Assembly: GCA_965214635.1 (NCBI GenBank)
Contig: OZ243964.1
Location: 1,011,575-1,075,574, forward strand
From: Dehalococcoidia bacterium
GTDB taxonomy: Bacteria > Chloroflexota > Dehalococcoidia > Lucifugimonadales > JADFKI01
DNA: 64,000 nucleotides
Direction of reading: 5' to 3'
A program made the position numbers and the translations under genes. The first letter of the stretch is position 1, and each line of letters opens with the position of its first letter. Positions 1 to 64,000 of this stretch are shown one piece after another. The notes beneath the pieces were generated by a model, which saw only the letters and a list, made by a program, of their open reading frames with translations, made no database searches and had not been told where the DNA came from.

Positions 1-435
1 ATGTTGGGCAGTCGTTGGCGAGAAAATGGTAGTTGGAGCGGATGATAAGGACTCAGAGTCGCTGAAGTTTCGCAAGCTGACAGGTGCTTACCTACTAACA
101 GATAACGGTATTGAGAAGATTCATCAAAGGTCCAGTTACTGGTGATCCGGAGAAGTCAGTGACTTTAGTCTTTCACCCATGACACTCAATTCGACACATC
201 ACAAATCTGATCGGCAGATGGGTTGGTCTTTGGATAGATATATGCGTCTTATTGGGTGTAGGTATGCAGCTCTTTGCTCTTGCAACGTGACAGATTACGA
301 AATCGTATCAGTATCTGCGTGATTCGTTCACTCAAATGTCCATTCGCTTCCATAGTCACTATATGGTGTGGCTTATGCGAAAGGGCGAACCTGACTCGTT
401 TGGGTTTCTTTAGTGCCGAAAAAATGGCGATTTTT

Positions 436-711
436 AGTCCGAGAAGCTTGAATATCAACACACATTAGACTTTTTCGCCGGGTCAGGTACCACAGGGCAC
501 GCGGTCATGTCTCGAAATGTAAAGGATGGTGGCAACCGTCGGTATATCCAAGTTCAATTGCCGGAGCGACTCGATCCCAAGAAAAAAAGAGCAAAGAATA
601 GCAGTTGAATACTTAGAAGAGATTCACAAGCCTCTCAATATCGCTGAAATCACCAAAGATCGCTTGCGGTGCGCTGGCAAGGTAATCAAAGGGAATTATA
701 TATCTGACTAG
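436..711 (+). pseudogene. C-terminal remnant of a beta-class N6/N4 DNA methyltransferase (type III Mod-like), frameshifted
   Basis: The frame starting at 465 reads LDFFAGSGTTGHAV...RRYIQVQLPE (AdoMet motif I plus conserved tail) and stops at 606-608. The expected continuation NIAEITKDRLRCAGKVIKG lies in another frame (ORF 526..711). The switch is at an A7 run (582-588). A stop codon sits at 435-437, nine codons upstream of motif I. Confidence 0.6.
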
Positions 712-933
712 CCAAGCATGGAATCGCCTTGCCCTGAGTCGTGAGACCTACCAGCATCGCTCGGAATCTTGCATATACCACCATTCTTTCTTTGTAGGCA
801 TGTTGAGCATCACTCTAGCGATATATCATCTGATGAAGCGTCAATACGAGGCAGCATTGGTTTTGGCGGATACCGGGGGCGCTGAGTATACCCATACAGA
901 GTATCTCTGATTGTTTCTGCGTCAGCCGCGACA

Positions 934-1350
934 TTATCGACAGTGACGAAAATGGAACGGTACTGCCAGCAGTTCATGAATCCCCCTGAGTAAAATAAGG
1001 AGCGCAAGGGTGTGAGGTACTGCGATTACGAGTTGTTGGAGAGGCCGGAGGAAAAACCTATGGATGATTGGTTTCGTGGCACATAGTAACCAAAAGTTGT
1101 GAAAGTTAGGGTCGTTCTGCCATGTCCAGCAATCCGGTGAACAATCATCCGCTGAACTCATCATCAGACAGCGCGTCGACCAACACATAAAATGCCGTTG
1201 GAAGTTTGCGCTGATACTGCACAACCTTTGGACGCGGTGGAGGGTATCAATCACTTCTATCACCGCTATCAGCTCACCGTTGTCATTAAGACACGCTATG
1301 TCGGCAACCATTCGAACTCTGTCCAGAACAGCATGATGTTCAGTTGTCAC
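934..1350 (-). pseudogene. possible decayed PD-(D/E)XK/CoiA-like nuclease fragment
   Basis: The N-terminus VADIACLNDNGELIAVIEVIDT resembles the D...E-x-K strand pair. A sensible continuation (PPPRPKVVQYQRKLPTAFYVLVDALSDDEF) exists only in a different frame. The call is weak. Confidence 0.2.
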
Positions 1351-1527
1351 TGATTTGCAAGAGGATAGATTGTCCGCCGACTCGCAAAAGTGGCAAACTA
1401 AGGGTGGTAGATTGCGATACTCAGAGACTAATTCGGCCTCTTAATAGAACATTGTGTTTAGTCGCTATCACAGTATTGCTCTCACTATTTTTGACCATAT
1501 GACTATCGGTAGAAACCGAGGTACATC

Positions 1528-3354
1528 TCAACTACCGGGTATGAAAATGTGCCTTACTTCCGGCAAAGGGTCTTCCTTGGCTATGTCCACCCATCGACAT
1601 ATTACGGATGACTCAGCATATCCCTTTTGCGCCATCGACTTTGCAAGTTGGGCGCACAGAAACCTTATCGTTGGAACATAGTCAACGTCTTCATCTTCAC
1701 GATCGTATCGCAACTCTTCAATGAGGTAGGAGAGTCCCTGCAACACTAGCTGACTGATGGTTTCCCGTTGTGTTGTATCGCCGCTTTCAAACACCCAGTT
1801 GGCGACATCTAGTGCGTGTGGAAGCGCAACTCTCCGGCGTGTGGCTATCACAACGCCGATTTCTCGCACAAGGTCTTCATGGGGCGGGATGATGGCATTG
1901 GATTCAAATTCCGAAGCGGACATCCAAGACTGAAGCGTTGACATAGCAGGTTTGACTTGCAGGTCATCGTCGGAAGTAAGCCCCAGCCTTATCCAGACGG
2001 CGATTTCCTCAACACGGTCAGGCATTGCCTTAATCAGTCCAAGCATCACTGAGTAGACGAAATCTGCTTGCTGTTCGCGCATGCCTGACAACTCTAACAA
2101 CGGGTGGTGCTTACCGGCGTTCGGTACCTCTCGCATTGCAGAGACCACTTCATACAACTGCTCCGCAATATCCTTGGGGATTTCAATCTCGACCAAAGTT
2201 GAGTCTATGCCCTGGATGATTGTAGGAGGTAAGGGTCCTTTGGATGCCCTGGCGCCTTTAGATAGATTTTCAGCAACCTTAAGAACACAGTCCATGAGAT
2301 ATTTTTGCTCTTCGGAGGATAGTGGCAGTGAATACTTATGCCTATCAGACATATCAAGCGCCTTGCCGACCTGTTCGAGCACACTTCCGGCTATAGTCAT
2401 ATCTTCCCCTAAGTCTTTGTCAGTGGCTAGCCATTTCTTTCTAAATGAGCATTCGGCCTGACCGGGATTCATTTCAGGCAGCGCAAAATAGACATAATGT
2501 AAAAGCGTCGTTGAGGTCGGACTGCCGGGAATAGGGTCGTCTTTTGCCCAGAGCGCATTTGCCGCATCATCAGTTTCATCTGCCGTCAGACATCCTGCGT
2601 TTACCAGAGTGAGTAACCTAATTGCCGCTTTCCCGTGTACTCGATTATCTTCGCTATTCAGGCTACTGAGGAGAAAATTGATGACATCTCGAAATTGGTT
2701 TTCATTGTCCAAAGAACGGACATTTGCAACTTCATACTCTGACACCAACGAGCCAGGATCTTGGTAAGTGAAATTCGCTGCGAGTCCATCCTCTCCTTCA
2801 AATGGCATAGCTAGAAGACTCAATGCATGGCGAGCGCGGTGTTCGTCACAGAGGGCGTCCCACGACCTACGCAACAGGTTAGAGACGGAATGACCAAACA
2901 AGACATTTCCCCTGATGACTGAGTTCTTCAAGCAATCAAGAGCCAACTCCAGAGTAGCGGCTACCGAATCGGACGGGAGGCGCAGAACAAGACGGGATAG
3001 TACCTCTAGGGCCACGCTTGCTCGTCGAACCCAAGGGTTGATGAGAGGCGGAGTATCTGCCGTATTCAAGCGAGGAAGCGCATAGTTGATTACACTTTCG
3101 CACATCTCGGAGAGTATCCTCGCGGAATCTTCCGGTAGACGAGCAACGCGAGTGCGCGCCAGAACGCGTTCGAGTGTTTTATCGGTGTCGCTATTGCACC
3201 ATCGCAGCACAAGTCGAATAGCCAAGTCCGGGGCGGCGTCTGCCAATGCGTCCACAGCCTTGATTAGCAATCCTTGCGTTATTGATATGGGGTGAGGGGA
3301 ACTGTCGCCAGGATTGTTAGTCAGTGGCAACCCCGCAACTTCCACTAGACGCAC
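1528..3354 (-). CDS. 608-aa all-alpha, HEAT/ARM-like helical-repeat protein; partner of the upstream SIR2 gene
   Basis: Long ORF 18 nt downstream of the SIR2 stop on the same strand. The sequence is leucine-rich amphipathic helices throughout, with no catalytic motif recognised. Confidence 0.7.
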   Translation of the reverse strand: MRLVEVAGLPLTNNPGDSSPHPISITQGLLIKAVDALADAAPDLAIRLVLRWCNSDTDKTLERVLARTRVARLPEDSARILSEMCESVINYALPRLNTADTPPLINPWVRRASVALEVLSRLVLRLPSDSVAATLELALDCLKNSVIRGNVLFGHSVSNLLRRSWDALCDEHRARHALSLLAMPFEGEDGLAANFTYQDPGSLVSEYEVANVRSLDNENQFRDVINFLLSSLNSEDNRVHGKAAIRLLTLVNAGCLTADETDDAANALWAKDDPIPGSPTSTTLLHYVYFALPEMNPGQAECSFRKKWLATDKDLGEDMTIAGSVLEQVGKALDMSDRHKYSLPLSSEEQKYLMDCVLKVAENLSKGARASKGPLPPTIIQGIDSTLVEIEIPKDIAEQLYEVVSAMREVPNAGKHHPLLELSGMREQQADFVYSVMLGLIKAMPDRVEEIAVWIRLGLTSDDDLQVKPAMSTLQSWMSASEFESNAIIPPHEDLVREIGVVIATRRRVALPHALDVANWVFESGDTTQRETISQLVLQGLSYLIEELRYDREDEDVDYVPTIRFLCAQLAKSMAQKGYAESSVICRWVDIAKEDPLPEVRHIFIPGS

Positions 3355-3372
3355 GCTCCCATAAGCGGCGAC

Positions 3373-5475
3373 CTATCTATTGTATTTCTCGTTTGAAATG
3401 CGAATGCCCGTACTTCTACTAATTCCCAAGTCAAATGGAGGCGCTTCTCTTCGTTCTGCATCCCCTTCAATTCTGCGTAACAGGAGGTCTATGTCTTGCA
3501 AGGCATTGCATCTCTGCGAAGCGAGGTTATCCCACCTAGTGTGAAAATCGTGTCGATTTTCCAATGTCAATGCGGACGCCAATGCCCAACTTTCGCGCGA
3601 GGCGTTAGCGATGCTGCTGTTTCGGGCGTAATTCTCGCGGATTAGATTCAGTGCAGTTTGAACCAGTGGTCTTGATTCGTCTATCCGGCCTACCTCCGTG
3701 AGCAGAGCCGCCTTCCGAAGCATCCACATAGGATCGCAGTTGACGACTTCCCAGTTATCCAACCGTTGGTTTAGGGATTCAAAGTCCAGTGTGAAGATGT
3801 CCCAGAGACAGCCTTCATGCTTAATACGATGACTCACATCGATATAGTCGTTGGTGAATTGCTTCAATCTGTCGAGACGCTGTTCGAATAGCGCACGCTT
3901 GCAATCCATTCGTGCAACTGTAACGAGTGCAAGCCCTATAGCCCTCCATGCTTCTCGGATGTCGGTCCAATCACTACTCGCATCTGCAACGCCGTCTATT
4001 GTGCGCTTCTCGCAGTCTATGGAATTCAAGACTTCCTGTGCTTTTGCCTCAAGGTTCGGAGTGAGTGGCTCGAGCAGTATTTCTCGCTGCCAGATCAGTT
4101 CACGAACGGCGTATAGTCGCTCTACTGGGGTGAGTCTAGGCAAAGCATTTAGGATTGCCGGTTCCCAACTATAGATGTGCCGCCTGAGTCTTTCTCGCTC
4201 GTGCCCTGAAGGAAACGCCAACCAACCCGGATACAATAGCCTATTGTGCTTCCAAACTTTGATAGTTTCCCTGCCTCGCTCTGATTCTTCCTTTTCATCG
4301 AACAGGTTTGTACTGTTTCGATTCCATTCGGGTTGTTTTTGAGGGACGGCAGATACGAGTTCCTGAACAGGTTGAAGCAACTCGGGTACATCTCGCTTAT
4401 CTTGGACAGGAGGCGAAGGCCAAGTCGTCTGGTCATAAGGCTTTCCATTTTCCAGTGTGTGTAGCACCCATATCGTTGCGTATTCATGACGCAAGTGTTC
4501 GGGCCACTGATGAGCCTGCGGATGACGAGCAAGGTCGATGGGAACGATGCCCCGATCTTCCATCATACGCCGTCTGTGAATGGATAGGTCGAGCCAGCCG
4601 GCTAAGTATATCTTCGGCGCGGCGGCACCTAGATTGTCGCGTACCCAGCCTGACCATTGCAGAAAGTTCGGGTCGTCGCCGGAGAAGCCTATGAGACAGA
4701 AAACGGTCTCCATCAGCGCCTGCTGCACGGTATTCACGAACGGAGCGTACTCCGTAGGATATGTTCTGTAGTCTTCCTGAGTGAATATGAGCGGGAATTG
4801 CGATGGAAGGGACCCGTGCAGCTTCACGATGCGCGGCTGACTCTTGAGTGGAAGTTCATAGGAGTTTTGAACTACACTGTACGCGCGCTCAGTTATCGCG
4901 GTTCGCTCCAATAGCGTGTCCCAGTTTGTCGTGAACACATCGCGCCAGGGAAGACGCAATAGGCGTCGATGCACATCACCGGGATTAAACTCATTATCTC
5001 TGACGAGTTCTTGCAAGAACTTGTGTAGGTCGTTGCGACCGAAGCCCGTCTCGTATTCTTGTGCCAGTCTCAGCGCATCGTAATCTGGTCTCGTGTCCAG
5101 AGATGTATTTTGCGACCCGTCGTTTGTGTACTGCGGATATAGCCTATGAAACATCTCTCTTGCGATGTCCCGCCATAGAGGAATACTGTTCCCATCCGGT
5201 TGTGTGGGTTTTGCACTCCTACTGAAGCCGGCTCCGACCATAATCGACGCCCTACCGTTAGGTTGCTCCCATAAGGCATCTCGCACCCGGTTGATATGGC
5301 TCTGGTCTGGGAAAGACGAGAATTGAGACAACAACCCGGCTCCTGTAATTCCACGATACATCGGATAGAGACGATTTCGGGGTGTGCTTCTAGCCCCGAA
5401 CACTGGTCGGCCATCATTGCCCTCACCACCCCAATGCCCGCTAATCGAGCTTGAATGGCTCGTAGGTGAGATCAA
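3373..5475 (-). CDS. SIR2-like (SIR2_2 / defence-associated sirtuin type) protein with ~380-aa helical C-terminal domain
   Basis: Motifs IMVGAGFS, FTTNWDTLLER (catalytic Asn), IVKLHGS (catalytic His) and LIGFSGDDPNF. The track start at 5475 is TTG and overlaps the hsdR remnant, so ATG at 5361 (MYRGITG) is a plausible true start. Confidence 0.85.
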   Translation of the reverse strand: MISPTSHSSSISGHWGGEGNDGRPVFGARSTPRNRLYPMYRGITGAGLLSQFSSFPDQSHINRVRDALWEQPNGRASIMVGAGFSRSAKPTQPDGNSIPLWRDIAREMFHRLYPQYTNDGSQNTSLDTRPDYDALRLAQEYETGFGRNDLHKFLQELVRDNEFNPGDVHRRLLRLPWRDVFTTNWDTLLERTAITERAYSVVQNSYELPLKSQPRIVKLHGSLPSQFPLIFTQEDYRTYPTEYAPFVNTVQQALMETVFCLIGFSGDDPNFLQWSGWVRDNLGAAAPKIYLAGWLDLSIHRRRMMEDRGIVPIDLARHPQAHQWPEHLRHEYATIWVLHTLENGKPYDQTTWPSPPVQDKRDVPELLQPVQELVSAVPQKQPEWNRNSTNLFDEKEESERGRETIKVWKHNRLLYPGWLAFPSGHERERLRRHIYSWEPAILNALPRLTPVERLYAVRELIWQREILLEPLTPNLEAKAQEVLNSIDCEKRTIDGVADASSDWTDIREAWRAIGLALVTVARMDCKRALFEQRLDRLKQFTNDYIDVSHRIKHEGCLWDIFTLDFESLNQRLDNWEVVNCDPMWMLRKAALLTEVGRIDESRPLVQTALNLIRENYARNSSIANASRESWALASALTLENRHDFHTRWDNLASQRCNALQDIDLLLRRIEGDAERREAPPFDLGISRSTGIRISNEKYNR

Positions 5476-5640
5476 AGACCCGACTGTTTAGCCAATCGCG
5501 AAAACCGGCGTTCTCGGTGTACTGCTTGTACAGTTCCGTGTTACAGCGCACCATGTCTGTGATCCGGCGGCATATGGCAGCGTCGTGCTCAATCCGCGCG
5601 TTCTGCCGGTCCGAGTTGAGCATGGCGTTGTGGTAGGCTG
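5441..5640 (-). pseudogene. hsdR: probable C-terminal remnant of type I restriction subunit HsdR
   Basis: The frame reads ...ARIEHDAAICRRITDMVRCNTELYKQYTENAGFRDWLNSRVFDLTYE, which resembles the conserved extreme C-terminus of HsdR proteins. It is offset by one frame from the hsdS fragment. No helicase or nuclease part is present. Confidence 0.35.
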
Positions 5641-6101
5641 CGCTGGTAAGCAGTGGTCTTGCTTTGTAAAACTCGAAAGAGATAGACGCCGTTTAGCGTT
5701 GCCTGCAAGGGTCGCAGCAATGCTAGGTGGTAACCGCAAACCAAATCCTGTGCCGCATATTCGACAAATGCAGGCACTCCGATGTCAGTCCATACTTCGG
5801 AATCCTTTGTAATCAGGACATCGCCTGTTTCCAGCCTAAAGCGCTCTATTTCATTTAGGGTTGCAGTGGCGCGCATGAATCTGATGTTATGGGTAATACG
5901 GTCGTTGTTATAAACATCAACATAGTTACAAAGCTGGACTGGAATCTCGCCGTCTTTGGCGTGCTTGTCAACGTTGCTCACCCTTATATCTACTATACTT
6001 CGCATTCGCCGCACCTCCCAATGTGCCGGCACATCTCCCAGCCATGGGACGCTCGATGTCCTGTACTTTGGGTATGCAGGAATCATCTTTTTGATTTTCA
6101 T
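5589..6101 (-). pseudogene. hsdS: type I R-M specificity subunit HsdS, truncated after the first target-recognition domain
   Basis: VPWLGDVPAHWEV...GDVLITKDSEVWTDIGVPAFV...DLVCGYHLALLRP...YLFRVLQS is typical HsdS TRD sequence. The ORF then runs into unrelated sequence and stops, with no central or second TRD. ATG at 6101 overlaps the TIR stop as ATGA. Confidence 0.65.
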
Positions 6102-6658
6102 GATGACCACCCGTATGAACAGTTACCGCTCCGGTTGCGGCTGTATTGCCGGCGGCTGTTGTTGGGCGGTGTTCCACCTCGCCTCTGAAATGCGGTGTGG
6201 ATCCAATTTCTGATGGAGTTGCCATCTTGTGTCCAGTGGTATATCCGGGCGAAAGGATCGTTGCCGTTACAGTTGTCCGCTAGTCGTGGTGGGATAAGTC
6301 TTGGGTTATATGTCCTGTGCCGATAGTTGGCGTGGCTAGGCAGTAATATGCCGAGCAGTCCGCATCTTGAGTTCAATCGCGTGTCTCGCAAGCTGGAGCC
6401 GATTTCCCAATCAACGTGCTTGCGCTGCCAAGTGCAAGGGCCGATGAGCACCACCGTGACGGTTGCGTCTCTGATGAATCGGTCCCTGATGTACTGGCGG
6501 ATTGTCTCTGTGGCGAGGTTTTCGTCGTCGATGTCGCCATCCTCTACTGATTGGTCAACCATGTCGTTGTCCATGAACTGCACAAACCGATCTTTGTAGG
6601 CTTGGTCAGCGTGATGGAAGCTGACGAAAACTTTATGCCTCGGTGCTTGTTGGTACAA
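6098..6658 (-). CDS. TIR-like domain protein (DUF1863 / ThsB-like)
   Basis: HKVFVSFHHADQAYKDRF...ATVTVVLIGPCTWQRKHVDWEIGSSL...LLGILLP...IPPRLADN...YHW matches the MTH538/DUF1863 TIR-like pattern, including the conserved Glu. The TTG start is preceded by AAGGAG 6 nt upstream, inside the 3' end of the previous gene. Confidence 0.8.
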   Translation of the reverse strand: MYQQAPRHKVFVSFHHADQAYKDRFVQFMDNDMVDQSVEDGDIDDENLATETIRQYIRDRFIRDATVTVVLIGPCTWQRKHVDWEIGSSLRDTRLNSRCGLLGILLPSHANYRHRTYNPRLIPPRLADNCNGNDPFARIYHWTQDGNSIRNWIHTAFQRRGGTPPNNSRRQYSRNRSGNCSYGWSS

Positions 6659-7157
6659 GTGGTTCTCCTTTTGGGTCTTGTGGGTCAGGGAATCCAGTTA
6701 CTCCAGCGATTTTCTGCAGTTGCTCGACGTAATTCAGCAAGTGTTTTTGTAGTTCTGCAAGCTCGGTTCGGAACTCCTGTTGTTTCAACTTGTCGTTGAA
6801 GGCACCAGATAGGGCTTCACGGTGCCATTTGGTAGTAAATGGGCGCACTCCCTGGTTCAGCATGGCGATGGCTACCTTACCGCACTCATTAGCCGGCTGT
6901 CCGTGTCGCCGGAGTATTTCACGAGTAGTCGGGAATAACGAGTACAAGCTATGTAGGGCTGTACTTTCGTCACCGCTTTCATCACCCATTGGTTGGGTGA
7001 CTACAGTAGTAGCCATCTCGACATACAGCTCCCAAGCAGCAAGTTTATCAGCGTCCTTGAACGAAGCAGTCCAGGAAATTGAGGCCGTTCCGGGCAAGCT
7101 CAACCGCACTGTCATTGACTGCGAATGTACTCGCCTGAATAGATTTGGCATCTTCAT
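6633..7157 (-). CDS. hypothetical 174-aa soluble helical protein, translationally coupled between hsdM and the TIR gene
   Basis: ATG 7157 overlaps the hsdM stop as ATGA, and the 3' end overlaps the TIR start by 26 nt. No TM segments and no recognised domain. Confidence 0.65.
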   Translation of the reverse strand: MKMPNLFRRVHSQSMTVRLSLPGTASISWTASFKDADKLAAWELYVEMATTVVTQPMGDESGDESTALHSLYSLFPTTREILRRHGQPANECGKVAIAMLNQGVRPFTTKWHREALSGAFNDKLKQQEFRTELAELQKHLLNYVEQLQKIAGVTGFPDPQDPKGEPLVPTSTEA

Positions 7158-9175
7158 GCTGGATTCCCTGAGATGATACTATTCAATAGCCCTTCGCTTT
7201 CCTGCTCCAATGCCAGAATATCGGCCCGTATCTCTTCCAGAGGACGCATGGGTTCTGGCTTGTAGAAGTGGCGGTTGAAGCTGATTTCGTAGCCGATTTT
7301 CACTTTGTTCGGGTTGTACCAAGCATCGGCGGCATAGGGCAGCACCTCACGGCGTAGGAAGGCTTCGATGCCGCTATCATACAGCAACGGTATCTGCTCG
7401 GTGTCCCGCAACTGCGGGTCCGGCTCGTACTCCACGACTGCGGGCTTGCCCTCGATGGTGGCGGAGAATAACCCGTTCAGCGGAGCGGCTTTGGCGCTCT
7501 TGCGGTGCGCTTTCTTTATGACCGGCGTTGCGTCCTTGTCCCGTGTTCCGGTGGAGCGAAGTTGCCTAATCTCGGCAGCTTTATAGACTTTTTCCGGGGC
7601 TGTGCCTTTGATTCGCAGTGGTCTATCGACGGTAACCTTCCAGTAGCCGAAGGCGGCGTTGGGAAAGATTTTGGACTCCGCCGTTTCCTCGAAAGCCAAG
7701 AAAGTGTCGGTGATGCGCTCAATGTCGGCTGGCGACAACTCGCAGTTCTTCTGCCCCAAGTTCTTGCGTAGCGGCGTGAACCATCCTGTGGCGTCAATCA
7801 GCTGTATGCTGCCCTGCCGATGGGACGGTTTGCGATTGGTGAGCACCCAGATGTAGGTGGCGATGCTGGTGTTGTAGAACATATTGAGAGGCAGTGCGAC
7901 GATGGCTTCCAGCCAGTCGTTTTCGATAATCCAGCGGCGTACATTGCTTTCGCCCTGTCCGGCGTCGCCGGTGAACAGGGAACTGCCGTTATGGACTTCG
8001 GCGATGCGGCTGCCCAATGGGGTGTCAGGCTTCATCTTGCTGAGCATATTGGCGAGGAACATCATCTGCCCGTCGCTGACCCGAGTAGCCAGGGAATACT
8101 CAGGGTCATCGGCGTGCTGTATAACGAACCTGGGATCGTTCATCCTTGTCCTGCCGCCCATGCGGTCGCGGTCGGTCTTCCAGCTCTTGCCGTAAGGCGG
8201 GTTGCTGAGCATAAAGTCGAAAGTTTGGGTCTTAAAGGCGTCGTTGGACAAAGTGGAATGCTGGGGGCCGCCGATGATGTTGGCGTCCGCGCCCTGCTCG
8301 CCTTTGAGCAGCAGGTCAGCCTTGCAGATAGCGTAGGTCTCAGAGTTGACCTCCTGCCCATAGATGTGAGTTGACACGGATTTGCCGCGCTGCTCCGCCA
8401 AGCCCTGAAGCGTCTGCTCGGCGATGGTGAGCATTCCGCCGGTGCCCAAAGCGCCGTCGTAAAGCAGGTAGGTGCCTGATTGAATATGGTCGGCAACCGG
8501 ACGGAAAACCAGTTGCGCCATTAGCTCAACGGCATCGCGCGGCGTCCAGTGCTCGCCGGCTTCCTCATTGTTTTCCTCGTTAAATCGGCGCACAAGGTCT
8601 TCAAATATGGTGCCCATGGCGTGGTTATCCAAACCGGGAAGCCGTACCGAGCCGTCTGCGTTCAACAACGGCTCTGGGCTGAGGTTGATATCCGGGGATA
8701 GGAACCGCTCGATGAGAGTAGCGAGAGCGTCGCCCTCCGACAGGCGGTTGAGCTGGTTGCGGAACTCGAACTTTTCCAAGATGTCTTGGACATTAGGAGA
8801 AAATCCGTCCAAGTATGCGGTGAAATCGGATTTGAGCTGCTGCTGCGACGCGCGGGACGATAAATCCCTCAGGGTGAATGGCGAGGTGTTGTAGAAGGCT
8901 TGTCCAGCAATCTGTTGCAACACGCTGTCTTGTTCCAAGATGACGGCATCGTCAAGCCACTGCTTTTCTGCCAAAACTTTCTGCTTGGTAGGCTCCAGCA
9001 CGGCGTCGAGGCGGCGTAGAACGGTCATAGGCAGGATAACATCACGGTATTTGCCGCGCACATACAGATCTCGGAGTATGTCATCGGCGACGCCCCAGAT
9101 GAAGTTGGAAATTCGGTTGAGTTGGGAGTCTTGCATGGATGCCCCGAATGAGCGTCTCTTAAGCACAACCGCCAC
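7154..9175 (-). CDS. hsdM: type I restriction-modification DNA methyltransferase subunit HsdM (long form)
   Basis: N-terminal HsdM_N-like FIWGVADDILRDLYVRGKYRDVILPMTVLRRLD, the LSNPPYGKSWK (NPPY) catalytic motif, and a C-terminal IGYEISFNRHFY tail. The likely true start is ATG 9136 (MQDSQLN). Confidence 0.9.
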   Translation of the reverse strand: MAVVLKRRSFGASMQDSQLNRISNFIWGVADDILRDLYVRGKYRDVILPMTVLRRLDAVLEPTKQKVLAEKQWLDDAVILEQDSVLQQIAGQAFYNTSPFTLRDLSSRASQQQLKSDFTAYLDGFSPNVQDILEKFEFRNQLNRLSEGDALATLIERFLSPDINLSPEPLLNADGSVRLPGLDNHAMGTIFEDLVRRFNEENNEEAGEHWTPRDAVELMAQLVFRPVADHIQSGTYLLYDGALGTGGMLTIAEQTLQGLAEQRGKSVSTHIYGQEVNSETYAICKADLLLKGEQGADANIIGGPQHSTLSNDAFKTQTFDFMLSNPPYGKSWKTDRDRMGGRTRMNDPRFVIQHADDPEYSLATRVSDGQMMFLANMLSKMKPDTPLGSRIAEVHNGSSLFTGDAGQGESNVRRWIIENDWLEAIVALPLNMFYNTSIATYIWVLTNRKPSHRQGSIQLIDATGWFTPLRKNLGQKNCELSPADIERITDTFLAFEETAESKIFPNAAFGYWKVTVDRPLRIKGTAPEKVYKAAEIRQLRSTGTRDKDATPVIKKAHRKSAKAAPLNGLFSATIEGKPAVVEYEPDPQLRDTEQIPLLYDSGIEAFLRREVLPYAADAWYNPNKVKIGYEISFNRHFYKPEPMRPLEEIRADILALEQESEGLLNSIISGNPA

Positions 9176-9305
9176 TCATTCCGGCGGTGTCCACTGTTCC
9201 GCATCTGATGTCTCGGTTTTGGGACGCATTGTTATTGCCTCTATTGTAGCATCCTGACAGATTGTGCTTAAGTAAAATTTATGTCGGTGGTACAGTCGGA
9301 ACCTA

Positions 9306-9575
9306 GGTAGCGTTTCCATTCAGGTGGTGTATGGCAGAAGCCCCCGGCGTTGCAGCAGTACCCGCAGGTTGTGATGCGTCCACGCCGTACCCATTCGCTC
9401 CAGACGCCTTATCTCGCGCTGAAACCGCTCCAACCGAGATGTGGTCCTGTATCTAAACTGCTAGTACCCAGATGCGCCAGTCCTTTACCCAGCGTCTTCT
9501 TGCACCAAATCAGCCCACGATTACCCGTCAACTTCATTATCCGAGCAACCAACTTCCTTGCCTCAGGCAAGTCTT
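9306..9575 (-). mobile_element. one-ended partial IS copy (terminal repeat plus ~250 bp of transposase 3' end)
   Basis: Positions 9306-9327, GGTAGCGTTTCCATTCAGGTGG, are identical to the terminal repeat of the IS at 12316. The following ~250 bp align with 12338-12578 with many substitutions and a short indel. Similarity stops about 28 bp before the E2-E1 stop codon. Confidence 0.8.
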
Positions 9576-9602
9576 AAAGCAGTCTAATGTGAGATAAAAA
9601 GC

Positions 9603-11030
9603 TCATTGGGATGTGTGTGCGTACGATGTTGGCACAGAAACCCTCCCGATTTGGTCAAATGGAGGCTCCAGAATGGCCCGATAGACATCAACTACTTCAT
9701 CAGAGAATTCGTGGCGTCCAGTCATTGTATCCACCGTGACTTGCACAATTAAAGAAGCGCAAGCAAGCACCGCCGACGGAGGGGCGTTGTTCACAGGCGC
9801 AGAGCAACCCAATTGAGGAACCGCGAACTCCTCAGATTCGTCTCCAACAGGAATTTCCGGATACCGTGATAGATCCTCACGCTGGTGAATGAGAGTATCA
9901 TCCGGCAGAGCCTGTCGTTGCACCCTACCGATAAATCCCCCGCGGTAGAGCGCCCCGGAAACCAAGGGCTTCTCTATAGCCCCAGCGACAACTGCCAGCG
10001 AGTAGGTCAGAGCTTCGTTTCCCGTAGTGTCAATAACGATGTCGGCGTCCGCTACGCGCTCGCGCAACTCCATTGGTGTGCGTGCTGGGGGCGACTTCTT
10101 GAAGACACTGACTGTTGTCCATGGCGCATGTGCTTCGATCGCGGCTTTTACCGCGTCCACCTTGGGTTTGCCTACTTGATCGTGTCCAGCGACATGTCTG
10201 ACGACATTGCCCGGCAGCAGTACATCATAATCGACGATCTCTATGGAACCTATCCCGCTCTCGGCAAGTGTCAATGCTGTGTGTCCACCAAGTGCGCCCG
10301 CTCCAAAAACGACTGCTTTGCAACAGCGTAAAGTGGATGCGTCGGCACCTGCCCGAAGAATCAAGGTTTGCTCATCGTTCGGTCCGGGTTGCAACGCTAT
10401 CATCTCCTCAGTGTCTCCTACGCCTTTACACGCCATGACCAGGAGGTCCGTCCTCCCACGCCATTCCCAGCAGAAGAGAATGATGTCAATTCCACCGCTG
10501 GCAACGAGTTCCTGAGAATTCCGCCGTTCTGCAAGCGCCTTCCGGAGTCCCCTGCGCTGCTTTCTCGGTAGGCTAGCTAAAACTTCCGAAAGTTGACGCG
10601 GTGGCGGCGACTTCAATTCGCCCACATGGAACCACATCCCGCGCAGTTCATTCCCCAACCGCTTGCGCCCGGGGAGAATATCCACTCGCATAGGATTAAG
10701 ATTAACCAATCCTCGACAGTCCCCCCAGCCGCCTCTCCGAATACCGAGTGTTGGCAGGTTGAAAATCGCCGCGATGGCGGATTGCGCCTTGAAATTCAGA
10801 AGAGCGTCGAGTCCCAGATCCTGTCCCTCCCAGCCAAGCTTGGCATTCTCACACCATTCTTCAATTCTCGAAAACAGTCCCTCAGCCGTAGTCCATTCCG
10901 GGCTGAAGTCGCCATCCTGCCACAAGCATACGAACCCGTCTAGCGTAGAATGGTTGGTGTTGAGTCCCTGCACGAAAAGGGCGGGCGGTTGAAACGGCCA
11001 TCCAGGCGCAATATAAATATCCATCGCCAC
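9603..11030 (-). CDS. Cap2-like fusion of an E2 (UBC-like) domain and an E1 (ThiF/MoeB adenylation) domain; N-terminus disrupted
   Basis: E2 core IAPGWPFQPPALFVQG...HSTLDGFVCLW (HxxxxGxxC). E1 Rossmann VVFGAGALGGHTALTLAESGIGSIEIVDYDVLLPGNVVRH, with a later GCSAP Cys. The ORF starts at GTG just after an in-frame TAG. Confidence 0.8.
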   Translation of the reverse strand: MAMDIYIAPGWPFQPPALFVQGLNTNHSTLDGFVCLWQDGDFSPEWTTAEGLFSRIEEWCENAKLGWEGQDLGLDALLNFKAQSAIAAIFNLPTLGIRRGGWGDCRGLVNLNPMRVDILPGRKRLGNELRGMWFHVGELKSPPPRQLSEVLASLPRKQRRGLRKALAERRNSQELVASGGIDIILFCWEWRGRTDLLVMACKGVGDTEEMIALQPGPNDEQTLILRAGADASTLRCCKAVVFGAGALGGHTALTLAESGIGSIEIVDYDVLLPGNVVRHVAGHDQVGKPKVDAVKAAIEAHAPWTTVSVFKKSPPARTPMELRERVADADIVIDTTGNEALTYSLAVVAGAIEKPLVSGALYRGGFIGRVQRQALPDDTLIHQREDLSRYPEIPVGDESEEFAVPQLGCSAPVNNAPPSAVLACASLIVQVTVDTMTGRHEFSDEVVDVYRAILEPPFDQIGRVSVPTSYAHTSQ

Positions 11031-11038
11031 CGCGTCCG

Positions 11039-11176
11039 TCAGCTCCTAAAGGCCGGGTGGATTGCCCCGCGCCATTTCCGGGCATTGTAGCCATCGATGG
11101 GCCTGAATCCCAACGTCTTCAGATCTGAGATAAATCCCTCAAGCGAGTCCTCGTAAAAGTGTTCCTGTCCAGCCAT
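11039..11176 (-). other. 45-codon ORF encoding the detached N-terminal helix of the E2 domain (frameshift fragment)
   Basis: MAGQEHFYEDSLEGFISDLKTLGFRPIDGYNARKWRGAIHPAFRS* would read straight into ELTDAVAMDIYIAPGWPF if one nucleotide were restored near 11036-11045. Confidence 0.6.
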
Positions 11177-11353
11177 CTTCTACCCAAACCTGCGCGCTTC
11201 ATTGCGTCGCGCTACCGGTATGCCCGAACCAGCAGTAGCGCTCACGCCGGACCTATTGGCTGTGCCGCTCCGAGAGTCGCTTGCGACACTGCGTTCGCTT
11301 CCACTGCTATCAGACGAACCTTATTGCGACAACAAACCGCCGCATCAGAAAAG

Positions 11354-11386
11354 GGGGCAGAGCGAAACGCTCTGCCCCCTTTTTTC
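11354..11386 (-). terminator. bidirectional intrinsic terminator downstream of the LRR gene
   Basis: GGGGGCAGAGC-GAAA-GCTCTGCCCCC is an 11-bp perfect stem flanked by AAAA on one side and TTTTTT on the other. It lies 50 nt after the LRR stop. Confidence 0.75.
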
Positions 11387-11435
11387 CGGCGTGCTAGCCT
11401 TTGTCGCTAGACGCTACGGATGTTGCCGATACCCG

Positions 11436-12329
11436 TCAATCGCAGGACGACAGCCCTAACTCTGCCATGTCGTTGTCTTCCACATCGAACAGCGCCGCAG
11501 GTATGCACCCTGTTATGTCGTTGGAGTGGAGATGCAATACCCTCAGGTTAGCAAGGTTGCCCAACTCAGCGGGTATCGCGCCCGCCAGACGGTTGCGGTA
11601 GATAGACAAGAGATTCAGGTTAGCAAGGTTACCCAACTCTGGTGGTATTGCCCCACTTAATTGGTTGTCATTGAGACGCAACCGCGTCAGGTTTGTAAGG
11701 TCGCCTAGTTCTGCCGGTATCTCACCCGTTAGTCGGTTTTGCGAAAGTGTCAACTTCTTCAGGTTAGCAAGGTCGCCCAACTCAGCGGGTATCTCACCCG
11801 TCAGCCTCGTGTTAATCAGCTCCAACTCTTCCACCCGATCTTTAGCCTCTACCGTGCTTGCCACAGTTACGCCACGCCACTCGCGGATAGAGCGATCTGC
11901 CGACCAATTCAGCACTATGTTGCCATTCGTGAAGGATTCCAGCGCTGCCAGCAGGTTCGTGCAATCCGCCACTAGACCGGGGTTCGAAGCCGGCTCTGGT
12001 ACAGCCGTGCCGCTGGAGCAGGTGGCTTCCGGTGCCGGCGTAGGCGTAGGCGTCGGCGTAAGTGTCGGTGTCGGCGTCAGTACTGGCGTAGGCGTAGGCG
12101 CAGGTGTTGGTGTCTGCGTAGGCGTGAGTACTGGCGTAGGCGTAGGTGTTGGTGTCTGCGTAGGCGTAGGTGTTGACATCGGCGCGCAGAACAACAGGCC
12201 CGTATCTGCCAAATCGTTGTTTCTCACACCAAACAGCGCCGCTGGTATGCACCCCGTCAGGCTGTTGTTGCTCAGCCACAACGATGTCAGGTTAGTCAAG
12301 TCGCCCAACTCAGACGGTAGCGTTTCCAT
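11436..12329 (-). pseudogene. 5'-truncated plant-type LRR protein with PT-rich linker; apparent ATG supplied by the IS terminal repeat
   Basis: [15 protein letters not shown]-type 24-residue LRRs, a [12 protein letters not shown] linker and a Cys-capped module end ([26 protein letters not shown]). The ATG at 12329-12327 lies inside the IS repeat 12316-12337. It is a paralogue of 57197..60166. Confidence 0.75.
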
Positions 12330-13338
12330 TCAGGTGGTCGAAGACAGAAGCCCCCTGCGTTGCAGCAGTACCAGCAGGTTGTGATGCGTCCACGCTGTGC
12401 CCATTCGCTCACGACGCCTTATCTCTCGCTGAAACCGCTCCAACCGAGATGTGGTCTTGTATCTAGACTGACCAGTACTCAGATGAGCCAGTCCCTTAGT
12501 GCACCAAATCAACCCACGACCACCCGTCAACTTCACTATCCGTGCAACCAACTTCCTTGCCTCAGCCAAGTCTTCTGACATCAGCAACTCTTTGGCTTCG
12601 TCCCAGCCCACTTCGCCTATATTGCGCTTGTACTCCCGAAGCTGATGGGCTAGACCATTCCAATGGCCTCTGCTATCGCTCTGTCCCCATCGCTCACTAG
12701 GTGGGCAGGCTGTCTCATCCCACGCTCATAGGCTTCGGTCAGCGTGTCTTCCCAACTCCCGAACGACGCCATCACACCGCCCTTGTCGTCCCGGAACACC
12801 TTCATCTCCTGCTTCCCGCCACGAACACCCACCCACACTCCGTCCATCTCCGACACATCGCCAGTAAGCTCAGGTCGCTCCAACTTCTCCTGCTTGAGCC
12901 ACTTGCACAGGGCGCTCTTGGCGAACCCATACAGATCACCGACCTTGGCATAACTCAACCCCATCGCCGCCAGTCTCACCGCCTCTTCACGCGTTTTTTT
13001 GAGTACGACTTGCGGCGCTCCACATCGCCCACTAGTTCCATACCACTCTGCATATCTCCGCACTTCCCACATCTGAACACGGGCATTGCCAAGTTCACTG
13101 CGCCATACTTGGTGATGAGTGTGCGTCGATAGCTGTGGTGGCGTGCCATCGCTAGGTCGCAGGCTTTGCACATCGGCTTGTAGAGCATCAGCGCATCTTG
13201 AAGCGTGTCTTGTATTTCCTGTGTAACCGTCTTTTCTGCTTGCTCTTCCAGTCGGTATAGCATACCCATTCGTTTCCCCCCTCTGGTAATGGCTTACGCC
13301 TCATTCTACAACTCAACCACCTGAATGGAAACGCTACC
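12316..13338 (-). mobile_element. IS element (~1 kb) with 22-bp perfect terminal inverted repeats and a frameshifted DDE-type transposase
   Basis: GGTAGCGTTTCCATTCAGGTGG at 12316-12337, with its exact reverse complement at 13317-13338. Flanking bases differ (CAGAC vs AACCC), so there is no target-site duplication. Confidence 0.85.
12330..13269 (-). pseudogene. transposase split over three frames
   Basis: ORFs 12976..13269 (Zn-ribbon-like CKAC...RCGKCG), 12650..13171 (HTH-like LSYAKVGDLYGFAKSALCKWL, MDGVWV, VSDGDRA) and 12330..12611 (RLERFQREIRRRERMGTAWTHHNLLVLLQRRGLL). IS family not assigned. Confidence 0.7.
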
Positions 13339-13339
13339 A

Positions 13340-13348
13340 ACCCGCCAG
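13340..13348. repeat. left copy of 9-bp target-site duplication AACCCGCCA of the IS1-family element
   Basis: Identical 9-mer at 14186-14194, immediately outside the IS1 inverted repeats. Confidence 0.85.
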
Positions 13349-13414
13349 GTATTCTCAACATACAGAGATAATGAGTTATAATATGTCATAACATCAAACA
13401 CAGTGAGGTATCTT

Positions 13415-13699
13415 ATGGCCCGTGAACGTACCTATCGCCACGATATTCGCTGCATCGACTGCGGCTCTAACTGGATGCGCAAAAACGGACTAGCGCGCGG
13501 CAAGCAGTCTTACAGATGCGGAGACTGTGGTCGCCGCTACTTCCCAGAGGCTGCATATCACCGCCCCAGCGCTGCCCTCAAGGCACAGGCGGTTAAGATG
13601 TATCTGGAAGGCAGCAGTTTGAGCGCCGTAGGCAGAGTGTTTGGGTACAGCGCCACAGCGGTTCACGGGTGGGTGAAAAAAGGGGGCGTGAGGCATTAG
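13415..13699 (+). CDS. insA: IS1 InsA-like protein (Zn finger + HTH)
   Basis: CIDCGSNWMRKNGLARGKQSYRCGDCGRRYF...AVKMYLEGSSLSAVGRVFGYSATAVHGWVKKGG. Confidence 0.85.
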   Translation: MARERTYRHDIRCIDCGSNWMRKNGLARGKQSYRCGDCGRRYFPEAAYHRPSAALKAQAVKMYLEGSSLSAVGRVFGYSATAVHGWVKKGGVRH

Positions 13700-14178
13700 A
13701 GCGTCTGCGGGAGCGTGGTCGTAGACGGACTGAGGGGGCAGAGGCGCAGCGTGCTGCTGCGGTGGTGTCCTGTGATGAGATGTGGACATACAAGCGTGCT
13801 CGGCGTGCGGAGTTGCGTGAAGATGTGTGGATATGGACAGCAGTGGTAGAAGAGGCTGACGGCAGCAGGTGGGTGGACTTTGAGGTGGGCGACCGCAGCG
13901 AGAGGACATTCTTGCGCTTGTATGAGCGCTTACCGGATGCAGAGTTGTATCGCAGTGATGCATATCCTGTGTATCGGTGGTTTCCTCGCAACCGGCATGT
14001 GGTGGGGAAGGGAGGTGCGGTGAACTGGAATGAGGGGCTGCATTCGGTATGGCGAAGTAAGTTGAACCGATTAGTGCGTCGTACAAAGGGCTACACCAAG
14101 AGCATACAGATGCTGGTGTATTCGTTGGCGCTAGTGTGCTGGCATCGGTGGGTAAAATCCAATATCACTGCATGTTAA
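13669..14178 (+). CDS. insB: IS1 InsB-like transposase frame (expressed as InsAB by -1 frameshift)
   Basis: VSCDEMWTYKRARR...VWIWTAVVE...YRSDAYPVYRWF...NEGLHSVWRSKLNRLVRRTKGYTKS. It overlaps insA at GTGAAAAAAGGG. Confidence 0.85.
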   Translation: MGEKRGREALERLRERGRRRTEGAEAQRAAAVVSCDEMWTYKRARRAELREDVWIWTAVVEEADGSRWVDFEVGDRSERTFLRLYERLPDAELYRSDAYPVYRWFPRNRHVVGKGGAVNWNEGLHSVWRSKLNRLVRRTKGYTKSIQMLVYSLALVCWHRWVKSNITAC

Positions 14179-14185
14179 GAATACC

Positions 14186-14194
14186 AACCCGCCA
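14186..14194. repeat. right copy of 9-bp target-site duplication AACCCGCCA
   Basis: See 13340-13348. Confidence 0.85.
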
Positions 14195-14292
14195 TCCTCA
14201 CTTGACATCCCGCCCAACATACCCTACCATATCCTCATATACGAACATATGTACCTCAAAATCCAGCCACCCCTAACACAAACACCAACGCC

Positions 14293-15363
14293 ATGCTCCA
14301 AACCGCCATCCAAAAACTCACCAACAACGGCGACCTCATCGCACACTTCCTAGTACAAACAATGCTAGGCACAACCCCGCACGCCAAAGTCTGCCACCAA
14401 CTCCAAGCCACCAAACTACTCATCAAATTCGGCTTCACAGACCTAAACACCAACGACATCACACACACCACACCCCAACAACACCCGACAGCACTCCCAG
14501 ACTCCTCCCAAGACCATCAGCAACCCACCACCATAACCCCAACCCACATCCTCAACTACGAAATCGCCCGATACATCCGCCAAGAAACCTCCAACGGCGA
14601 AAACCTCGCACGCTTCCTAGTCGAAATCATGCACAAAGACGAACCCCAATTCTCAACACAAACCATCAAGCCCCAACACCGCATCGCAGCCGCCAAAGAA
14701 CTACTCAACCGCGGCTTCGGAAACCTCAACCCAAACAACACATCCCGCCAAACCACCCTCGACCAGCAAGACCACTCAGCACTACACACAGACCTAGCCA
14801 AACACATCCGCGCACAAACCGGACACGGCATAGACACCGCACGCTTCCTCATAGAAGTCGTGCAAGACGGAGCAAACAGCGGCTTCAAACCCCACCACAG
14901 GCTATCAGCCGCATCCGAACTGCTGCGCCGCGCCTACGACATCCCCTACGAACACATCAGCTGGCAGCACATCGAAGCCTACTACAAGACCCAAACCCCA
15001 CCCGATGCACCCTCCATCGAAGAGCCGTCCCCCACTCTCGCCCCCATCCCCACAGACATCGACCCACTCCAAAAAGCCACAACACCGCTAAACACCAGCG
15101 CCAGCAAACCCAACTACCCCGACACCCCGTTCAATCCCAACGCCGAAACCATCCCCGAAGACACCGACACCCTCACACCCGAAGAACTAGACGCCCTAGC
15201 CGACGCCGACATCGAATACTACGACCCACCCACCGACGAAGAATACGCCCAATGGCTCAAAACCATAGACCTCGCCTACCCCCCAGACGACCAGCCCAAC
15301 GAACTCAACGACCCCATCCGAACCGCACACTCACCCATCCAACCCAACGCCCGCAGCCCATAG
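14293..15363 (+). CDS. hypothetical protein with three ~70-aa internal repeats and an acidic/Pro-rich tail
   Basis: Repeats contain (A/H)(R/H)FL(V/I)(E/Q)... followed by H(R/Q)xxA(A/T)(K/S)(E/L)L(L/I)(N/R/K)(R/F)(G/A)(F/Y). The ORF lies in a G-poor strand where spurious ORFs are easy to obtain, so the repeat structure is the main support. Confidence 0.5.
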   Translation: MLQTAIQKLTNNGDLIAHFLVQTMLGTTPHAKVCHQLQATKLLIKFGFTDLNTNDITHTTPQQHPTALPDSSQDHQQPTTITPTHILNYEIARYIRQETSNGENLARFLVEIMHKDEPQFSTQTIKPQHRIAAAKELLNRGFGNLNPNNTSRQTTLDQQDHSALHTDLAKHIRAQTGHGIDTARFLIEVVQDGANSGFKPHHRLSAASELLRRAYDIPYEHISWQHIEAYYKTQTPPDAPSIEEPSPTLAPIPTDIDPLQKATTPLNTSASKPNYPDTPFNPNAETIPEDTDTLTPEELDALADADIEYYDPPTDEEYAQWLKTIDLAYPPDDQPNELNDPIRTAHSPIQPNARSP

Positions 15364-15411
15364 CCCAACGCAACCAAACACAGCAAACCGCACAAAACCA
15401 AATAAGAAAAG

Positions 15412-15485
<74 letters not shown>

Positions 15486-15674
15486 AAACACACACGCACA
15501 AAAAACAAGATCAGCGTCCACAAAACCAAACGCCAACCTAATTCTATCCCCACACCCCCATCCCGTCAACAATTCCACATCCAAAACTCGCAGCCACACC
15601 AACCCTATACACATAACTCACAAGCAACCACATCAGCTTGAATGCCCATGCCCCATACCCGCACGGACTAAAAA

Positions 15675-16835
15675 TCAATCCCTAAGCAACCCCGGCAGCC
15701 GCCTCAACGCATCAACATCCCGCGCCGAAGCATGAAAATCCAAATACGGCAACACCGCCCGCAAACTCCGCGTCAGCGGCTCATAATCAGCGCCCCCCAA
15801 CAGCGGATTAAGCCACACCAACCGATACACCCGTCGCCGCATCCGACGCGCCTCCCGCCCAAGACGCTCCGGCTCACCAGTATCCCAGCCATCGCTCAAC
15901 ACAAACACCGTCGTATCCCGACCCAGCACATACTCATACCGACCATTCACATACGCCAACGCCTCCCCGATGCGCGTCCCGCCCGACCACCCAGACACCA
16001 CACCCCCAACACGCTCCATCGCCTCCACAAAAGACGGCGCACCCAACTCCCGAGTAACACGCCGAACCATCGTACTGAAAACGAAAGTCTCCACCCGCCT
16101 CGTATGCTGTGCCACCGCAAACACAAGCTGCAACAACAACCGCACATGCCGCTCCATAGAACCGCTCACATCCAACATCACCAGCAAGCGCGGCGTGCGC
16201 GGAACACGGCGCCTGCGCGGCAAAACCAACGGCTCACCCCCGCTGCTCATACTCAGCCGAAACGCAGCGCGCAAATCCGGACTACCCTTACGCCGATGCC
16301 GCCTCCGCCGCCGACCCGGACGCACCGACATCGCACGCGCCATCCGCGCCGCAATCCGCCCCAGCTCATCCAACTCATCCGCACGCAACACCGTAAGATC
16401 CCGTTTAGACCGCACATGCCGAGCACTCGCACCCCTCCGAACCATCTGCACAAGCGTATTCTCAGAACCCTCATCCTCATCCGGCAGCAACGCAGCGCTC
16501 GGCGTCCGCCGAAAATCCTTAGCGCCACCAACAAGCCCATCATCCCCCTCTATATGCGGACGCAACAGCAACGGCTCAAAGTTCCAAAACCGCTCAAACA
16601 CCGCATCATATATCGGAATCTCATCCCGCCGAGACAACAGCAGCGACCGCAACGCCCAATACACCCGCCCCCTATCCATCACATCCACAGCACTCATAGC
16701 CCGCAGCGTATCCGCCGTCTCCGTAGGCCCCACCAGCAGCCCGTGCGAGCGCAGCACACGACAAAACCGCGTCAAATGCGCCACAAAATCATACCCGCCC
16801 GAAGCCTGCCCAAGTCCGTCGATGCCGTTAGTCAA
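15675..16835 (-). CDS. VWA domain protein, CoxE-like
   Basis: LLVMLDVSGSMERH (MIDAS DxSxS), GGTRIGEALAYV, TTVFVLSDGWDTGEPE, RLVWLNPLLG. TTG start. No CoxD/MoxR partner is adjacent. Confidence 0.85.
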   Translation of the reverse strand: MTNGIDGLGQASGGYDFVAHLTRFCRVLRSHGLLVGPTETADTLRAMSAVDVMDRGRVYWALRSLLLSRRDEIPIYDAVFERFWNFEPLLLRPHIEGDDGLVGGAKDFRRTPSAALLPDEDEGSENTLVQMVRRGASARHVRSKRDLTVLRADELDELGRIAARMARAMSVRPGRRRRRHRRKGSPDLRAAFRLSMSSGGEPLVLPRRRRVPRTPRLLVMLDVSGSMERHVRLLLQLVFAVAQHTRRVETFVFSTMVRRVTRELGAPSFVEAMERVGGVVSGWSGGTRIGEALAYVNGRYEYVLGRDTTVFVLSDGWDTGEPERLGREARRMRRRVYRLVWLNPLLGGADYEPLTRSLRAVLPYLDFHASARDVDALRRLPGLLRD

Positions 16836-16949
16836 CTTACCCTTACAGCCACATCCTTAATCAGAATTATCGAAGACACGAGCATACCCGCCATCTCTCC
16901 GCCCCGGCCTAGAGTCACGGATTTTGACCATAAACCACACTCCACCCAC

Positions 16950-17750
16950 TCACCCTACTATGTCACAACCCAAAAACTGCCGACCCATCATCTTCGCTGC
17001 ACTCAACACAGAATAGCTCCCAGCCGCCGGATCCAGTACCACATCGCCCGGATCCGTTACCGCTTCAATCAACGCCGCTTGCAGTTCTACAGGCTTCGGG
17101 TGAGCATGACGGTCTCTAACAGCCAACTCACTCCACACATCCGGGATATTATGGCGTTGCCACACACCCTTTGCACGCTTAGGAGGTTTCTGAGCTATCA
17201 CGAGGTATTCCGCTTGACGGCGTGTCCGATAACCCATACCCATGCGTCCCTTGTCCCATGTAACAAGGTCAACTATCTCCAATCCATGCATTTCCAGCCA
17301 CCCGCGTACACCGGTACAAAAAAGATGAAACTTGTCCACCCAAAGCATCAGATGACCAGACGGAGTGAGCACCTTTGAGATGCCATCTATAAAACGCAGT
17401 ATCGTGTCTTCATTCATCTGTGGCAACGCAGACCGCGCTCGCCCGCGGCTGACGCCTTCATTGCCATACTGCATCTTGTCCAGTATCCCTCGATACTGGG
17501 GATCAAAGAAGCACACCGGCACAGAGGCAGACTCCATTGCTCCAAGCAAGTCAAGCCCGTCGTGCCGGTTGCGTTGGTTTAGAGCCAGCGGCAACTTGCG
17601 CTGGCTCACCTCATCGAACCCAGTACCAACCGGGACATCCCTAGTCGTAGAGAAGACATTCATGGCTATTACGCTTAATTCCTCGCTACTCCATCCGCGA
17701 GCCGCCCCAAGCGCGAGACACACCCGCCGCCGTCGGCTCCACGATGACAT
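16950..17750 (-). CDS. orphan beta-class N4/N6 DNA methyltransferase
   Basis: CFFDPQY (DPPY-like motif IV) precedes [32 protein letters not shown] (motif I region). The likely true start is ATG 17663, which removes the overlap with the upstream gene. Confidence 0.8.
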
Positions 17751-19326
17751 TCACCACCGCCGGCTTGCCGCTAGCAAACGCCCGCTCCAGCGCAGGGCGA
17801 ATCTCGTCCGGGTCGCTAACCTCTTCGCCGTGTGCGCCCAGTTCGCGCGCCATCCCATCGAAATTGGTGAACCCAAGCTCGCGCCCCGGCTTGCGCCGAT
17901 CCGGTGTCCGCGCCGTCCAGCCAGCGTTATTGCTAATAACCGTAACCACCGGCAGATTGAAGCGCACGCAGGTATCGAGTTCCATCGCGTTCATCCCCAT
18001 CGAGCCGTCGCCATGCAGCACCAGCACCTGCGTGCCCGGCTTGGCTATCTGCGCACCAATGCCATAGGGCAACCCCACGCCCATCGTGCCAGTTACACCA
18101 CTATTCAGCCGATGCCCCGGCACATAGGTTGGCAGCGACTGCCGCCCGAAGTGCAAAATCTCATTGCCATCGACGCACAGGATAGCGTCCCGGTCAAGGA
18201 AGTCGCGTATCTCTTTGCACAGTCGCAGCGGGTGGATAGGCGTCTGGTCAGAGTTCAGCAGCTCCCCCTGTTGGTTAGCACGCCGGTCATTGTCCGACTG
18301 CAAACGGCTAATCCAAGGCGACTCCAGCCTGCCCCCGAAATCTTCAGGGCGCGCCTCCACCTCGCCGACCATCTGCCCAAGCACCGCCTTGGCATCACCC
18401 ACGATACCCAGATCCACATCACGATTGTGGGCGATTTCACCCGCATCTATGTCTATCTGCACCACCTTCGCCGCACCGAATCGCTGCCCGTAGTTAATCA
18501 TCCAGTTCATCCGTGTGCCGATGACCATAACCAGATCCGCCTCGCGCAGTGCGGTGCTGCGCGCCCCTTGGAACGAAACAGCGTGATCCTCGGGCACCAA
18601 GCCGCGCGACATCGGCGCAGTGTAGAACGGCGTGCTAGTCAAATCAACCAGCTGCTCCAACTCAGGCGCAGCACCGGCGAAGAACACCCCACCGCCAGCG
18701 AATATGACCGGACGCTCTGCGTCAGCCAGCATATCCACCGCCTCTTTGATTGCTGCCGCATCGCCCGCAGGCACCGACTTGCGAACAGCGCGGGTCGGCT
18801 TTACCGCCGAATCCTCCTCCACCTCTTCGTACAACACATCAGCCCCACAGTCGATGTACACAGGCCCCGGCCTGCCAGACAACGCCTGCCTATAAGCCGT
18901 GCTGACGATTTCAGGATAGCGCGCCGCCATCGTGGGCCTATGCCAGTACTTGACGATAGGCTCCATGATGCGCTCTTGATCCACCTCTTGGAAGGTGTCC
19001 CGCCCGATCTCATGGACTGCGCTTGCGCCGCCGAGTATCACCATCGGAGCGCAGTCGATAGACGCTGCATAAACGCCAGTGAGCAAGTTCAGCGTGCCAG
19101 GGCCGCTTGCCGCCGTGCACACGCCGGGCTTGCCCGTTACCCGCGCATAGGCATGCGCCGCAAACGCCGCAGCCTGCTCATGCCGGAAGTCTATGGTCTC
19201 TATGCCGAAATCCTGACACCCCATCACGATGTCGAAATCCGGCCCGCCCATCAGGTAGAAGAGCTTCTCCACGCCCTCTTCTTTCAGCGTCTTCGCAATG
19301 AGATAGCTTCCCGTTACCTTTGCCAT
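17686..19326 (-). CDS. thiamine-diphosphate enzyme of the acetolactate synthase / oxalyl-CoA decarboxylase / 2-hydroxyacyl-CoA lyase family
   Basis: N-terminal TPP-pyrimidine domain ([12 protein letters not shown]...[24 protein letters not shown]), with a C-terminal [14 protein letters not shown] motif. Confidence 0.85.
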
Positions 19327-19672
19327 TATGGATGCTCCTTAATAAATATCGATCGTCGGCTTCCAATGCCAGCAAGCCAGTCGCTCCTAGCCCGTGGCCA
19401 GCAGCCGTCAATGATTGCCTGTCGGTTATTAGCGGCTGTCCAACCCAAGACGCTGAAAGCCTATCACATTGCAGTTATTTAGCCAAACACCCAACTCACA
19501 GATGGAGCAGAATGAATATGCACAGCGCGGATGCCTCACAACCTGCTGATACTGCCGCAGCGGTGCGGGATGCTGCCCTCCACCACCTGCATGGAAACGC
19601 TACCATGCGGTGCATTGAAGTCCTTTTAGCTCGACATTCGGCAATCGCAGGCATGATGCTATGGAGCATCGC

Positions 19673-20401
19673 CTATGCGTCGGTGATTGCGCGGCGGGCG
19701 AGGCGGTCTTCCAGTGCGAGAGCGTCTCGCAGGGGCAAGTCGGAGCCGTCCCATATGGCGCGCTTGGCAGTTGCCACCACCGTCGGGGGCAGGGCGGCTA
19801 GCGCATCCGCCACGGCGTCGGCGGTTGGCATCAGGCGCTCTTGCGTGGTCGCGATGTGCACCAATCCGATGGCAAGCGCCTCGTCCGTCGCAATGCGGCG
19901 ATTGGACAGAACCACATCCATCGTGCGGGATGCGCCTATTACGCGTCGGAGGGTTTGAGTGCCGCCTGCAGCCGGTATCATACCCAGCGCAACCTCCGGC
20001 ATGCTGAACAGCGCGTCGTCCGCCGCGATGCGAATGTCGCAGAGGCAGGCGATTTCCACGCCAGAGCCGATGACATACCCGTGCATTGCGGCGACCATCG
20101 GCTTGGGCATTGTGGCGAACAAGCCCCATATGTCGCGTTCCCAGCGCACTTGGCGCGCGATGGCTTGCGATGGCGCGCTGCCAAACTCTGTCAAGTCCGC
20201 CCCCGCACAGAAGGCACGCTCGCCAGCGCCATTCAGCACGATTACGCGAACATCGGGGTCATCGCGCACGGCTTCAAGCAGCGTAACCAGCTCATCGCGC
20301 ATCTGCACATCATAAGCGTTCAGCGCCTGCGGGCGGTTCAGCATCAGGTACGCCACCGCCCCGCGCTTGGAGTATAGAACAGGAGGGTCAGCCATTGCCA
20401 T
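19673..20401 (-). CDS. enoyl-CoA hydratase/isomerase (crotonase) family protein
   Basis: LNRPQALNAY...VIVLNGAGERAFCAGADL...HGYVIGSGVEIACLCDIRIA. Confidence 0.9.
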   Translation of the reverse strand: MAMADPPVLYSKRGAVAYLMLNRPQALNAYDVQMRDELVTLLEAVRDDPDVRVIVLNGAGERAFCAGADLTEFGSAPSQAIARQVRWERDIWGLFATMPKPMVAAMHGYVIGSGVEIACLCDIRIAADDALFSMPEVALGMIPAAGGTQTLRRVIGASRTMDVVLSNRRIATDEALAIGLVHIATTQERLMPTADAVADALAALPPTVVATAKRAIWDGSDLPLRDALALEDRLARRAITDA

Positions 20402-20411
20402 TCAGTGCATA

Positions 20412-21005
20412 CTATTCGGGCGGCTTCCAGATGAAGCGGATCTTTCGCTTTCGCAATCCGGCGATGGTGATTTCGCGCTCGTTTATCAGGGCGTCCACGG
20501 TTTGGCGCAGGCGGCGGGATGTGAGCGCCGAAAGCGCAGTCATCACCTTGTATCCGAGCGTGGGATACATCTCGAACGCGCGCTGCAGCATCCGCCCGTC
20601 GATGCGTATGAGCTTGCTCGACTCCCAAGCGCGCCCAGACAATGTGTACTTGTACGGTTCAGCAAGCGCAGACCAGCCGATAGCCTCGCCCGGATAGCAG
20701 AGGGTAATGGTAGTGTGGCGGGACTTGGCGCGCGGCGCACGGATGCGCTTTTGCAGCGCCACTTTGCCCTCCGTCAGCACATACAGGTGTGTGGCTCGCT
20801 GCCCCTCACCGATGATCAAGCCGTTCTCGATGACCTCAAAATCGGCGCACATCGGCATCAACACCAGAAGTTCGTCCTCCGTCAGCGCGCCGAAAAGTTC
20901 GCTCTTTTGGAGCAGGTCCAGATGTCTAATCATACGCTCCCTACACACCCATCTTTGCGTCAATGTTCCTTCAAGCTGCACCGCACAAATGCACATACTG
21001 AACAT
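20412..21005 (-). CDS. cyclic nucleotide-binding domain protein (no HTH)
   Basis: LFGALTEDELLVLMPMCADFEVIENGLIIGEGQRATHLYVLTEGKVAL. The likely start is ATG 20933. Confidence 0.75.
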   Translation of the reverse strand: MFSMCICAVQLEGTLTQRWVCRERMIRHLDLLQKSELFGALTEDELLVLMPMCADFEVIENGLIIGEGQRATHLYVLTEGKVALQKRIRAPRAKSRHTTITLCYPGEAIGWSALAEPYKYTLSGRAWESSKLIRIDGRMLQRAFEMYPTLGYKVMTALSALTSRRLRQTVDALINEREITIAGLRKRKIRFIWKPPE

Positions 21006-21159
21006 TAGGAAACTTGGGCAAATAAGTCAACATTGTGCCTATATTCACGATAGCGCATGCAACGACAGGATGGGTGTAGAATATGTACAAGTTTCTCAGC
21101 AATTCGTTGCTTGGGCTGACACACTGATAAACTAACGAACTACTTCACGGAGTGGCGCT

Positions 21160-22077
21160 ATGGACATCGGCTTCATCGGACTAGGCAATATGGGTGGCGG
21201 CATGGCGGCAAATGTGCTGCGAGCAGGACACTCGCTGAGGGTGCACGATTTGCAGCGGGAGGCTGCGACACCGCTGCTAGAGGCAGGCGCAGGCTGGGCA
21301 GACACGCCTGCAGAACTCGCCGCCGCAAGCGACATCGTGCTCACATCGCTGCCCGGGCCGCGCGAAGTGGAGGCCGTGGCGCTTGGCGAAGGCGGCGTGC
21401 TGGAGGGCATGCGCCCCGGCGGCGTGTACATAGATCTCAGCACCAGCTCGCCCACACTCATACGACGCATCGCAGCAGAGTTCGCCGACAAGGGCGTACA
21501 AGTGCTGGACGCGCCCGTCAGCGGCGGGCCGGTGGGTGCAAGCACGGGGCGGCTCGCCGTCATGGTCGGCGGCGACCGCGCAACCTATGAGCGCATCAAG
21601 CCCGCACTCGATGCCATCGGCGATAAGGTGAGCTATATCGGCGGCATCGGCTCCGGCTGCGTCGCCAAACTTATGCACAACTGCATCGGCTACGGACTAC
21701 AGACCATCGTTGCAGAGTGTCTCACGCTCGGCGTCAAGGCGGGGGTAGATGCTGCGCCGCTGTTCGAGGCAATATCCAACGGCAGCGTGGGGCGTGGTAG
21801 CACATTCCAAAACACATACCCGAACACTTATCTCTCGGGCAACTTCGACCCGCCTAGTTTTGCGCTGCGATTAGCGCACAAGGATGTGAGCCTAGCGATG
21901 GAGCTTGCGCGCGAGTACGGCGTGCCCATGACCGTCGGCAGCATCGCCTACCAAGAGCTGACGGCTGCGCTCAACCGCGGCTGGGGAGACATCGATTCAC
22001 GCGCAGCGATGCTATTACAAGAAGAGCGCGCCGGCGGCATAGAGGTGCGTCTGCCACAAGAGGACGGGGATGCCTAA
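21160..22077 (+). CDS. NAD(P)-dependent oxidoreductase, 3-hydroxyisobutyrate dehydrogenase family
   Basis: MDIGFIGLGNMGGGMAANV Rossmann motif, with a 6PGDH-like NAD-binding region and C-terminal helical domain. Confidence 0.9.
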   Translation: MDIGFIGLGNMGGGMAANVLRAGHSLRVHDLQREAATPLLEAGAGWADTPAELAAASDIVLTSLPGPREVEAVALGEGGVLEGMRPGGVYIDLSTSSPTLIRRIAAEFADKGVQVLDAPVSGGPVGASTGRLAVMVGGDRATYERIKPALDAIGDKVSYIGGIGSGCVAKLMHNCIGYGLQTIVAECLTLGVKAGVDAAPLFEAISNGSVGRGSTFQNTYPNTYLSGNFDPPSFALRLAHKDVSLAMELAREYGVPMTVGSIAYQELTAALNRGWGDIDSRAAMLLQEERAGGIEVRLPQEDGDA

Positions 22078-22960
22078 ACGCCGTAACCCAACATTCCGAG
22101 CCTTGACTACCCGTCAGCCCGCTCGTATCATCGCGCGCATGGACGATACCAATCTTAGCAGCGCAGAGGCTGTGAATGACGGAGCGACCGACCTCGACAT
22201 CTCCGCACTCGAGCACGCGCTCGCTGGCCGGACTATCGGCAGTCGCATACACCACTACGACCGCATCGGCTCCACGATGGACAAGGCGCGGCGGCTTGCG
22301 GCTGGGGGTGCTGCTGAGGGTGTGGTGGTCATCGCAGAGGAGCAGACGGCTGGACGCGGGCGCTTCAACCGCGCTTGGGTCTCACCGCGTGGCGAGAATC
22401 TGTCGCTGTCAGTCATCCTGCGTCCCAACGCTGCTGCGCTGCCATATATGAACATGGCGGCGACGCTGGCGGTGGCAGGCACGGTGGCAGACATCTCATT
22501 GCTGCAGCCCACCATCAAGTGGCCCAACGATGTCCGAGTGAACGGACGCAAGATTAGCGGAATCCTAATCGAGACTGAGATAGAGACGGGCGGAGGCGTG
22601 TGCGCCATCGTGGGTATTGGGGTCAATGTGAACTTCAACCCGTCGCTATATCCGGAGATTGCCGACATCTCCACTAGCTTGTTTCGCGAGACGGGAGAGC
22701 GTCGCAACCGCACACTCGTATTGCAAACGCTGCTGGAGCGCTTCGATGCCGCATACGCCGTCGTGCGCGAGGACGGGTCGCTGACGGTAGAGTGGGCGGC
22801 GCTGCTAGACACGCTCGGACGCCAAGTACGGCTGCGGACGCCGGGGGGCGTGGTTGAGGGCGTCGCCGAGGGCGTGGACGCCGAGGGCAGTCTGCTAGTG
22901 CGCCGCTTGGACGGCTCGCTGTTCACGGCAGTTGCAGGAGAGGTTACCTCACAATTGTGA
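22070..22960 (+). CDS. birA: biotin--[acetyl-CoA-carboxylase] ligase
   Basis: QTAGRGRFNRAWVSPRGENLSLSVIL, KWPNDVRVNGRKISGILIE. The likely start is ATG 22139. Confidence 0.9.
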   Translation: MPKRRNPTFRALTTRQPARIIARMDDTNLSSAEAVNDGATDLDISALEHALAGRTIGSRIHHYDRIGSTMDKARRLAAGGAAEGVVVIAEEQTAGRGRFNRAWVSPRGENLSLSVILRPNAAALPYMNMAATLAVAGTVADISLLQPTIKWPNDVRVNGRKISGILIETEIETGGGVCAIVGIGVNVNFNPSLYPEIADISTSLFRETGERRNRTLVLQTLLERFDAAYAVVREDGSLTVEWAALLDTLGRQVRLRTPGGVVEGVAEGVDAEGSLLVRRLDGSLFTAVAGEVTSQL

Positions 22961-23100
22961 GCAAGGGAATCCGGTATGAACACGAAGTGCCCGATGAAGC
23001 GTTCATGGTGGAGCTTCGGTAAAGCGCATTGGCGTCTATGCACGGCGTCATGAGGTTTCAGCCCGAATTCAACAAGTATGCATAATGTTTAGGGGAGAAA

Positions 23101-23904
23101 ATGCTGGAAAATCTCAGTTTGGACGGAAAGACGATTGTCATCACGGGGGGCGGCACAGGGCTTGGGCGCGAGATGTCGGTGACGATGGCGCGCGCCGGGG
23201 CAGATATGGTGATCGCATCGCGGCGGATGGCCCCCATAGAAGAGACAGCGGCAGCGGTTCGGGATGTGGGTAGGCGCGCCATCGCTGTATCCACCGATGT
23301 TACCGACTCGGCGCAGGTAGAGAGGTTGTTCGAGCGCGCGATAGACGAGTTTGGCAAGGTGGATGTGCTGTTCAACAATGCGGGCATCGTGCGGGGACAA
23401 GGGTCTATCCCAATATGGGACATCACGGACGAGGATTGGCGTATCGGCATCGACACGAACCTGACGGGGGCGTTCTACTGCACGCGGGCGGTAGCGAAGC
23501 ATATGATTGAGCGCGGGGGCGGTCGGATTGTGAATGTGTCGTCCGGGTTCGGGTTTCGCGGTGGGCGCGATAACTATATGTACGCCTGCGGCAAAGGCGG
23601 CATCGCGCAGCTGACTCGCACCATCACCACGAGCATGAGCCGCTACGGGATTACCTGCGCCTGCATCGTTCCGGGTTACATCCCGACTGAGGGGACGGCT
23701 GAGTCGAATGAGACACTGCCGCGTGGAGGGTTCATCCCGATGGGGCGCGTGGGCAGGCCGGAAGAGATGGGGCCGCTGGCGGTGTACCTAGCGTCGGATG
23801 CATCCGAGTACATGAACGGGGAGATGTTCGTCATAGACGGGGGCGGCTTGGCAGGCGGGTATGCGCCGACCGGGTATGCGCCAAACATCCCGCTCGTGGT
23901 TTAG
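23101..23904 (+). CDS. SDR family oxidoreductase
   Basis: TGGGTGLG, NNAG, YxxxK (YACGKGG). Confidence 0.9.
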   Translation: MLENLSLDGKTIVITGGGTGLGREMSVTMARAGADMVIASRRMAPIEETAAAVRDVGRRAIAVSTDVTDSAQVERLFERAIDEFGKVDVLFNNAGIVRGQGSIPIWDITDEDWRIGIDTNLTGAFYCTRAVAKHMIERGGGRIVNVSSGFGFRGGRDNYMYACGKGGIAQLTRTITTSMSRYGITCACIVPGYIPTEGTAESNETLPRGGFIPMGRVGRPEEMGPLAVYLASDASEYMNGEMFVIDGGGLAGGYAPTGYAPNIPLVV

Positions 23905-24090
23905 GCGGTGCAGCGAGACGATTGATATGCTTCATCTAGGGGCGATACGATAATGCTATATGTGTATCGCTCTTCATATCTCACAGGCAAGCCGGTGTAT
24001 CCAAGAAACTAGTGAGGCTGGCATACTAACAAGCTGACCGAATGAGAAACTGATGAACCGGCCAGCTAATACTTAATCGGAGAACGAAAA

Positions 24091-24849
24091 ATGCCAATTC
24101 TTGAGGAATGGGACCTGAGCGGGAAGGTTGCGATTGTAACTGCGGATAGACGGGGATGGACGCCATATCTGGCGGGGGCGCTGGCAGAGGCCGGCGCAGC
24201 AGTTGCAGTCGCAGGCTCGGAGCGTTCGGATGCGGCGGACGCTGCTGCTGCGGTGGAGCGGCAGGGAGGTCGGGCACAGGTCGTGCCCACGGACATTATG
24301 GACGCCGACTCGGTTGAGTCGATGGCGCAGAGCGTAGAGACCGAGCTCGGGCAAATAGACATCTTGGTGAACAACGCGCGGGCGGAATTCGGCAAGCCGT
24401 TTGCGGATGTGAGCGAATGGGAGTGGGAGACGCTGTTCGACTTCAATGTGAAGTCTATGTACTTGTGCTGTCAAGCAGTGGGCAGGCGGATGCAGGCTCG
24501 GGAGTATGGGCGCATCGTGAACATTGGCAGTGGGCTGATGGCGCGCGGGCTGTGGAACTCGGTGGCAGCGTGTGCGGCGCAGGGAGCAGTGCATCAGCTG
24601 ACGGCAGCGCTGGCGCTGGAGTGGTCGCGGCAGGGGATCCGGGTGAACGGCATCGGCGCAGGCTGGGTTACGACCGAAGAGCCGACTGAAGAGACGCAGC
24701 GCGAGCTGCTAGTGCGCTACCTGCCGCAGCGCCGCAAGGGACATCCAACGGATATTTGCGGGCTGCTGGTCTATTTGGCATCCGACGCATGCGACTTCGT
24801 TACCGGGCAGACGATATTCGTCGATGGCGGGGCGCTAGCGCATGCATAG
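24091..24849 (+). CDS. SDR family oxidoreductase
   Basis: Classical SDR length and layout, with NNA motif and C-terminal GQTIFVDGG. Confidence 0.85.
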   Translation: MPILEEWDLSGKVAIVTADRRGWTPYLAGALAEAGAAVAVAGSERSDAADAAAAVERQGGRAQVVPTDIMDADSVESMAQSVETELGQIDILVNNARAEFGKPFADVSEWEWETLFDFNVKSMYLCCQAVGRRMQAREYGRIVNIGSGLMARGLWNSVAACAAQGAVHQLTAALALEWSRQGIRVNGIGAGWVTTEEPTEETQRELLVRYLPQRRKGHPTDICGLLVYLASDACDFVTGQTIFVDGGALAHA

Positions 24850-25237
24850 GGAATACCGGGTCAATCCTGTGCAGCACAAGCCCTGTGTACGTTCAGCGCT
24901 GGCGCACGCATAGGCAATGCGGAGTAAACAGAGGCGGTGTTTCAGTCCGTCAGCTAATCTCTATCGTTCACTAGGCGGTCTATCGGTGCGTCTGGCAGAT
25001 ACCGAGTTAAGTCGAAAGGCTTGGATGTGGGTATCATAGGGGTGGCGTCATTCTAGCCTTCGCCTGAGGGTAGATGCGTTCTGTGAGGCGTGTAGCTGTT
25101 GGATATTGCGGGAATTGGAACGCCCCAAAGACCCTTTCGCATTTTGGGTAGCAGGTATAGAATAGCCCGTGCCGTTGGGTAGTATGGTTGCCTGAGTGGT
25201 GGACTGACACACTGTTCCACAGAAGACTGCAACTGCA

Positions 25238-26593
25238 TTGGTTAATCGCCGTCCGCGCGCCGTTCACACATTTGACGCATTTCTGAATGCGAACTACCGC
25301 CTGCTGTGGGTGAGCAACTTTTTCGCCTACATTTCGCGGTGGATGCAGATGACAATGCTGGGCTGGTTCGTGTACGAAGTTACGGACAGCGCGTTCTCGG
25401 TGGCGCTGGTGGGCTTTTCGGGAATGGGGCCGCTGGTAGTGCTGGGGGTGTTCGGCGGCGTGCTGGCAGAGCGCGTGGACAAACGGCGCTTGTTGCTTTG
25501 GACGCTGTCTGCCAATCTGATTGCGGCGCTGGCTCTGGCGAGTCTGATATTCACGGATCTTGCAACGGGCAGCTCGCTGCTGAAGTTTTGGCATGCTTAC
25601 ATCGTGATGCTGGTCGGCGGGATAGGCTGGGGATTGGATATGCCGTCGCGCCGTTCCATCGTTCTGGATGTGCTGGGCAGAGAGCGCGTGAACAATGCGG
25701 TTGCCTTGGATTCGGTGGGGATGCATTCTAGTCGCATGCTGGGGCCACTGCTGGGAGGCGGGCTAGTAACGGCGAGCCTCTTCGTGTTGTCGGATGGGTA
25801 CGGGCTGGAGGTGGGATATGCGGTTACGCTGGTGTTCTATGTGGTGTCGGTGGTGATGATGAAGGGAGTTCGGACGCCGGCGCGCGTAATGTCGGAGACG
25901 GCGACGGCGACATGGCGCGACATTGCTCGCGACCTCGAAGAGGGCTTCCGATATGTGTGCACGCAGAGCACGCTGCTTGCGGTGGTGCTCATCACGGTGC
26001 TCATGAACCTGCTGCTGTTCCCGTATCAGCAGCTGATACCGGTGATGGCGGCGGAGGTGCTGGTGGTAGGGCCAACGCTGATGGGAATGCTGCTGGCGTT
26101 CGAGGGGCTGGGGGCGCTGTGTGGCGCTATCCTGATTGCGTCCGCCTCGAACATGACGCATCACGGGCGAGTGTATCTGGGCGGGTCTATGATAGGGCTG
26201 GTGATGATGCTGTTGTTCTCGTTTTCGGAGTGGTACGGCGTATCTCTGGGGCTGATGCTGCTGCTTGGGCTTGGGACAGCAGGATTCGGGACAATGCAGG
26301 CGACCATCATCTTGCTAGTGGCGCGTGACGATATGCGTGGACGGGGGCTTGGGATTATCACGCTGGCAATAGGCGCTGGGCCCATCGGCGCACTGATGAT
26401 AGGGGCTGTCGCTGAAGCGACTAGCGCGCCGACGGCATTGACGGTGAATGCGGTGCTGGGGCTTATAACGGTCGGGCTGGTTGGACTGCTGATGCCGTCG
26501 CTGCGCGGCAGGATGGTGGCTGACGAGACGGCAGCGCCACACCCATCCTCTGCGCCTGCCGCATCGCCTTCGGTGAGCAAACGGCGTCTGTAG
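25238..26593 (+). CDS. MFS transporter
   Basis: About 12 hydrophobic segments and an MFS_3-like N-terminus (YRLLWVSNFFAYISRWMQ). TTG start. Confidence 0.85.
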   Translation: MVNRRPRAVHTFDAFLNANYRLLWVSNFFAYISRWMQMTMLGWFVYEVTDSAFSVALVGFSGMGPLVVLGVFGGVLAERVDKRRLLLWTLSANLIAALALASLIFTDLATGSSLLKFWHAYIVMLVGGIGWGLDMPSRRSIVLDVLGRERVNNAVALDSVGMHSSRMLGPLLGGGLVTASLFVLSDGYGLEVGYAVTLVFYVVSVVMMKGVRTPARVMSETATATWRDIARDLEEGFRYVCTQSTLLAVVLITVLMNLLLFPYQQLIPVMAAEVLVVGPTLMGMLLAFEGLGALCGAILIASASNMTHHGRVYLGGSMIGLVMMLLFSFSEWYGVSLGLMLLLGLGTAGFGTMQATIILLVARDDMRGRGLGIITLAIGAGPIGALMIGAVAEATSAPTALTVNAVLGLITVGLVGLLMPSLRGRMVADETAAPHPSSAPAASPSVSKRRL

Positions 26594-26761
26594 AGAATAC
26601 GCTTTTCGTCGCGTTTCCAGACCTAGCGCACACGCCCGGAGCTTGTTGTACTCACATCTACCCGTGTAAGCGCACTGTAACATCGCACTGACCAGAGCCA
26701 ATGATGTCAAGAACTACGGTGTCCGCAGAGCAGCCTGCAAGTTCTATGTATCCGCTTGCCT

Positions 26762-27322
26762 TTACGCTTGCTCGAATGTCTTGCGGAAGTTGTAGAGCGT
26801 CATTTCGGGTTCGACAGGGGCTACGGGCAGGTAGCCCTCTTCTTGTATCTTGGCGATGATGAGCCAAGGGCCGGGTTCGTCCAAGGCTTGGCGGAATGTG
26901 GTTACGAGCGCTTCTTCGTCGCTGACAGTGGCGGTGTTGCGTATGCCGCAGCTTCTGCCGACATCCTCGAGGTCTGTCGTGAATGCGGTGTGCGTGGGCT
27001 GACCGCCGGTCTGTCCCCACTGCTCGTTGTCCCAGACGATGACGATGAGGTTATCGGGCTGCTCTTTGCCGATTGTGCCGAGCGTTCCGAGGTTCATCAG
27101 AAGGCTGCCGTCGCCGTCTAGCGAGATGACCTTTTCGTCGGTGGAGAGGGCAACGCCCAGAGCGATGGACGAGCATAATCCCATAGAGCCGTAGTTGTAG
27201 AAGTTGCGCTGTCTGTCCGGGGATGCGTGCCAAAGCTCGTCCGATGTGGGGCCGAGGTTGGACACGATGGCTGCGTCGCCAGCGTTTTGGAGCAGCAGTT
27301 GCGTGGCGGGGTATCTATGCAA
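26762..27322 (-). CDS. comE: sulfopyruvate/phosphonopyruvate decarboxylase beta subunit (TPP-binding)
   Basis: GSMGLCSSIALGVAL...LDGDGSLLMNLGTLGTI. Start taken as TTG 27322, preceded by GGAGG. The rest of the 299-aa track ORF overlaps comD out of frame. Confidence 0.8.
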   Translation of the reverse strand: MHRYPATQLLLQNAGDAAIVSNLGPTSDELWHASPDRQRNFYNYGSMGLCSSIALGVALSTDEKVISLDGDGSLLMNLGTLGTIGKEQPDNLIVIVWDNEQWGQTGGQPTHTAFTTDLEDVGRSCGIRNTATVSDEEALVTTFRQALDEPGPWLIIAKIQEEGYLPVAPVEPEMTLYNFRKTFEQA

Positions 27323-27821
27323 TTTTACCTCCGTGTAGCATTGGCGTGAGGCACAGGGCGAGTGGCTGCCGAGACGCATAGCAGAGTGTGAGTGCGCCGC
27401 TGACGCGCATAAGCAGCCGATCTTCGCTCTCGAGCGTGTAGTGGGTGATGCCCAGCACATCGAGTATGGGGCGCGTGGCGCGTCCCATAGGGACTTGAGC
27501 GATGTTGAACTCGCCGACCTCGCCGCGCAGGTTGATGAACATCGGCAGTGGTATTCGGCAGGTAATGCAGAGGCTGGCGAGCGCATTGACGGTGTTACCG
27601 AATCCGCTGGACTGCATGAACACAGCGGCGCGGCGCCCTGCGGCGTATGCGCCGGATGCAACGCCTATTGCCTCCTCTTCGCGGCTCGCCGCGACTAGGT
27701 GGAAGAACGGGTCGTCTTCTATGAGTTTAGTTACTTGATGGATGCTGATGTCCGGCACATAGACGATGAGGGATACTTCGGCGTCTTTGAGCGCTTGGAC
27801 GATTGTTTCTGCCCATGTCAT
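27315..27821 (-). CDS. comD: sulfopyruvate/phosphonopyruvate decarboxylase alpha subunit
   Basis: VYVPDISIHQV...ASREEEAIGVASGAYAAGRRAAVFMQSSGFGN. Confidence 0.8.
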   Translation of the reverse strand: MTWAETIVQALKDAEVSLIVYVPDISIHQVTKLIEDDPFFHLVAASREEEAIGVASGAYAAGRRAAVFMQSSGFGNTVNALASLCITCRIPLPMFINLRGEVGEFNIAQVPMGRATRPILDVLGITHYTLESEDRLLMRVSGALTLCYASRQPLALCLTPMLHGGKIA

Positions 27822-27932
27822 AGGATGATTAGTCTTTCGGTTTGTTGGTTAGAATGCTTCGTCTCTGGGGATGGGAACTTGAGGGTATTCTATACTATTG
27901 GGTTGCACTTGGGTGCTGTTGTGGTGCAATTT

Positions 27933-28349
27933 CTAGCACGCTGCGCCTGCGGTTCCGCTTATGTCCGCCGGAATTTCTGACCATGCCCGCTCTCGGCTTC
28001 TATTTCTGTTGACACTGATAATCGACGGAGTATGCGATGCTATTTCTTCCCACTTTTCGCCATATCTCAAGATTGCCAGCGCCATCTCTTGAAAATCTTT
28101 GTAAGTTGAGGTTTTCCAACGCAGAAGCGCCACCGTTAAACCTTGCGAAGGGTACTGCGCCACGTACGCCTGCGATGGTATTCCTGTGTCCCGCGTGACC
28201 AAAACACGGCTATGTAAGAGTACATGCTCCATTAGCGCTTTATCAGGGCGGACAGGCGCTTCAATGTCATTATAGGTAACAATGGGGTATCGCAGAATCT
28301 TGAGGGCACTTATGACAGGCATAGGCACATCTGCATCCGACACTAGCAT
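27933..28349 (-). CDS. DUF5615-like (PIN-related) putative toxin
   Basis: Small protein immediately downstream of, and overlapping, a DUF433 gene. It has the LVTRDTG-type motif. Confidence 0.6.
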   Translation of the reverse strand: MLVSDADVPMPVISALKILRYPIVTYNDIEAPVRPDKALMEHVLLHSRVLVTRDTGIPSQAYVAQYPSQGLTVALLRWKTSTYKDFQEMALAILRYGEKWEEIASHTPSIISVNRNRSRERAWSEIPADISGTAGAAC

Positions 28350-28996
28350 TAAGCCACCAACAGGAATGACTGCTCATAGTCTTTTACTTCTGCTATCTGG
28401 CTATCAGTCAGAGTGGGGTATGCTTCTTTGGGATTGCCACCGGATTCTAGGACGGACATCACTGCACGCGTAGATACACGAGTGCCTTTGATTACAGGCG
28501 CTCCGCCCAATACATCCGGGTCAACTTCTATATGCTTGAACCTTTCGCGTGGTACTAGGTCGTTCCGCAGCTCTTTAATCAACTCAGGGAAAAACACTTC
28601 AGCCATCTTCTGGCTGCCCCGCGATGCGGCAACAGGATTCCATTCTGTCATGCCTGGATCCTGCAAAATCACGGCGATAACCCCATCACTTACCAGAATC
28701 CGAGAGCGTTTCCATGCGTTGCGGTCATTGCCGCCCATATATGCGATGGTATCCAGTGCTTTTCTTATGTTTCGCGGCTTAGCGCCCTGTTCTTTCAGTC
28801 GGACAATTAGCCTCATCAACAGCAAGTCATCATAGGTATATGTGCGTTCGATCCGATTGCCCATGACGGGCTTGGAAGGTTGCAACAAGTCCGCCTTTAT
28901 CCATGCTTGGAAACTTTGGGGGCGCACTCGAGTTACTCTTGCGGCAATCTTGGCAGAATATATGCCACTTGCTTTTTCCCTTACTTGGGTTGCCAT
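28349..28996 (-). CDS. DUF433 putative antitoxin with N-terminal MerR-like HTH extension
   Basis: C-terminal LGGAPVIKGTRVSTRAVMSVLESGGNPKEAYPTLTDSQIAEV is the DUF433 signature. The N-terminal YSAKIAARVTRVRPQSFQAWIKADLL is HTH-like. Confidence 0.7.
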   Translation of the reverse strand: MATQVREKASGIYSAKIAARVTRVRPQSFQAWIKADLLQPSKPVMGNRIERTYTYDDLLLMRLIVRLKEQGAKPRNIRKALDTIAYMGGNDRNAWKRSRILVSDGVIAVILQDPGMTEWNPVAASRGSQKMAEVFFPELIKELRNDLVPRERFKHIEVDPDVLGGAPVIKGTRVSTRAVMSVLESGGNPKEAYPTLTDSQIAEVKDYEQSFLLVA

Positions 28997-29057
28997 TTTA
29001 AGTACCCCTGCAACGAGCCGTCGTCAAAGAGTTCTTGCCAAAATCAGCTCAGCCGAG

Positions 29058-29849
29058 TCAGATCCCCATGATATTGTAGCCGGTATCCACATGGAGGATT
29101 TCGCCGGTGATGCCGCTGGCTAGGTCGCTGGAAAGGAACAGCGCGGCTTTGGCGACTTCGTCGGCGGTGATATTGCGGCGCATCGGCGAGCGCTCGGCGT
29201 GGATGCGCTTCATGTCGCGGTAGTGGCTGATGACGCGCGACGAGAGCGTGTCGAGAGGGCCTGCAGAGACGGCGTTGACGCGAATGTTGTCCTCGCCGAG
29301 GTCGGATGCCAGCTGTTTGACCTCATTTTCGAGGGCGGCTTTTGCTGTCCCCATGATGTTGTAGCCGGGGAAGACGCGGTTGGCAGCTTGGAATGTGAGC
29401 GTCAGGATACTGCCACCGTCGGGCTGCATGAGCGGTGCGCCGAAGCGGGCGACGGAAAGCAGGGAGTATGCGCTGATGTCCAGTGCTAGGCGAAAGCCTT
29501 CGCGGTCGGTCTTGACGAATGCGCCGCCTAGGTCGTCGCGGTTGGCGAATGCGATGCTGTGGATGATTATGTCCAAGCCGCCGAATGCGTCCGCTGCCGC
29601 TGTGAACGCCGCCTCAACATTGGCGTCATCGCTCACATCGCACTCTATCAGCGGGGTGTCAGTTTGCCAGTCGGATACGAGGCGGGCGACGCTAGTGCGG
29701 ACGCGCTCATTCTGGTATGCGATGGCGATTTGAGCGCCCGCTTGGTGCAGGATTTGGGCGATAGACCATGCGATGCTGCGGTGGTTGGCGATGCCGAACA
29801 CCACGGCACGCTTGTCGGTGAGATCAATGGGATACATGGGCAGTCTCAA
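29058..29849 (-). CDS. fabI: enoyl-[acyl-carrier-protein] reductase (NADH)
   Basis: AVVFGIANHRSIAWSIAQ, YNIMGTAKAALE, SAGPLDTLSS. Confidence 0.9.
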   Translation of the reverse strand: MRLPMYPIDLTDKRAVVFGIANHRSIAWSIAQILHQAGAQIAIAYQNERVRTSVARLVSDWQTDTPLIECDVSDDANVEAAFTAAADAFGGLDIIIHSIAFANRDDLGGAFVKTDREGFRLALDISAYSLLSVARFGAPLMQPDGGSILTLTFQAANRVFPGYNIMGTAKAALENEVKQLASDLGEDNIRVNAVSAGPLDTLSSRVISHYRDMKRIHAERSPMRRNITADEVAKAALFLSSDLASGITGEILHVDTGYNIMGI

Positions 29850-30108
29850 TTGAGGATTGGGGATAGGTTTCCGTCTGAAAGCATGAAGGATTGTATCACT
29901 TTGTCAGTTAAGAGTTAAGCCAATCTTCGCGTGCAGCTTGAACTCGACCTGTCGTAAATCGATGAATATCGCAAAAGCCCATTCCCTTTCTAGGGGAAGG
30001 CTAACATTGGGAGCCGCTAATGGTCAGCGGCGGATTTCAGGACAAGCGAATGGGCTGCGTTGTTTCTAGCAGGGGATGGATGCCGTTGATACGCCGGTGT
30101 TCTTGAGG

Positions 30109-31023
30109 CTAGTGGATTTCGATGTTTGAGACGCCGGCATCTATGGTGATGTCTATGGTGTTCTCTGCCGTGCGGTAGTCGGGGGAGATGTGGACATTGT
30201 CGCCTTCTTTGGGGAAGCGGCGTCCGTCTATGGAGAAGGAGCTTACAGGGACGTCGGTTCGGATGCGCGCAGCAACCCCGTCGGGGATGATAACGACTAG
30301 GTTCGCTGCGCCGATGTCTATATCCACATGTGTGTGGCTTGCGGCTTCGGGCAGGGTGATTTCTAGGTCGGCTGCGCCACCGTCGATGGTAAGGTTGGCG
30401 ACTTTGAGGTGACGCAAGTCTAGGTCGGCGGACGCTGCTCCGATATTAATGTCTATGCCGAGCGTGGCATCGCGGGATAGCGCTATGTCCCACTCGGTAT
30501 CGACCGAGTTGGGGATGTGCCAATCATCATCATAGGCAGAAATGTCCATCTCAACAGCAGAACCGCTGCGCTTGACCGATGTACCGGCTTGGCGTCCCTG
30601 TGAGGTAACTTCTGTGAGGTTGTCAGAAGACGGCGGGAGGGACTTAAGCATGAGTTCCCCGGCGCCAAAGTCTATTTGGAGGACGGCGCTATCTGCATCA
30701 GCGAGGGGCGTCTGTTCTGAGACAACTTCGCCGCTAGAGCTGTGTGCTAGGGCAGGCGAGTCGGTGAACAGGATGATAGCTCCTCCGCCAGCGAGCAGCA
30801 CCAGCGCTATAAGCCCGGCGGCAAGCCACATGGAACGCCTACCGACAATGATGTTGATGCCGATGGCGATGAGCAGCACGGGCCACATTCGCCATAGCGT
30901 GTTCCATATGCTCCATGGAATTATGCCGTTGTTTTGGAGCAGCAGCAGGACGCCCAGCGCTATGATGAGCAGGGGAATAAGTGGAAAGCCGCTCGTGTAG
31001 GCGCGCCGCCGAGCCATGCTCAC
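30109..31023 (-). CDS. membrane protein with LiaI/LiaF-type TM region and C-terminal beta-rich (toastrack/LiaF-like) domain
   Basis: N-terminal TM helices, with a repetitive C-terminal D(I/L)xxGAxxL(x)I pattern. Confidence 0.65.
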   Translation of the reverse strand: MSMARRRAYTSGFPLIPLLIIALGVLLLLQNNGIIPWSIWNTLWRMWPVLLIAIGINIIVGRRSMWLAAGLIALVLLAGGGAIILFTDSPALAHSSSGEVVSEQTPLADADSAVLQIDFGAGELMLKSLPPSSDNLTEVTSQGRQAGTSVKRSGSAVEMDISAYDDDWHIPNSVDTEWDIALSRDATLGIDINIGAASADLDLRHLKVANLTIDGGAADLEITLPEAASHTHVDIDIGAANLVVIIPDGVAARIRTDVPVSSFSIDGRRFPKEGDNVHISPDYRTAENTIDITIDAGVSNIEIH

Positions 31024-31466
31024 CTCCGGGTGTAACTACCCACCAAGAAGGCGGCGCCTATGAGAATGAGTACGATGGGCCACATTGTTTCCCAGCGCCA
31101 CCAACCGAGGAAGCCAAGACCGGAGAGCAGGAAGGGCAGCCCGATTGCGATGAGGATTACACCTGCGAAGACGCCGGGGTTTCTGAATCTGTTCGACCCG
31201 CGCTCGGTAGGGGCTTGGGGAACGGGCGCATCGCCGTCACTGGGTGCGTCTTCGGGCAAAACTTCGGCGGATTCGGCTTTGGGCATGATGATGGCAAGGG
31301 CGATGTAGGCGATGAGGGCTAATCCGCCGGATACCAATATGAGCACCACCCACGCTATTCGCATCAGGGTTGGGTCTATGTCGATGTACTCGGCTATCCC
31401 GGCGGCGACACCGGATACCATCGTATCGGTAGCGCTGCGGTAGAGGCGTTTGGGCTTGGTGGTCAT
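31020..31466 (-). CDS. PspC domain-containing membrane protein
   Basis: RLYRSATDTMVSGVAAGIAEYIDIDPTLMRIAWVVL. Confidence 0.85.
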   Translation of the reverse strand: MTTKPKRLYRSATDTMVSGVAAGIAEYIDIDPTLMRIAWVVLILVSGGLALIAYIALAIIMPKAESAEVLPEDAPSDGDAPVPQAPTERGSNRFRNPGVFAGVILIAIGLPFLLSGLGFLGWWRWETMWPIVLILIGAAFLVGSYTRR

Positions 31467-31576
31467 TAGAGAACCCCCGCGAGCAATTGAGACTTACGAT
31501 TAAGAGCCAGAGCGTAAAGAGCGGTGATTTGGACGCCTTGCCGAAAGGGCTTGAGGTGGTGTTCTTGCGGGTGAAG

Positions 31577-32299
31577 CTAGTTTTCGATTTGGAGGCTGCC
31601 CATCAGGACAGTACCTGTGATGATGAGGTCGGGTGCGCCGGCAGCGTCGGGCTTGTGGGTACGGGTGTCTTTGGTTTCGCCTGCGACGGTGGTGTTGTCG
31701 GCGCGGACTGCCCAGTCTTGTGGCAGGCGTAGCTTGGCTTCGCCCATGACAACGGTGATGTTCAGGGTAACGGGACGTTGGGTGAGTGTGGCGTTGCGGA
31801 GGTCGATGTGCGCACTGCCCATAACGACCGTCTTTTCGCCGCCGGAGTATCCTTCGGGCGGCGCAGTCTCGCGCGCCTCGCCCATAACGGTTACGGATTC
31901 TATAGTGCCCGTGCTTGAGCTTTCTGCGGCAATGCTGTGTCTGTGACTGCGACGGGCGCGCATAGAGCCGAAGAGTATCATTGTGCCGATGAGAATTAGG
32001 ATTGCGGGCCAAAAGACGCCCCAACCTAGTTCGGGGATGATGCCGATGTTGGAGAGCGTGAGACCCACCCCCACGAGGATGAAGGCGAGCGGCAAAACTC
32101 GGCTGCGAAAGCCGCTCGACACGAACAGCCATGCACCCCATACCACCAGCGCAACGGGCCAGTAGTCGAAGATGATGCTGACGGCTTCCACTTCCAGTAT
32201 GTTGTCGGCGAGGAACAGCGCACCGATCACCACGATAATGATACCCGCAATGATGCCAGAGCCGCGCTTGCGATTAGTGTCGGATGTCATTGAAACCAC
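31577..32299 (-). CDS. LiaF-like cell-envelope stress protein
   Basis: DUF5668-type TM N-terminus. C-terminal VMGEA...VVMGSAHIDLRNA...VVMGEAKLRLP repeats. Confidence 0.7.
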   Translation of the reverse strand: MVSMTSDTNRKRGSGIIAGIIIVVIGALFLADNILEVEAVSIIFDYWPVALVVWGAWLFVSSGFRSRVLPLAFILVGVGLTLSNIGIIPELGWGVFWPAILILIGTMILFGSMRARRSHRHSIAAESSSTGTIESVTVMGEARETAPPEGYSGGEKTVVMGSAHIDLRNATLTQRPVTLNITVVMGEAKLRLPQDWAVRADNTTVAGETKDTRTHKPDAAGAPDLIITGTVLMGSLQIEN

Positions 32300-32343
32300 C
32301 TCAAATGGGAATTAGTGTCGATTGGAAAGAAGGAAGTTTCAGT

Positions 32344-32727
32344 TTAGACGTCGATGGTGCGGCGGCGGCGTTTGCGCTTGCGGCGAATGTCGCGGTGTGG
32401 GCTTTTAACGGCGCTGACAGCTACCACGATGCCGACGGCGATGAGGATGAGCGGCCAGTATGTGCCCAAGTCGAGGTCTATATGGATGAACTCGCGCAGC
32501 AGCAGGATAGAACCGATGACTATTAGCACTATGGGGAAGAACAGCCTGTGCAAGCGAGTTGCAGCAAGCCACCATACGCCAAGAGCTATTAATATGGCGG
32601 GCCAGAAGCGAAATAGGTCGCCTAGCCCGTCCACCAGCCCGAGGTTGTTGGACAGGAATATTGCACCTAGCACTACGATTATCAGGCCGGCGATGACTCC
32701 GGATGTGTTGCTGTGGTTCGATGGCAT
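32344..32727 (-). CDS. small multi-TM protein (LiaI/LiaF-like TM domain)
   Basis: Four hydrophobic segments, a basic tail, and the same strand and cluster as the Psp/Lia-like genes. Confidence 0.6.
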   Translation of the reverse strand: MPSNHSNTSGVIAGLIIVVLGAIFLSNNLGLVDGLGDLFRFWPAILIALGVWWLAATRLHRLFFPIVLIVIGSILLLREFIHIDLDLGTYWPLILIAVGIVVAVSAVKSPHRDIRRKRKRRRRTIDV

Positions 32728-32811
32728 GGCAAACGAGGCTTTGCGAATTGATGGCTGGAATCGGAGTTGGCGCTGGATGTTGAACGGTTTGTGCGGTGTT
32801 TGCGATGTGGG

Positions 32812-33045
32812 CTACTGTATGAAGTCAGACACGCGGACGGTGAAGATTGAGACCACTATGAACACCACTACCATGGCGATGGTGAACTGGAAGAGGGCTT
32901 TTTCCAGCCCACGGCGGGTGCGGAACGAGCCTTCCGCCGCACCGAATAAGCCCGAGCCTTGCCCGCGCACCTGCATCAGGATTATGGTCACCAAAATGAC
33001 GGATATGACGATTTGCACTATGTTGAAAACGAATTGTAGGTCCAT
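32812..33045 (-). CDS. secG: preprotein translocase subunit SecG
   Basis: MDLQFVFNIVQIVISVILVTIILMQVRGQGSGLFG. Start chosen at ATG 33045 rather than the track start 33147. Confidence 0.8.
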   Translation of the reverse strand: MDLQFVFNIVQIVISVILVTIILMQVRGQGSGLFGAAEGSFRTRRGLEKALFQFTIAMVVVFIVVSIFTVRVSDFIQ

Positions 33046-33228
33046 CTGTTTCCTTTTCTTGCGGCGGTTGCTCTCACTCCTAGCGTCCCCTAGGATGGGA
33101 TAGGGGTTTGATATGCTCTCTATCCAGTCCCCTCCAATTATAGGCAAGGGGTTCTAACAAGTCTCCCTCTATTATAGTTTTTGCCTCTCAATTTCCCAAG
33201 GATGCGCTGATGCATTGAATTAAGATAA

Positions 33229-34539
33229 TTAAACCTGATTGACTTCATTATAATACACATTTATTATAGCGAGCGCTAGTTTTTCAGAGTCGTGGCGTAT
33301 AGGGTGGGACAAGTCTACGAGATCTTCCGTATGCAGAAGCGCGTCTTTGAGGCGCCGCCCGTCGTGTCTGACTGCACTGCCAAAGAACTCGGGGCCAGGG
33401 TCGCGCTGACGGCTGTTCGCCATCACATGCTTCACCACGCTGCTGAAGGTGTGCTTCTTCAACGCCTCATGGTGGTCCCTGACCGAGTAGCCGGTGGTTT
33501 CGCCCTGCTCCGTGGCAATGTTCACCACATATACCTTCACGGCGGGCGATTTTTTGATGGCGTCGGCAATGCCGGATATGAGCAGATTGGGCAGGATGCT
33601 CGTGTAGAGACTACCGGGCCCGATGACGATGAGCTGAGCATCCTCTAGGGCTTTGAGCGCCATAGGGTGGGCTTCGGCGTCCGCAGGATGTATATATATC
33701 CGTTCAACATCAGAGGCGACTTCGGACAATTTGGATTCGCCGTGTACAGTAACGCCACCCGCTACTTTTGCGGACAGGCGCAGGTTCGCTCTTGTCGCGG
33801 GGATTACCTTGCCGTGTATGGACAGCACGCGGCTGGATTCGGTGAGAGCATCGTCGAAGCTGCCAGCCACATCGGTCATAGCGGTTATGAACAGGTTGCC
33901 GAAGCTATGCCCTTCCAACCCCTCGCCGCGCTCGAAGCGATACTGAAACAGCCGCGTTATGAGGGATTCATCGTCGGACATGGCGACGATGCAGTTGCGA
34001 ACATCGCCGGGGGGCAGGATGTCGAACTCCTCGCGTAGTCTGCCAGAACTACCACCATCGTCGCCCACGGTTACGATGGCAGTCAGGTTGTCGGTGTGCG
34101 CCTTCAAGCCGCGCAGCAGCACGGACAATCCCGTGCCGCCGCCTATTGCCACGATGCGGGGGCCTCTGCTGAGCAGGCGTCGAGTGTACACTTCGTCCAC
34201 GATACCACTTATGGCGGGCGAATCGAGTATCAGATGCCCGACCGAGCGGTGAAAGCCGTAGAGAGCCGCAAGCACTGCAGCGATGCCCAATGTGAGAAAG
34301 AGAACGGCGAGTATCACCACATCGGTGTTGCCGGGTAGCAAGTCGGGAAGGTTAAAGCCAAACTGCCGGAACAGCAGATACGCAATGCCCACCGAGCACA
34401 TGCCGACACCTATTGCGCCGAGCAATGCCCAGCGTTTGACGCCCACGCCGGGCGTAGCAAGACGCATCAGAGAGTGCCACAGCGAGGATGGTTCGCGACG
34501 GTGGGCGTCCTTGCCGTTGCGGCTAAATCGGCTCATCAT
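33229..34539 (-). CDS. YvcK/CofD-family (UPF0052) protein with N-terminal TM segments
   Basis: IVAIGGGTGLSVLLRGLK, VTVGDDGGSSGRLR, LPPGDVRNCIVAMSDD. Confidence 0.85.
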   Translation of the reverse strand: MMSRFSRNGKDAHRREPSSLWHSLMRLATPGVGVKRWALLGAIGVGMCSVGIAYLLFRQFGFNLPDLLPGNTDVVILAVLFLTLGIAAVLAALYGFHRSVGHLILDSPAISGIVDEVYTRRLLSRGPRIVAIGGGTGLSVLLRGLKAHTDNLTAIVTVGDDGGSSGRLREEFDILPPGDVRNCIVAMSDDESLITRLFQYRFERGEGLEGHSFGNLFITAMTDVAGSFDDALTESSRVLSIHGKVIPATRANLRLSAKVAGGVTVHGESKLSEVASDVERIYIHPADAEAHPMALKALEDAQLIVIGPGSLYTSILPNLLISGIADAIKKSPAVKVYVVNIATEQGETTGYSVRDHHEALKKHTFSSVVKHVMANSRQRDPGPEFFGSAVRHDGRRLKDALLHTEDLVDLSHPIRHDSEKLALAIINVYYNEVNQV

Positions 34540-34552
34540 TCGCTGCGGCTCA

Positions 34553-36040
34553 TCATTCGCTGCGGCTCATTGCGTCGAGTTCCGCGGTCAGAAGCTGGGA
34601 GACCAGCTGCGGGTTCGCCTTGCCGCGAGTGATTTTCATCACCTGCCCTACGAGAAAGCGCGCCGCTTGCTTCTTGCCTGCGAGGTATTCGGCGACGGGC
34701 TTGGGGTTTGCAGACAGGGCGTCGGAGATGGCGTCGGACAGGGCGTCGGCGTCGCTAATCTGCACCAGCCCCTGCTGCTGGGCGATTGACGCCGGGTCGT
34801 CGCCGCTGTTGAACATGCGCTCAAACACATCCTTAGCCATGTTGCCGCTAAGTGCGCCGTCGTTGACCATATCGAGCAGTTTGGTAAACTGCGTCGGTGC
34901 TATGCGAACGCCGTCGATGTAGCTGCCGCTCTCGTTGAGCAGCCGTCCCAGCTCGGTGAGCATCCAGTTGCTCACCTGCTTGGCGAATTGCACCTGCGCA
35001 TCTCCGTCTGCCTGCTTGACACTCATCACCGCCTCGAAGTAGTCGGCGGTGGCTCGGGTCGCCGTCAGGTGCTCGGCGTCGTACTCCGGCAGCGTGTACT
35101 GGGACATAAAGCGCCGCTTGCGCGCGTCAGGCAGCTCGGGCAGCGCTGCTCGCACCTCGCATACCCAGTCATCGGCGATGACAAGCGGAGGCAAGTCGGG
35201 TTCGGGGAAGTAGCGGTAGTCATGGGCGTACTCTTTGGTGCGCTGAGAGAATGTGGTGGCGTGGGCTTCGTCCCAGCCGCGCGTCTCTTGCACGATGATT
35301 TCGCCCTCGCGAATGGCGCGCTCTTGTCGCTCAGCTTCATATGTCAGGGCGCGGTGCACAGCGCGGAAGCTGTTCATGTTCTTGATTTCGACCTTGCTGC
35401 CAAGCTTGGATGAGCCTGCAGGGCGAACGCTGATGTTAGCGTCGCAGCGGAAGTTGCCCTCTTCCATATTGGCGCTACTGACGCCGATGTAGCGCAGGAT
35501 GGACTGCAAGGATGTGAGGTAACTGCGCGCTTCATCGGGCGTTCTCATATCGGGTTCGCTGACTATCTCCATGAGCGGAACGCCGGCGCGGTTGATGTCG
35601 AGCAGGCTGTAGCTTTCGCCGAACTCGTCGGTGCGATGGAAAAGCTTGGCGACATCCTCTTCTAAGTGTACGCGGGTTACACCGATGCGCTTTTCGCCGG
35701 CATCGGTGTCTATGGAGAGGCAGCCGCCGAGCGCAATCGGCAGGTCGTATTGGGAAATTTGATAGCCTTTCATCAGGTCGGGATATGGGTAGTTCTTGCG
35801 GTCGAATTTGGTGAATGTGGATATTTCGCATCCAAGCGCAATGCCGGTGCGGATGACGAACTCCACCGCCTTCTTGTTCATCACGGGCAGGACGCCGGGC
35901 ATGCCCATGCACACGGGGCATACGGTGCTGTTTGGCGGGGCGTCTTGATATGCGGCACTGCACGAGCAGAACATCTTGCTCTCTGTGAGCAACTGCGAAT
36001 GTACTTCCAACCCGATGACGACTTCGTACTCTGCGCTCAT
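34553..36040 (-). CDS. gatB: Asp-tRNA(Asn)/Glu-tRNA(Gln) amidotransferase subunit B
   Basis: YEVVIGLEVHSQL, CPVCMGMPGVLPV, with a C-terminal YqeY-like tail. Start at ATG 36040 (the track ORF extends to 36109). Confidence 0.92.
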   Translation of the reverse strand: MSAEYEVVIGLEVHSQLLTESKMFCSCSAAYQDAPPNSTVCPVCMGMPGVLPVMNKKAVEFVIRTGIALGCEISTFTKFDRKNYPYPDLMKGYQISQYDLPIALGGCLSIDTDAGEKRIGVTRVHLEEDVAKLFHRTDEFGESYSLLDINRAGVPLMEIVSEPDMRTPDEARSYLTSLQSILRYIGVSSANMEEGNFRCDANISVRPAGSSKLGSKVEIKNMNSFRAVHRALTYEAERQERAIREGEIIVQETRGWDEAHATTFSQRTKEYAHDYRYFPEPDLPPLVIADDWVCEVRAALPELPDARKRRFMSQYTLPEYDAEHLTATRATADYFEAVMSVKQADGDAQVQFAKQVSNWMLTELGRLLNESGSYIDGVRIAPTQFTKLLDMVNDGALSGNMAKDVFERMFNSGDDPASIAQQQGLVQISDADALSDAISDALSANPKPVAEYLAGKKQAARFLVGQVMKITRGKANPQLVSQLLTAELDAMSRSE

Positions 36041-36400
36041 GTGCGACACTCTACTTGCTTGGTAATAGTTCGGCTGCGGCGGTCGGCGTTTCCAACTGAC
36101 GCAACGCAACCCTGCTCTGCATAGACGCAGGAAAATCAGTTTAAGTATAAGAAATCGTAGGCGTTAACACAACCGAAACCCTACTCATCCGAACCACCCC
36201 AAGAGAATGCGGAGGTTATTTTGACCTTCACGCAAGTTTGCGCTAGAAGAATTTTCTTACATCTAGGCGAGCGAGATAGAGGTTCGCACATATGCATATG
36301 CACATGTTAAGGGAGAGGTTTGTTGTATGTTGTATATGGGACAAAAAAACCTCTGCTGCTATCAGCCCGTGTGCCGAAGAAGCTAGCTGCAGACCGTAGC

Positions 36401-37060
36401 TTACGACAACGGACAAAAAATCTCGCCGCTGACGATGCGCTGTAGGGTTTCCACCCAGAACCGTCTTTCGCGCTCTTTGACACGCTCTTCTAGGGTTTCC
36501 AGCGTGTCTCCGGGCAATATCGGAACTTCGCACTGCGCTACGGGCGCGCCGTGGTCGTATTGCTCGTCAACTTGGTGGATAGTGATACCGGTAACTTGCT
36601 CGCCGGCGTCTAGGACGGCTTGGTGGACGCGGCTGCCGTACATGCCCTTGCCGCCGAACTTGGGCAGCAGCGCCGGGTGGCTGTTCAGCACGCGCCCCTC
36701 GTACTGCGCCAGCGTGGCGTGCCCCAGCAGTCGCATGTATCCGGCAAGCAGCACAAGATCCACATCGTGGCGCATCAGGCAGTCGCGTATGGCGGCGTCC
36801 AGCGCAACAGGCTGCGGGTGCGTCTTCCCGCTCAGATGATACGCTGGTATGCCGGCATTGCGAGCGCGTTGCAGCGCCATCGAGCCGCCGTTGTTACTGA
36901 CGACCACAACCACGCTTGCGTCCAATCGGCGCTGTTCGCAGGCGTCTATGAGTGCTTGCAGGTTTGTTCCGCCGTGCGACGCAAGCACACCTAGCCTCAG
37001 CGGGCAGACTTTGCGTCCAGCGTTTGGAGGGAGAATATGCGACGATGATGTGCAAGCCAT
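36401..37060 (-). CDS. purN: phosphoribosylglycinamide formyltransferase
   Basis: LGVLASHGGTNLQALIDA, VLNSHPALLPKFGG, TIHQVDEQYDHG. Confidence 0.9.
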   Translation of the reverse strand: MACTSSSHILPPNAGRKVCPLRLGVLASHGGTNLQALIDACEQRRLDASVVVVVSNNGGSMALQRARNAGIPAYHLSGKTHPQPVALDAAIRDCLMRHDVDLVLLAGYMRLLGHATLAQYEGRVLNSHPALLPKFGGKGMYGSRVHQAVLDAGEQVTGITIHQVDEQYDHGAPVAQCEVPILPGDTLETLEERVKERERRFWVETLQRIVSGEIFCPLS

Positions 37061-37072
37061 CGGGGGGAGCGC

Positions 37073-38677
37073 CTACTCTTCGAGTCCCAGCTTGTCCATC
37101 ATTTCCAACTGCACTGGGATGGGATACTTGCCGGTGAAGCAAGCCATACACATACTGTTGCGGGGAAGCCCGACGGCGCGTACGAGCGCGTCGTGGCTCA
37201 GGTAGCCCAGCGAGTCCGCGCCCACATAGCTGCAGATAGCCTCCACGCTCATATTGGCGGCGATGAGTTCGGGGCGGGTCGCCATATCCACGCCGAAGTG
37301 GCATGTGGACATGATGGGCGGTGCGCATATGCGGAGATGTATCTCTTGCGCGCCGCCGCGCCGCAGCAGATTGACCACATGCGGCGTAGTTGTCCCACGC
37401 ACGATGCTATCATCAACGACCACAACGCGCCGGCCGCGTATTATCTCCGGCAAAACATTCAGCTTCAGACGCACGCCCAGGTCACGCAGCTGCTGGTCGG
37501 GCTGGATGAATGTGCGTCCCACATACCTGTTCTTCACCAGCGCTTCGGCGTATGGGATGCTAGACGCTTGGGAGTATCCGACGGCAGCGATGGTGGCTGA
37601 GTCCGGCACGCCGATGACCATATCGGCATCGACGGGGTATTCGCGGGCGAGTTCTGCCCCCATCGCTTTGCGCGCCGAATGCACCAGCCTGCTGCCTATG
37701 ACGCTGTCGGGACGCGCAAAGTAGATGTACTCGAACACGCAGCCTGCTGCCTCTAATCCACCGTTGCTGTTGCCGTTGTCGGTGCGACGATAGACAGTCC
37801 GCAGCCCGTAGGCGTCTATCATCACCGCCTCGCCCGGCTCCACATCGCGCACGAAGCTCGCACCGATGTGATCTAGGGCGCACGACTCGGACGCTAGCAC
37901 CCAGCCGTTGTTCAGCTTGCCGATGCAGAGCGGGCGCACACCCAGTGGATCGCGGATACCGAGGAGTTCAGTGGGCGTCATCACCGCCAACGAGTACGCG
38001 CCTTGAAGCCGCCTCATGCAGTAGGCGATGCGCTCTTCCCAGTTCAGGGCGGGGGCGTTAGCGATGAGATGTGCGATTATTTCGGAGTCGTTAGTGCCGC
38101 TGAATGTGCAGCCCCAGCGGGCGAGTTCGGCTTTCAGTTCGGCGGCGTTGATGACATTGCCGTTGTGTGCCAGCGCGAGGTTCACGGATTCGCTGACCGA
38201 GCATATCGGCTGTGCATTGTCGATGGCGCTGCGCCCAGTGGTGGAGTAGCGCGTATGACCGATGGCGATATGCCCCGGCAGGTTCGACAGGTCATCCTCT
38301 TGGAACGCCTGTCCCACAAGCCCCATCGACACCTTGCTGCGGATAACGCCGCCGTCGCTTGCGGCGATGCCGGCGCTCTCTTGCCCACGGTGCTGCAATG
38401 CGTACAGCCCGAAGAAGGCGTAGCGCGCCACATCCTCGCCCGGAGAGTACACACCGACGATGCCGCACGCCTCGCGCGGAGCGTCTCCGATGTGCCCATC
38501 TTCGTTTGGGGGGAAAGCCGCAGTATTGGGATGGCCGGAAGTATCGCTGTTCATAGTCCGTCCCATCGGGATGGTCGCTCCGTAGTCCGCCGTAAAGAGT
38601 GGCGTTCGCGGCGATGCAGACATATTCTCGCGTACAGACCCGTCCGCACAGCTCCAAACACCCATCCACAAACTCAT
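37073..38677 (-). CDS. purF: amidophosphoribosyltransferase
   Basis: CGIVGVY...LQHRGQESAGIA, with the PRPP-binding VVVVDDSIVRGTT. The likely start is ATG 38554. Confidence 0.92.
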   Translation of the reverse strand: MSLWMGVWSCADGSVRENMSASPRTPLFTADYGATIPMGRTMNSDTSGHPNTAAFPPNEDGHIGDAPREACGIVGVYSPGEDVARYAFFGLYALQHRGQESAGIAASDGGVIRSKVSMGLVGQAFQEDDLSNLPGHIAIGHTRYSTTGRSAIDNAQPICSVSESVNLALAHNGNVINAAELKAELARWGCTFSGTNDSEIIAHLIANAPALNWEERIAYCMRRLQGAYSLAVMTPTELLGIRDPLGVRPLCIGKLNNGWVLASESCALDHIGASFVRDVEPGEAVMIDAYGLRTVYRRTDNGNSNGGLEAAGCVFEYIYFARPDSVIGSRLVHSARKAMGAELAREYPVDADMVIGVPDSATIAAVGYSQASSIPYAEALVKNRYVGRTFIQPDQQLRDLGVRLKLNVLPEIIRGRRVVVVDDSIVRGTTTPHVVNLLRRGGAQEIHLRICAPPIMSTCHFGVDMATRPELIAANMSVEAICSYVGADSLGYLSHDALVRAVGLPRNSMCMACFTGKYPIPVQLEMMDKLGLEE

Positions 38678-38901
38678 TATACTTACAGACCGTCATCAAA
38701 CGCAATGCGACGCAGGCGTTATTTGCAACGACCAGTTTCGCAAAGGGTATCGGGAGTGTGGGGATGGACGCAAATCCCTTGTTCTCGCCATTCCTGCATT
38801 TGCATCATCATGCACGATGGAAAGCTCACCGTGTGTCCTGTGCGCATCTCAGTATGTGCCGATGTGCGCTCATTGCGCCCAGCGCCATATGGCTATCCCA
38901 T

Positions 38902-40509
38902 CTAGTCTGCCACGATGGGTTGGGCGATTATCCACAGGCTCACGGCGGTGTAGAACACCATCAGCGCCAGCATCGGGTATTGTCCTCGCAGCGCTAGGGC
39001 GTGGCTGCTAGTGCGCCTCAGCGCCACTTGGTGCGCTATGTACACCGATACGATGTGCCCCACAACGATTGTGCTCACTGACAGTGCCCACGCCGCCTTC
39101 GTGGTTATGATGCCGGGATCTATGCGATATGCGCTGCTACCGAACAGATCCCAGCCTACGCCAAACGGATCGGACGCCAGCGGTATGATGAGCTGCCCCT
39201 GCACCAGCAGCAGCGACAAGAAGTGTGCCATGTTGTACGCCAGCGCAATGGGGACGAGCGAGAACACATACGCCCGCGCAACCTCACCGAGTGGCGCTCG
39301 CTCGCCAGACAGCGCCCGTATCCCCCCGCAGAACGCCAAGTATATCGCCCCGAACAGCGCAGGGATGAGAACCACGCCGAGCGTGTCCACTGCGCTCGGG
39401 CCGCCAGCGCCCAGCAGCCGCAAGCCCGCCGCCTGCACGCTCACCCATGCGGGCGTTTCCTGCAACCCGTCGAAGGTTACGGCAGCCAGCGCAAGCATCA
39501 CAAACGCCGCCGCCTGCCACGACACGCGTCCAACAGACACCAGCCCAACCGCCCACGGGCGTAGGTTCAGCCGACGCATCCCGCGCGGCGCAGCCTCGAA
39601 GCAGGCGTAGCAGTCCACGCAGCCGGATGCGCCGTCGGTATCATCAGCGCCATCGTCGCAGAGCGGGCATCGAGCGCACACGCCGCTGTCCACACACACT
39701 TCGGTCGGTGAAAACCGTGCGAATATGCCGAACAGTGCCGCAAACGGGTCGCCATATCGCAGCCAAGTGTGCTTGCCGAACAGAAGCATCCCGCCGAAGG
39801 TCGTCAGCGAATACACCACGATGATGATGCCCAGATGCAGCGGCACGACAGAGCCGATGTACACATTTTCCAGCCACACGAATGCGAGGAACCCCAGCAG
39901 CGCCGGCAGCATATCCCAACCGACGGGGTAGGTCAGAAGCCCGTTAGTAGCGCTGTCGAACTGCCGCCCACTTACTCGCTGCACAAGCCATTCGCCCCAC
40001 TCGAACAGCGCCTTCCATGGGTTGATGAGCATCCATAGATTGCCGAGCAGCGCGGATATGTAGCCCATGCCCACCCACCAGATTATCCACACGAAGGTCG
40101 GGGACAGATTCTTGAGTGCATTGTCGCTGCCCGTGAACGCCGTTGCCACTACCAGCAGCAGTAGCAGAGCCGAGCACACGCGGAGCAGCGCAAGCAGCGG
40201 TCGGCTCGCTAGGATGCGCCCCACCACAGGCAGCGCAAACAGGTTCAGGCGCGGGTATCGCACGACACCCTCTCCGCCGCGCAGAAACGCCCCGATTACG
40301 GCGAACGAGAGCGCTACCGCCGCCGCCGCACCCACGAGAAAGTAGCTCAGCGGGATGGGCAGGTCGTATCGCTGCCCGAATGCGTGTGCGTATGCAGGGC
40401 TTGCGGCAATCGCCAAGGATCCGGCGACTAGCAGCGCAACCACTGCCCTCCGCAGGAACAGCCGCCATCCTATTCCGCAAGCGTGCGGATGTAGTTGACC
40501 ACATGCCAT
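38902..40509 (-). CDS. polytopic membrane protein with signal peptide, predicted mature N-terminal His and a 7-Cys loop
   Basis: AYA/HAFGQRYDLPIPL after the signal peptide. More than 10 hydrophobic segments. Loop C-x5-C-x2-C-x2-C-x12-C-x2-C-x2-C. Last gene of the copper cluster. Confidence 0.7.
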   Translation of the reverse strand: MACGQLHPHACGIGWRLFLRRAVVALLVAGSLAIAASPAYAHAFGQRYDLPIPLSYFLVGAAAAVALSFAVIGAFLRGGEGVVRYPRLNLFALPVVGRILASRPLLALLRVCSALLLLLVVATAFTGSDNALKNLSPTFVWIIWWVGMGYISALLGNLWMLINPWKALFEWGEWLVQRVSGRQFDSATNGLLTYPVGWDMLPALLGFLAFVWLENVYIGSVVPLHLGIIIVVYSLTTFGGMLLFGKHTWLRYGDPFAALFGIFARFSPTEVCVDSGVCARCPLCDDGADDTDGASGCVDCYACFEAAPRGMRRLNLRPWAVGLVSVGRVSWQAAAFVMLALAAVTFDGLQETPAWVSVQAAGLRLLGAGGPSAVDTLGVVLIPALFGAIYLAFCGGIRALSGERAPLGEVARAYVFSLVPIALAYNMAHFLSLLLVQGQLIIPLASDPFGVGWDLFGSSAYRIDPGIITTKAAWALSVSTIVVGHIVSVYIAHQVALRRTSSHALALRGQYPMLALMVFYTAVSLWIIAQPIVAD

Positions 40510-42776
40510 ATCTCTTCCTCGCTGAGTCGGTCTCCGAGAGGGGTCATAGCCGTGCCCTCTATGCCATCGTGGATGAAGTCGAACAGGGCAGCCTCAGGAT
40601 GCAGCGGGACATGCACTGCGAGGTCGGCGGGTGGCGGGCTTAGGGTTGCCGCTGCAATACCATCGCCCCGCCCTTCGCCGCCGTGACAGCTTTGGCAGTA
40701 TCTTTCGTACAGCACCTGTCCTGCGTTCACCGAATCCGATGTGAGCGGGATGGGGTTACGCCTCGCCGTTTGCGTGCCGTCTGTGGCGGGTGCATTCACC
40801 GCAAGCGCAACGCCCGCCACGAATGCCACAGCACCGCACGCCATCGCTGTTGCGCCCGCACGATTGTACCAGCCGCCCATTGGGATGCCAGCCGCAAGGA
40901 ACACAAACCCCAGCAGCGCGAGCGCACCACCGAAATACAAGGGCGCTGCGGAGGGAGCAGGCGCTATGGATGCGCTGCCGCCGCTTGTTACCTCGAAACG
41001 GAACGCCGTCCGTGCGTCGAATGCGTCGTGACGCTGAATCAGCGCCTCCACCTGCCACGCCCCGGCAATGCTAATCAGAGCGTCCGCAAACACATACCGC
41101 CCACCGCCCATGTTCACTGCCGACAGCGATTCTTCGCCGAAGTCGGCATCCAAGTAGGACAGGCGTAGCCGCACATCGGTGGCGTCCGGGATGGGTTCGC
41201 CTAGTGCATCGGCAAGCGTAACGGTGAGCGTGTTGCTCCCGAGCGCAGCAGGCTCTATACGCAGGGCGATTTCTGCGCCGTCGACAGCGTCAGCAAACTC
41301 CAATGCGGATGGCTGCCCGATGCCAAGCCGAGACGCCACCTGACGCGCCGGCTCCAAGCTAGTGAGGAAGCCCACGACGAGGATTATCAGCACGGCTAAT
41401 ACTGCTTCTGCGACTACGATGCGCCGCAGCCAGCGTGCCGCTCCCGTGTTGTTTCGCAGGCGCGGACGCACCCATATGAGGTTGACCGCGCCCAGCAGCA
41501 GCAGCGGGACGATGAGCGCTATCTTCACACGCAGCGCCGTGCCGTATGGAACTACGATGGCGGCAAACTCCGTAACCTGCGCCCAAGCGGAGAATGCGCC
41601 TGTTACGAACAGCACGCACACGCTCAGGATGGCGGCGGCTGAGAAGCGGCGTATGATGCGGGACTGCGCTATGCGCCTCGTCGACTCCGGTATGCCGCTC
41701 ACGAACATCGGTGTGCCCACTATGAGGGCAAACAGCCCGCCAACCCATACCGATGCGGCTATCAGGTGCAGCACATCGTTCGCCAACGCAAATTGGGCTA
41801 TGCCCGGCGTTGCGGCAGCATGGCTTGTCAGGCTCAGCGTTATCAGGACGCCGACCGATGCCGCTAGCGTAAGCCAGTCCAATATGCCATCCAAGCGCAA
41901 CCGAACCGGAGCACGAAGACGAATTGTCGGCAGACTCATTAGCACCAGCGCCACCAGCAACAAGCCGATACGCCACAGCCAGAGCCTGCCCCACGCCGTC
42001 TCCAGCAGTAGTTCCACGGGTGGAGCGCCGATTGCTGCAGCCTGCGTCAAAATCTGTGCGGCTGATGCCAGCAGCAGCACAATGGCGCTAAACCACAGCA
42101 TCCGTCGCATTCGGGAGTCCAAACGCGCGCGCAGCCTGCCCAGCGGTGAGCGGCGCGCCGCCGGCGTCAGCACAGGTCTGCTCACCAGCAGATCAAACGC
42201 CAGTCCGCCGCTGAACGCGAGCGCTCCAAGCAAGACGACCCAGCGTATCCAAGGCTCGGACGGGGTCTGAAACAGCGGCGGTTCCGACACTGCATCCGCG
42301 GCGGCTGCCGAAATCGGCTCACCTACCGAGAACACGAATGCGCCGCGAATCCGATGACCGTCAACGGTGGACAGGTTACGCCACGCCACGGTGTAAGTGC
42401 CGTTGGGCAATAGCGGCAATCCTACGGACATCACCGTCGGGTCATTGCTGTCAACGCTGCTGTCTCCGGTATCTATGCGCACACCGCTGCTGTCCAGCAC
42501 CTGCGCCTCGCTGTAGTTCGCCTCCATCGGCTCGGTGAACCACATGACGACACGCTGCGGCGATTCAGTTAGCACGCTGTTGGCGGCGGGCGTGGAGCGC
42601 ACCAAGTTGGCGTGCGCCGACACACTCGGCAGCAGCAGCGCCGCCGCCAGCAAGGCGAGCATCAACGCCACCGCCAGCCGTTTCATGCGGACAGGCGAGA
42701 CAAGCGGGACGCCTCCCGCTACCCTCTCGTTGCGCTTATCCAACAAATCCTGCCCGCCCATTTTATCAGTCCTCAT
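40470..42776 (-). CDS. CopC-CopD fusion protein with C-terminal cytochrome c domain
   Basis: CopC: SA/HANLVRSTPAANSVL...YTVAWRNLSTVDGHRIRGAFVFSVG. CopD-like TM block (HLIAASVWVGGLFAL). C-terminal CQSCHGGEG haem c motif. Confidence 0.85.
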   Translation of the reverse strand: MRTDKMGGQDLLDKRNERVAGGVPLVSPVRMKRLAVALMLALLAAALLLPSVSAHANLVRSTPAANSVLTESPQRVVMWFTEPMEANYSEAQVLDSSGVRIDTGDSSVDSNDPTVMSVGLPLLPNGTYTVAWRNLSTVDGHRIRGAFVFSVGEPISAAAADAVSEPPLFQTPSEPWIRWVVLLGALAFSGGLAFDLLVSRPVLTPAARRSPLGRLRARLDSRMRRMLWFSAIVLLLASAAQILTQAAAIGAPPVELLLETAWGRLWLWRIGLLLVALVLMSLPTIRLRAPVRLRLDGILDWLTLAASVGVLITLSLTSHAAATPGIAQFALANDVLHLIAASVWVGGLFALIVGTPMFVSGIPESTRRIAQSRIIRRFSAAAILSVCVLFVTGAFSAWAQVTEFAAIVVPYGTALRVKIALIVPLLLLGAVNLIWVRPRLRNNTGAARWLRRIVVAEAVLAVLIILVVGFLTSLEPARQVASRLGIGQPSALEFADAVDGAEIALRIEPAALGSNTLTVTLADALGEPIPDATDVRLRLSYLDADFGEESLSAVNMGGGRYVFADALISIAGAWQVEALIQRHDAFDARTAFRFEVTSGGSASIAPAPSAAPLYFGGALALLGFVFLAAGIPMGGWYNRAGATAMACGAVAFVAGVALAVNAPATDGTQTARRNPIPLTSDSVNAGQVLYERYCQSCHGGEGRGDGIAAATLSPPPADLAVHVPLHPEAALFDFIHDGIEGTAMTPLGDRLSEEEIWHVVNYIRTLAE

Positions 42777-42828
42777 TACAAGCAGGCGTTCCTGTCTATG
42801 AGACGCCCGCTGCGGGGGAACATTTCAA

Positions 42829-44268
42829 TTAGCGACGGCGCAGGGCGAAGGTTGCGCTTGCTGCGGCTACGGCAATGCCGATTATGCCGAGCGCAATGCC
42901 GGTGATAGCAAGCGTGCGGGCTGCCGCAGCCGACGCATGAGCGTCTGCCGCGATGCCTTCGGACTGCTGTGCCGCACCCAACGCCCCACGCAATCCAGAT
43001 TCCAGCTCACGCCCGCTTGCCACGCCCTCCGGGAACTGTATGGCGTCTGCAGGCTCTATGTCCGCAAATCGACCGGGCCCGGACTCGAAGGTCTCGTCCA
43101 CAACGATGTCTTCTATGCTGCCCATGAAGCGGAATCTATACTGGCCGGCGCTTGTGGGGATGAAATCCGCCGTGTACACGCCGGGGCTGTCAGCGACGGA
43201 GCGCAAGTCCATCATGCGGCTTGCGGATGTCGGTATGTGCGTAACCTCGACACGCAGCGTGGTTTCCAATCCCGCAACACCGACCGCTGCGCCGCCGTGG
43301 TCATGCGCCTCCGCTTCCATGCCTTGGGCGTGAACGCTAAGGGTAGCCTCAATCGGCTCGCCGTGATGGTGATATGGCTTGTGGTCGTTGCTGAACAGGG
43401 CAACCTCAATGGCGTGCATCCCAGGGTCCAGCGCCGGCAGCTTCAGCCATTCGGAGTACAAGCGGGCGTGGCTTTCGCCATCGATGCTGACTAGTGCGTA
43501 GCCCTCGCCGGGGGTGTGCGCGCCGCCGATGTTTTGGGGTGTGAAGGTGAACTGCGTCGGAACAACCTGCAGGTTATAGCCGCCATCCGGGTCGGGGTGT
43601 GCCACCGCATCGAGAGACATTTCGCCGTGAGTGTCCACACTGCCGTGAGCATGCCCGTGGTGCATGCTCATAGATTGCGGCACGGTTATGGTGGTTGTCG
43701 CCTCGACGGGTTCGCCGTGCATGAGCAGGTCGGCGTGCGAGTTGGCGTTCAGGGTAACGCGGATATGGTGCTCGCCCTGCGGCAGGTCTTTTATGTAGTA
43801 GTACGGCGCATAGATGCGATTGATTTTTTCGCCATTCAGGTAGATGTGAGCGTGTCCCTCGCCGGGGATGTGTTCGCCGTTGACATTATCGGGCGACCAT
43901 CGCCAGCCTTCGGTGTCGATGCGGACGGTTACACCGCCTTCGTCATCCGCTTCGGCGTGGATGTCCATACTGACGGGTGCGCCGGCTTCCATTGGGGCGT
44001 GGCTCATCGCTGCGCCGTGGTGGTCGTGGCCGCCATGGCTAGCGGCGGCTTCGTCTGTGGATTTGGTAACTTTCAGGTACACGCCGTTCAGCAGCCCCTC
44101 GTATGCGGGTTCGTGGAGGAAGCCCACATCCAATGTGTACACACCGACATCGCGATGTTCGTGTGCGTATGCGGCGGTGGCGGTCAGTGCCAGCAGGCAT
44201 ACCGCAATCGCCACAGGGATGAGTTTCTTGTGCAAGAGCGTTCTCCTGTGATTTTCCAAGATGGGCAT
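42829..44268 (-). CDS. secreted His-rich putative metal-binding protein with C-terminal TM anchor
   Basis: Signal peptide ending AYA/HEHRDVG. Two repeats of a GEG(H/Y)A...L(N/D)GE...H motif, many His residues and a C-terminal hydrophobic helix. Confidence 0.7.
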   Translation of the reverse strand: MPILENHRRTLLHKKLIPVAIAVCLLALTATAAYAHEHRDVGVYTLDVGFLHEPAYEGLLNGVYLKVTKSTDEAAASHGGHDHHGAAMSHAPMEAGAPVSMDIHAEADDEGGVTVRIDTEGWRWSPDNVNGEHIPGEGHAHIYLNGEKINRIYAPYYYIKDLPQGEHHIRVTLNANSHADLLMHGEPVEATTTITVPQSMSMHHGHAHGSVDTHGEMSLDAVAHPDPDGGYNLQVVPTQFTFTPQNIGGAHTPGEGYALVSIDGESHARLYSEWLKLPALDPGMHAIEVALFSNDHKPYHHHGEPIEATLSVHAQGMEAEAHDHGGAAVGVAGLETTLRVEVTHIPTSASRMMDLRSVADSPGVYTADFIPTSAGQYRFRFMGSIEDIVVDETFESGPGRFADIEPADAIQFPEGVASGRELESGLRGALGAAQQSEGIAADAHASAAAARTLAITGIALGIIGIAVAAASATFALRRR

Positions 44269-44329
44269 TCCGTCCCGTTAGCCCCTGACTGTGCGGATAG
44301 GCGAAACGGATTCGTGCCCGAGTGTACGG

Positions 44330-44962
44330 TTATCTCTCAGAAAGCTTGCTCCTGCGGCGCTCCCGGATGTACACGCGGACTGCGAGAGCGATTACGGCTA
44401 TGAACACGACCAGCGCCAACAGCGTAACGATGCCGGTAATCGGGTTCGGCGTGGATACCTCGACCGGGAACTCTGCCGTGCTCGGCTCTGCGCCGTCTGC
44501 TTCCACCTGTATGGTGAACTGCCACACGCCGGGCCTATCCACATTGACCGCCACATCGTAGTAGATGGGGTCGTTGGGATCAGGTTCGGCTGCAGTGGGC
44601 GATATGTCCATACTCGGGTCTGCGCCTTCTACCGAAGGCGGCCCGATAGCGGATACCAGCACCTTTGCGCCCATGACCGGTGTGCTCGCAGTGGTGTCCG
44701 TGATGGTCATCGTCAGATGCAGATTGCCCACAATAGGCGTGGCAGGTATCTTGCCCAGCGCAATCTCATACTTGCCAGCCAGCCGCCGCTCGAATTCCAC
44801 TACGCGCCCGTTGGCGAATGCGGGAGGCGGCGATATGTGCGTCCATATGCACGCCAACAGGATTAGCGCGGAGGTAAGCGTCGGGGCGATTTGCGATCTA
44901 TCGGGGAGCGTGCCCACGCTTGCGGGGCGAACTCCGAGCCGTAACAACTTATGCGACCTCAC
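44330..44962 (-). CDS. secreted YtkA/FixH-like protein with C-terminal TM anchor
   Basis: Ig-like beta-rich middle region (GNLHLTMTITD...AKVLVSAIGP) with a C-terminal helix and basic tail. Confidence 0.6.
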   Translation of the reverse strand: MRSHKLLRLGVRPASVGTLPDRSQIAPTLTSALILLACIWTHISPPPAFANGRVVEFERRLAGKYEIALGKIPATPIVGNLHLTMTITDTTASTPVMGAKVLVSAIGPPSVEGADPSMDISPTAAEPDPNDPIYYDVAVNVDRPGVWQFTIQVEADGAEPSTAEFPVEVSTPNPITGIVTLLALVVFIAVIALAVRVYIRERRRSKLSER

Positions 44963-45047
44963 GAATGCGACTGCAATTCAGCGATGCCCCACAGGGCAAA
45001 AGAATGCCGGTAGTGCGAGTAATATGGGGAGCGTTTGCAGGAAGCAC

Positions 45048-45461
45048 TCACAGGATGGAAGGCGGCTTATCGGGCGGTGGAACTAGCGCCGAGTTGGGGC
45101 GCTGCACGAGCGGCGCGGGCAGCACGAACACCGATGTGGGTTGGAACTGCCGCGACATTGCGGATTCCACATCCCTTGGCGATGCGGCAAGCATAACGAG
45201 CGCACCACCATCGCTCTTGTAAAGCGCAATCGGGGATGCGCCCCGTTCAGTGGGATGGTGGTGTGGGTGATGCCCGCGCTCGAAGGCGTGAAGATGGGCG
45301 TGAAGGTGGGGCAGTCCGACATGCAGGTGGTCGGGCTGACGCTCAGCGAAGTGGTGATCGAGCGCAGCGCCCGCAAGCGGCACAAGCAGCGCCGCCAACG
45401 CAATGAGCGCCGCCGCTGATGCGAACCCTCTGACAACCGTTTTCATCCTGAACATCGTCAT
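45048..45461 (-). CDS. small secreted His-rich protein
   Basis: Signal peptide, then HHFAERQPDHLHVGLPHLHAHLHAFERGHHPHHHP. Confidence 0.6.
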   Translation of the reverse strand: MTMFRMKTVVRGFASAAALIALAALLVPLAGAALDHHFAERQPDHLHVGLPHLHAHLHAFERGHHPHHHPTERGASPIALYKSDGGALVMLAASPRDVESAMSRQFQPTSVFVLPAPLVQRPNSALVPPPDKPPSIL

Positions 45462-45549
45462 AGCAATTATAACACGGGGACAGATTTTTCGTTCTGCGTA
45501 CCACCTTGGGTCTAATTCTTGTGCTTCCCACTCCCCTCAAAAGGAACGG

Positions 45550-46068
45550 CTACTGCTCCATCCACGGCATAAACTGTCGCCATTCATCCATGATGTGGCG
45601 GTGGTGGAAAATGTAGTACGGATTTGGGCGCGGCGCAGTGGGCTTGGTCAGCAGGCGCATGTTCGCCTCGCGCGGTGTCCGTCCTGCCTTGCGGTGGTTG
45701 CAGGGGATGCAGGCGCTAACCACATTCTCCCACACATGCGGACCCTTGCGTGAGCGCGGCAGGATGTGGTCTAGTGTGAGGTCTTTGGCTTGCTTGCCGC
45801 AGTACTGGCAGCGAAACCCATCGCGGTAGAACACAGCACGGCGCGAAAGTCTGCGGCGCACGAGCGGGCGCTTTACCATATATATGAGCCGTATCACCGA
45901 TGGGATTGGCACGCGCTTGGACACGGTGGATATGTGATATTCCCCGTCTATGAGCGTCTCTGCCTTGCCTCGCCCAAGCAGGATGATCGCCCGCCGCGCA
46001 TTGCACACATTCAGCGGTTGATAATTCTGGTTCAGCACTAGCACCGGGTTGTTCGTCAGGGTTGGCAT
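45550..46068 (-). CDS. HNH endonuclease
   Basis: CQYCGKQAKDLTLDHILPRSRKGPHVWENVVSACIPCNHRK. Confidence 0.85.
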   Translation of the reverse strand: MPTLTNNPVLVLNQNYQPLNVCNARRAIILLGRGKAETLIDGEYHISTVSKRVPIPSVIRLIYMVKRPLVRRRLSRRAVFYRDGFRCQYCGKQAKDLTLDHILPRSRKGPHVWENVVSACIPCNHRKAGRTPREANMRLLTKPTAPRPNPYYIFHHRHIMDEWRQFMPWMEQ

Positions 46069-46104
46069 GGCACGCTCGCGCTCGGTCGGTGTTTGTCGTC
46101 TGTA

Positions 46105-46764
46105 CTATAGCCTTCTTTTCAGAATGTCAATCGCCTCGGCGAAGTCCGACGGGATGAATCCGAGTGCGCCTGCGGACAGCAATTCCACGAGGCGAATGAA
46201 CGCCTCCACTCCCTGTGAATCCGACAGTGCATTCTCCAGATATACGCGCACATTGCCGCTGATGGCGACAGCAGATATTATGCTGTGTTGCGTCGGAAGG
46301 TCGTAAGTCAATCTTATCAGCACAAGCGTCAGCACACCTGCCAACATTACGCCTATGAGCAGCCCCAGCACAAGCCCGCCCAGCTTGTCCACAACGCTGG
46401 AGAGACCCAGCGTCAGCGCGCCCAACGCCGGGCGTGCAAGACTCCACAGCTTGTGCGCCCCCGCCAACACCAGCGCCATCACGATGCAGTATATGCTTAC
46501 GGTGAGCAGTGTGCTGATAATGCCAAAAGCGCCGAACAGCCACAAATTGCCGACGAAATTCGCAAGCTGGCTGGCTATCAGCCAGCTCACCAACAGCGCA
46601 ACGACGGTTAGGATAGAGCCTATCAGCCCAACCCGCATTCCGTAGATGACGCTAAACACCACTAGTCCCAGCAGTACCAAATCGAGCCAGTTCAAATGCA
46701 GCCTCTCCGATACAGTGTCGACCGCCCACAAATGCTCGAGCATCTTGGGGATGGCCGCTCTCAC
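46105..46764 (-). CDS. cvpA: CvpA family membrane protein
   Basis: LNWLDLVLLGLVVFSVIYGMRVGLI, with four TM segments. Confidence 0.8.
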   Translation of the reverse strand: MRAAIPKMLEHLWAVDTVSERLHLNWLDLVLLGLVVFSVIYGMRVGLIGSILTVVALLVSWLIASQLANFVGNLWLFGAFGIISTLLTVSIYCIVMALVLAGAHKLWSLARPALGALTLGLSSVVDKLGGLVLGLLIGVMLAGVLTLVLIRLTYDLPTQHSIISAVAISGNVRVYLENALSDSQGVEAFIRLVELLSAGALGFIPSDFAEAIDILKRRL

Positions 46765-46864
46765 ATCGCATTAGAGCACATCGCTTCTAGTTTAGCACAG
46801 GCGGGAATGCGGGGTATGGTGTGGAGACGCTGCTCATATTCTTCATATGACACACCACCATGGT

Positions 46865-47794
46865 TCAGAGTGGGAAAACTTTGTGGGGACGGAGAAGATG
46901 CGCGAGAGCGTCGAGGCGGAGGATGGCGATGAAACGGCGGTCTTGGGTGTAGGCGCGGCAGAGTTGGGCGTGGTGTTCGGGCGCACCGGGCAGGTGAGCG
47001 TCTATCGGAGCGCCATTGCAGATGAGCGTTTCGGCGCGAGGGCTTACGATGACGGACGGCAGGTCTTGCAAGGCAGCATCGAGAGGTTGCAGGATGGCGT
47101 GAAAGTCATCGGCGGCAAACGCAGATTCAGCAGCGTCTACGGACACAGCAGCATCTATGGAGAATGCGCCGCTTTGCAGGCGCGAAAGAGTCTTCAGGTG
47201 CGCGCCGCAGCCGAGTTGCCCCCCTAGGTCGTGGGCGAGAGAGCGCACATAAAACCCCTTGCCGCAGGATATGTCGATACTGAGCAGGGGCGGTATCCAG
47301 TCGCGCACCGTAATGTCGTGGACGACGACAGGCCGGGCAGGGCGCTCCACTTCTATACCATCACGGGCGAGGTCGTAGAGCCGCTTGCCGCCGCGCTTGA
47401 GGGCGCTGTACATAGGCGGAACTTGCAGGATATCGCCAATGAAATGCGGGAGCGCGCTTTGGATACGGTCTAGGGTGATTGCAGAGGCGTCGATGCGGGC
47501 GGTTGTTTCGCCGAGGGCATCATAGGTGTCAGTTGATGCACCAAACTCTATGCCTGCGCGATAGATCTTTCCACTGCCGACGATGTGTTCCATTAAGCGG
47601 GTGGCTTGCCCGATGCAGATGGGAAGCACACCGGTTGCGATGGGATCCAGAGTACCGGCATGTCCGACGCGACGCTGTCGGCTTGCGCGCTTGATGCGGC
47701 GAACGACATCCATCGATGTAACGCCGTAGGGCTTGTTAATGTTGAGAATGCCGTGGAGATTCACTTCGCAGTTAAGAGGCGGGGTTTGTGGCAC
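46865..47794 (-). CDS. truB: tRNA pseudouridine(55) synthase
   Basis: GILNINKPYGVTSMDVV...GHAGTLDPIATGVLPICIG. Confidence 0.92.
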   Translation of the reverse strand: MPQTPPLNCEVNLHGILNINKPYGVTSMDVVRRIKRASRQRRVGHAGTLDPIATGVLPICIGQATRLMEHIVGSGKIYRAGIEFGASTDTYDALGETTARIDASAITLDRIQSALPHFIGDILQVPPMYSALKRGGKRLYDLARDGIEVERPARPVVVHDITVRDWIPPLLSIDISCGKGFYVRSLAHDLGGQLGCGAHLKTLSRLQSGAFSIDAAVSVDAAESAFAADDFHAILQPLDAALQDLPSVIVSPRAETLICNGAPIDAHLPGAPEHHAQLCRAYTQDRRFIAILRLDALAHLLRPHKVFPL

Positions 47795-47795
47795 T

Positions 47796-48158
47796 TCAAG
47801 GCGTATCGTTGGGTGAGAGATGGGCGGTGTTTTGCTCTATGAGGGCTATCATTTCAGCCCCTTTCTCGATGGAGTCGTCGATGTGGAATGAGAGGACGGG
47901 TGCGTACTTGGTGCGAAGGTTTCGCTTGATGGAGCGGTGGATGAAGCCGCCTGCGGCGTTCATAGCGGCGAGAGAGTCTCGCTTGGCAGCGTCGTCGCCT
48001 AGCACGCTCACGAAGACTTTGGCACGGCGGAGGTCGCCGCTGGTTTGGACTTCGGTGATGGTGATGAGTGAGGCAAGGCGCGGATCGTTGAGCAGCGGGA
48101 GAACGCGGCTGATTTCGTCGCGGACGAGGGCGTTAGCACGCTCGGTTCGGCGGGACAT
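47796..48158 (-). CDS. rbfA: ribosome-binding factor A
   Basis: RANALVRDEISRVL...ITITEVQTSGDLRRAKVFVSV. Confidence 0.92.
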   Translation of the reverse strand: MSRRTERANALVRDEISRVLPLLNDPRLASLITITEVQTSGDLRRAKVFVSVLGDDAAKRDSLAAMNAAGGFIHRSIKRNLRTKYAPVLSFHIDDSIEKGAEMIALIEQNTAHLSPNDTP

Positions 48159-48244
48159 TTCGATGCGGACCTCTCTGCGCGGTGCGGGTGCAAGACAAGA
48201 CCTGTTGTCGCTTGATCAAGCGGGGACGACTGGAGATGCAGCGG

Positions 48245-50059
48245 TCAGTGGACGCGCTCGGAGCGGTGGGCCTCGAGCAGGTCGCCCTCTTCGAAGTCGT
48301 TAAAGCCTTCGAGCACTAGTCCGCCTTCGAAGCCGGTGTTGACAGAGCGCACATCGTCTTTAAAGTGCTTGAGGCTCGCGATCTCGCCTTGGTGGAGGCG
48401 CTGTCCGCCGCGGAGCACATGTATCGTGGAGCTGCGCTGTATCTGGCCATCGTTGACATAGAAGCCAGCGACACGGGTTCGCCTGCCCACGCCGAAGGTG
48501 GCTCTGACAGTGGCGTGCCCCTCGACCACATCGCGATAGACGGGTTCGAGCAGTCCGGTGAGGGCGCGTTCCACATCCTCGACGAGGTTGTAGATGATGT
48601 CATATTGGCGGATTTCGACGCCTTCTTGGTTGGCGAGGGCGGCTGCGCCTTGTCCGGGTTCGCTGTTGAAGCCCACGATAATGGCTTGGGAAGCAAGACC
48701 GAGGAGAACATCGCTTTCGGTAACAGCGCCGCTTGCGATGTGGACGATGTTCACGCGTGTGCGGTCGGTGTTGAGGCTGTTGAGAGCGCTCTTCACGGCA
48801 TCGACACTGCCCTGCACATCGGTTTTGATGATGAGGTTGAGGGCTTTGACTTCGCCGGTGGCGATGCGTGTGTGGACATCCTCGAGGGTTGGGCCGGCGT
48901 TGCGGCGGATTTCGGAGTCGCGGAGGCGCTGTTCCACAAGTTGGCGTGCTGTACGCTCGTCCGGTGTGGATTCGAGGATGTCGCCGGCTTCGGGCACGCC
49001 GCTGATACCGAGGATTTCGACAGGCTGCGACGGCAGTGCGGTTCGGATGTTTTCGCCCCTGTCGGTGAGCATGGCTCGAACGCGCCCACGCAGGTTGCCC
49101 ACCACGATGTTGTCACCGACGCTGAGAGCGCCCGACTGAATGAGCACCGTTGCAACGGTGCCGCGGCTGCGGTCTATCCGCGCTTCCACAACGACACCAC
49201 GGGCTTCTTTATGTGGGTTTGCTTTGAGTTCGCTGAGGTCAGCAACAACAATCAGGTATTCAAGCAGGTCATCGACGCCTGCTCCAGTGAGAGCCGAGAC
49301 CGGGAGCGCAATGACATCGCCGCCCCATTCTTCTATGAGGAGGTTTCGCTCGGCGAGCTGGCGTTTGACGCGCTCCGGGTCAGATTCGGGGCGGTCAATC
49401 TTATTGATGGCGACCATTATGGGGACGCCGGCGGCTTTCACATGGTCGATGGCTTCTTCGGTTTGGGGCATGATGCCATCGTCAGCCGCTATCACAAGCA
49501 CGGCGATGTCCGTAACCTGTGCGCCGCGTGCGCGCATAGCGGTGAAGGCTTCATGGCCAGGGGTGTCGAGGAAGGTGATGACGCTGCTATTGTATTTGAC
49601 CTGATATGCGCCGATATGCTGTGTGATGCCGCCGGCTTCGCCGCTGACAACATCGGTCTTGCGTATGGTGTCTAGCAGAGTGGTTTTGCCATGGTCCACA
49701 TGGCCCAAGATGGTAACAACCGGCGGGCGATCAGATAGAAGTTCGGGGTCTTCGCCGCTGGTGGAGGGTACGATGGAGGCGCCGTCGGTGTCTTCCTCTA
49801 ATGGTAGGACTTCAAAGCCGAACGAAGGGGCGATTTCAGCGACAACATCGTGCTGCACGACTTCATTGATGGAGAACATATAGCCGCTGCGCATGAACTC
49901 TTTGATGAGTTCAATGGGGGTGGTCTGCATCAGATCTGCTAAGTCATATAAGACAATAGCAGCAGGGACTTCGAGCAGTTCAAGCTCGTAGTCATCGTAA
50001 TCGTCGTAGTCGTAATCTACTTGGCTTTGCTGGGCGATATGGTCAGTTCTGTTCGTCAT
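48245..50059 (-). CDS. infB: translation initiation factor IF-2 (short N-terminus)
   Basis: [26 protein letters not shown], plus C-terminal IF-2 domains. Confidence 0.95.
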
Positions 50060-50225
50060 TTAGACCCTCCGTGTGCATCTATGGGGTGGATGCCATAGGG
50101 CGATCCTCCTTTGTTTTGTCCTCAAAGTGGTTGTCAGTGATTCAGGTTCTGACGCCTAAAAATAGACTTGGTATAAACTAGTATGAACTTCGTCCGGGGG
50201 TGTCCTCCGAGTGGCTGCCAATGCT

Positions 50226-50534
50226 TCAGGATGGCAACTTGTGCTGTGCGATATGGGTGAGCAGGCTCTGCCAGCGGTTGGTATCGATAGTGGTGCGCAG
50301 GGAATGTTCTATGCGACCTTTGTGTATGGTGTGAGCGTTGGCGGCGCAGTCGGGGCAGAGGTATGTGCCTCTGCCATTGAGCTTGCCGCTCGGGTCGACT
50401 TCTATTGAATTGTCGGGCTGGGCGACTATACGAAGCAGCTGCCGCTTGGATGTCTTCGTGCGACAGGCGACGCAAGTCCGCAGCGGGATGTGCCGCCTTC
50501 TGGGGGACTGCTTCACGCCGCTCCGCACTGCCAT
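50226..50534 (-). CDS. ylxR: YlxR/RnpM family (DUF448) RNA-binding protein
   Basis: IPLRTCVACRTKTSKRQLLRIV...GKLNGRGTYLC. ATG 50534 lies 2 nt after the nusA stop. Track ORFs 50134..50889 and 50226..50735 are over-extended. Confidence 0.8.
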   Translation of the reverse strand: MAVRSGVKQSPRRRHIPLRTCVACRTKTSKRQLLRIVAQPDNSIEVDPSGKLNGRGTYLCPDCAANAHTIHKGRIEHSLRTTIDTNRWQSLLTHIAQHKLPS

Positions 50535-50536
50535 AA

Positions 50537-52441
50537 TTATCGCCGCCTTCTGCCGGATCTGCGCCGTCTGGGGGGTGCACTGCGATTGTTGGCGGGGGCG
50601 TCGTTGCGGCGGCGGCCGCGTCGTGATGCTGTAACACCGCCACGGAGTCCGACAATATCCTCGGCAAAGCGTATGCGGCCGGGTTTGCCATCTTCGGATG
50701 CTGCCCTGCGAGCGCGGGCGCGCCGAATAGACCATATGTCATCGGGCAGATCGCGCAAGGGGGTGGAGGGCGGCTCAGGCGCTTCGCGCGGCGGGGAGAT
50801 GTCTGCGGCAGCGGGCGTCGCGAGCGGTTCGGGCGCTGCGGGAACGGGTTCAGATGCCGCTTGCTCCACGATGGGAATGTCAACAACATCCTCGACGACG
50901 GCTTCTTCGCTAGGTTCGGGCAAGTCTAGCGTATCTGCGATCGGGGTCGGAGCGGGTTCCGATTCTGAGGCTTCATCCACAGGCGCCTCATCCGGCTCGG
51001 GTTCTGTAGATTCCGCTACGAGTTCGACTTCGGCATCGGGGACAAGTTCTGACGCAGGTTTTTCGTCTAGCTCGTCCAATGCATCTTGCTCATCCTGCGA
51101 GGGAACGGGTTCAGTCTCGGTGGCTTGTTCTGCGAGCGTATCGACGGCGGGTTCTGCGTCGATGGCTTCGGGTTGCGCTGTGGCTGGGGTTTCGTCGACG
51201 AGCGCAACTTCTGCCGCCGGCTCGGGGGCGATCTCGGCGGCGGGGGCGAGTTCGGGCGCATCGGTATCATCCGCAACAGGCTCTTCTTCAGGCGCCGGTG
51301 CAGGATTGGCAAGTGCGGCTTCGATGGCTAATGCTTTAGCAAGGGCGCGCTCTTCTGCGGCACGGCGGGCGCGATCAGCTAGCTCCGCTTCGTATTCGAC
51401 ATTGCTCTTAATGTCGAGCCGCCAACCGGTTAGGCGTGCTGCGAGACGCACATTTTGCCCTTCCCTGCCGATGGCGAGGGACAGGTGCTTTTCGGGGACG
51501 ACCGCCATCGCGCTGTCGTCATCCACATTGAGTTCAACATTGAGGACTTGTGCGGGGCTGAGCGCCTTTGCGATGAACACTCGCGCTTCGCGATGCCACT
51601 CGACCACATCTATCTTTTCGTTGCGGAGTTCGTTAACGATATTTTGGATGCGGATGCCGCGCAGACCGACACAAGAGCCTACGGGGTCGACCCCGTCTTG
51701 TCGCGCGCGTACGGCGACTTTGCTGCGGGAGCCGGCTTCGCGTGCGATGGCTTCTATTTCGACTGCGCCGCTGTATATTTCGGGAACTTCGGCTTCAAAA
51801 AGGCGTCTGAGTAGAAGCTCGTCAGAGCGAGAGACGATAAGCTCAGGTGCGCCGCTCTCGGTGCGTTCTACGGTCTTAAGCAGCACGCGCAGCTTTTCGT
51901 TGGGTCGGTAGGTCTCGGTAGGGACTTGCTCCCTAAACGGCATGAGGGCAGTAGAGCCGCCCGTAGCTGAGCCGCCGAGGTCCACGATGATGTTTCTGCC
52001 CTCAACGCGTGTGAGGGTTACATAGAGGATTTCGCCTTCGCGCCCTTCAAACTGGGCATAGACCATCTCGCGTTCGGCGTCGCGGAGGCGCTGCATGACA
52101 ACCTGCTTAGCAGTCTGTGCAGCGATGCGCCCGGCGTTGTGAGACATGCTCTTGGTGGTGATGACTTCGCCGATTTGGGCGGTCGGGACGAGTTTGCGGG
52201 CGTCTTGGAGTGCGACTTCGGTCATGCCGTCTTGGACTTCTTGGACGACGGTTTTGAGGATGTTGACGGTGACTCCGCCCGAGGCGGGGTCTAGCTTGAC
52301 GGTGATGTCGTGTCCTGCGGCGACACCGTCCTTCTTATATGCGGAGATAAGCGCATCTTCGACGGCGGAGAGTACAATTTCGCGCGGGAGACCTCGTTCA
52401 GCCGCAAGCTGCGTCAGGGCGACGAGAAAATCGCTCTTCAT
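50537..52441 (-). CDS. nusA: transcription termination/antitermination factor NusA with long acidic C-terminal extension
   Basis: NusA N-terminal, S1 and KH regions (IGREGQNVRLAARLTGWRLDI), followed by ~250 aa of E/A/P-rich low complexity. Confidence 0.95.
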   Translation of the reverse strand: MKSDFLVALTQLAAERGLPREIVLSAVEDALISAYKKDGVAAGHDITVKLDPASGGVTVNILKTVVQEVQDGMTEVALQDARKLVPTAQIGEVITTKSMSHNAGRIAAQTAKQVVMQRLRDAEREMVYAQFEGREGEILYVTLTRVEGRNIIVDLGGSATGGSTALMPFREQVPTETYRPNEKLRVLLKTVERTESGAPELIVSRSDELLLRRLFEAEVPEIYSGAVEIEAIAREAGSRSKVAVRARQDGVDPVGSCVGLRGIRIQNIVNELRNEKIDVVEWHREARVFIAKALSPAQVLNVELNVDDDSAMAVVPEKHLSLAIGREGQNVRLAARLTGWRLDIKSNVEYEAELADRARRAAEERALAKALAIEAALANPAPAPEEEPVADDTDAPELAPAAEIAPEPAAEVALVDETPATAQPEAIDAEPAVDTLAEQATETEPVPSQDEQDALDELDEKPASELVPDAEVELVAESTEPEPDEAPVDEASESEPAPTPIADTLDLPEPSEEAVVEDVVDIPIVEQAASEPVPAAPEPLATPAAADISPPREAPEPPSTPLRDLPDDIWSIRRARARRAASEDGKPGRIRFAEDIVGLRGGVTASRRGRRRNDAPANNRSAPPRRRRSGRRRR

Positions 52442-52480
52442 AACTCAGCCACCTCCTTAGATTGTGCTATTTCACTCTTG

Positions 52481-52509
52481 TCAAAAAAGAAAGTGGGACT
52501 AGCCCACTT
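52481..52509 (-). terminator. intrinsic terminator-like hairpin in the nusA leader (possible attenuator)
   Basis: The minus strand reads AAGTGGG-CTAGT-CCCACTT followed by TCTTTTTTGA. It ends about 40 nt upstream of the nusA ATG and just before the AGGAGGTGG SD. Confidence 0.5.
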
Positions 52510-52600
52510 CCATCAAACAAAGAAATGATGTGCACTTATGCGCCGAATGGTCCCGATGGCAAAGCACGGTTCATACGGCAGCTAGCACTTTCTAGTGGCT

Positions 52601-52629
52601 AGTATAGCATTAGGATTGGGAATGTACAA
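52601..52629 (-). promoter_or_regulatory. candidate sigma70-type promoter for nusA operon
   Basis: The minus strand has TTGTAC-N17-TATACT about 160 nt upstream of the nusA ATG. Confidence 0.35.
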
Positions 52630-52791
52630 GCGAGCGAGGTTAGGGCGGTCAAGATGCTAACCGGATGGAAACGCCACCTACAACTCCCCTCTTTGCTATT
52701 GGGGATTGCCGTTTGTTAGAATGATGGCTGTTCTGGGCGGCGCATGGTTCTGCGTTGGTCTCCCTGGACGCCGATATGAACTACGGAGGAT

Positions 52792-55080
52792 TTGACGCAT
52801 ATGGCGACTGACACGCTGGATAGAAAATCCGTATATAAGGTTGTCGGGACGCGCCCGATACGGCACGACGGATACGACAAGGTAACAGGTAAGGCGCTGT
52901 ATGGCGCTGATGTGGACTTGCCGGGGATGGTGTTCGGCAAGGTTCTGCGCAGCCCGCATCCGCACGCCCGCATCCGCTCCATCGACACGAGCAAGGCAGA
53001 GGCGCATCCGCAGGTGCTGGCAGTCGCCACAGCTAACGACCTTGTCGCTGTGGAAGACAAGATTACCGAGGTGGGCGAGGATGTCTACACGAGCCTGAAG
53101 TATGTGCGCGACAACATACTGGCGTCGGATAAGGCGCTGTACAAGGGGCATCCCATCGCCGCAATCGCCGCCGCAAACGCTCATACGGCGGAAGAGGCGC
53201 TCGGTCTCATCGAGGTGGACTATGAGGTGTTGCCCGCCGTCAGCACCGTAGAGGATGCGATGAAACCCGACGCACCCATCTTGCACGAGCATATGACCAC
53301 GGCGTCTATGGGGGACGATGTGCCGGTGGGGACGAACATCGCTGACCACCAGCAGTTTGCGCTTGGCGATGTGGAGCAGGGGTTCAGGCAAGCCGACCTC
53401 ATCATTGAGCGTGAGTTCCGCACGCGCACCGTGCATCAGGGCTATATTGAGCCGCACAACGGCAGCGCTTGGTGGTCGCCAGACGGGCGCGTTACGATAT
53501 GGTGCAGCAGCCAAGGACATTTTGGCATACGCGACAGGGTTTCCACCGTGTTGGGTGTGCCTGTGTCTAGGGTGAAAGTTGTGCCGATGGAGATAGGCGG
53601 CGGGTTTGGCGGCAAGCTTGCTGCGTATCTTGAGCCGATAGCCGCTGTGCTTTCGCGCAAATGCGGCTTGCCCGTGAAGATGTTCATGTCCCGCACCGAG
53701 GTGCTCGAAGCGAGCGGACCCACGAGCGGGAGCTATGTCAAGGCGAAGATTGGCGCTACAACCGACGGGCGCATCACGGCTGCGCAGGCGTATCTTGCGT
53801 TCGAGGCGGGGGCGTATCCCGGTTCACCCATCGGGGGCGCAACAGCATGTATGGTTTCACCGTACAACATACCCAATGTGCTGCTGGACGGCTACGATGT
53901 GGTGGACAACAAGCCCAAGACGACGGCGTATCGCGCACCCGGCGCACCCATCGGCGCACTAGCGATTGAGACGATTATGGACGAGATAGCCGAACGGCTG
54001 CGCATAGACCCGATGGAACTGCGCATACTCAACGGCGCAAAAGAGGGAACGCGCCGGGTGGATGGCGTTGTGAACGCCCGCATTGGCATGCTGGAAACAG
54101 CGGAGGCCGTCCGCAGCCACCCACACTACAACGCACCCATACCTCAGATTGAGGGCAAACTTACCGGCAGGGGCGTGGCGATGGGCTTTTGGCGCAACAA
54201 CACAGGGCCATCCAGTGTGGTGGCATCCGTTGCGCCGGACGGCAAGGTGATGCTCGCAGAAGGCTCTGTGGACATCGGCGGCTCTCGGCCTGCTGTGGCA
54301 CAGCAGTTCGCAGAGGTGCTCGGCATACCTGTGGAAGACATCAACCCGCAGGTGGCGGACACCGACTCCATTGGCTACACATCCAACACGGGCGGCAGCG
54401 GCGTGGCGTTCAAGACCGGCTGGGCGGCGTATGAGGCGGCGCAGGATGTCAAGCGCCAGCTCATCACGCGCGCATCGGCGATATGGGACACCAACCCTGA
54501 CGACATCGAGTATGCCGACGCACAGGTGCGCCACAAGTCCGACTCCGAGCTTGCGATGGATTTCAGCGAGATTGCCGGGATGCTGAACGACACAGGCGGG
54601 CCTGTCGTAGGGCGCGCCGGCGTGAACCCACGCGGCGTGGGCGGTGCGTATGCAGCAGACATCGTAGACATCGCCATCGACCCGGAGACGGGCAAGGTGG
54701 ATGTGCTGCGCGTTACTGCGTTCCAAGATGTGGGCACTGCCATTCACCCAAGCTATGTGGAAGGGCAGATACAAGGCGGCGTGGTGCAGGGCATCGGATG
54801 GGCGCTCAACGAAGAGTACTACATGAGCGACGACGGGCGGCTGCTCAACTCTAGCCTGCTAGACTATCGCATGCCCACCAGCTTGGATGTGCCGATGATT
54901 GACACAGAGCTAATAGAGGTGCCAAACCCGGGGCATCCCTTTGGTGTGCGCGGCGTTGGGGAAGCCTGCATCGTGCCGCCACTGGCAGCCATCGCCAACG
55001 CCGTCTACAACGCCACTAGTGTGCGTATGTGCGAACTGCCTATGTCCCCCGGCGCGGTAGTGAAAGCCCTTGCCGAATAG
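52792..55080 (+). CDS. xanthine dehydrogenase/aldehyde oxidase family molybdopterin-binding subunit
   Basis: GTRPIRHDGYDKVTGKALYGAD, GGGFGGK, and a C-terminal PFGVRGVGE motif. No small or medium subunit genes are adjacent. Confidence 0.9.
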   Translation: MTHMATDTLDRKSVYKVVGTRPIRHDGYDKVTGKALYGADVDLPGMVFGKVLRSPHPHARIRSIDTSKAEAHPQVLAVATANDLVAVEDKITEVGEDVYTSLKYVRDNILASDKALYKGHPIAAIAAANAHTAEEALGLIEVDYEVLPAVSTVEDAMKPDAPILHEHMTTASMGDDVPVGTNIADHQQFALGDVEQGFRQADLIIEREFRTRTVHQGYIEPHNGSAWWSPDGRVTIWCSSQGHFGIRDRVSTVLGVPVSRVKVVPMEIGGGFGGKLAAYLEPIAAVLSRKCGLPVKMFMSRTEVLEASGPTSGSYVKAKIGATTDGRITAAQAYLAFEAGAYPGSPIGGATACMVSPYNIPNVLLDGYDVVDNKPKTTAYRAPGAPIGALAIETIMDEIAERLRIDPMELRILNGAKEGTRRVDGVVNARIGMLETAEAVRSHPHYNAPIPQIEGKLTGRGVAMGFWRNNTGPSSVVASVAPDGKVMLAEGSVDIGGSRPAVAQQFAEVLGIPVEDINPQVADTDSIGYTSNTGGSGVAFKTGWAAYEAAQDVKRQLITRASAIWDTNPDDIEYADAQVRHKSDSELAMDFSEIAGMLNDTGGPVVGRAGVNPRGVGGAYAADIVDIAIDPETGKVDVLRVTAFQDVGTAIHPSYVEGQIQGGVVQGIGWALNEEYYMSDDGRLLNSSLLDYRMPTSLDVPMIDTELIEVPNPGHPFGVRGVGEACIVPPLAAIANAVYNATSVRMCELPMSPGAVVKALAE

Positions 55081-55314
55081 CCACAGCGGGAATGGATGCG
55101 CCCTAGCATGGCTCACGAAGCAGGCAGGCTTTGAAGAGCGTAATGCGCTAGGGCTTTGAGAATGTCAGTAGCCTCGATGCGATGACAGCGGATAATGGCA
55201 GCGGTTATCGCAATGCTGCTTCTGAATCTGATAAACTTGGTACAGAAGTAGCGTTGCGGTGAGCTGCAAACACCGCACAACGGCAAACACAAGTGATACA
55301 CAGGGGTGTTATAG

Positions 55315-56916
55315 ATGGCAAAGCAGTTCCAATTTCGTGAAGAGGCGTGGGGCCAGCTGTTGGACGGCATCGGCACGCTGGCAAAAGCAGTGGGGGCGAC
55401 GCTCGGCCCGAGCGGGCGCAATGTGGTGCTAGACCAAGAATTCGGGCCGCCGCAGGTGTGCAGCGACGGCGTTACCATCGCCAAGGAGATAGAGCTTTCA
55501 GAGCCGTTTGAGAACATCGGCGCTCAGCTCGTCAAGGTGGCAGCGAGCAAGACCAACGATGTCGTGGGCGACGGCACGACCACCTCCACCATCCTCGCCC
55601 AAAGCATCGTGCAGCAGGGCTTCAAGAACATGGCGGCTGGCGCAAACCCGATGTCGCTCAAAACAGGCATCGACCTCGCCGTCAACGCAATGAAAGACGA
55701 AATCGCCAACCTGTCCATCCCCATCCACAGCAAGGAGCAGGTAACGCAGATTGCCGTGCTTGCCGCACACGAGGACGAGATGGGCGCACTCATATCAGAT
55801 GTGCTAGACAAAGTGGGGCGCGATGGCACAATCACCGTCGAAGAGTCGCGCTCTATGAGCTACGAGACCGATTTCGTCGAGGGTATGGAGATAGATCGCG
55901 GCTACCTGTCGCCCTACTTCGTAACCAATCAAGACAAGATGACAACCGAGATAGAAAACCCCTACATCATCCTGACATCGGAGAAGATTTCGTCGCTCGC
56001 GGAGGTGCTGCCGCTGCTGGAGCAGCTGAACACTGTGAGCCGCGACATCGTTATCATCGCTGAGGATGTGGAGGGCGAGGCGCTTGCCACCCTTGTGGTG
56101 AACAAACTTCGGGGCAACCTGAATGTGCTGGCGGTCAAGGCGCCGGGCTTCGGTGAGCGGCGCAAGGCGATACTCGAGGACATGGCAATCCTGTTCGGCG
56201 CTAATGTCATCAGCAGCGAAGTGGGGCGCACGCTAGACTCCGCCACGCTGGACGACCTCGGGCGCTGCCGTAGGGTCATCGCCACGAAGGACGACACCAC
56301 CTTCGTAGAGGGCGGCGGCAACCCGCAAGACATAGATGCGCGCATCCACCAGATCCGCTCCCAAGCGCAGGACACGGCGTCCGACTACGACCGCGAGAGG
56401 CTGGAGGAACGGGCAGCGAAACTGAGCGGCGGCGTTGCCATTCTGAAGGTGGGCGCAGCCACCGAGATTGAGCTGCGCGAAAAGCGCGACCGGCTGGAAG
56501 ACGCACTCGCTGCCACACGCGCCGCTATGGAAGAGGGCATCGTGCCGGGCGGCGGCGTAACGCTGGTGCGGGCGGCAAGTGCGGCGCGGTCGGCAATCAG
56601 CGCCGAAGGCGATGTGCTAACAGGCGCGCAAATTGCGCTTGCGGCGACCGCCGAACCGCTGAAACTCATATCGGACAACGCCGGGTACAGCGGTGTGGTG
56701 GTGCTAGACGATGTGCAGCGAGGCGAGGGCGACTACGGCTTCGACGCAGAGGCGGGAGCGTTCGGCAGTATGTTCGCCATGGGCATCGTCGACCCCACGA
56801 AGGTCGTGCGCTCGGCGCTGGAGAACGCCGCAAGCGTCGGCGGCATGATACTCACCACAGAGTCGCTCATTACGGAGCTAGACCCGCCCAAACTCCCGGC
56901 TCCTTACGACGACTAA
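55315..56916 (+). CDS. groL: chaperonin GroEL (no C-terminal GGM tail)
   Basis: TLGPSGRNVVL, DGVTIAKEIEL, VVGDGTTTSTILA, AAMEEGIVPGGG. Confidence 0.95.
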   Translation: MAKQFQFREEAWGQLLDGIGTLAKAVGATLGPSGRNVVLDQEFGPPQVCSDGVTIAKEIELSEPFENIGAQLVKVAASKTNDVVGDGTTTSTILAQSIVQQGFKNMAAGANPMSLKTGIDLAVNAMKDEIANLSIPIHSKEQVTQIAVLAAHEDEMGALISDVLDKVGRDGTITVEESRSMSYETDFVEGMEIDRGYLSPYFVTNQDKMTTEIENPYIILTSEKISSLAEVLPLLEQLNTVSRDIVIIAEDVEGEALATLVVNKLRGNLNVLAVKAPGFGERRKAILEDMAILFGANVISSEVGRTLDSATLDDLGRCRRVIATKDDTTFVEGGGNPQDIDARIHQIRSQAQDTASDYDRERLEERAAKLSGGVAILKVGAATEIELREKRDRLEDALAATRAAMEEGIVPGGGVTLVRAASAARSAISAEGDVLTGAQIALAATAEPLKLISDNAGYSGVVVLDDVQRGEGDYGFDAEAGAFGSMFAMGIVDPTKVVRSALENAASVGGMILTTESLITELDPPKLPAPYDD

Positions 56917-56946
56917 TTCACACAACCCCAGCGAAGGTAACAAGCA

Positions 56947-56990
56947 AGAAAGAGGGCAGGTGCTTAACCTGCCCTCTTTCTTCGTTTCGT
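56947..56990 (+). terminator. strong intrinsic terminator after groEL
   Basis: AGAAAGAGGGCAGG-TGCTTAA-CCTGCCCTCTTTCT is a 14-bp perfect stem followed by a T-rich tail. Confidence 0.8.
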
Positions 56991-57196
56991 CCCAGTCGCA
57001 TAACTTTCGTCTATCCGCTTTTCGCCGCCGGTAGAACTAACTCGCCATTGGCTTGCCGCAGGGTTTTCGATGGGCGGACATTGCCGCTGCGGGCATATGT
57101 GTAAGCGTTATGCGTAAGCTGTATCGATAGCCGCTTCGTAGGCTTGCCCGGGCGACGCTGTGTGCGACAGCGTCGCCGGTGTTACAGCCATACTAG

Positions 57197-60166
57197 CTAA
57201 TTACAGCGAGGCAAACCCAACTCTGTCAAATCGTTTTCATCCACATCAAACAGACTATCTGCTACACAGCCCGTCAGTTGTGGGTTACCACTGAGTCGCA
57301 CCTCTGTCAGGTTATTAAGGTTGCCCAACTCTGAGGGTACCGTACCCGACAGCTGGTTGTTGTCGAGCCACAGGCTTGTCAAAGTAGAGATGTCTCCCAA
57401 CTGCGTGGGGATCGTACCTGTCAGCTGGTTTTCGCTGAGCCGCAGCCAGTCCAAGCTAGAAAGTCTGCCCAACTCCGAGGGTATCGCACCCGTCAACTGG
57501 TTTTCGTAGAGCGACAAATTTTCTAGCTTAGTAAGGTTGCCCAACTGCGAGGGTATCGCACCCGTCAACTGGTTTTCTCGGAGCGACAAAGTCAGCAGGT
57601 TAGTGAGCTTTCCAAACTCCGAGGGTATCTCACCCGTCAGGTTATTGCGATAGAGCCACAACCTTTGCAGGTTAGCAAGATCGCCCAACTCCGGTGGTAT
57701 CTCACCCGTCAGTCGGTTTTGTCGGAGCGCCAACTTTTGCAGGTTAGCAAGGCTGCCCAACTCCGAGGGTATTTCACCCGTCAGTCGGTTTTGTCGGAGT
57801 GACAACTCTGTCAGGTGAGTAAGGCTGCCCAACTCCGAGGGTATCTCACCCGTCAGCTTGTTTTGTTGGAGCACCAACTCTTTCAGGTTAGTAAGGTTGC
57901 TCAACTCCACTGGTATCTCACCCGTCAAACCAGCGTTAATCAGATCTAAGATTTCCACCCTATCTTCAGACCCTACCGTGCTGCCCACAGTCACACCGTC
58001 CCAATCTCGGATAGATATATCTGCCGACCAGTTCTCCACAGAACCGCCGCTCATAAGCGTGAACCGCGCCACCATCAGGTTCTCGCAGTCCGACACCAGC
58101 CCGGGGTTCGACTGCGGCTGCGGTACAACGGTGCCGTTGTAGCAGTCGGGTGTGGGCGTGTTCACAGGCGTCGGGGCAGGCGTATGCGTTGCGGTTGGCA
58201 CAGGTGTATGTGTTGCCGTTGGCGCAGGCGTGTTCGTTGCCGTCGGCACAGGTGTGTGCGTAGCCGTCGGAACGGGCGTATGCGTTGCCGTTGGCACAGG
58301 TGTGTGAGTAGCCGTCGGAACGGGCGTATGCGTTGCCGTTGGCGCAGGCGTGTTTGTTGCCGCCGGAACAGGCGTATGCGTTGCGGTTGGCTCAGGTGTG
58401 TGTGCTGCCGTCGGAACGGGCGTGTGCGTTGCCGTTGGCACAGGCGTATGCGTTGCGGTTGGCACAGGCGTCGGTGTCTCGGTCGGCGTCGGCGTGTGCG
58501 TTGCAGTTGGCGTGTATGTAGGTGTAGGCGTAGGCGTCTCGGTTGGCGTCGGCGTATGCGTTGCAGTTGGCACAGGTGTGTGCGTTGCAGTTGGCACAGG
58601 CGTCGGTGTCTCGGTCGGCGTCGGCGTGTGAGTTGCAGTTGGCGTGTATGTAGGTGTAGGCGTCTCGGTTGGCGTCGGCGTTGGAGTTGCGGTTGGCGTG
58701 TATGTAGGTGTAGGTGTAGGCGTCTCGGTTGGCGTAGGCGTCGGAGTAGCCGGCGGCCCGCCCACAGTCGTCGGAGTAGGCGTGGGGGTTACAGTTGGCG
58801 TGTATGTAGGTGTAGGCGTAGGCGTCTCGGTTGGCGTCGGCGTCGGGGTAGGCGTGTGAGTTGCCGTTGGCGTGTATGTAGGTGTAGGCGTCTCGGTTGG
58901 CGTTGGCGTCGGTGTCGGAGTTGCAATTGGTGTGTATGTAGGCGTCGGAGTTGAAGTTGCCGTGGGTGTAGGCAGCGGTGCGCGCCCAGGTGTCGGAGTA
59001 GGCGTGCGTGTCGAAGTTGCAGTCGGTGTAGCCGACGGCGCACCCCCTGGTGTCGGAGTAGGCGTGCGTGTCGAAGTTGCAGTCGGTGTAGCCGACGGTG
59101 CGCCCCCTGGTGTCGGAGTAGGCGACGGCGAAGCCCCAGGTGTCGGAGCAGGCGGCACTGGCGACGGCGAAGCCCCAGGTGTCGGAGCAGGCGGCACTGG
59201 CGACGGCGAAGCCCCGGGTGTCGGAGCGGGCGACGGCGAAGCCCCAGGTGTCGGAGCAGGCGGCACTGGCGACGGCGAACCCACAGGCGTCGGAATAGGC
59301 GGCACTGGCGACGGCGAACCCACAGGCGTCGGAGCAGGCGGCACTGGCGACGGCGAAGCCCCAGGTGTCGGAATAGGCGACGACACGCTCACAGGTGTTG
59401 GCGTGCGAACTGGTATTGGCGTCCGGGGGGACACTGCCCAAGGCGTCGGGGTGAAAGTTGGCCTAGGCGTGCGCGTCGGGTCATCGTCTTTGCTTCTGCG
59501 ACGAGGCTTTTTCGTAGCCGTAGGCTCGGGTGCGGGAGGTATAGTTGCTGTCGCCGTGCTTGTGGGGGTCGGCGTGGCTGTCGGTGTTACTGTGACCGTC
59601 GGTGTAGGCGTCAGCGTAACGGTCGGCGTGAGCGTAGGTGTGATTGTAACGGTTACGGTCGGTGTGAGTGTCTGCGTTACGACCATCGAAACGGGCGTCC
59701 GCGTCGGATCATCGTCGTCGTTACGCCTTGAAGTGGGGGTTTCAGTCGCCACTACTGTAGGGGCAGGCGTGGGTGCAGCCGTGGGCGGCGGCACAGGCGT
59801 GTCAGTCGGTACAGGTGTGGGTGCAGCGGTAGGCGGCACGGGTGCGGCAGTCGGTACGGGCGCGGGTGCAGCAGTGGGCGACACGGGTGTGTCAGTCGAT
59901 ACAGGTACGGATGCACCCGTAGGCGTCGCGGATGTATCGGTTGGTAAGGGCGTAGGGATAGCAGTTGCTTCTGAATCATCAGGCATGTCGGTTGATGCAG
60001 AATCAGACGCATCGGCTTCCGATACCACCGCAGCCACGATGGGCGTGGGCGTGGATGGCGGTAGCATCGGTCCACTGAAAAGGCCCATAGCCGCAGCAGT
60101 GCTAACGACCGCGCCGCTGAAAATTGCCAGTATACCCGCCATGGGGGATTCAACGAATTGGTTCAT
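57197..60166 (-). CDS. membrane-anchored/secreted protein with ~650 aa of Pro/Thr-rich tandem repeats and a C-terminal plant-type LRR domain
   Basis: N-terminal hydrophobic segment and long PT arrays. A Cys-capped N-terminal LRR cap ([23 protein letters not shown]) is followed by ~11 [15 protein letters not shown] repeats. The C-terminal cap is [26 protein letters not shown]. Confidence 0.85.
58148..59440. repeat. in-frame coding tandem repeats (24-nt PTATHTPV units, ~60-nt [20 protein letters not shown] units, ~39-nt [13 protein letters not shown] units)
   Basis: Periodic near-identical DNA blocks are visible along 58170-59400, all within the PT region of CDS 57197..60166. Confidence 0.8.
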
Positions 60167-60249
60167 TTATCAACAAGTCCATGTTGACGGCAAGCGGTAA
60201 AGATTCTGCGCCCGAGAGATTCTAAATTGCGAAGGTGCGGTCGCCTGCC

Positions 60250-60720
60250 CTACAACGCACCCACCAGAATCACAATCACCGCCATCGGCGGATAGAACAC
60301 CGCTAAGGAGGATATGAACATCGACCGCACAAGCCCGTTGCGCGGGTTTTTCCTTTGTTCCGAAGTGTCCATAGAGTAGTTAATGTCATCTTCATCTACA
60401 TGCCGCACCTGCTCGTGCAGTGCGCGGAACAGCCGCTCCTGCGATTGGAAGTGTGCGTCGAGCAGCCAGAACCCCAACACTGGCAAGCAGATGGCGAAAA
60501 TCGGAAGCGATGCTATGGTGTCCGAGTTGCTCACAAACAAGCCCAGCAGCGTTGCTGCAAGGATTATCGTCCAGCCCTTCAGCAGGATGGAGTTGTTCTC
60601 CAAGCGGTCTATGCTGCGTTGGATGAACTCCAGATGCTTCGGCTTGTGTACATCCATAACCATATTGATGGTCTGTCCATTTACCGTATCGCGCCCTTCT
60701 CGCTCCGTTGTGGCTATCAT
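60250..60720 (-). CDS. hypothetical membrane protein (3-4 TM)
   Basis: ORF with hydrophobic segments (GWTIILAATLLGLFV, LPIFAICLPVLGFWLL, SSLAVFYPPMAVIVILVGAL). No domain recognised. Confidence 0.5.
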   Translation of the reverse strand: MIATTEREGRDTVNGQTINMVMDVHKPKHLEFIQRSIDRLENNSILLKGWTIILAATLLGLFVSNSDTIASLPIFAICLPVLGFWLLDAHFQSQERLFRALHEQVRHVDEDDINYSMDTSEQRKNPRNGLVRSMFISSLAVFYPPMAVIVILVGAL

Positions 60721-60999
60721 GAAATCACCTCACGCTTTGAGACTTCTGAAACAGGTAATTTTCACTTGTGTGCGTCAGGGGAAAACTTCAGACTATAAGT
60801 CGAAAGCGCTCCCACCTTCCTAGCGTTAACATTATCACAACTTGAAGGCGTTGCGCATCTGATTTGACTATAATATATAGTGGATTTTGTGGTAATTTCC
60901 TATGCACTAAGCACACCCACTCAACATATAACACCTGCGAGCCTTCTATCTTGAATCGACCATCCATGCCGTCTAACCAAATATTGCGCTGCAGCGTTG

Positions 61000-61029
61000 T
61001 TGAAGATGATGCGGTTTTGCGCCTATAAT
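61000..61029 (+). promoter_or_regulatory. candidate sigma70-type promoter of the ABC operon
   Basis: TTGAAG-N18-TATAAT about 70 nt upstream of ATG 61098. Confidence 0.4.
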
Positions 61030-61097
61030 TCTAGGTGTCGTGGGCATGCATCGTCGGGCGGGCGCACTGCATCTTAACATGGCGGAGGCATCCGGAT

Positions 61098-62144
61098 ATG
61101 GCAGCTAGCAAGAACACAGGCAAGGGCGTAGCCGAGCGCAGCGGGAACAACGACGCTCGCTCCTCGGATTTCAGCATTGAGGTCAACGGTGTGTCGAAGT
61201 TCTTCGGCGCGCTGACGGCGGTCAACAGCCTGAGCTTCAATGTCAAAAAGGGCGAGGTTGTCGGGTTCCTGGGGCCAAACGGCTCCGGCAAGACCACCAC
61301 GATGCGCATGCTCACATCGTTCTATACGCCGGATGTGGGGAGCATCAACATCGATGGGATGGACACGAAGGAAAACGACATCTCCACCCGCAAGAGCATC
61401 GGCTACCTGCCGGAGAACAACCCCGTCTATGCCGACCTGCTGGTGAGCGAATACCTCGACTTCGTGTCCGACCTGCGCGGGCTGACCAAGCAGGGGCGCA
61501 AAGAGAACATAGCCACAACGGTGGAAGAGACGGGCTTGCAAGATGTGTACAGCCGTCCCATAGGGCAGCTCTCCAAGGGCTACAAGCAGCGCGTGGGGCT
61601 GGCGCAGGCTATTGTGCATCGCCCGTCGATCCTGATACTGGACGAACCCACTGAGGGGCTTGACCCCAACCAGCGCCTCACCATCCGCGACCTCATCCGC
61701 TCGCTAGGGCAAGACCGCACGGTGATGCTCAGCACGCATGTCATGCAGGAAGTGGAGAACACCTGCGAGCGCATCCTGCTCATCAGCAGGGGCAGGCTAG
61801 TTGCAGACAGCCCGGTGAACGAGCTTCTGCAGCGTGCGCGGGGCATCCGCAGCGTGCATATAGAGGTTGAGGGCAACGAGGTGGAGCGTGCGCTGGCGGG
61901 CATGCCGGGAGTGGGCGACATAGAGCGCGGCGAACCCAACGAGGGGCGGAAGCGCTACATCGTAACCGCGGACGACGAGGCGATAGACCTGCGCCCCGCT
62001 ATCTTCGATCTCGCCAAGAGGCGCAATTGGACGCTCTGGGAACTTCACGAGGACAGGGCGCGGATGGAGGATGTGTTCTACTCGCTCACGGCAGACGGAC
62101 AGCAAATTTCACTCGCAGATGAAACGGCAGCAAGCGACGAATAG
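61098..62144 (+). CDS. ABC transporter ATP-binding protein (GldA-like)
   Basis: Walker A GPNGSGKTTT, signature LSKGYKQR, Walker B ILILDEP. ATG 61098 is preceded by GGAGG (the track ORF starts at 61035). Confidence 0.9.
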   Translation: MAASKNTGKGVAERSGNNDARSSDFSIEVNGVSKFFGALTAVNSLSFNVKKGEVVGFLGPNGSGKTTTMRMLTSFYTPDVGSINIDGMDTKENDISTRKSIGYLPENNPVYADLLVSEYLDFVSDLRGLTKQGRKENIATTVEETGLQDVYSRPIGQLSKGYKQRVGLAQAIVHRPSILILDEPTEGLDPNQRLTIRDLIRSLGQDRTVMLSTHVMQEVENTCERILLISRGRLVADSPVNELLQRARGIRSVHIEVEGNEVERALAGMPGVGDIERGEPNEGRKRYIVTADDEAIDLRPAIFDLAKRRNWTLWELHEDRARMEDVFYSLTADGQQISLADETAASDE

Positions 62145-62147
62145 CAG

Positions 62148-64000
62148 ATGCGGTCATTCCTAGCGCTCATACGAAAAGACCTAAAGGGCTACTTCGACCA
62201 GCCTACTGGGTACATCCTCATCGTGGTGTTCCTCGTACTGCTGGCGTGGTCGTTCTTCCGCTCGGCGTTCCTAACATCGGAAGCGTCGCTGCGCCCGCTG
62301 TTCACGGTGGACTTTGCGGTGGAAAGCCCGTCCATCCCGTGGCTGTTGGCGCTGTTCGTTCCCGCCGCCACGATGCGGCTGCTTGCGGAAGAGCAGCGCG
62401 ATGGCACGCTGGAGATCCTGCTGACGCAACCGATACAAGGCTGGATAATACTGCTGGCGAAGTTCACCGCCGGGCTAGTATTCGTAGTAGTGGCGATTGC
62501 GTCCACACTGGGCATCCCGATTTCGCTGACCACTGCGGGCAACCTCGACTGGGGCGCAATCGTGGCGCAGTACATAGGCAGCGTGTTCTTGGCGGCGGCG
62601 CTGGTGTCCATCGGGCTGTTCACATCGAGCCTGACGCGCAATCAGATAGTGTCATTCATACTGGGGCTGTTCGTAACGCTGATTCTGATGCTGGTGGGCT
62701 TGGACGCTGTGGGCGTAACGCTGCCGGCGCAGATTGCCACCCTGCTGCAATCGTTAAGCCCGGTTACGCACTTTTCCAGCATCGCGCGCGGCGTGATAGA
62801 CCTGCGCGATGTGCTCTACTTCGTGGCGCTGGTGTCCACATTCTTGAGCGCAACCTTCCTGAGCGTGCGCGGCAGAACGCTGAGCCATCGCACCATCCAA
62901 TACCGCAACCTGCAGCTCGGCACGGCAGCGCTCATCGTGCTGAGCGTGCTGGTGGGCTGGTTCGGAAACGCGGTGCAGGGGCGGCTAGACCTGACAGCAG
63001 ACAAGATATTCACGCTGAGCAACGGCACGGAGCAGATACTCGGCGGGCTTGACGACCTGCTGACGATTGAGCTTTACGAATCGAGCGAGCCGCCCGTGCA
63101 AGTTGACCTCGTGGCGCGGGACATCAACGACTTTCTGGACGACCTCGCCGCAAACTCCGGCGGGAGTGTCGCGCTGGTGCATCGCTATCCGGACAGCGAC
63201 CCGGACGATGCGCGCAAGGCGCAGCTAGCCGGCGTGCCGTCCGTGCAGTTCAATGTGCAGACGCCCAACGGCTTGGAAATCAAGAACGGCTTCCTAGGAA
63301 TGGCAATGACCTACGCTGACAGGCGCGAGGTCATCCCCTACATCCGCTCCATCGACGGGTTCGAGTATCGCGTTGCCACGCTCGCCTACAACATGCTGCA
63401 GCAAGATGCTCAAAAGAAGACCATCGCCTTCCTCGGCGGGCACGGCGAACGGTCGCCGCAAGAGAACTTCAGCGGCTTGGCGGGACTGCTGGCGCAGCAG
63501 TACACCCTAGCAGAAGTGGTGTCCAACGCTGAACAGCCGCTCGACCTCACCGGTGTGGATGTGCTGATAGTGGCTGGCCCAACGCAGCGGATGACGACGG
63601 AAGAGTACGACACGCTGCACGCATTCTTGCAGCGCGGCGGCAAGATGTTGGCGCTGGTGGACCCGGTGGTGATTGACTTGCAGCGGTTCGCCGCCATCCC
63701 CAACCAGTTCCATTTTGGCGATTTCTTGGAGCGCTACGGCGTGCTAGTAGAGGACAATCTAGTGTTCGATGTGCGCTCCAATGAGACGGTGCCGTTCCCG
63801 TCTCAGAGTGGGGGCACGGTGATGCTGCCCTACCCATACTGGCCGCGCGTGCCTACGGTGGACCGCAAGGTAGCGGGCGATGTGGAGACGGCGCTGCTAC
63901 CTTGGACAAGCTCGCTCGGCATCAGCGAATCCGCAGTAGGCAGGGTGGAAGTCATCCCGATTATGCGCACATCGCCCTACGCAGCGGCGGACTACGCATA
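62148..64000 (+). CDS. fused ABC-2 permease (GldF-like) and GldG-like auxiliary domain; partial, runs off the window
   Basis: Hand translation from ATG 62148 is open to the window end. It begins MRSFLALIRKDLKGYF...EEQRDGTLEILLTQP (ABC-2), then a TM segment, then RLDLTADKIFTLS...KKTIAFLGGHGE...VLIVAGP (GldG-like). It is absent from the ORF track because no stop is reached. Confidence 0.8.
   Translation, partial: MRSFLALIRKDLKGYFDQPTGYILIVVFLVLLAWSFFRSAFLTSEASLRPLFTVDFAVESPSIPWLLALFVPAATMRLLAEEQRDGTLEILLTQPIQGWIILLAKFTAGLVFVVVAIASTLGIPISLTTAGNLDWGAIVAQYIGSVFLAAALVSIGLFTSSLTRNQIVSFILGLFVTLILMLVGLDAVGVTLPAQIATLLQSLSPVTHFSSIARGVIDLRDVLYFVALVSTFLSATFLSVRGRTLSHRTIQYRNLQLGTAALIVLSVLVGWFGNAVQGRLDLTADKIFTLSNGTEQILGGLDDLLTIELYESSEPPVQVDLVARDINDFLDDLAANSGGSVALVHRYPDSDPDDARKAQLAGVPSVQFNVQTPNGLEIKNGFLGMAMTYADRREVIPYIRSIDGFEYRVATLAYNMLQQDAQKKTIAFLGGHGERSPQENFSGLAGLLAQQYTLAEVVSNAEQPLDLTGVDVLIVAGPTQRMTTEEYDTLHAFLQRGGKMLALVDPVVIDLQRFAAIPNQFHFGDFLERYGVLVEDNLVFDVRSNETVPFPSQSGGTVMLPYPYWPRVPTVDRKVAGDVETALLPWTSSLGISESAVGRVEVIPIMRTSPYAAADYA

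Follow-up and report, generated by a model that had tools for sequence, protein, structure and literature searches.

The closest described counterparts of the gene considered here are the Cap2 proteins of type II CBASS, in which an E2-like domain, a linker domain and a ThiF-type E1 domain are joined in one chain, as in E. cloacae (PDB 7TO3/7TQD) and V. cholerae. In these systems the cap2 gene lies directly 3' of the gene for the CD-NTase, the cyclase, and both the mechanism of Cap2 and the conserved cyclase C-terminus, which reads ...TGRFA in E. cloacae, have been established (bioRxiv 10.1101/2022.03.31.486616). A relationship between Cap2 and the eukaryotic ATG7 has been described in the same study, although in eukaryotes the E2 (ATG10 or ATG3) is a separate protein and the substrate of ATG7 is a Ubl (ATG8/ATG12) rather than a cyclase tail. 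MoeB, ThiF and Uba4 have the homologous Rossmann-type adenylation domain with its glycine-rich ATP loop, but neither an E2 nor a linker domain. The Bil and Bub operons also bring E1 and E2 chemistry together within defence islands and, like the 6A-MBL systems, depend on a Ubl encoded by its own gene and on a peptidase. It is highly probable that positions 9603-11322 on the minus strand of the 64-kb stretch of DNA analysed here (the window) are the remains of a three-gene anti-phage operon of the CBASS type II family, and that the Cap2 encoded there is an orphaned, young pseudogene in the decaying defence island of a genome that resembles those of Dehalococcoidia. The locus is a known kind of system that has undergone ordinary gene decay.

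The segment 9603-11176 is a single gene for a Cap2-type E2-E1 fusion, which has been broken into open reading frames (ORFs) of 45 and 475 codons. The main part (9603-11030, minus strand; stop codon at 9603-9605) is a 475-aa ORF that covers residues ~50-524 and, as judged from Pfam, PADLOC, homologues and fold, contains the remainder of the E2 domain, followed by the linker and E1/ThiF adenylation domains. The 5' part, with the first 44 codons, which provide the E2 domain with its N-terminal helix and its first strand, is located in a 45-codon ORF at 11039-11176 (minus strand), which ends in a premature TGA and matches the N-termini of the Cap2 proteins from loci L001, L002 and L005 with 52-58% identity (tblastn, E=1e-9 to 8e-13). 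A preliminary description of this DNA had reported the two ORFs in different frames and had taken them for a Cap2-like E2-E1 fusion; both ORFs were recovered on the minus strand, at 475 and 45 aa, and the interpretation was borne out by the HMM and structure comparisons with Cap2 that it had proposed. The PADLOC E1-E2 model PDLC00847 matches the joined protein from end to end (E=2e-172; residues 5-519 of 524, model positions 2-518 of 523). After repair, the window Cap2 is 524 aa long and 74-80% identical to intact homologues of 517-525 aa, and 117 of its 120 best homologues, with lengths of 511-574 aa, cover at least 97% of it.

For the fold, an intact homologue that is 80% identical to the window Cap2 (P0002) was modelled with AF2 (pLDDT 76), and the best match of this model in the PDB was the full-length E. 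cloacae Cap2 (7TO3_A; E=4e-19, 601 aligned columns, TM 0.52), as against a TM of ~0.3 for E1-only structures. ATG7 provided the second-best full-length matches (4GSK and 3VH1; E ~1e-11, TM only ~0.33), a ranking in agreement with the published Cap2-ATG7 relationship (bioRxiv 10.1101/2022.03.31.486616), and the BubCD structure 9EAV was found at rank 24. The E2 domain of the model consists of helix 9-21, four strands, including strand 34-38, the invariant Cys84 and helix 93-113. Unlike the solved Cap2 proteins of 600 residues, the window Cap2 has ~520, with ~15% identity in the structural alignment, and sequence searches of solved structures detect the E1 domain alone; the family profile matched the Cap2 E1 structures 7TSQ, 7TSX and 7TO3 at 1e-15, and MoeB scored about as well as Cap2. 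Because the sequence searches see nothing but the E1 domain, it is the fold search, together with the PADLOC model, that supports the assignment of the E2 domain. All of the ~100 invariant residues of the family are retained in the window Cap2, and the glycine-rich, ATP-binding GAGALGG loop is invariant in 55 family members. Two cysteines are likewise invariant, Cys84 in the E2 domain (GFVCLW) and Cys458 (GCSAPVNN), the latter at the position expected from the offset to E. cloacae C548 and within a loop modelled at a pLDDT below 50 (residues 447-463). Their invariance, position and the fold match suggest that they are the putative equivalents of C109 and C548 of Cap2.

Intact relatives of the operon were found at the loci L001-L006, L018-L021 and L023, which represent seven distinct operons. 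In all seven, the genes for a patatin, which is the CapV-type effector also known from type II CBASS, a SMODS cyclase and Cap2 follow each other in this order, with 2-5 nt between the end of the cyclase gene and the start of cap2 in each intact relative examined. In the six intact relatives other than L018, no further operon gene comes after cap2. According to the precomputed Pfam assignments of the called genes, none of the seven operons contains a Cap3/JAB or Ubl gene, and neither does the window. The lack of these genes in the window had been read as a loss in the preliminary description, but since the intact relatives are also without them, it is a feature of the clade, which differs in this respect from the type II CBASS systems with Cap3. 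A scan of genome contigs yielded only Dehalococcoidia relatives that are more distant, and a megablast search gave no plasmid matches to 9176-12330.

One of these loci, L018, is located on a contig that is syntenic with the window and 96-99% identical to it, and carries the genes for a leucine-rich repeat (LRR) protein, the CapV phospholipase, the CD-NTase, Cap2 and HsdM in this order. In L018 and the corresponding L019, which are near-identical to the window, CapV-patatin, CD-NTase and Cap2 are still present at the same chromosomal position, and the L018 proteins are recognised as CBASS_lipase (NF041079, 4e-67, above the NCBIfam cutoff) and PADLOC Cyclase (1e-111). This comparison with an intact homologous locus, which the preliminary description had recommended, supports its view that the gene was left stranded from a type II CBASS operon and places a 2.3-kb deletion in the window. 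No contig other than L018 showed synteny with the window. The ancestral state is taken from this one relative, which has a rearrangement of its own in that its Cap2 is without the last ~20 codons.

The ~2.3 kb missing from the window correspond to L018 5332-7630, that is, the region with the CBASS promoter, capV and the cyclase gene from codon 1 up to codon ~294, or 86% of its length. The breakpoint was located by two BLAST blocks, L018 4633-5331 with window 12020-11322 (89.6% identity) and L018 7631-9290 with window 11322-9667 (96.3% identity), and by the junction sequences. At the junction, 11322/11323, DNA from beyond the terminator of the LRR gene meets cyclase codon ~295, with ~1 nt of microhomology. 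What is left of the cyclase gene is the last 46 of ~341 codons (GSSDSSGSERSVASDSRSGTANRSGVSATAGSGIPVARRNEARRFG, followed by the stop codon) at 11183-11322 on the minus strand, recognised from tblastn, DNA homology and translation: it is 73.5% identical to residues 308-341 of the L001 cyclase over 34 aa (tblastn, E=1e-8), and the DNA homology to both L001 and L018 extends up to 11322. The remnant has an in-frame TAA immediately 5', no start codon and no promoter, with an in-frame GTG inside, and its end, ...ARRNEARRFG, stops 6 nt before the ATG of cap2. It is the disordered C-terminal tail of the cyclase that Cap2 would adenylate, ending in R-F-G here and in G-R-F-A in E. cloacae. The earlier statement that no CD-NTase gene is present holds for an intact or functional gene, of which the window has none, but not for these last 46 codons. 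Nor does the window contain an effector gene, the patatin gene of L018 falling inside the deleted 2.3 kb. With tblastn, no homologue of the cyclase or the patatin was detected in the rest of the 64-kb window, and none of the ten flanking ORFs and 40 other window ORFs matched the PADLOC models for Cyclase, Jab or the CBASS effector.

On the 5' side, the cyclase remnant is preceded by the intrinsic terminator of the LRR gene at 11345-11385 (minus strand), a hairpin of -40.4 kcal/mol (z = -6.4) that was identified by direct folding and missed by a consensus terminator scan, and that is also present after the LRR gene in L018. This terminator insulates the Cap2 remnant from read-through. Beyond it lies the 3' part of the LRR-repeat gene (11436-12315, minus strand), identified from the Pfam LRR families, its 89.6% identity to L018 4633-5331 and a comparison of the C-termini. 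Its ORF of 297 aa, as compared to 863 aa in the relative, has been truncated at the 5' end by an insertion sequence (IS) at 12316, and the ATG of the ORF (12329) is inside the terminal repeat of that element (12316-12341). The terminator and LRR pseudogene noted earlier on this side were in this way recovered. The IS copy (12316-13338, minus strand) is 1023 bp long with 26-nt terminal inverted repeats (inverted repeat I1), and its transposase frame is fragmented and weakly ISH6-like (NCBIfam 1e-6, far below the cutoff). On the 3' side, a 270-bp IS fragment (9306-9575, minus strand) with a single terminal repeat, as had been described, begins 27 bp past the cap2 stop codon, between cap2 and hsdM. 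It was delimited by the direct repeats D3/D4 and the inverted repeat I2, and shares 86-92% identity with one end of the 1023-bp copy (86% with 12316-12574). The hsdM gene for a Type I R-M methylase (7154-9175, minus strand; Pfam N6_Mtase/HsdM_N, PADLOC MTase_I 1e-237) is next after cap2 both here and in L018, with 94.7% identity to L018 9296-11365. A truncated hsdS is also seen among the eroded genes of the defence island.

The reading frame of cap2 is not intact in the window, being split at 11044-11046 (minus strand) in a short run of G residues, as seen in DNA alignments with relatives. The site reads TTT AGG AG CTG in the window, TTC AGG GGG GAG CTG in the closest relative and TTC AAG GAG CTG in the more distant L005, so that the GG at 11045-11046 corresponds to GGGGGG in the closest relative and to an in-frame AAGGAG in other homologues; no other relative has lost the frame at this site. 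The preliminary description had predicted that one added nucleotide near 11036-11045 would give a continuous protein, and a single G at the GG of 11045-11046 is indeed sufficient to return the frame (...HPAFRELTDAVAMD...). In the 1660 aligned bases of the cyclase and cap2 genes shared with L018, the frameshift is the sole indel. Two homologues that begin at the invariant Met52 (P0040 and P0119) suggested that the frameshift might be recurrent or programmed, or that an internal start might be natural, but this was rejected: in one case (L023) the gene is continuous in frame with a mis-called start, and in the other (L022) an IS630-like element has interrupted it at codon ~18.

We considered several other explanations for the locus. 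That the protein is a sulfur-carrier adenylyltransferase of the MoeB/ThiF type with an unrelated N-terminal extension would be in line with the similar sequence scores of MoeB and Cap2 against solved structures, confined to the E1 domain, and with ThiF (PF00899; 1e-23, above the gathering score) being the sole Pfam domain recognised in the 475-aa ORF. However, the best scores to the MoeB/ThiF families of NCBIfam were 60-67 bits against cutoffs of 266-647 (e.g. 67 versus 266), the window Cap2 has 275 residues of N-terminal E2 and linker domains that these enzymes are without, and there is no MoaD/ThiS gene near it. The gene context, with Cap2 immediately past a CD-NTase gene in every intact relative examined, and the full-length matches to the PADLOC model, to Cap2 and then to ATG7 refute this identity, the chance of which we consider negligible. 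A system of the Bil, Bub or 6A-MBL type would depend on a peptidase and on a separately encoded Ubl, neither of which is present in the window or its relatives, and the 6A-MBL cap2_3 family (NF058523) matches the E1 domain only (2.8e-23, 82 bits versus a cutoff of 320). With regard to how the Cap2 operon was lost, the preliminary description had suggested that its partner genes were lost through a deletion mediated by an IS (an adjacent deletion). The one-ended IS fragment abuts the 3' end of cap2, two further copies or fragments of the same IS occur within 10 kb, and cap2 has been cut by IS elements in other relatives, beside an IS1-like element in L011 and by the IS630-like element in L022. 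The junction at which capV and most of the cyclase gene disappeared is nevertheless free of IS sequence, and the DNA on either side of it is native in L018; because of this, IS-mediated deletion is rejected at the 5' junction. Furthermore, the IS fragment lies on the other side of cap2, beyond the last gene of the operon, while on the 5' side no IS is closer to the junction than the one at 12316, at a distance of 1 kb occupied by native LRR-gene and terminator sequence collinear with the relative. The stretch 9261-9666 is wholly absent from L018, and the window may have lost other DNA on this 3' side of cap2. Taken together, an IS-mediated loss of the partners appears improbable, and the 2.3-kb deletion, as judged from the sequences it joins, looks like illegitimate recombination without IS boundaries.

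The frameshift could also be a sequencing or assembly error, a true G3 read as G2, in which case Cap2 would be an intact protein of 524 aa, though still an orphaned one. The site is a homopolymer, one G gives the usual length of the family, every invariant residue is kept, and the source contig of 2.67 Mb suggests long reads, for which the change from G3 to G2 is a plausible error. Against this, the window differs from the Illumina-assembled L018 by 6 indel events over 9.8 kb, only one of which is in the cap2 coding sequence, and therefore homopolymer errors are not frequent in the window assembly; widespread errors of this kind were not supported. The difference to the closest relative is also 4 nt (G6 versus G2) rather than the typical change of one. 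We consider an error unlikely, and even if true it would not rescue the system, from which capV and most of the cyclase gene have been deleted. Yet another explanation is that of a stand-alone or trans-acting conjugation enzyme, either the 475-aa product started from GTG 11030 or ATG 11024 or the repaired full-length protein, with a substrate that is a cyclase or something else encoded elsewhere, or a short peptide from the retained cyclase tail. In its favour, the GTG is preceded at 12 nt by an SD-like AGGAG (11043-11047), Met52 is among the invariant residues of the family, neither the catalytic cysteines nor the ATP loop has been altered, and the 46-codon tail has a GTG in frame. However, the product of the internal GTG, which the preliminary description had offered as its alternative, is without residues 1-49, so that the E2 fold would lose helix 9-21, strand 34-38 and the conserved F7, S11, F15, F24 and W35. 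The two homologues with an apparent start at Met52 are due to a mis-called start and an IS truncation, the native promoter has been deleted, a strong terminator lies upstream, and the 64-kb window contains no partner. We judge this explanation to be very improbable. It is highly improbable, as a special form of it, that the frameshift is an error or is bypassed and that the orphan Cap2 has kept working, by priming a cyclase elsewhere or by conjugating the 46-codon tail peptide (...RRFG); in the latter, more exotic form, the retained cyclase tail would be a minimal ubiquitin-like tag.

We therefore return to the decayed type II CBASS operon. The mechanism of the intact system was established in the work on E. 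cloacae and V. cholerae, and we infer that it applied to the system of the window. The ancestral operon would have had three genes, for the capV phospholipase, the CD-NTase cyclase and Cap2. The E1 domain of Cap2 would have adenylated the glycine in which the cyclase tail ends (...RRFG), and the tail would then have moved to the E1 cysteine, Cys458, and to the E2 cysteine, Cys84, before being ligated to a target amine. The cyclase would be primed by this conjugation to produce a cyclic nucleotide, by which the phospholipase would be activated and the infected cell killed. The comparison with the 96-99% identical relative shows that the 2.3-kb deletion took the promoter, capV and the first ~294 cyclase codons, leaving the 46-codon tail fused behind the LRR terminator. 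The frameshift in the G-run separates the first 44 codons of cap2 from the rest, and an IS fragment is found just past the stop codon. As a result of the deletion and the frameshift, the remnant has no substrate gene, effector gene, native promoter or intact frame, and the orphan Cap2 is very probably non-functional. Its inactivation appears to be recent, since the invariant residues are kept and the dN/dS against L018 is 0.31, as compared to 0.13-0.16 for deeper pairs; apart from the frameshift, cap2 shows no decay, which also fits a gene still under selection.

Our findings matter little beyond the annotation of the locus, which should be given as a cap2 pseudogene and a cyclase gene fragment rather than as a ‘ThiF family adenylyltransferase’ and a hypothetical protein, and which is to be left out of any count of CBASS systems. 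It does provide a clean, datable case of the erosion of a defence island, in which a relative with 96-99% identity separates each event, such that a microhomology-level deletion, a frameshift in a G-run, IS insertions and truncations and a truncated hsdS can be told apart. The Chloroflexota clade of CBASS systems, with Cap2 present and Cap3 absent in the seven operons examined, may be of interest for research on the deconjugation of cyclases. If the clade is truly without Cap3, the conjugation of the cyclase would be irreversible, or it would be reversed by another enzyme.

The protein belongs to a known family, and the system is of a known type. When the two open reading frames are joined by one added G, the 524-residue product matches the PADLOC CBASS "E1-E2" model PDLC00847 end to end (E=2e-172; residues 5-519 of 524, model positions 2-518 of 523). 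This bears out the Cap2-type E2-E1 fusion proposed in the preliminary description. Pfam recovered a ThiF domain alone from the long frame (1e-23), and plain sequence comparison with solved structures detected the E1 domain alone. Hundreds of relatives emerged from a search of 5.8 billion proteins; among the best 120, 117 have lengths of 511-574 residues and span at least 97% of the repaired protein, with identities of up to 80%. The AlphaFold2 model of an intact, 80% identical homologue (P0002; mean pLDDT 76) has the full-length Cap2 of Enterobacter cloacae as its top PDB match (7TO3_A; E=4e-19, 601 aligned columns, TM 0.52), with ATG7 next and E1-only proteins, among them MoeB, Uba4 and UBA5, at a TM of ~0.3 at most. 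In this model, a helix (9-21), four strands, the invariant Cys84 (GFVCLW) and a long helix (93-113) precede a beta-rich linker and a Rossmann E1 domain, which carries the invariant GAGALGG loop and the invariant Cys458. A placement among MoeB/ThiF enzymes without an E2 fold was rejected, since the NCBIfam matches of this kind all fall far under their cutoffs and the homologue's predicted fold is best matched by full-length Cap2; the profile and structure comparisons suggested earlier thus agree.

As read from the assembly, the gene is frameshifted. The long frame (11030 to 9603, minus strand, 475 codons) and a 45-codon frame (11176 to 11039) in another frame of the same strand are both present as first described, and the smaller one is 52-58% identical to the N-termini of homologues (E=1e-9 to 8e-13). 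DNA alignments place the frameshift within a short G-run, which reads GCC TTC AAG GAG CTG in more distant homologues (L005), GCC TTC AGG GGG GAG CTG (G6) in the closest relative (L018) and GCC TTT AGG AG CTG in the window (GG at 11045-11046). Adding one G yields ...HPAFRELTDAVAMD..., as anticipated. The site is a homopolymer, and an assembly error could be the source of the frameshift. Over 9.8 kb the window differs from an Illumina-assembled relative by just 6 indel events, of which the frameshift alone falls within cap2; homopolymer-type errors are therefore not widespread in this assembly. A product started from the internal GTG or ATG would lose two elements of the E2 fold, helix 9-21 and strand 34-38, together with the conserved F7, S11, F15, F24 and W35. 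Two homologues seemed to begin naturally at the same methionine, but this was dismissed, since a mis-called start explains one of them (L023) and truncation by an IS explains the other (L022).

Two contigs syntenic with the window preserve an earlier state of the locus: L018 (GCA_964347015.1) and the Illumina/SPAdes contig L019. They encode a 512-residue protein (P0121) in the same 90%-identity cluster as the window protein. Both carry an LRR gene (863 aa), a CapV-type patatin phospholipase gene (NCBIfam CBASS_lipase, 4e-67), a CD-NTase gene (PADLOC Cyclase, 1e-111), cap2, hsdM, a short gene, an hsdS fragment and a two-ORF Dsr2 gene. BLAST aligned L018 with the window in four collinear blocks: 4633-5331 with 12020-11322 (89.6%; LRR gene 3' end and terminator), 7631-9290 with 11322-9667 (96.3%; cyclase tail and cap2), 9296-11365 with 9260-7188 (94.7%; hsdM) and 12034-17402 with 6065-696 (99.3%; hsdS fragment and Dsr2). 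Missing from the window, accordingly, are ~2.3 kb (L018 5332-7630) that comprise the CBASS promoter region, capV and the first ~294 codons of the cyclase gene. The more distant intact operons (L001-L006, L020, L021 and L023) all have the order patatin, cyclase, Cap2, which confirms that the change is a loss in the window. Comparison with intact loci, as had been recommended, thus supports the idea of a stranded operon remnant from which capV and most of the cyclase gene were deleted.

The 140 bases 5' of the Cap2 start codon (11183-11322) are coding and not mere spacer; they encode the final 46 CD-NTase residues, GSSDSSGSERSVASDSRSGTANRSGVSATAGSGIPVARRNEARRFG, up to the stop codon, with an in-frame TAA directly upstream. 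The preliminary description, which reported no CD-NTase, missed this tail, and was right in that searches of the 64-kb window found no other cyclase homologue and no patatin homologue. PADLOC Cyclase, Jab and CBASS effector models had no match among ten flanking ORFs or 40 other ORFs scanned, and the window beyond 20 kb is housekeeping (GatB, NusA, IF-2, TruB, chaperonin). The tail, Ser/Gly-rich, disordered and ending in R-F-G, is the part adenylated and conjugated by Cap2; that of the E. cloacae cyclase ends in ...TGRFA (bioRxiv 10.1101/2022.03.31.486616). Forty bases upstream of the deletion junction lies the LRR-gene terminator (-40 kcal/mol, z = -6.4), kept in L018, and with the promoter region deleted the remnant is thus left without its own promoter or read-through.

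The loss of the partner genes had been attributed to an IS-mediated deletion. The one-ended IS fragment beside cap2 (9306-9575, 270 bp) was correctly described and begins 27 bp past the stop codon, but it is located past the operon's final gene, and the deletion that killed the operon is not IS-bounded: the junction between 11323 and 11322 (...GTCGCAAT joined to AAGGTTCG...) has ~1 nt of microhomology and, compared with L018, no IS sequence. L018 has no counterpart of window 9261-9666, where the IS fragment with its flanks follows the final 21 codons of Cap2. The Cap2 of L018 has an aberrant end (...ERALRMLY), whereas the window retains the family consensus EPPFDxxGR. With a stretch missing in L018 and an IS fragment in the window, this spot has therefore been rearranged in both lineages. 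At L018 9285-9315 (window 9603-9666), the Cap2 of this otherwise intact relative is short of its last ~20 codons, and 11 nt separate its end from hsdM; the model predicts the missing tail to be disordered (pLDDT <50 at 502-525).

A longer copy from the same IS family (12316-13338, 1023 bp, 26-nt terminal inverted repeats) cuts the LRR gene, the ATG of whose remaining 297-aa ORF lies inside the IS repeat, and a third end fragment (19514-19604, 91 bp) has the opposite orientation. The terminal repeat (12316-12329, 9306-9319) ends ...CCATTC on the plus strand and, read outward, provides an ATG (METLP...) from which reading frames run into the adjoining sequence at each of the two copies: the truncated LRR gene at one, and at the other a 47-aa ORF that lies upstream of hsdM. 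Expression of neighbouring genes could be driven or re-started in this way. An IS1-family element (13403-14178) with a two-ORF transposase (98 aa + 169 aa) directly adjoins the 1023-bp copy.

The surrounding defence island is eroding generally, with a truncated hsdS without hsdR, a Dsr2 gene with an in-frame stop and IS debris. The Dsr2-type SIR2 gene (1528-5475, minus strand; L018 12858-16571) is split by one TAG (...EKYNR, stop, VAAYGS...) into two ORFs that match PADLOC Dsr2 positions 10-621 and 639-1208. The TAG is identical in the Illumina-assembled relative; therefore either both genomes share a nonsense mutation or two genes are the natural form. In the type I restriction-modification locus (5589-9175, minus strand), hsdM is present, hsdS has just 173 aa (positions 9-141 of a 435-position model) and no hsdR was seen within the window; a TGG-to-TGA change at ~9176 has closed the upstream hsdM start (MRPKTETS...) on which the relative relies. 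Between hsdM and the hsdS fragment (6066-7187, minus strand) lie a 174-aa gene without family matches and a ThsB-like TIR gene (6098-6658; Pfam ThsB_TIR 1e-17, PADLOC PDC-M50B 2.5e-10). In the relative (L018 11366-12033) the slot holds an unrelated 162-aa gene, and the difference looks like the swap of a cassette within a restriction-modification operon. Within 14200-63050, one ORF matches the candidate-system partner PDC-M50A (4e-34) and single ORFs match mad3, AriA and PtuA/B-type models; these may be generic ATPase similarities. Strand composition is extremely skewed at 14000-18000 (GC skew -0.44, AT skew +0.44 at 14-16 kb), coinciding with a 356-aa ORF (14293-15363) that contains three internal repeats (...ARFLVEIM...KPxHRxxAAxELLxRGF...) but matches nothing in Pfam or PADLOC, and with long, overlapping ORFs that occupy both strands as far as 19.5 kb.

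Degraded cap2 genes also occur in other Dehalococcoidia genomes. One is broken into small ORF fragments (L010 8001-9071), another is cut after ~210 codons beside an IS1-like sequence 74% identical to window 13769-14046 (L011 8001-9227), and in a third an IS630-like element truncates the gene at codon ~18, and neither capV nor a cyclase gene lies upstream (L022 3268-5413). These loci were found by a Cap2-based search, which biases any apparent preferential survival of Cap2.

The intact relatives should, by homology, work like the type II CBASS of E. cloacae and V. cholerae. The Cap2 E1 domain would adenylate the C-terminal Gly of the cyclase, whose tail would pass as a thioester first to the E1 Cys and next to the E2 Cys before being ligated to a target, which would prime the cyclase; a cyclic nucleotide would then switch on the CapV phospholipase and the infected cell would die. 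In the present genome this CBASS is dead, its substrate, effector and promoter having been deleted and its Cap2 being frameshifted in the assembly. The window Cap2 keeps all ~100 invariant family positions, and its dN/dS is 0.31 against L018 and 0.13-0.16 in deeper comparisons, which weakly relaxed selection and noise both fit. The inactivation is therefore recent.

The absence of JAB/Cap3 and ubiquitin-like genes had also been noted. None adjoins Cap2 in the intact relatives examined (seven distinct operons), and hence the window's lack of them does not indicate a loss. Several intact relatives have CapH/CapP-like HTH and M78-peptidase genes instead, often divergent or upstream, and sometimes a DUF3368 PIN-like gene. 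The Chloroflexota/Dehalococcoidia clade (PDLC00847; L001-L006, L018-L021 and L023) combines patatin, CD-NTase and Cap2 with no Cap3/JAB nearby, and a phrase search of a paper collection turned up no account of Cap2 operons that naturally lack Cap3. This clade-wide absence of Cap3 is the sole mildly unusual point of a locus that represents the ordinary decay of a known system type.
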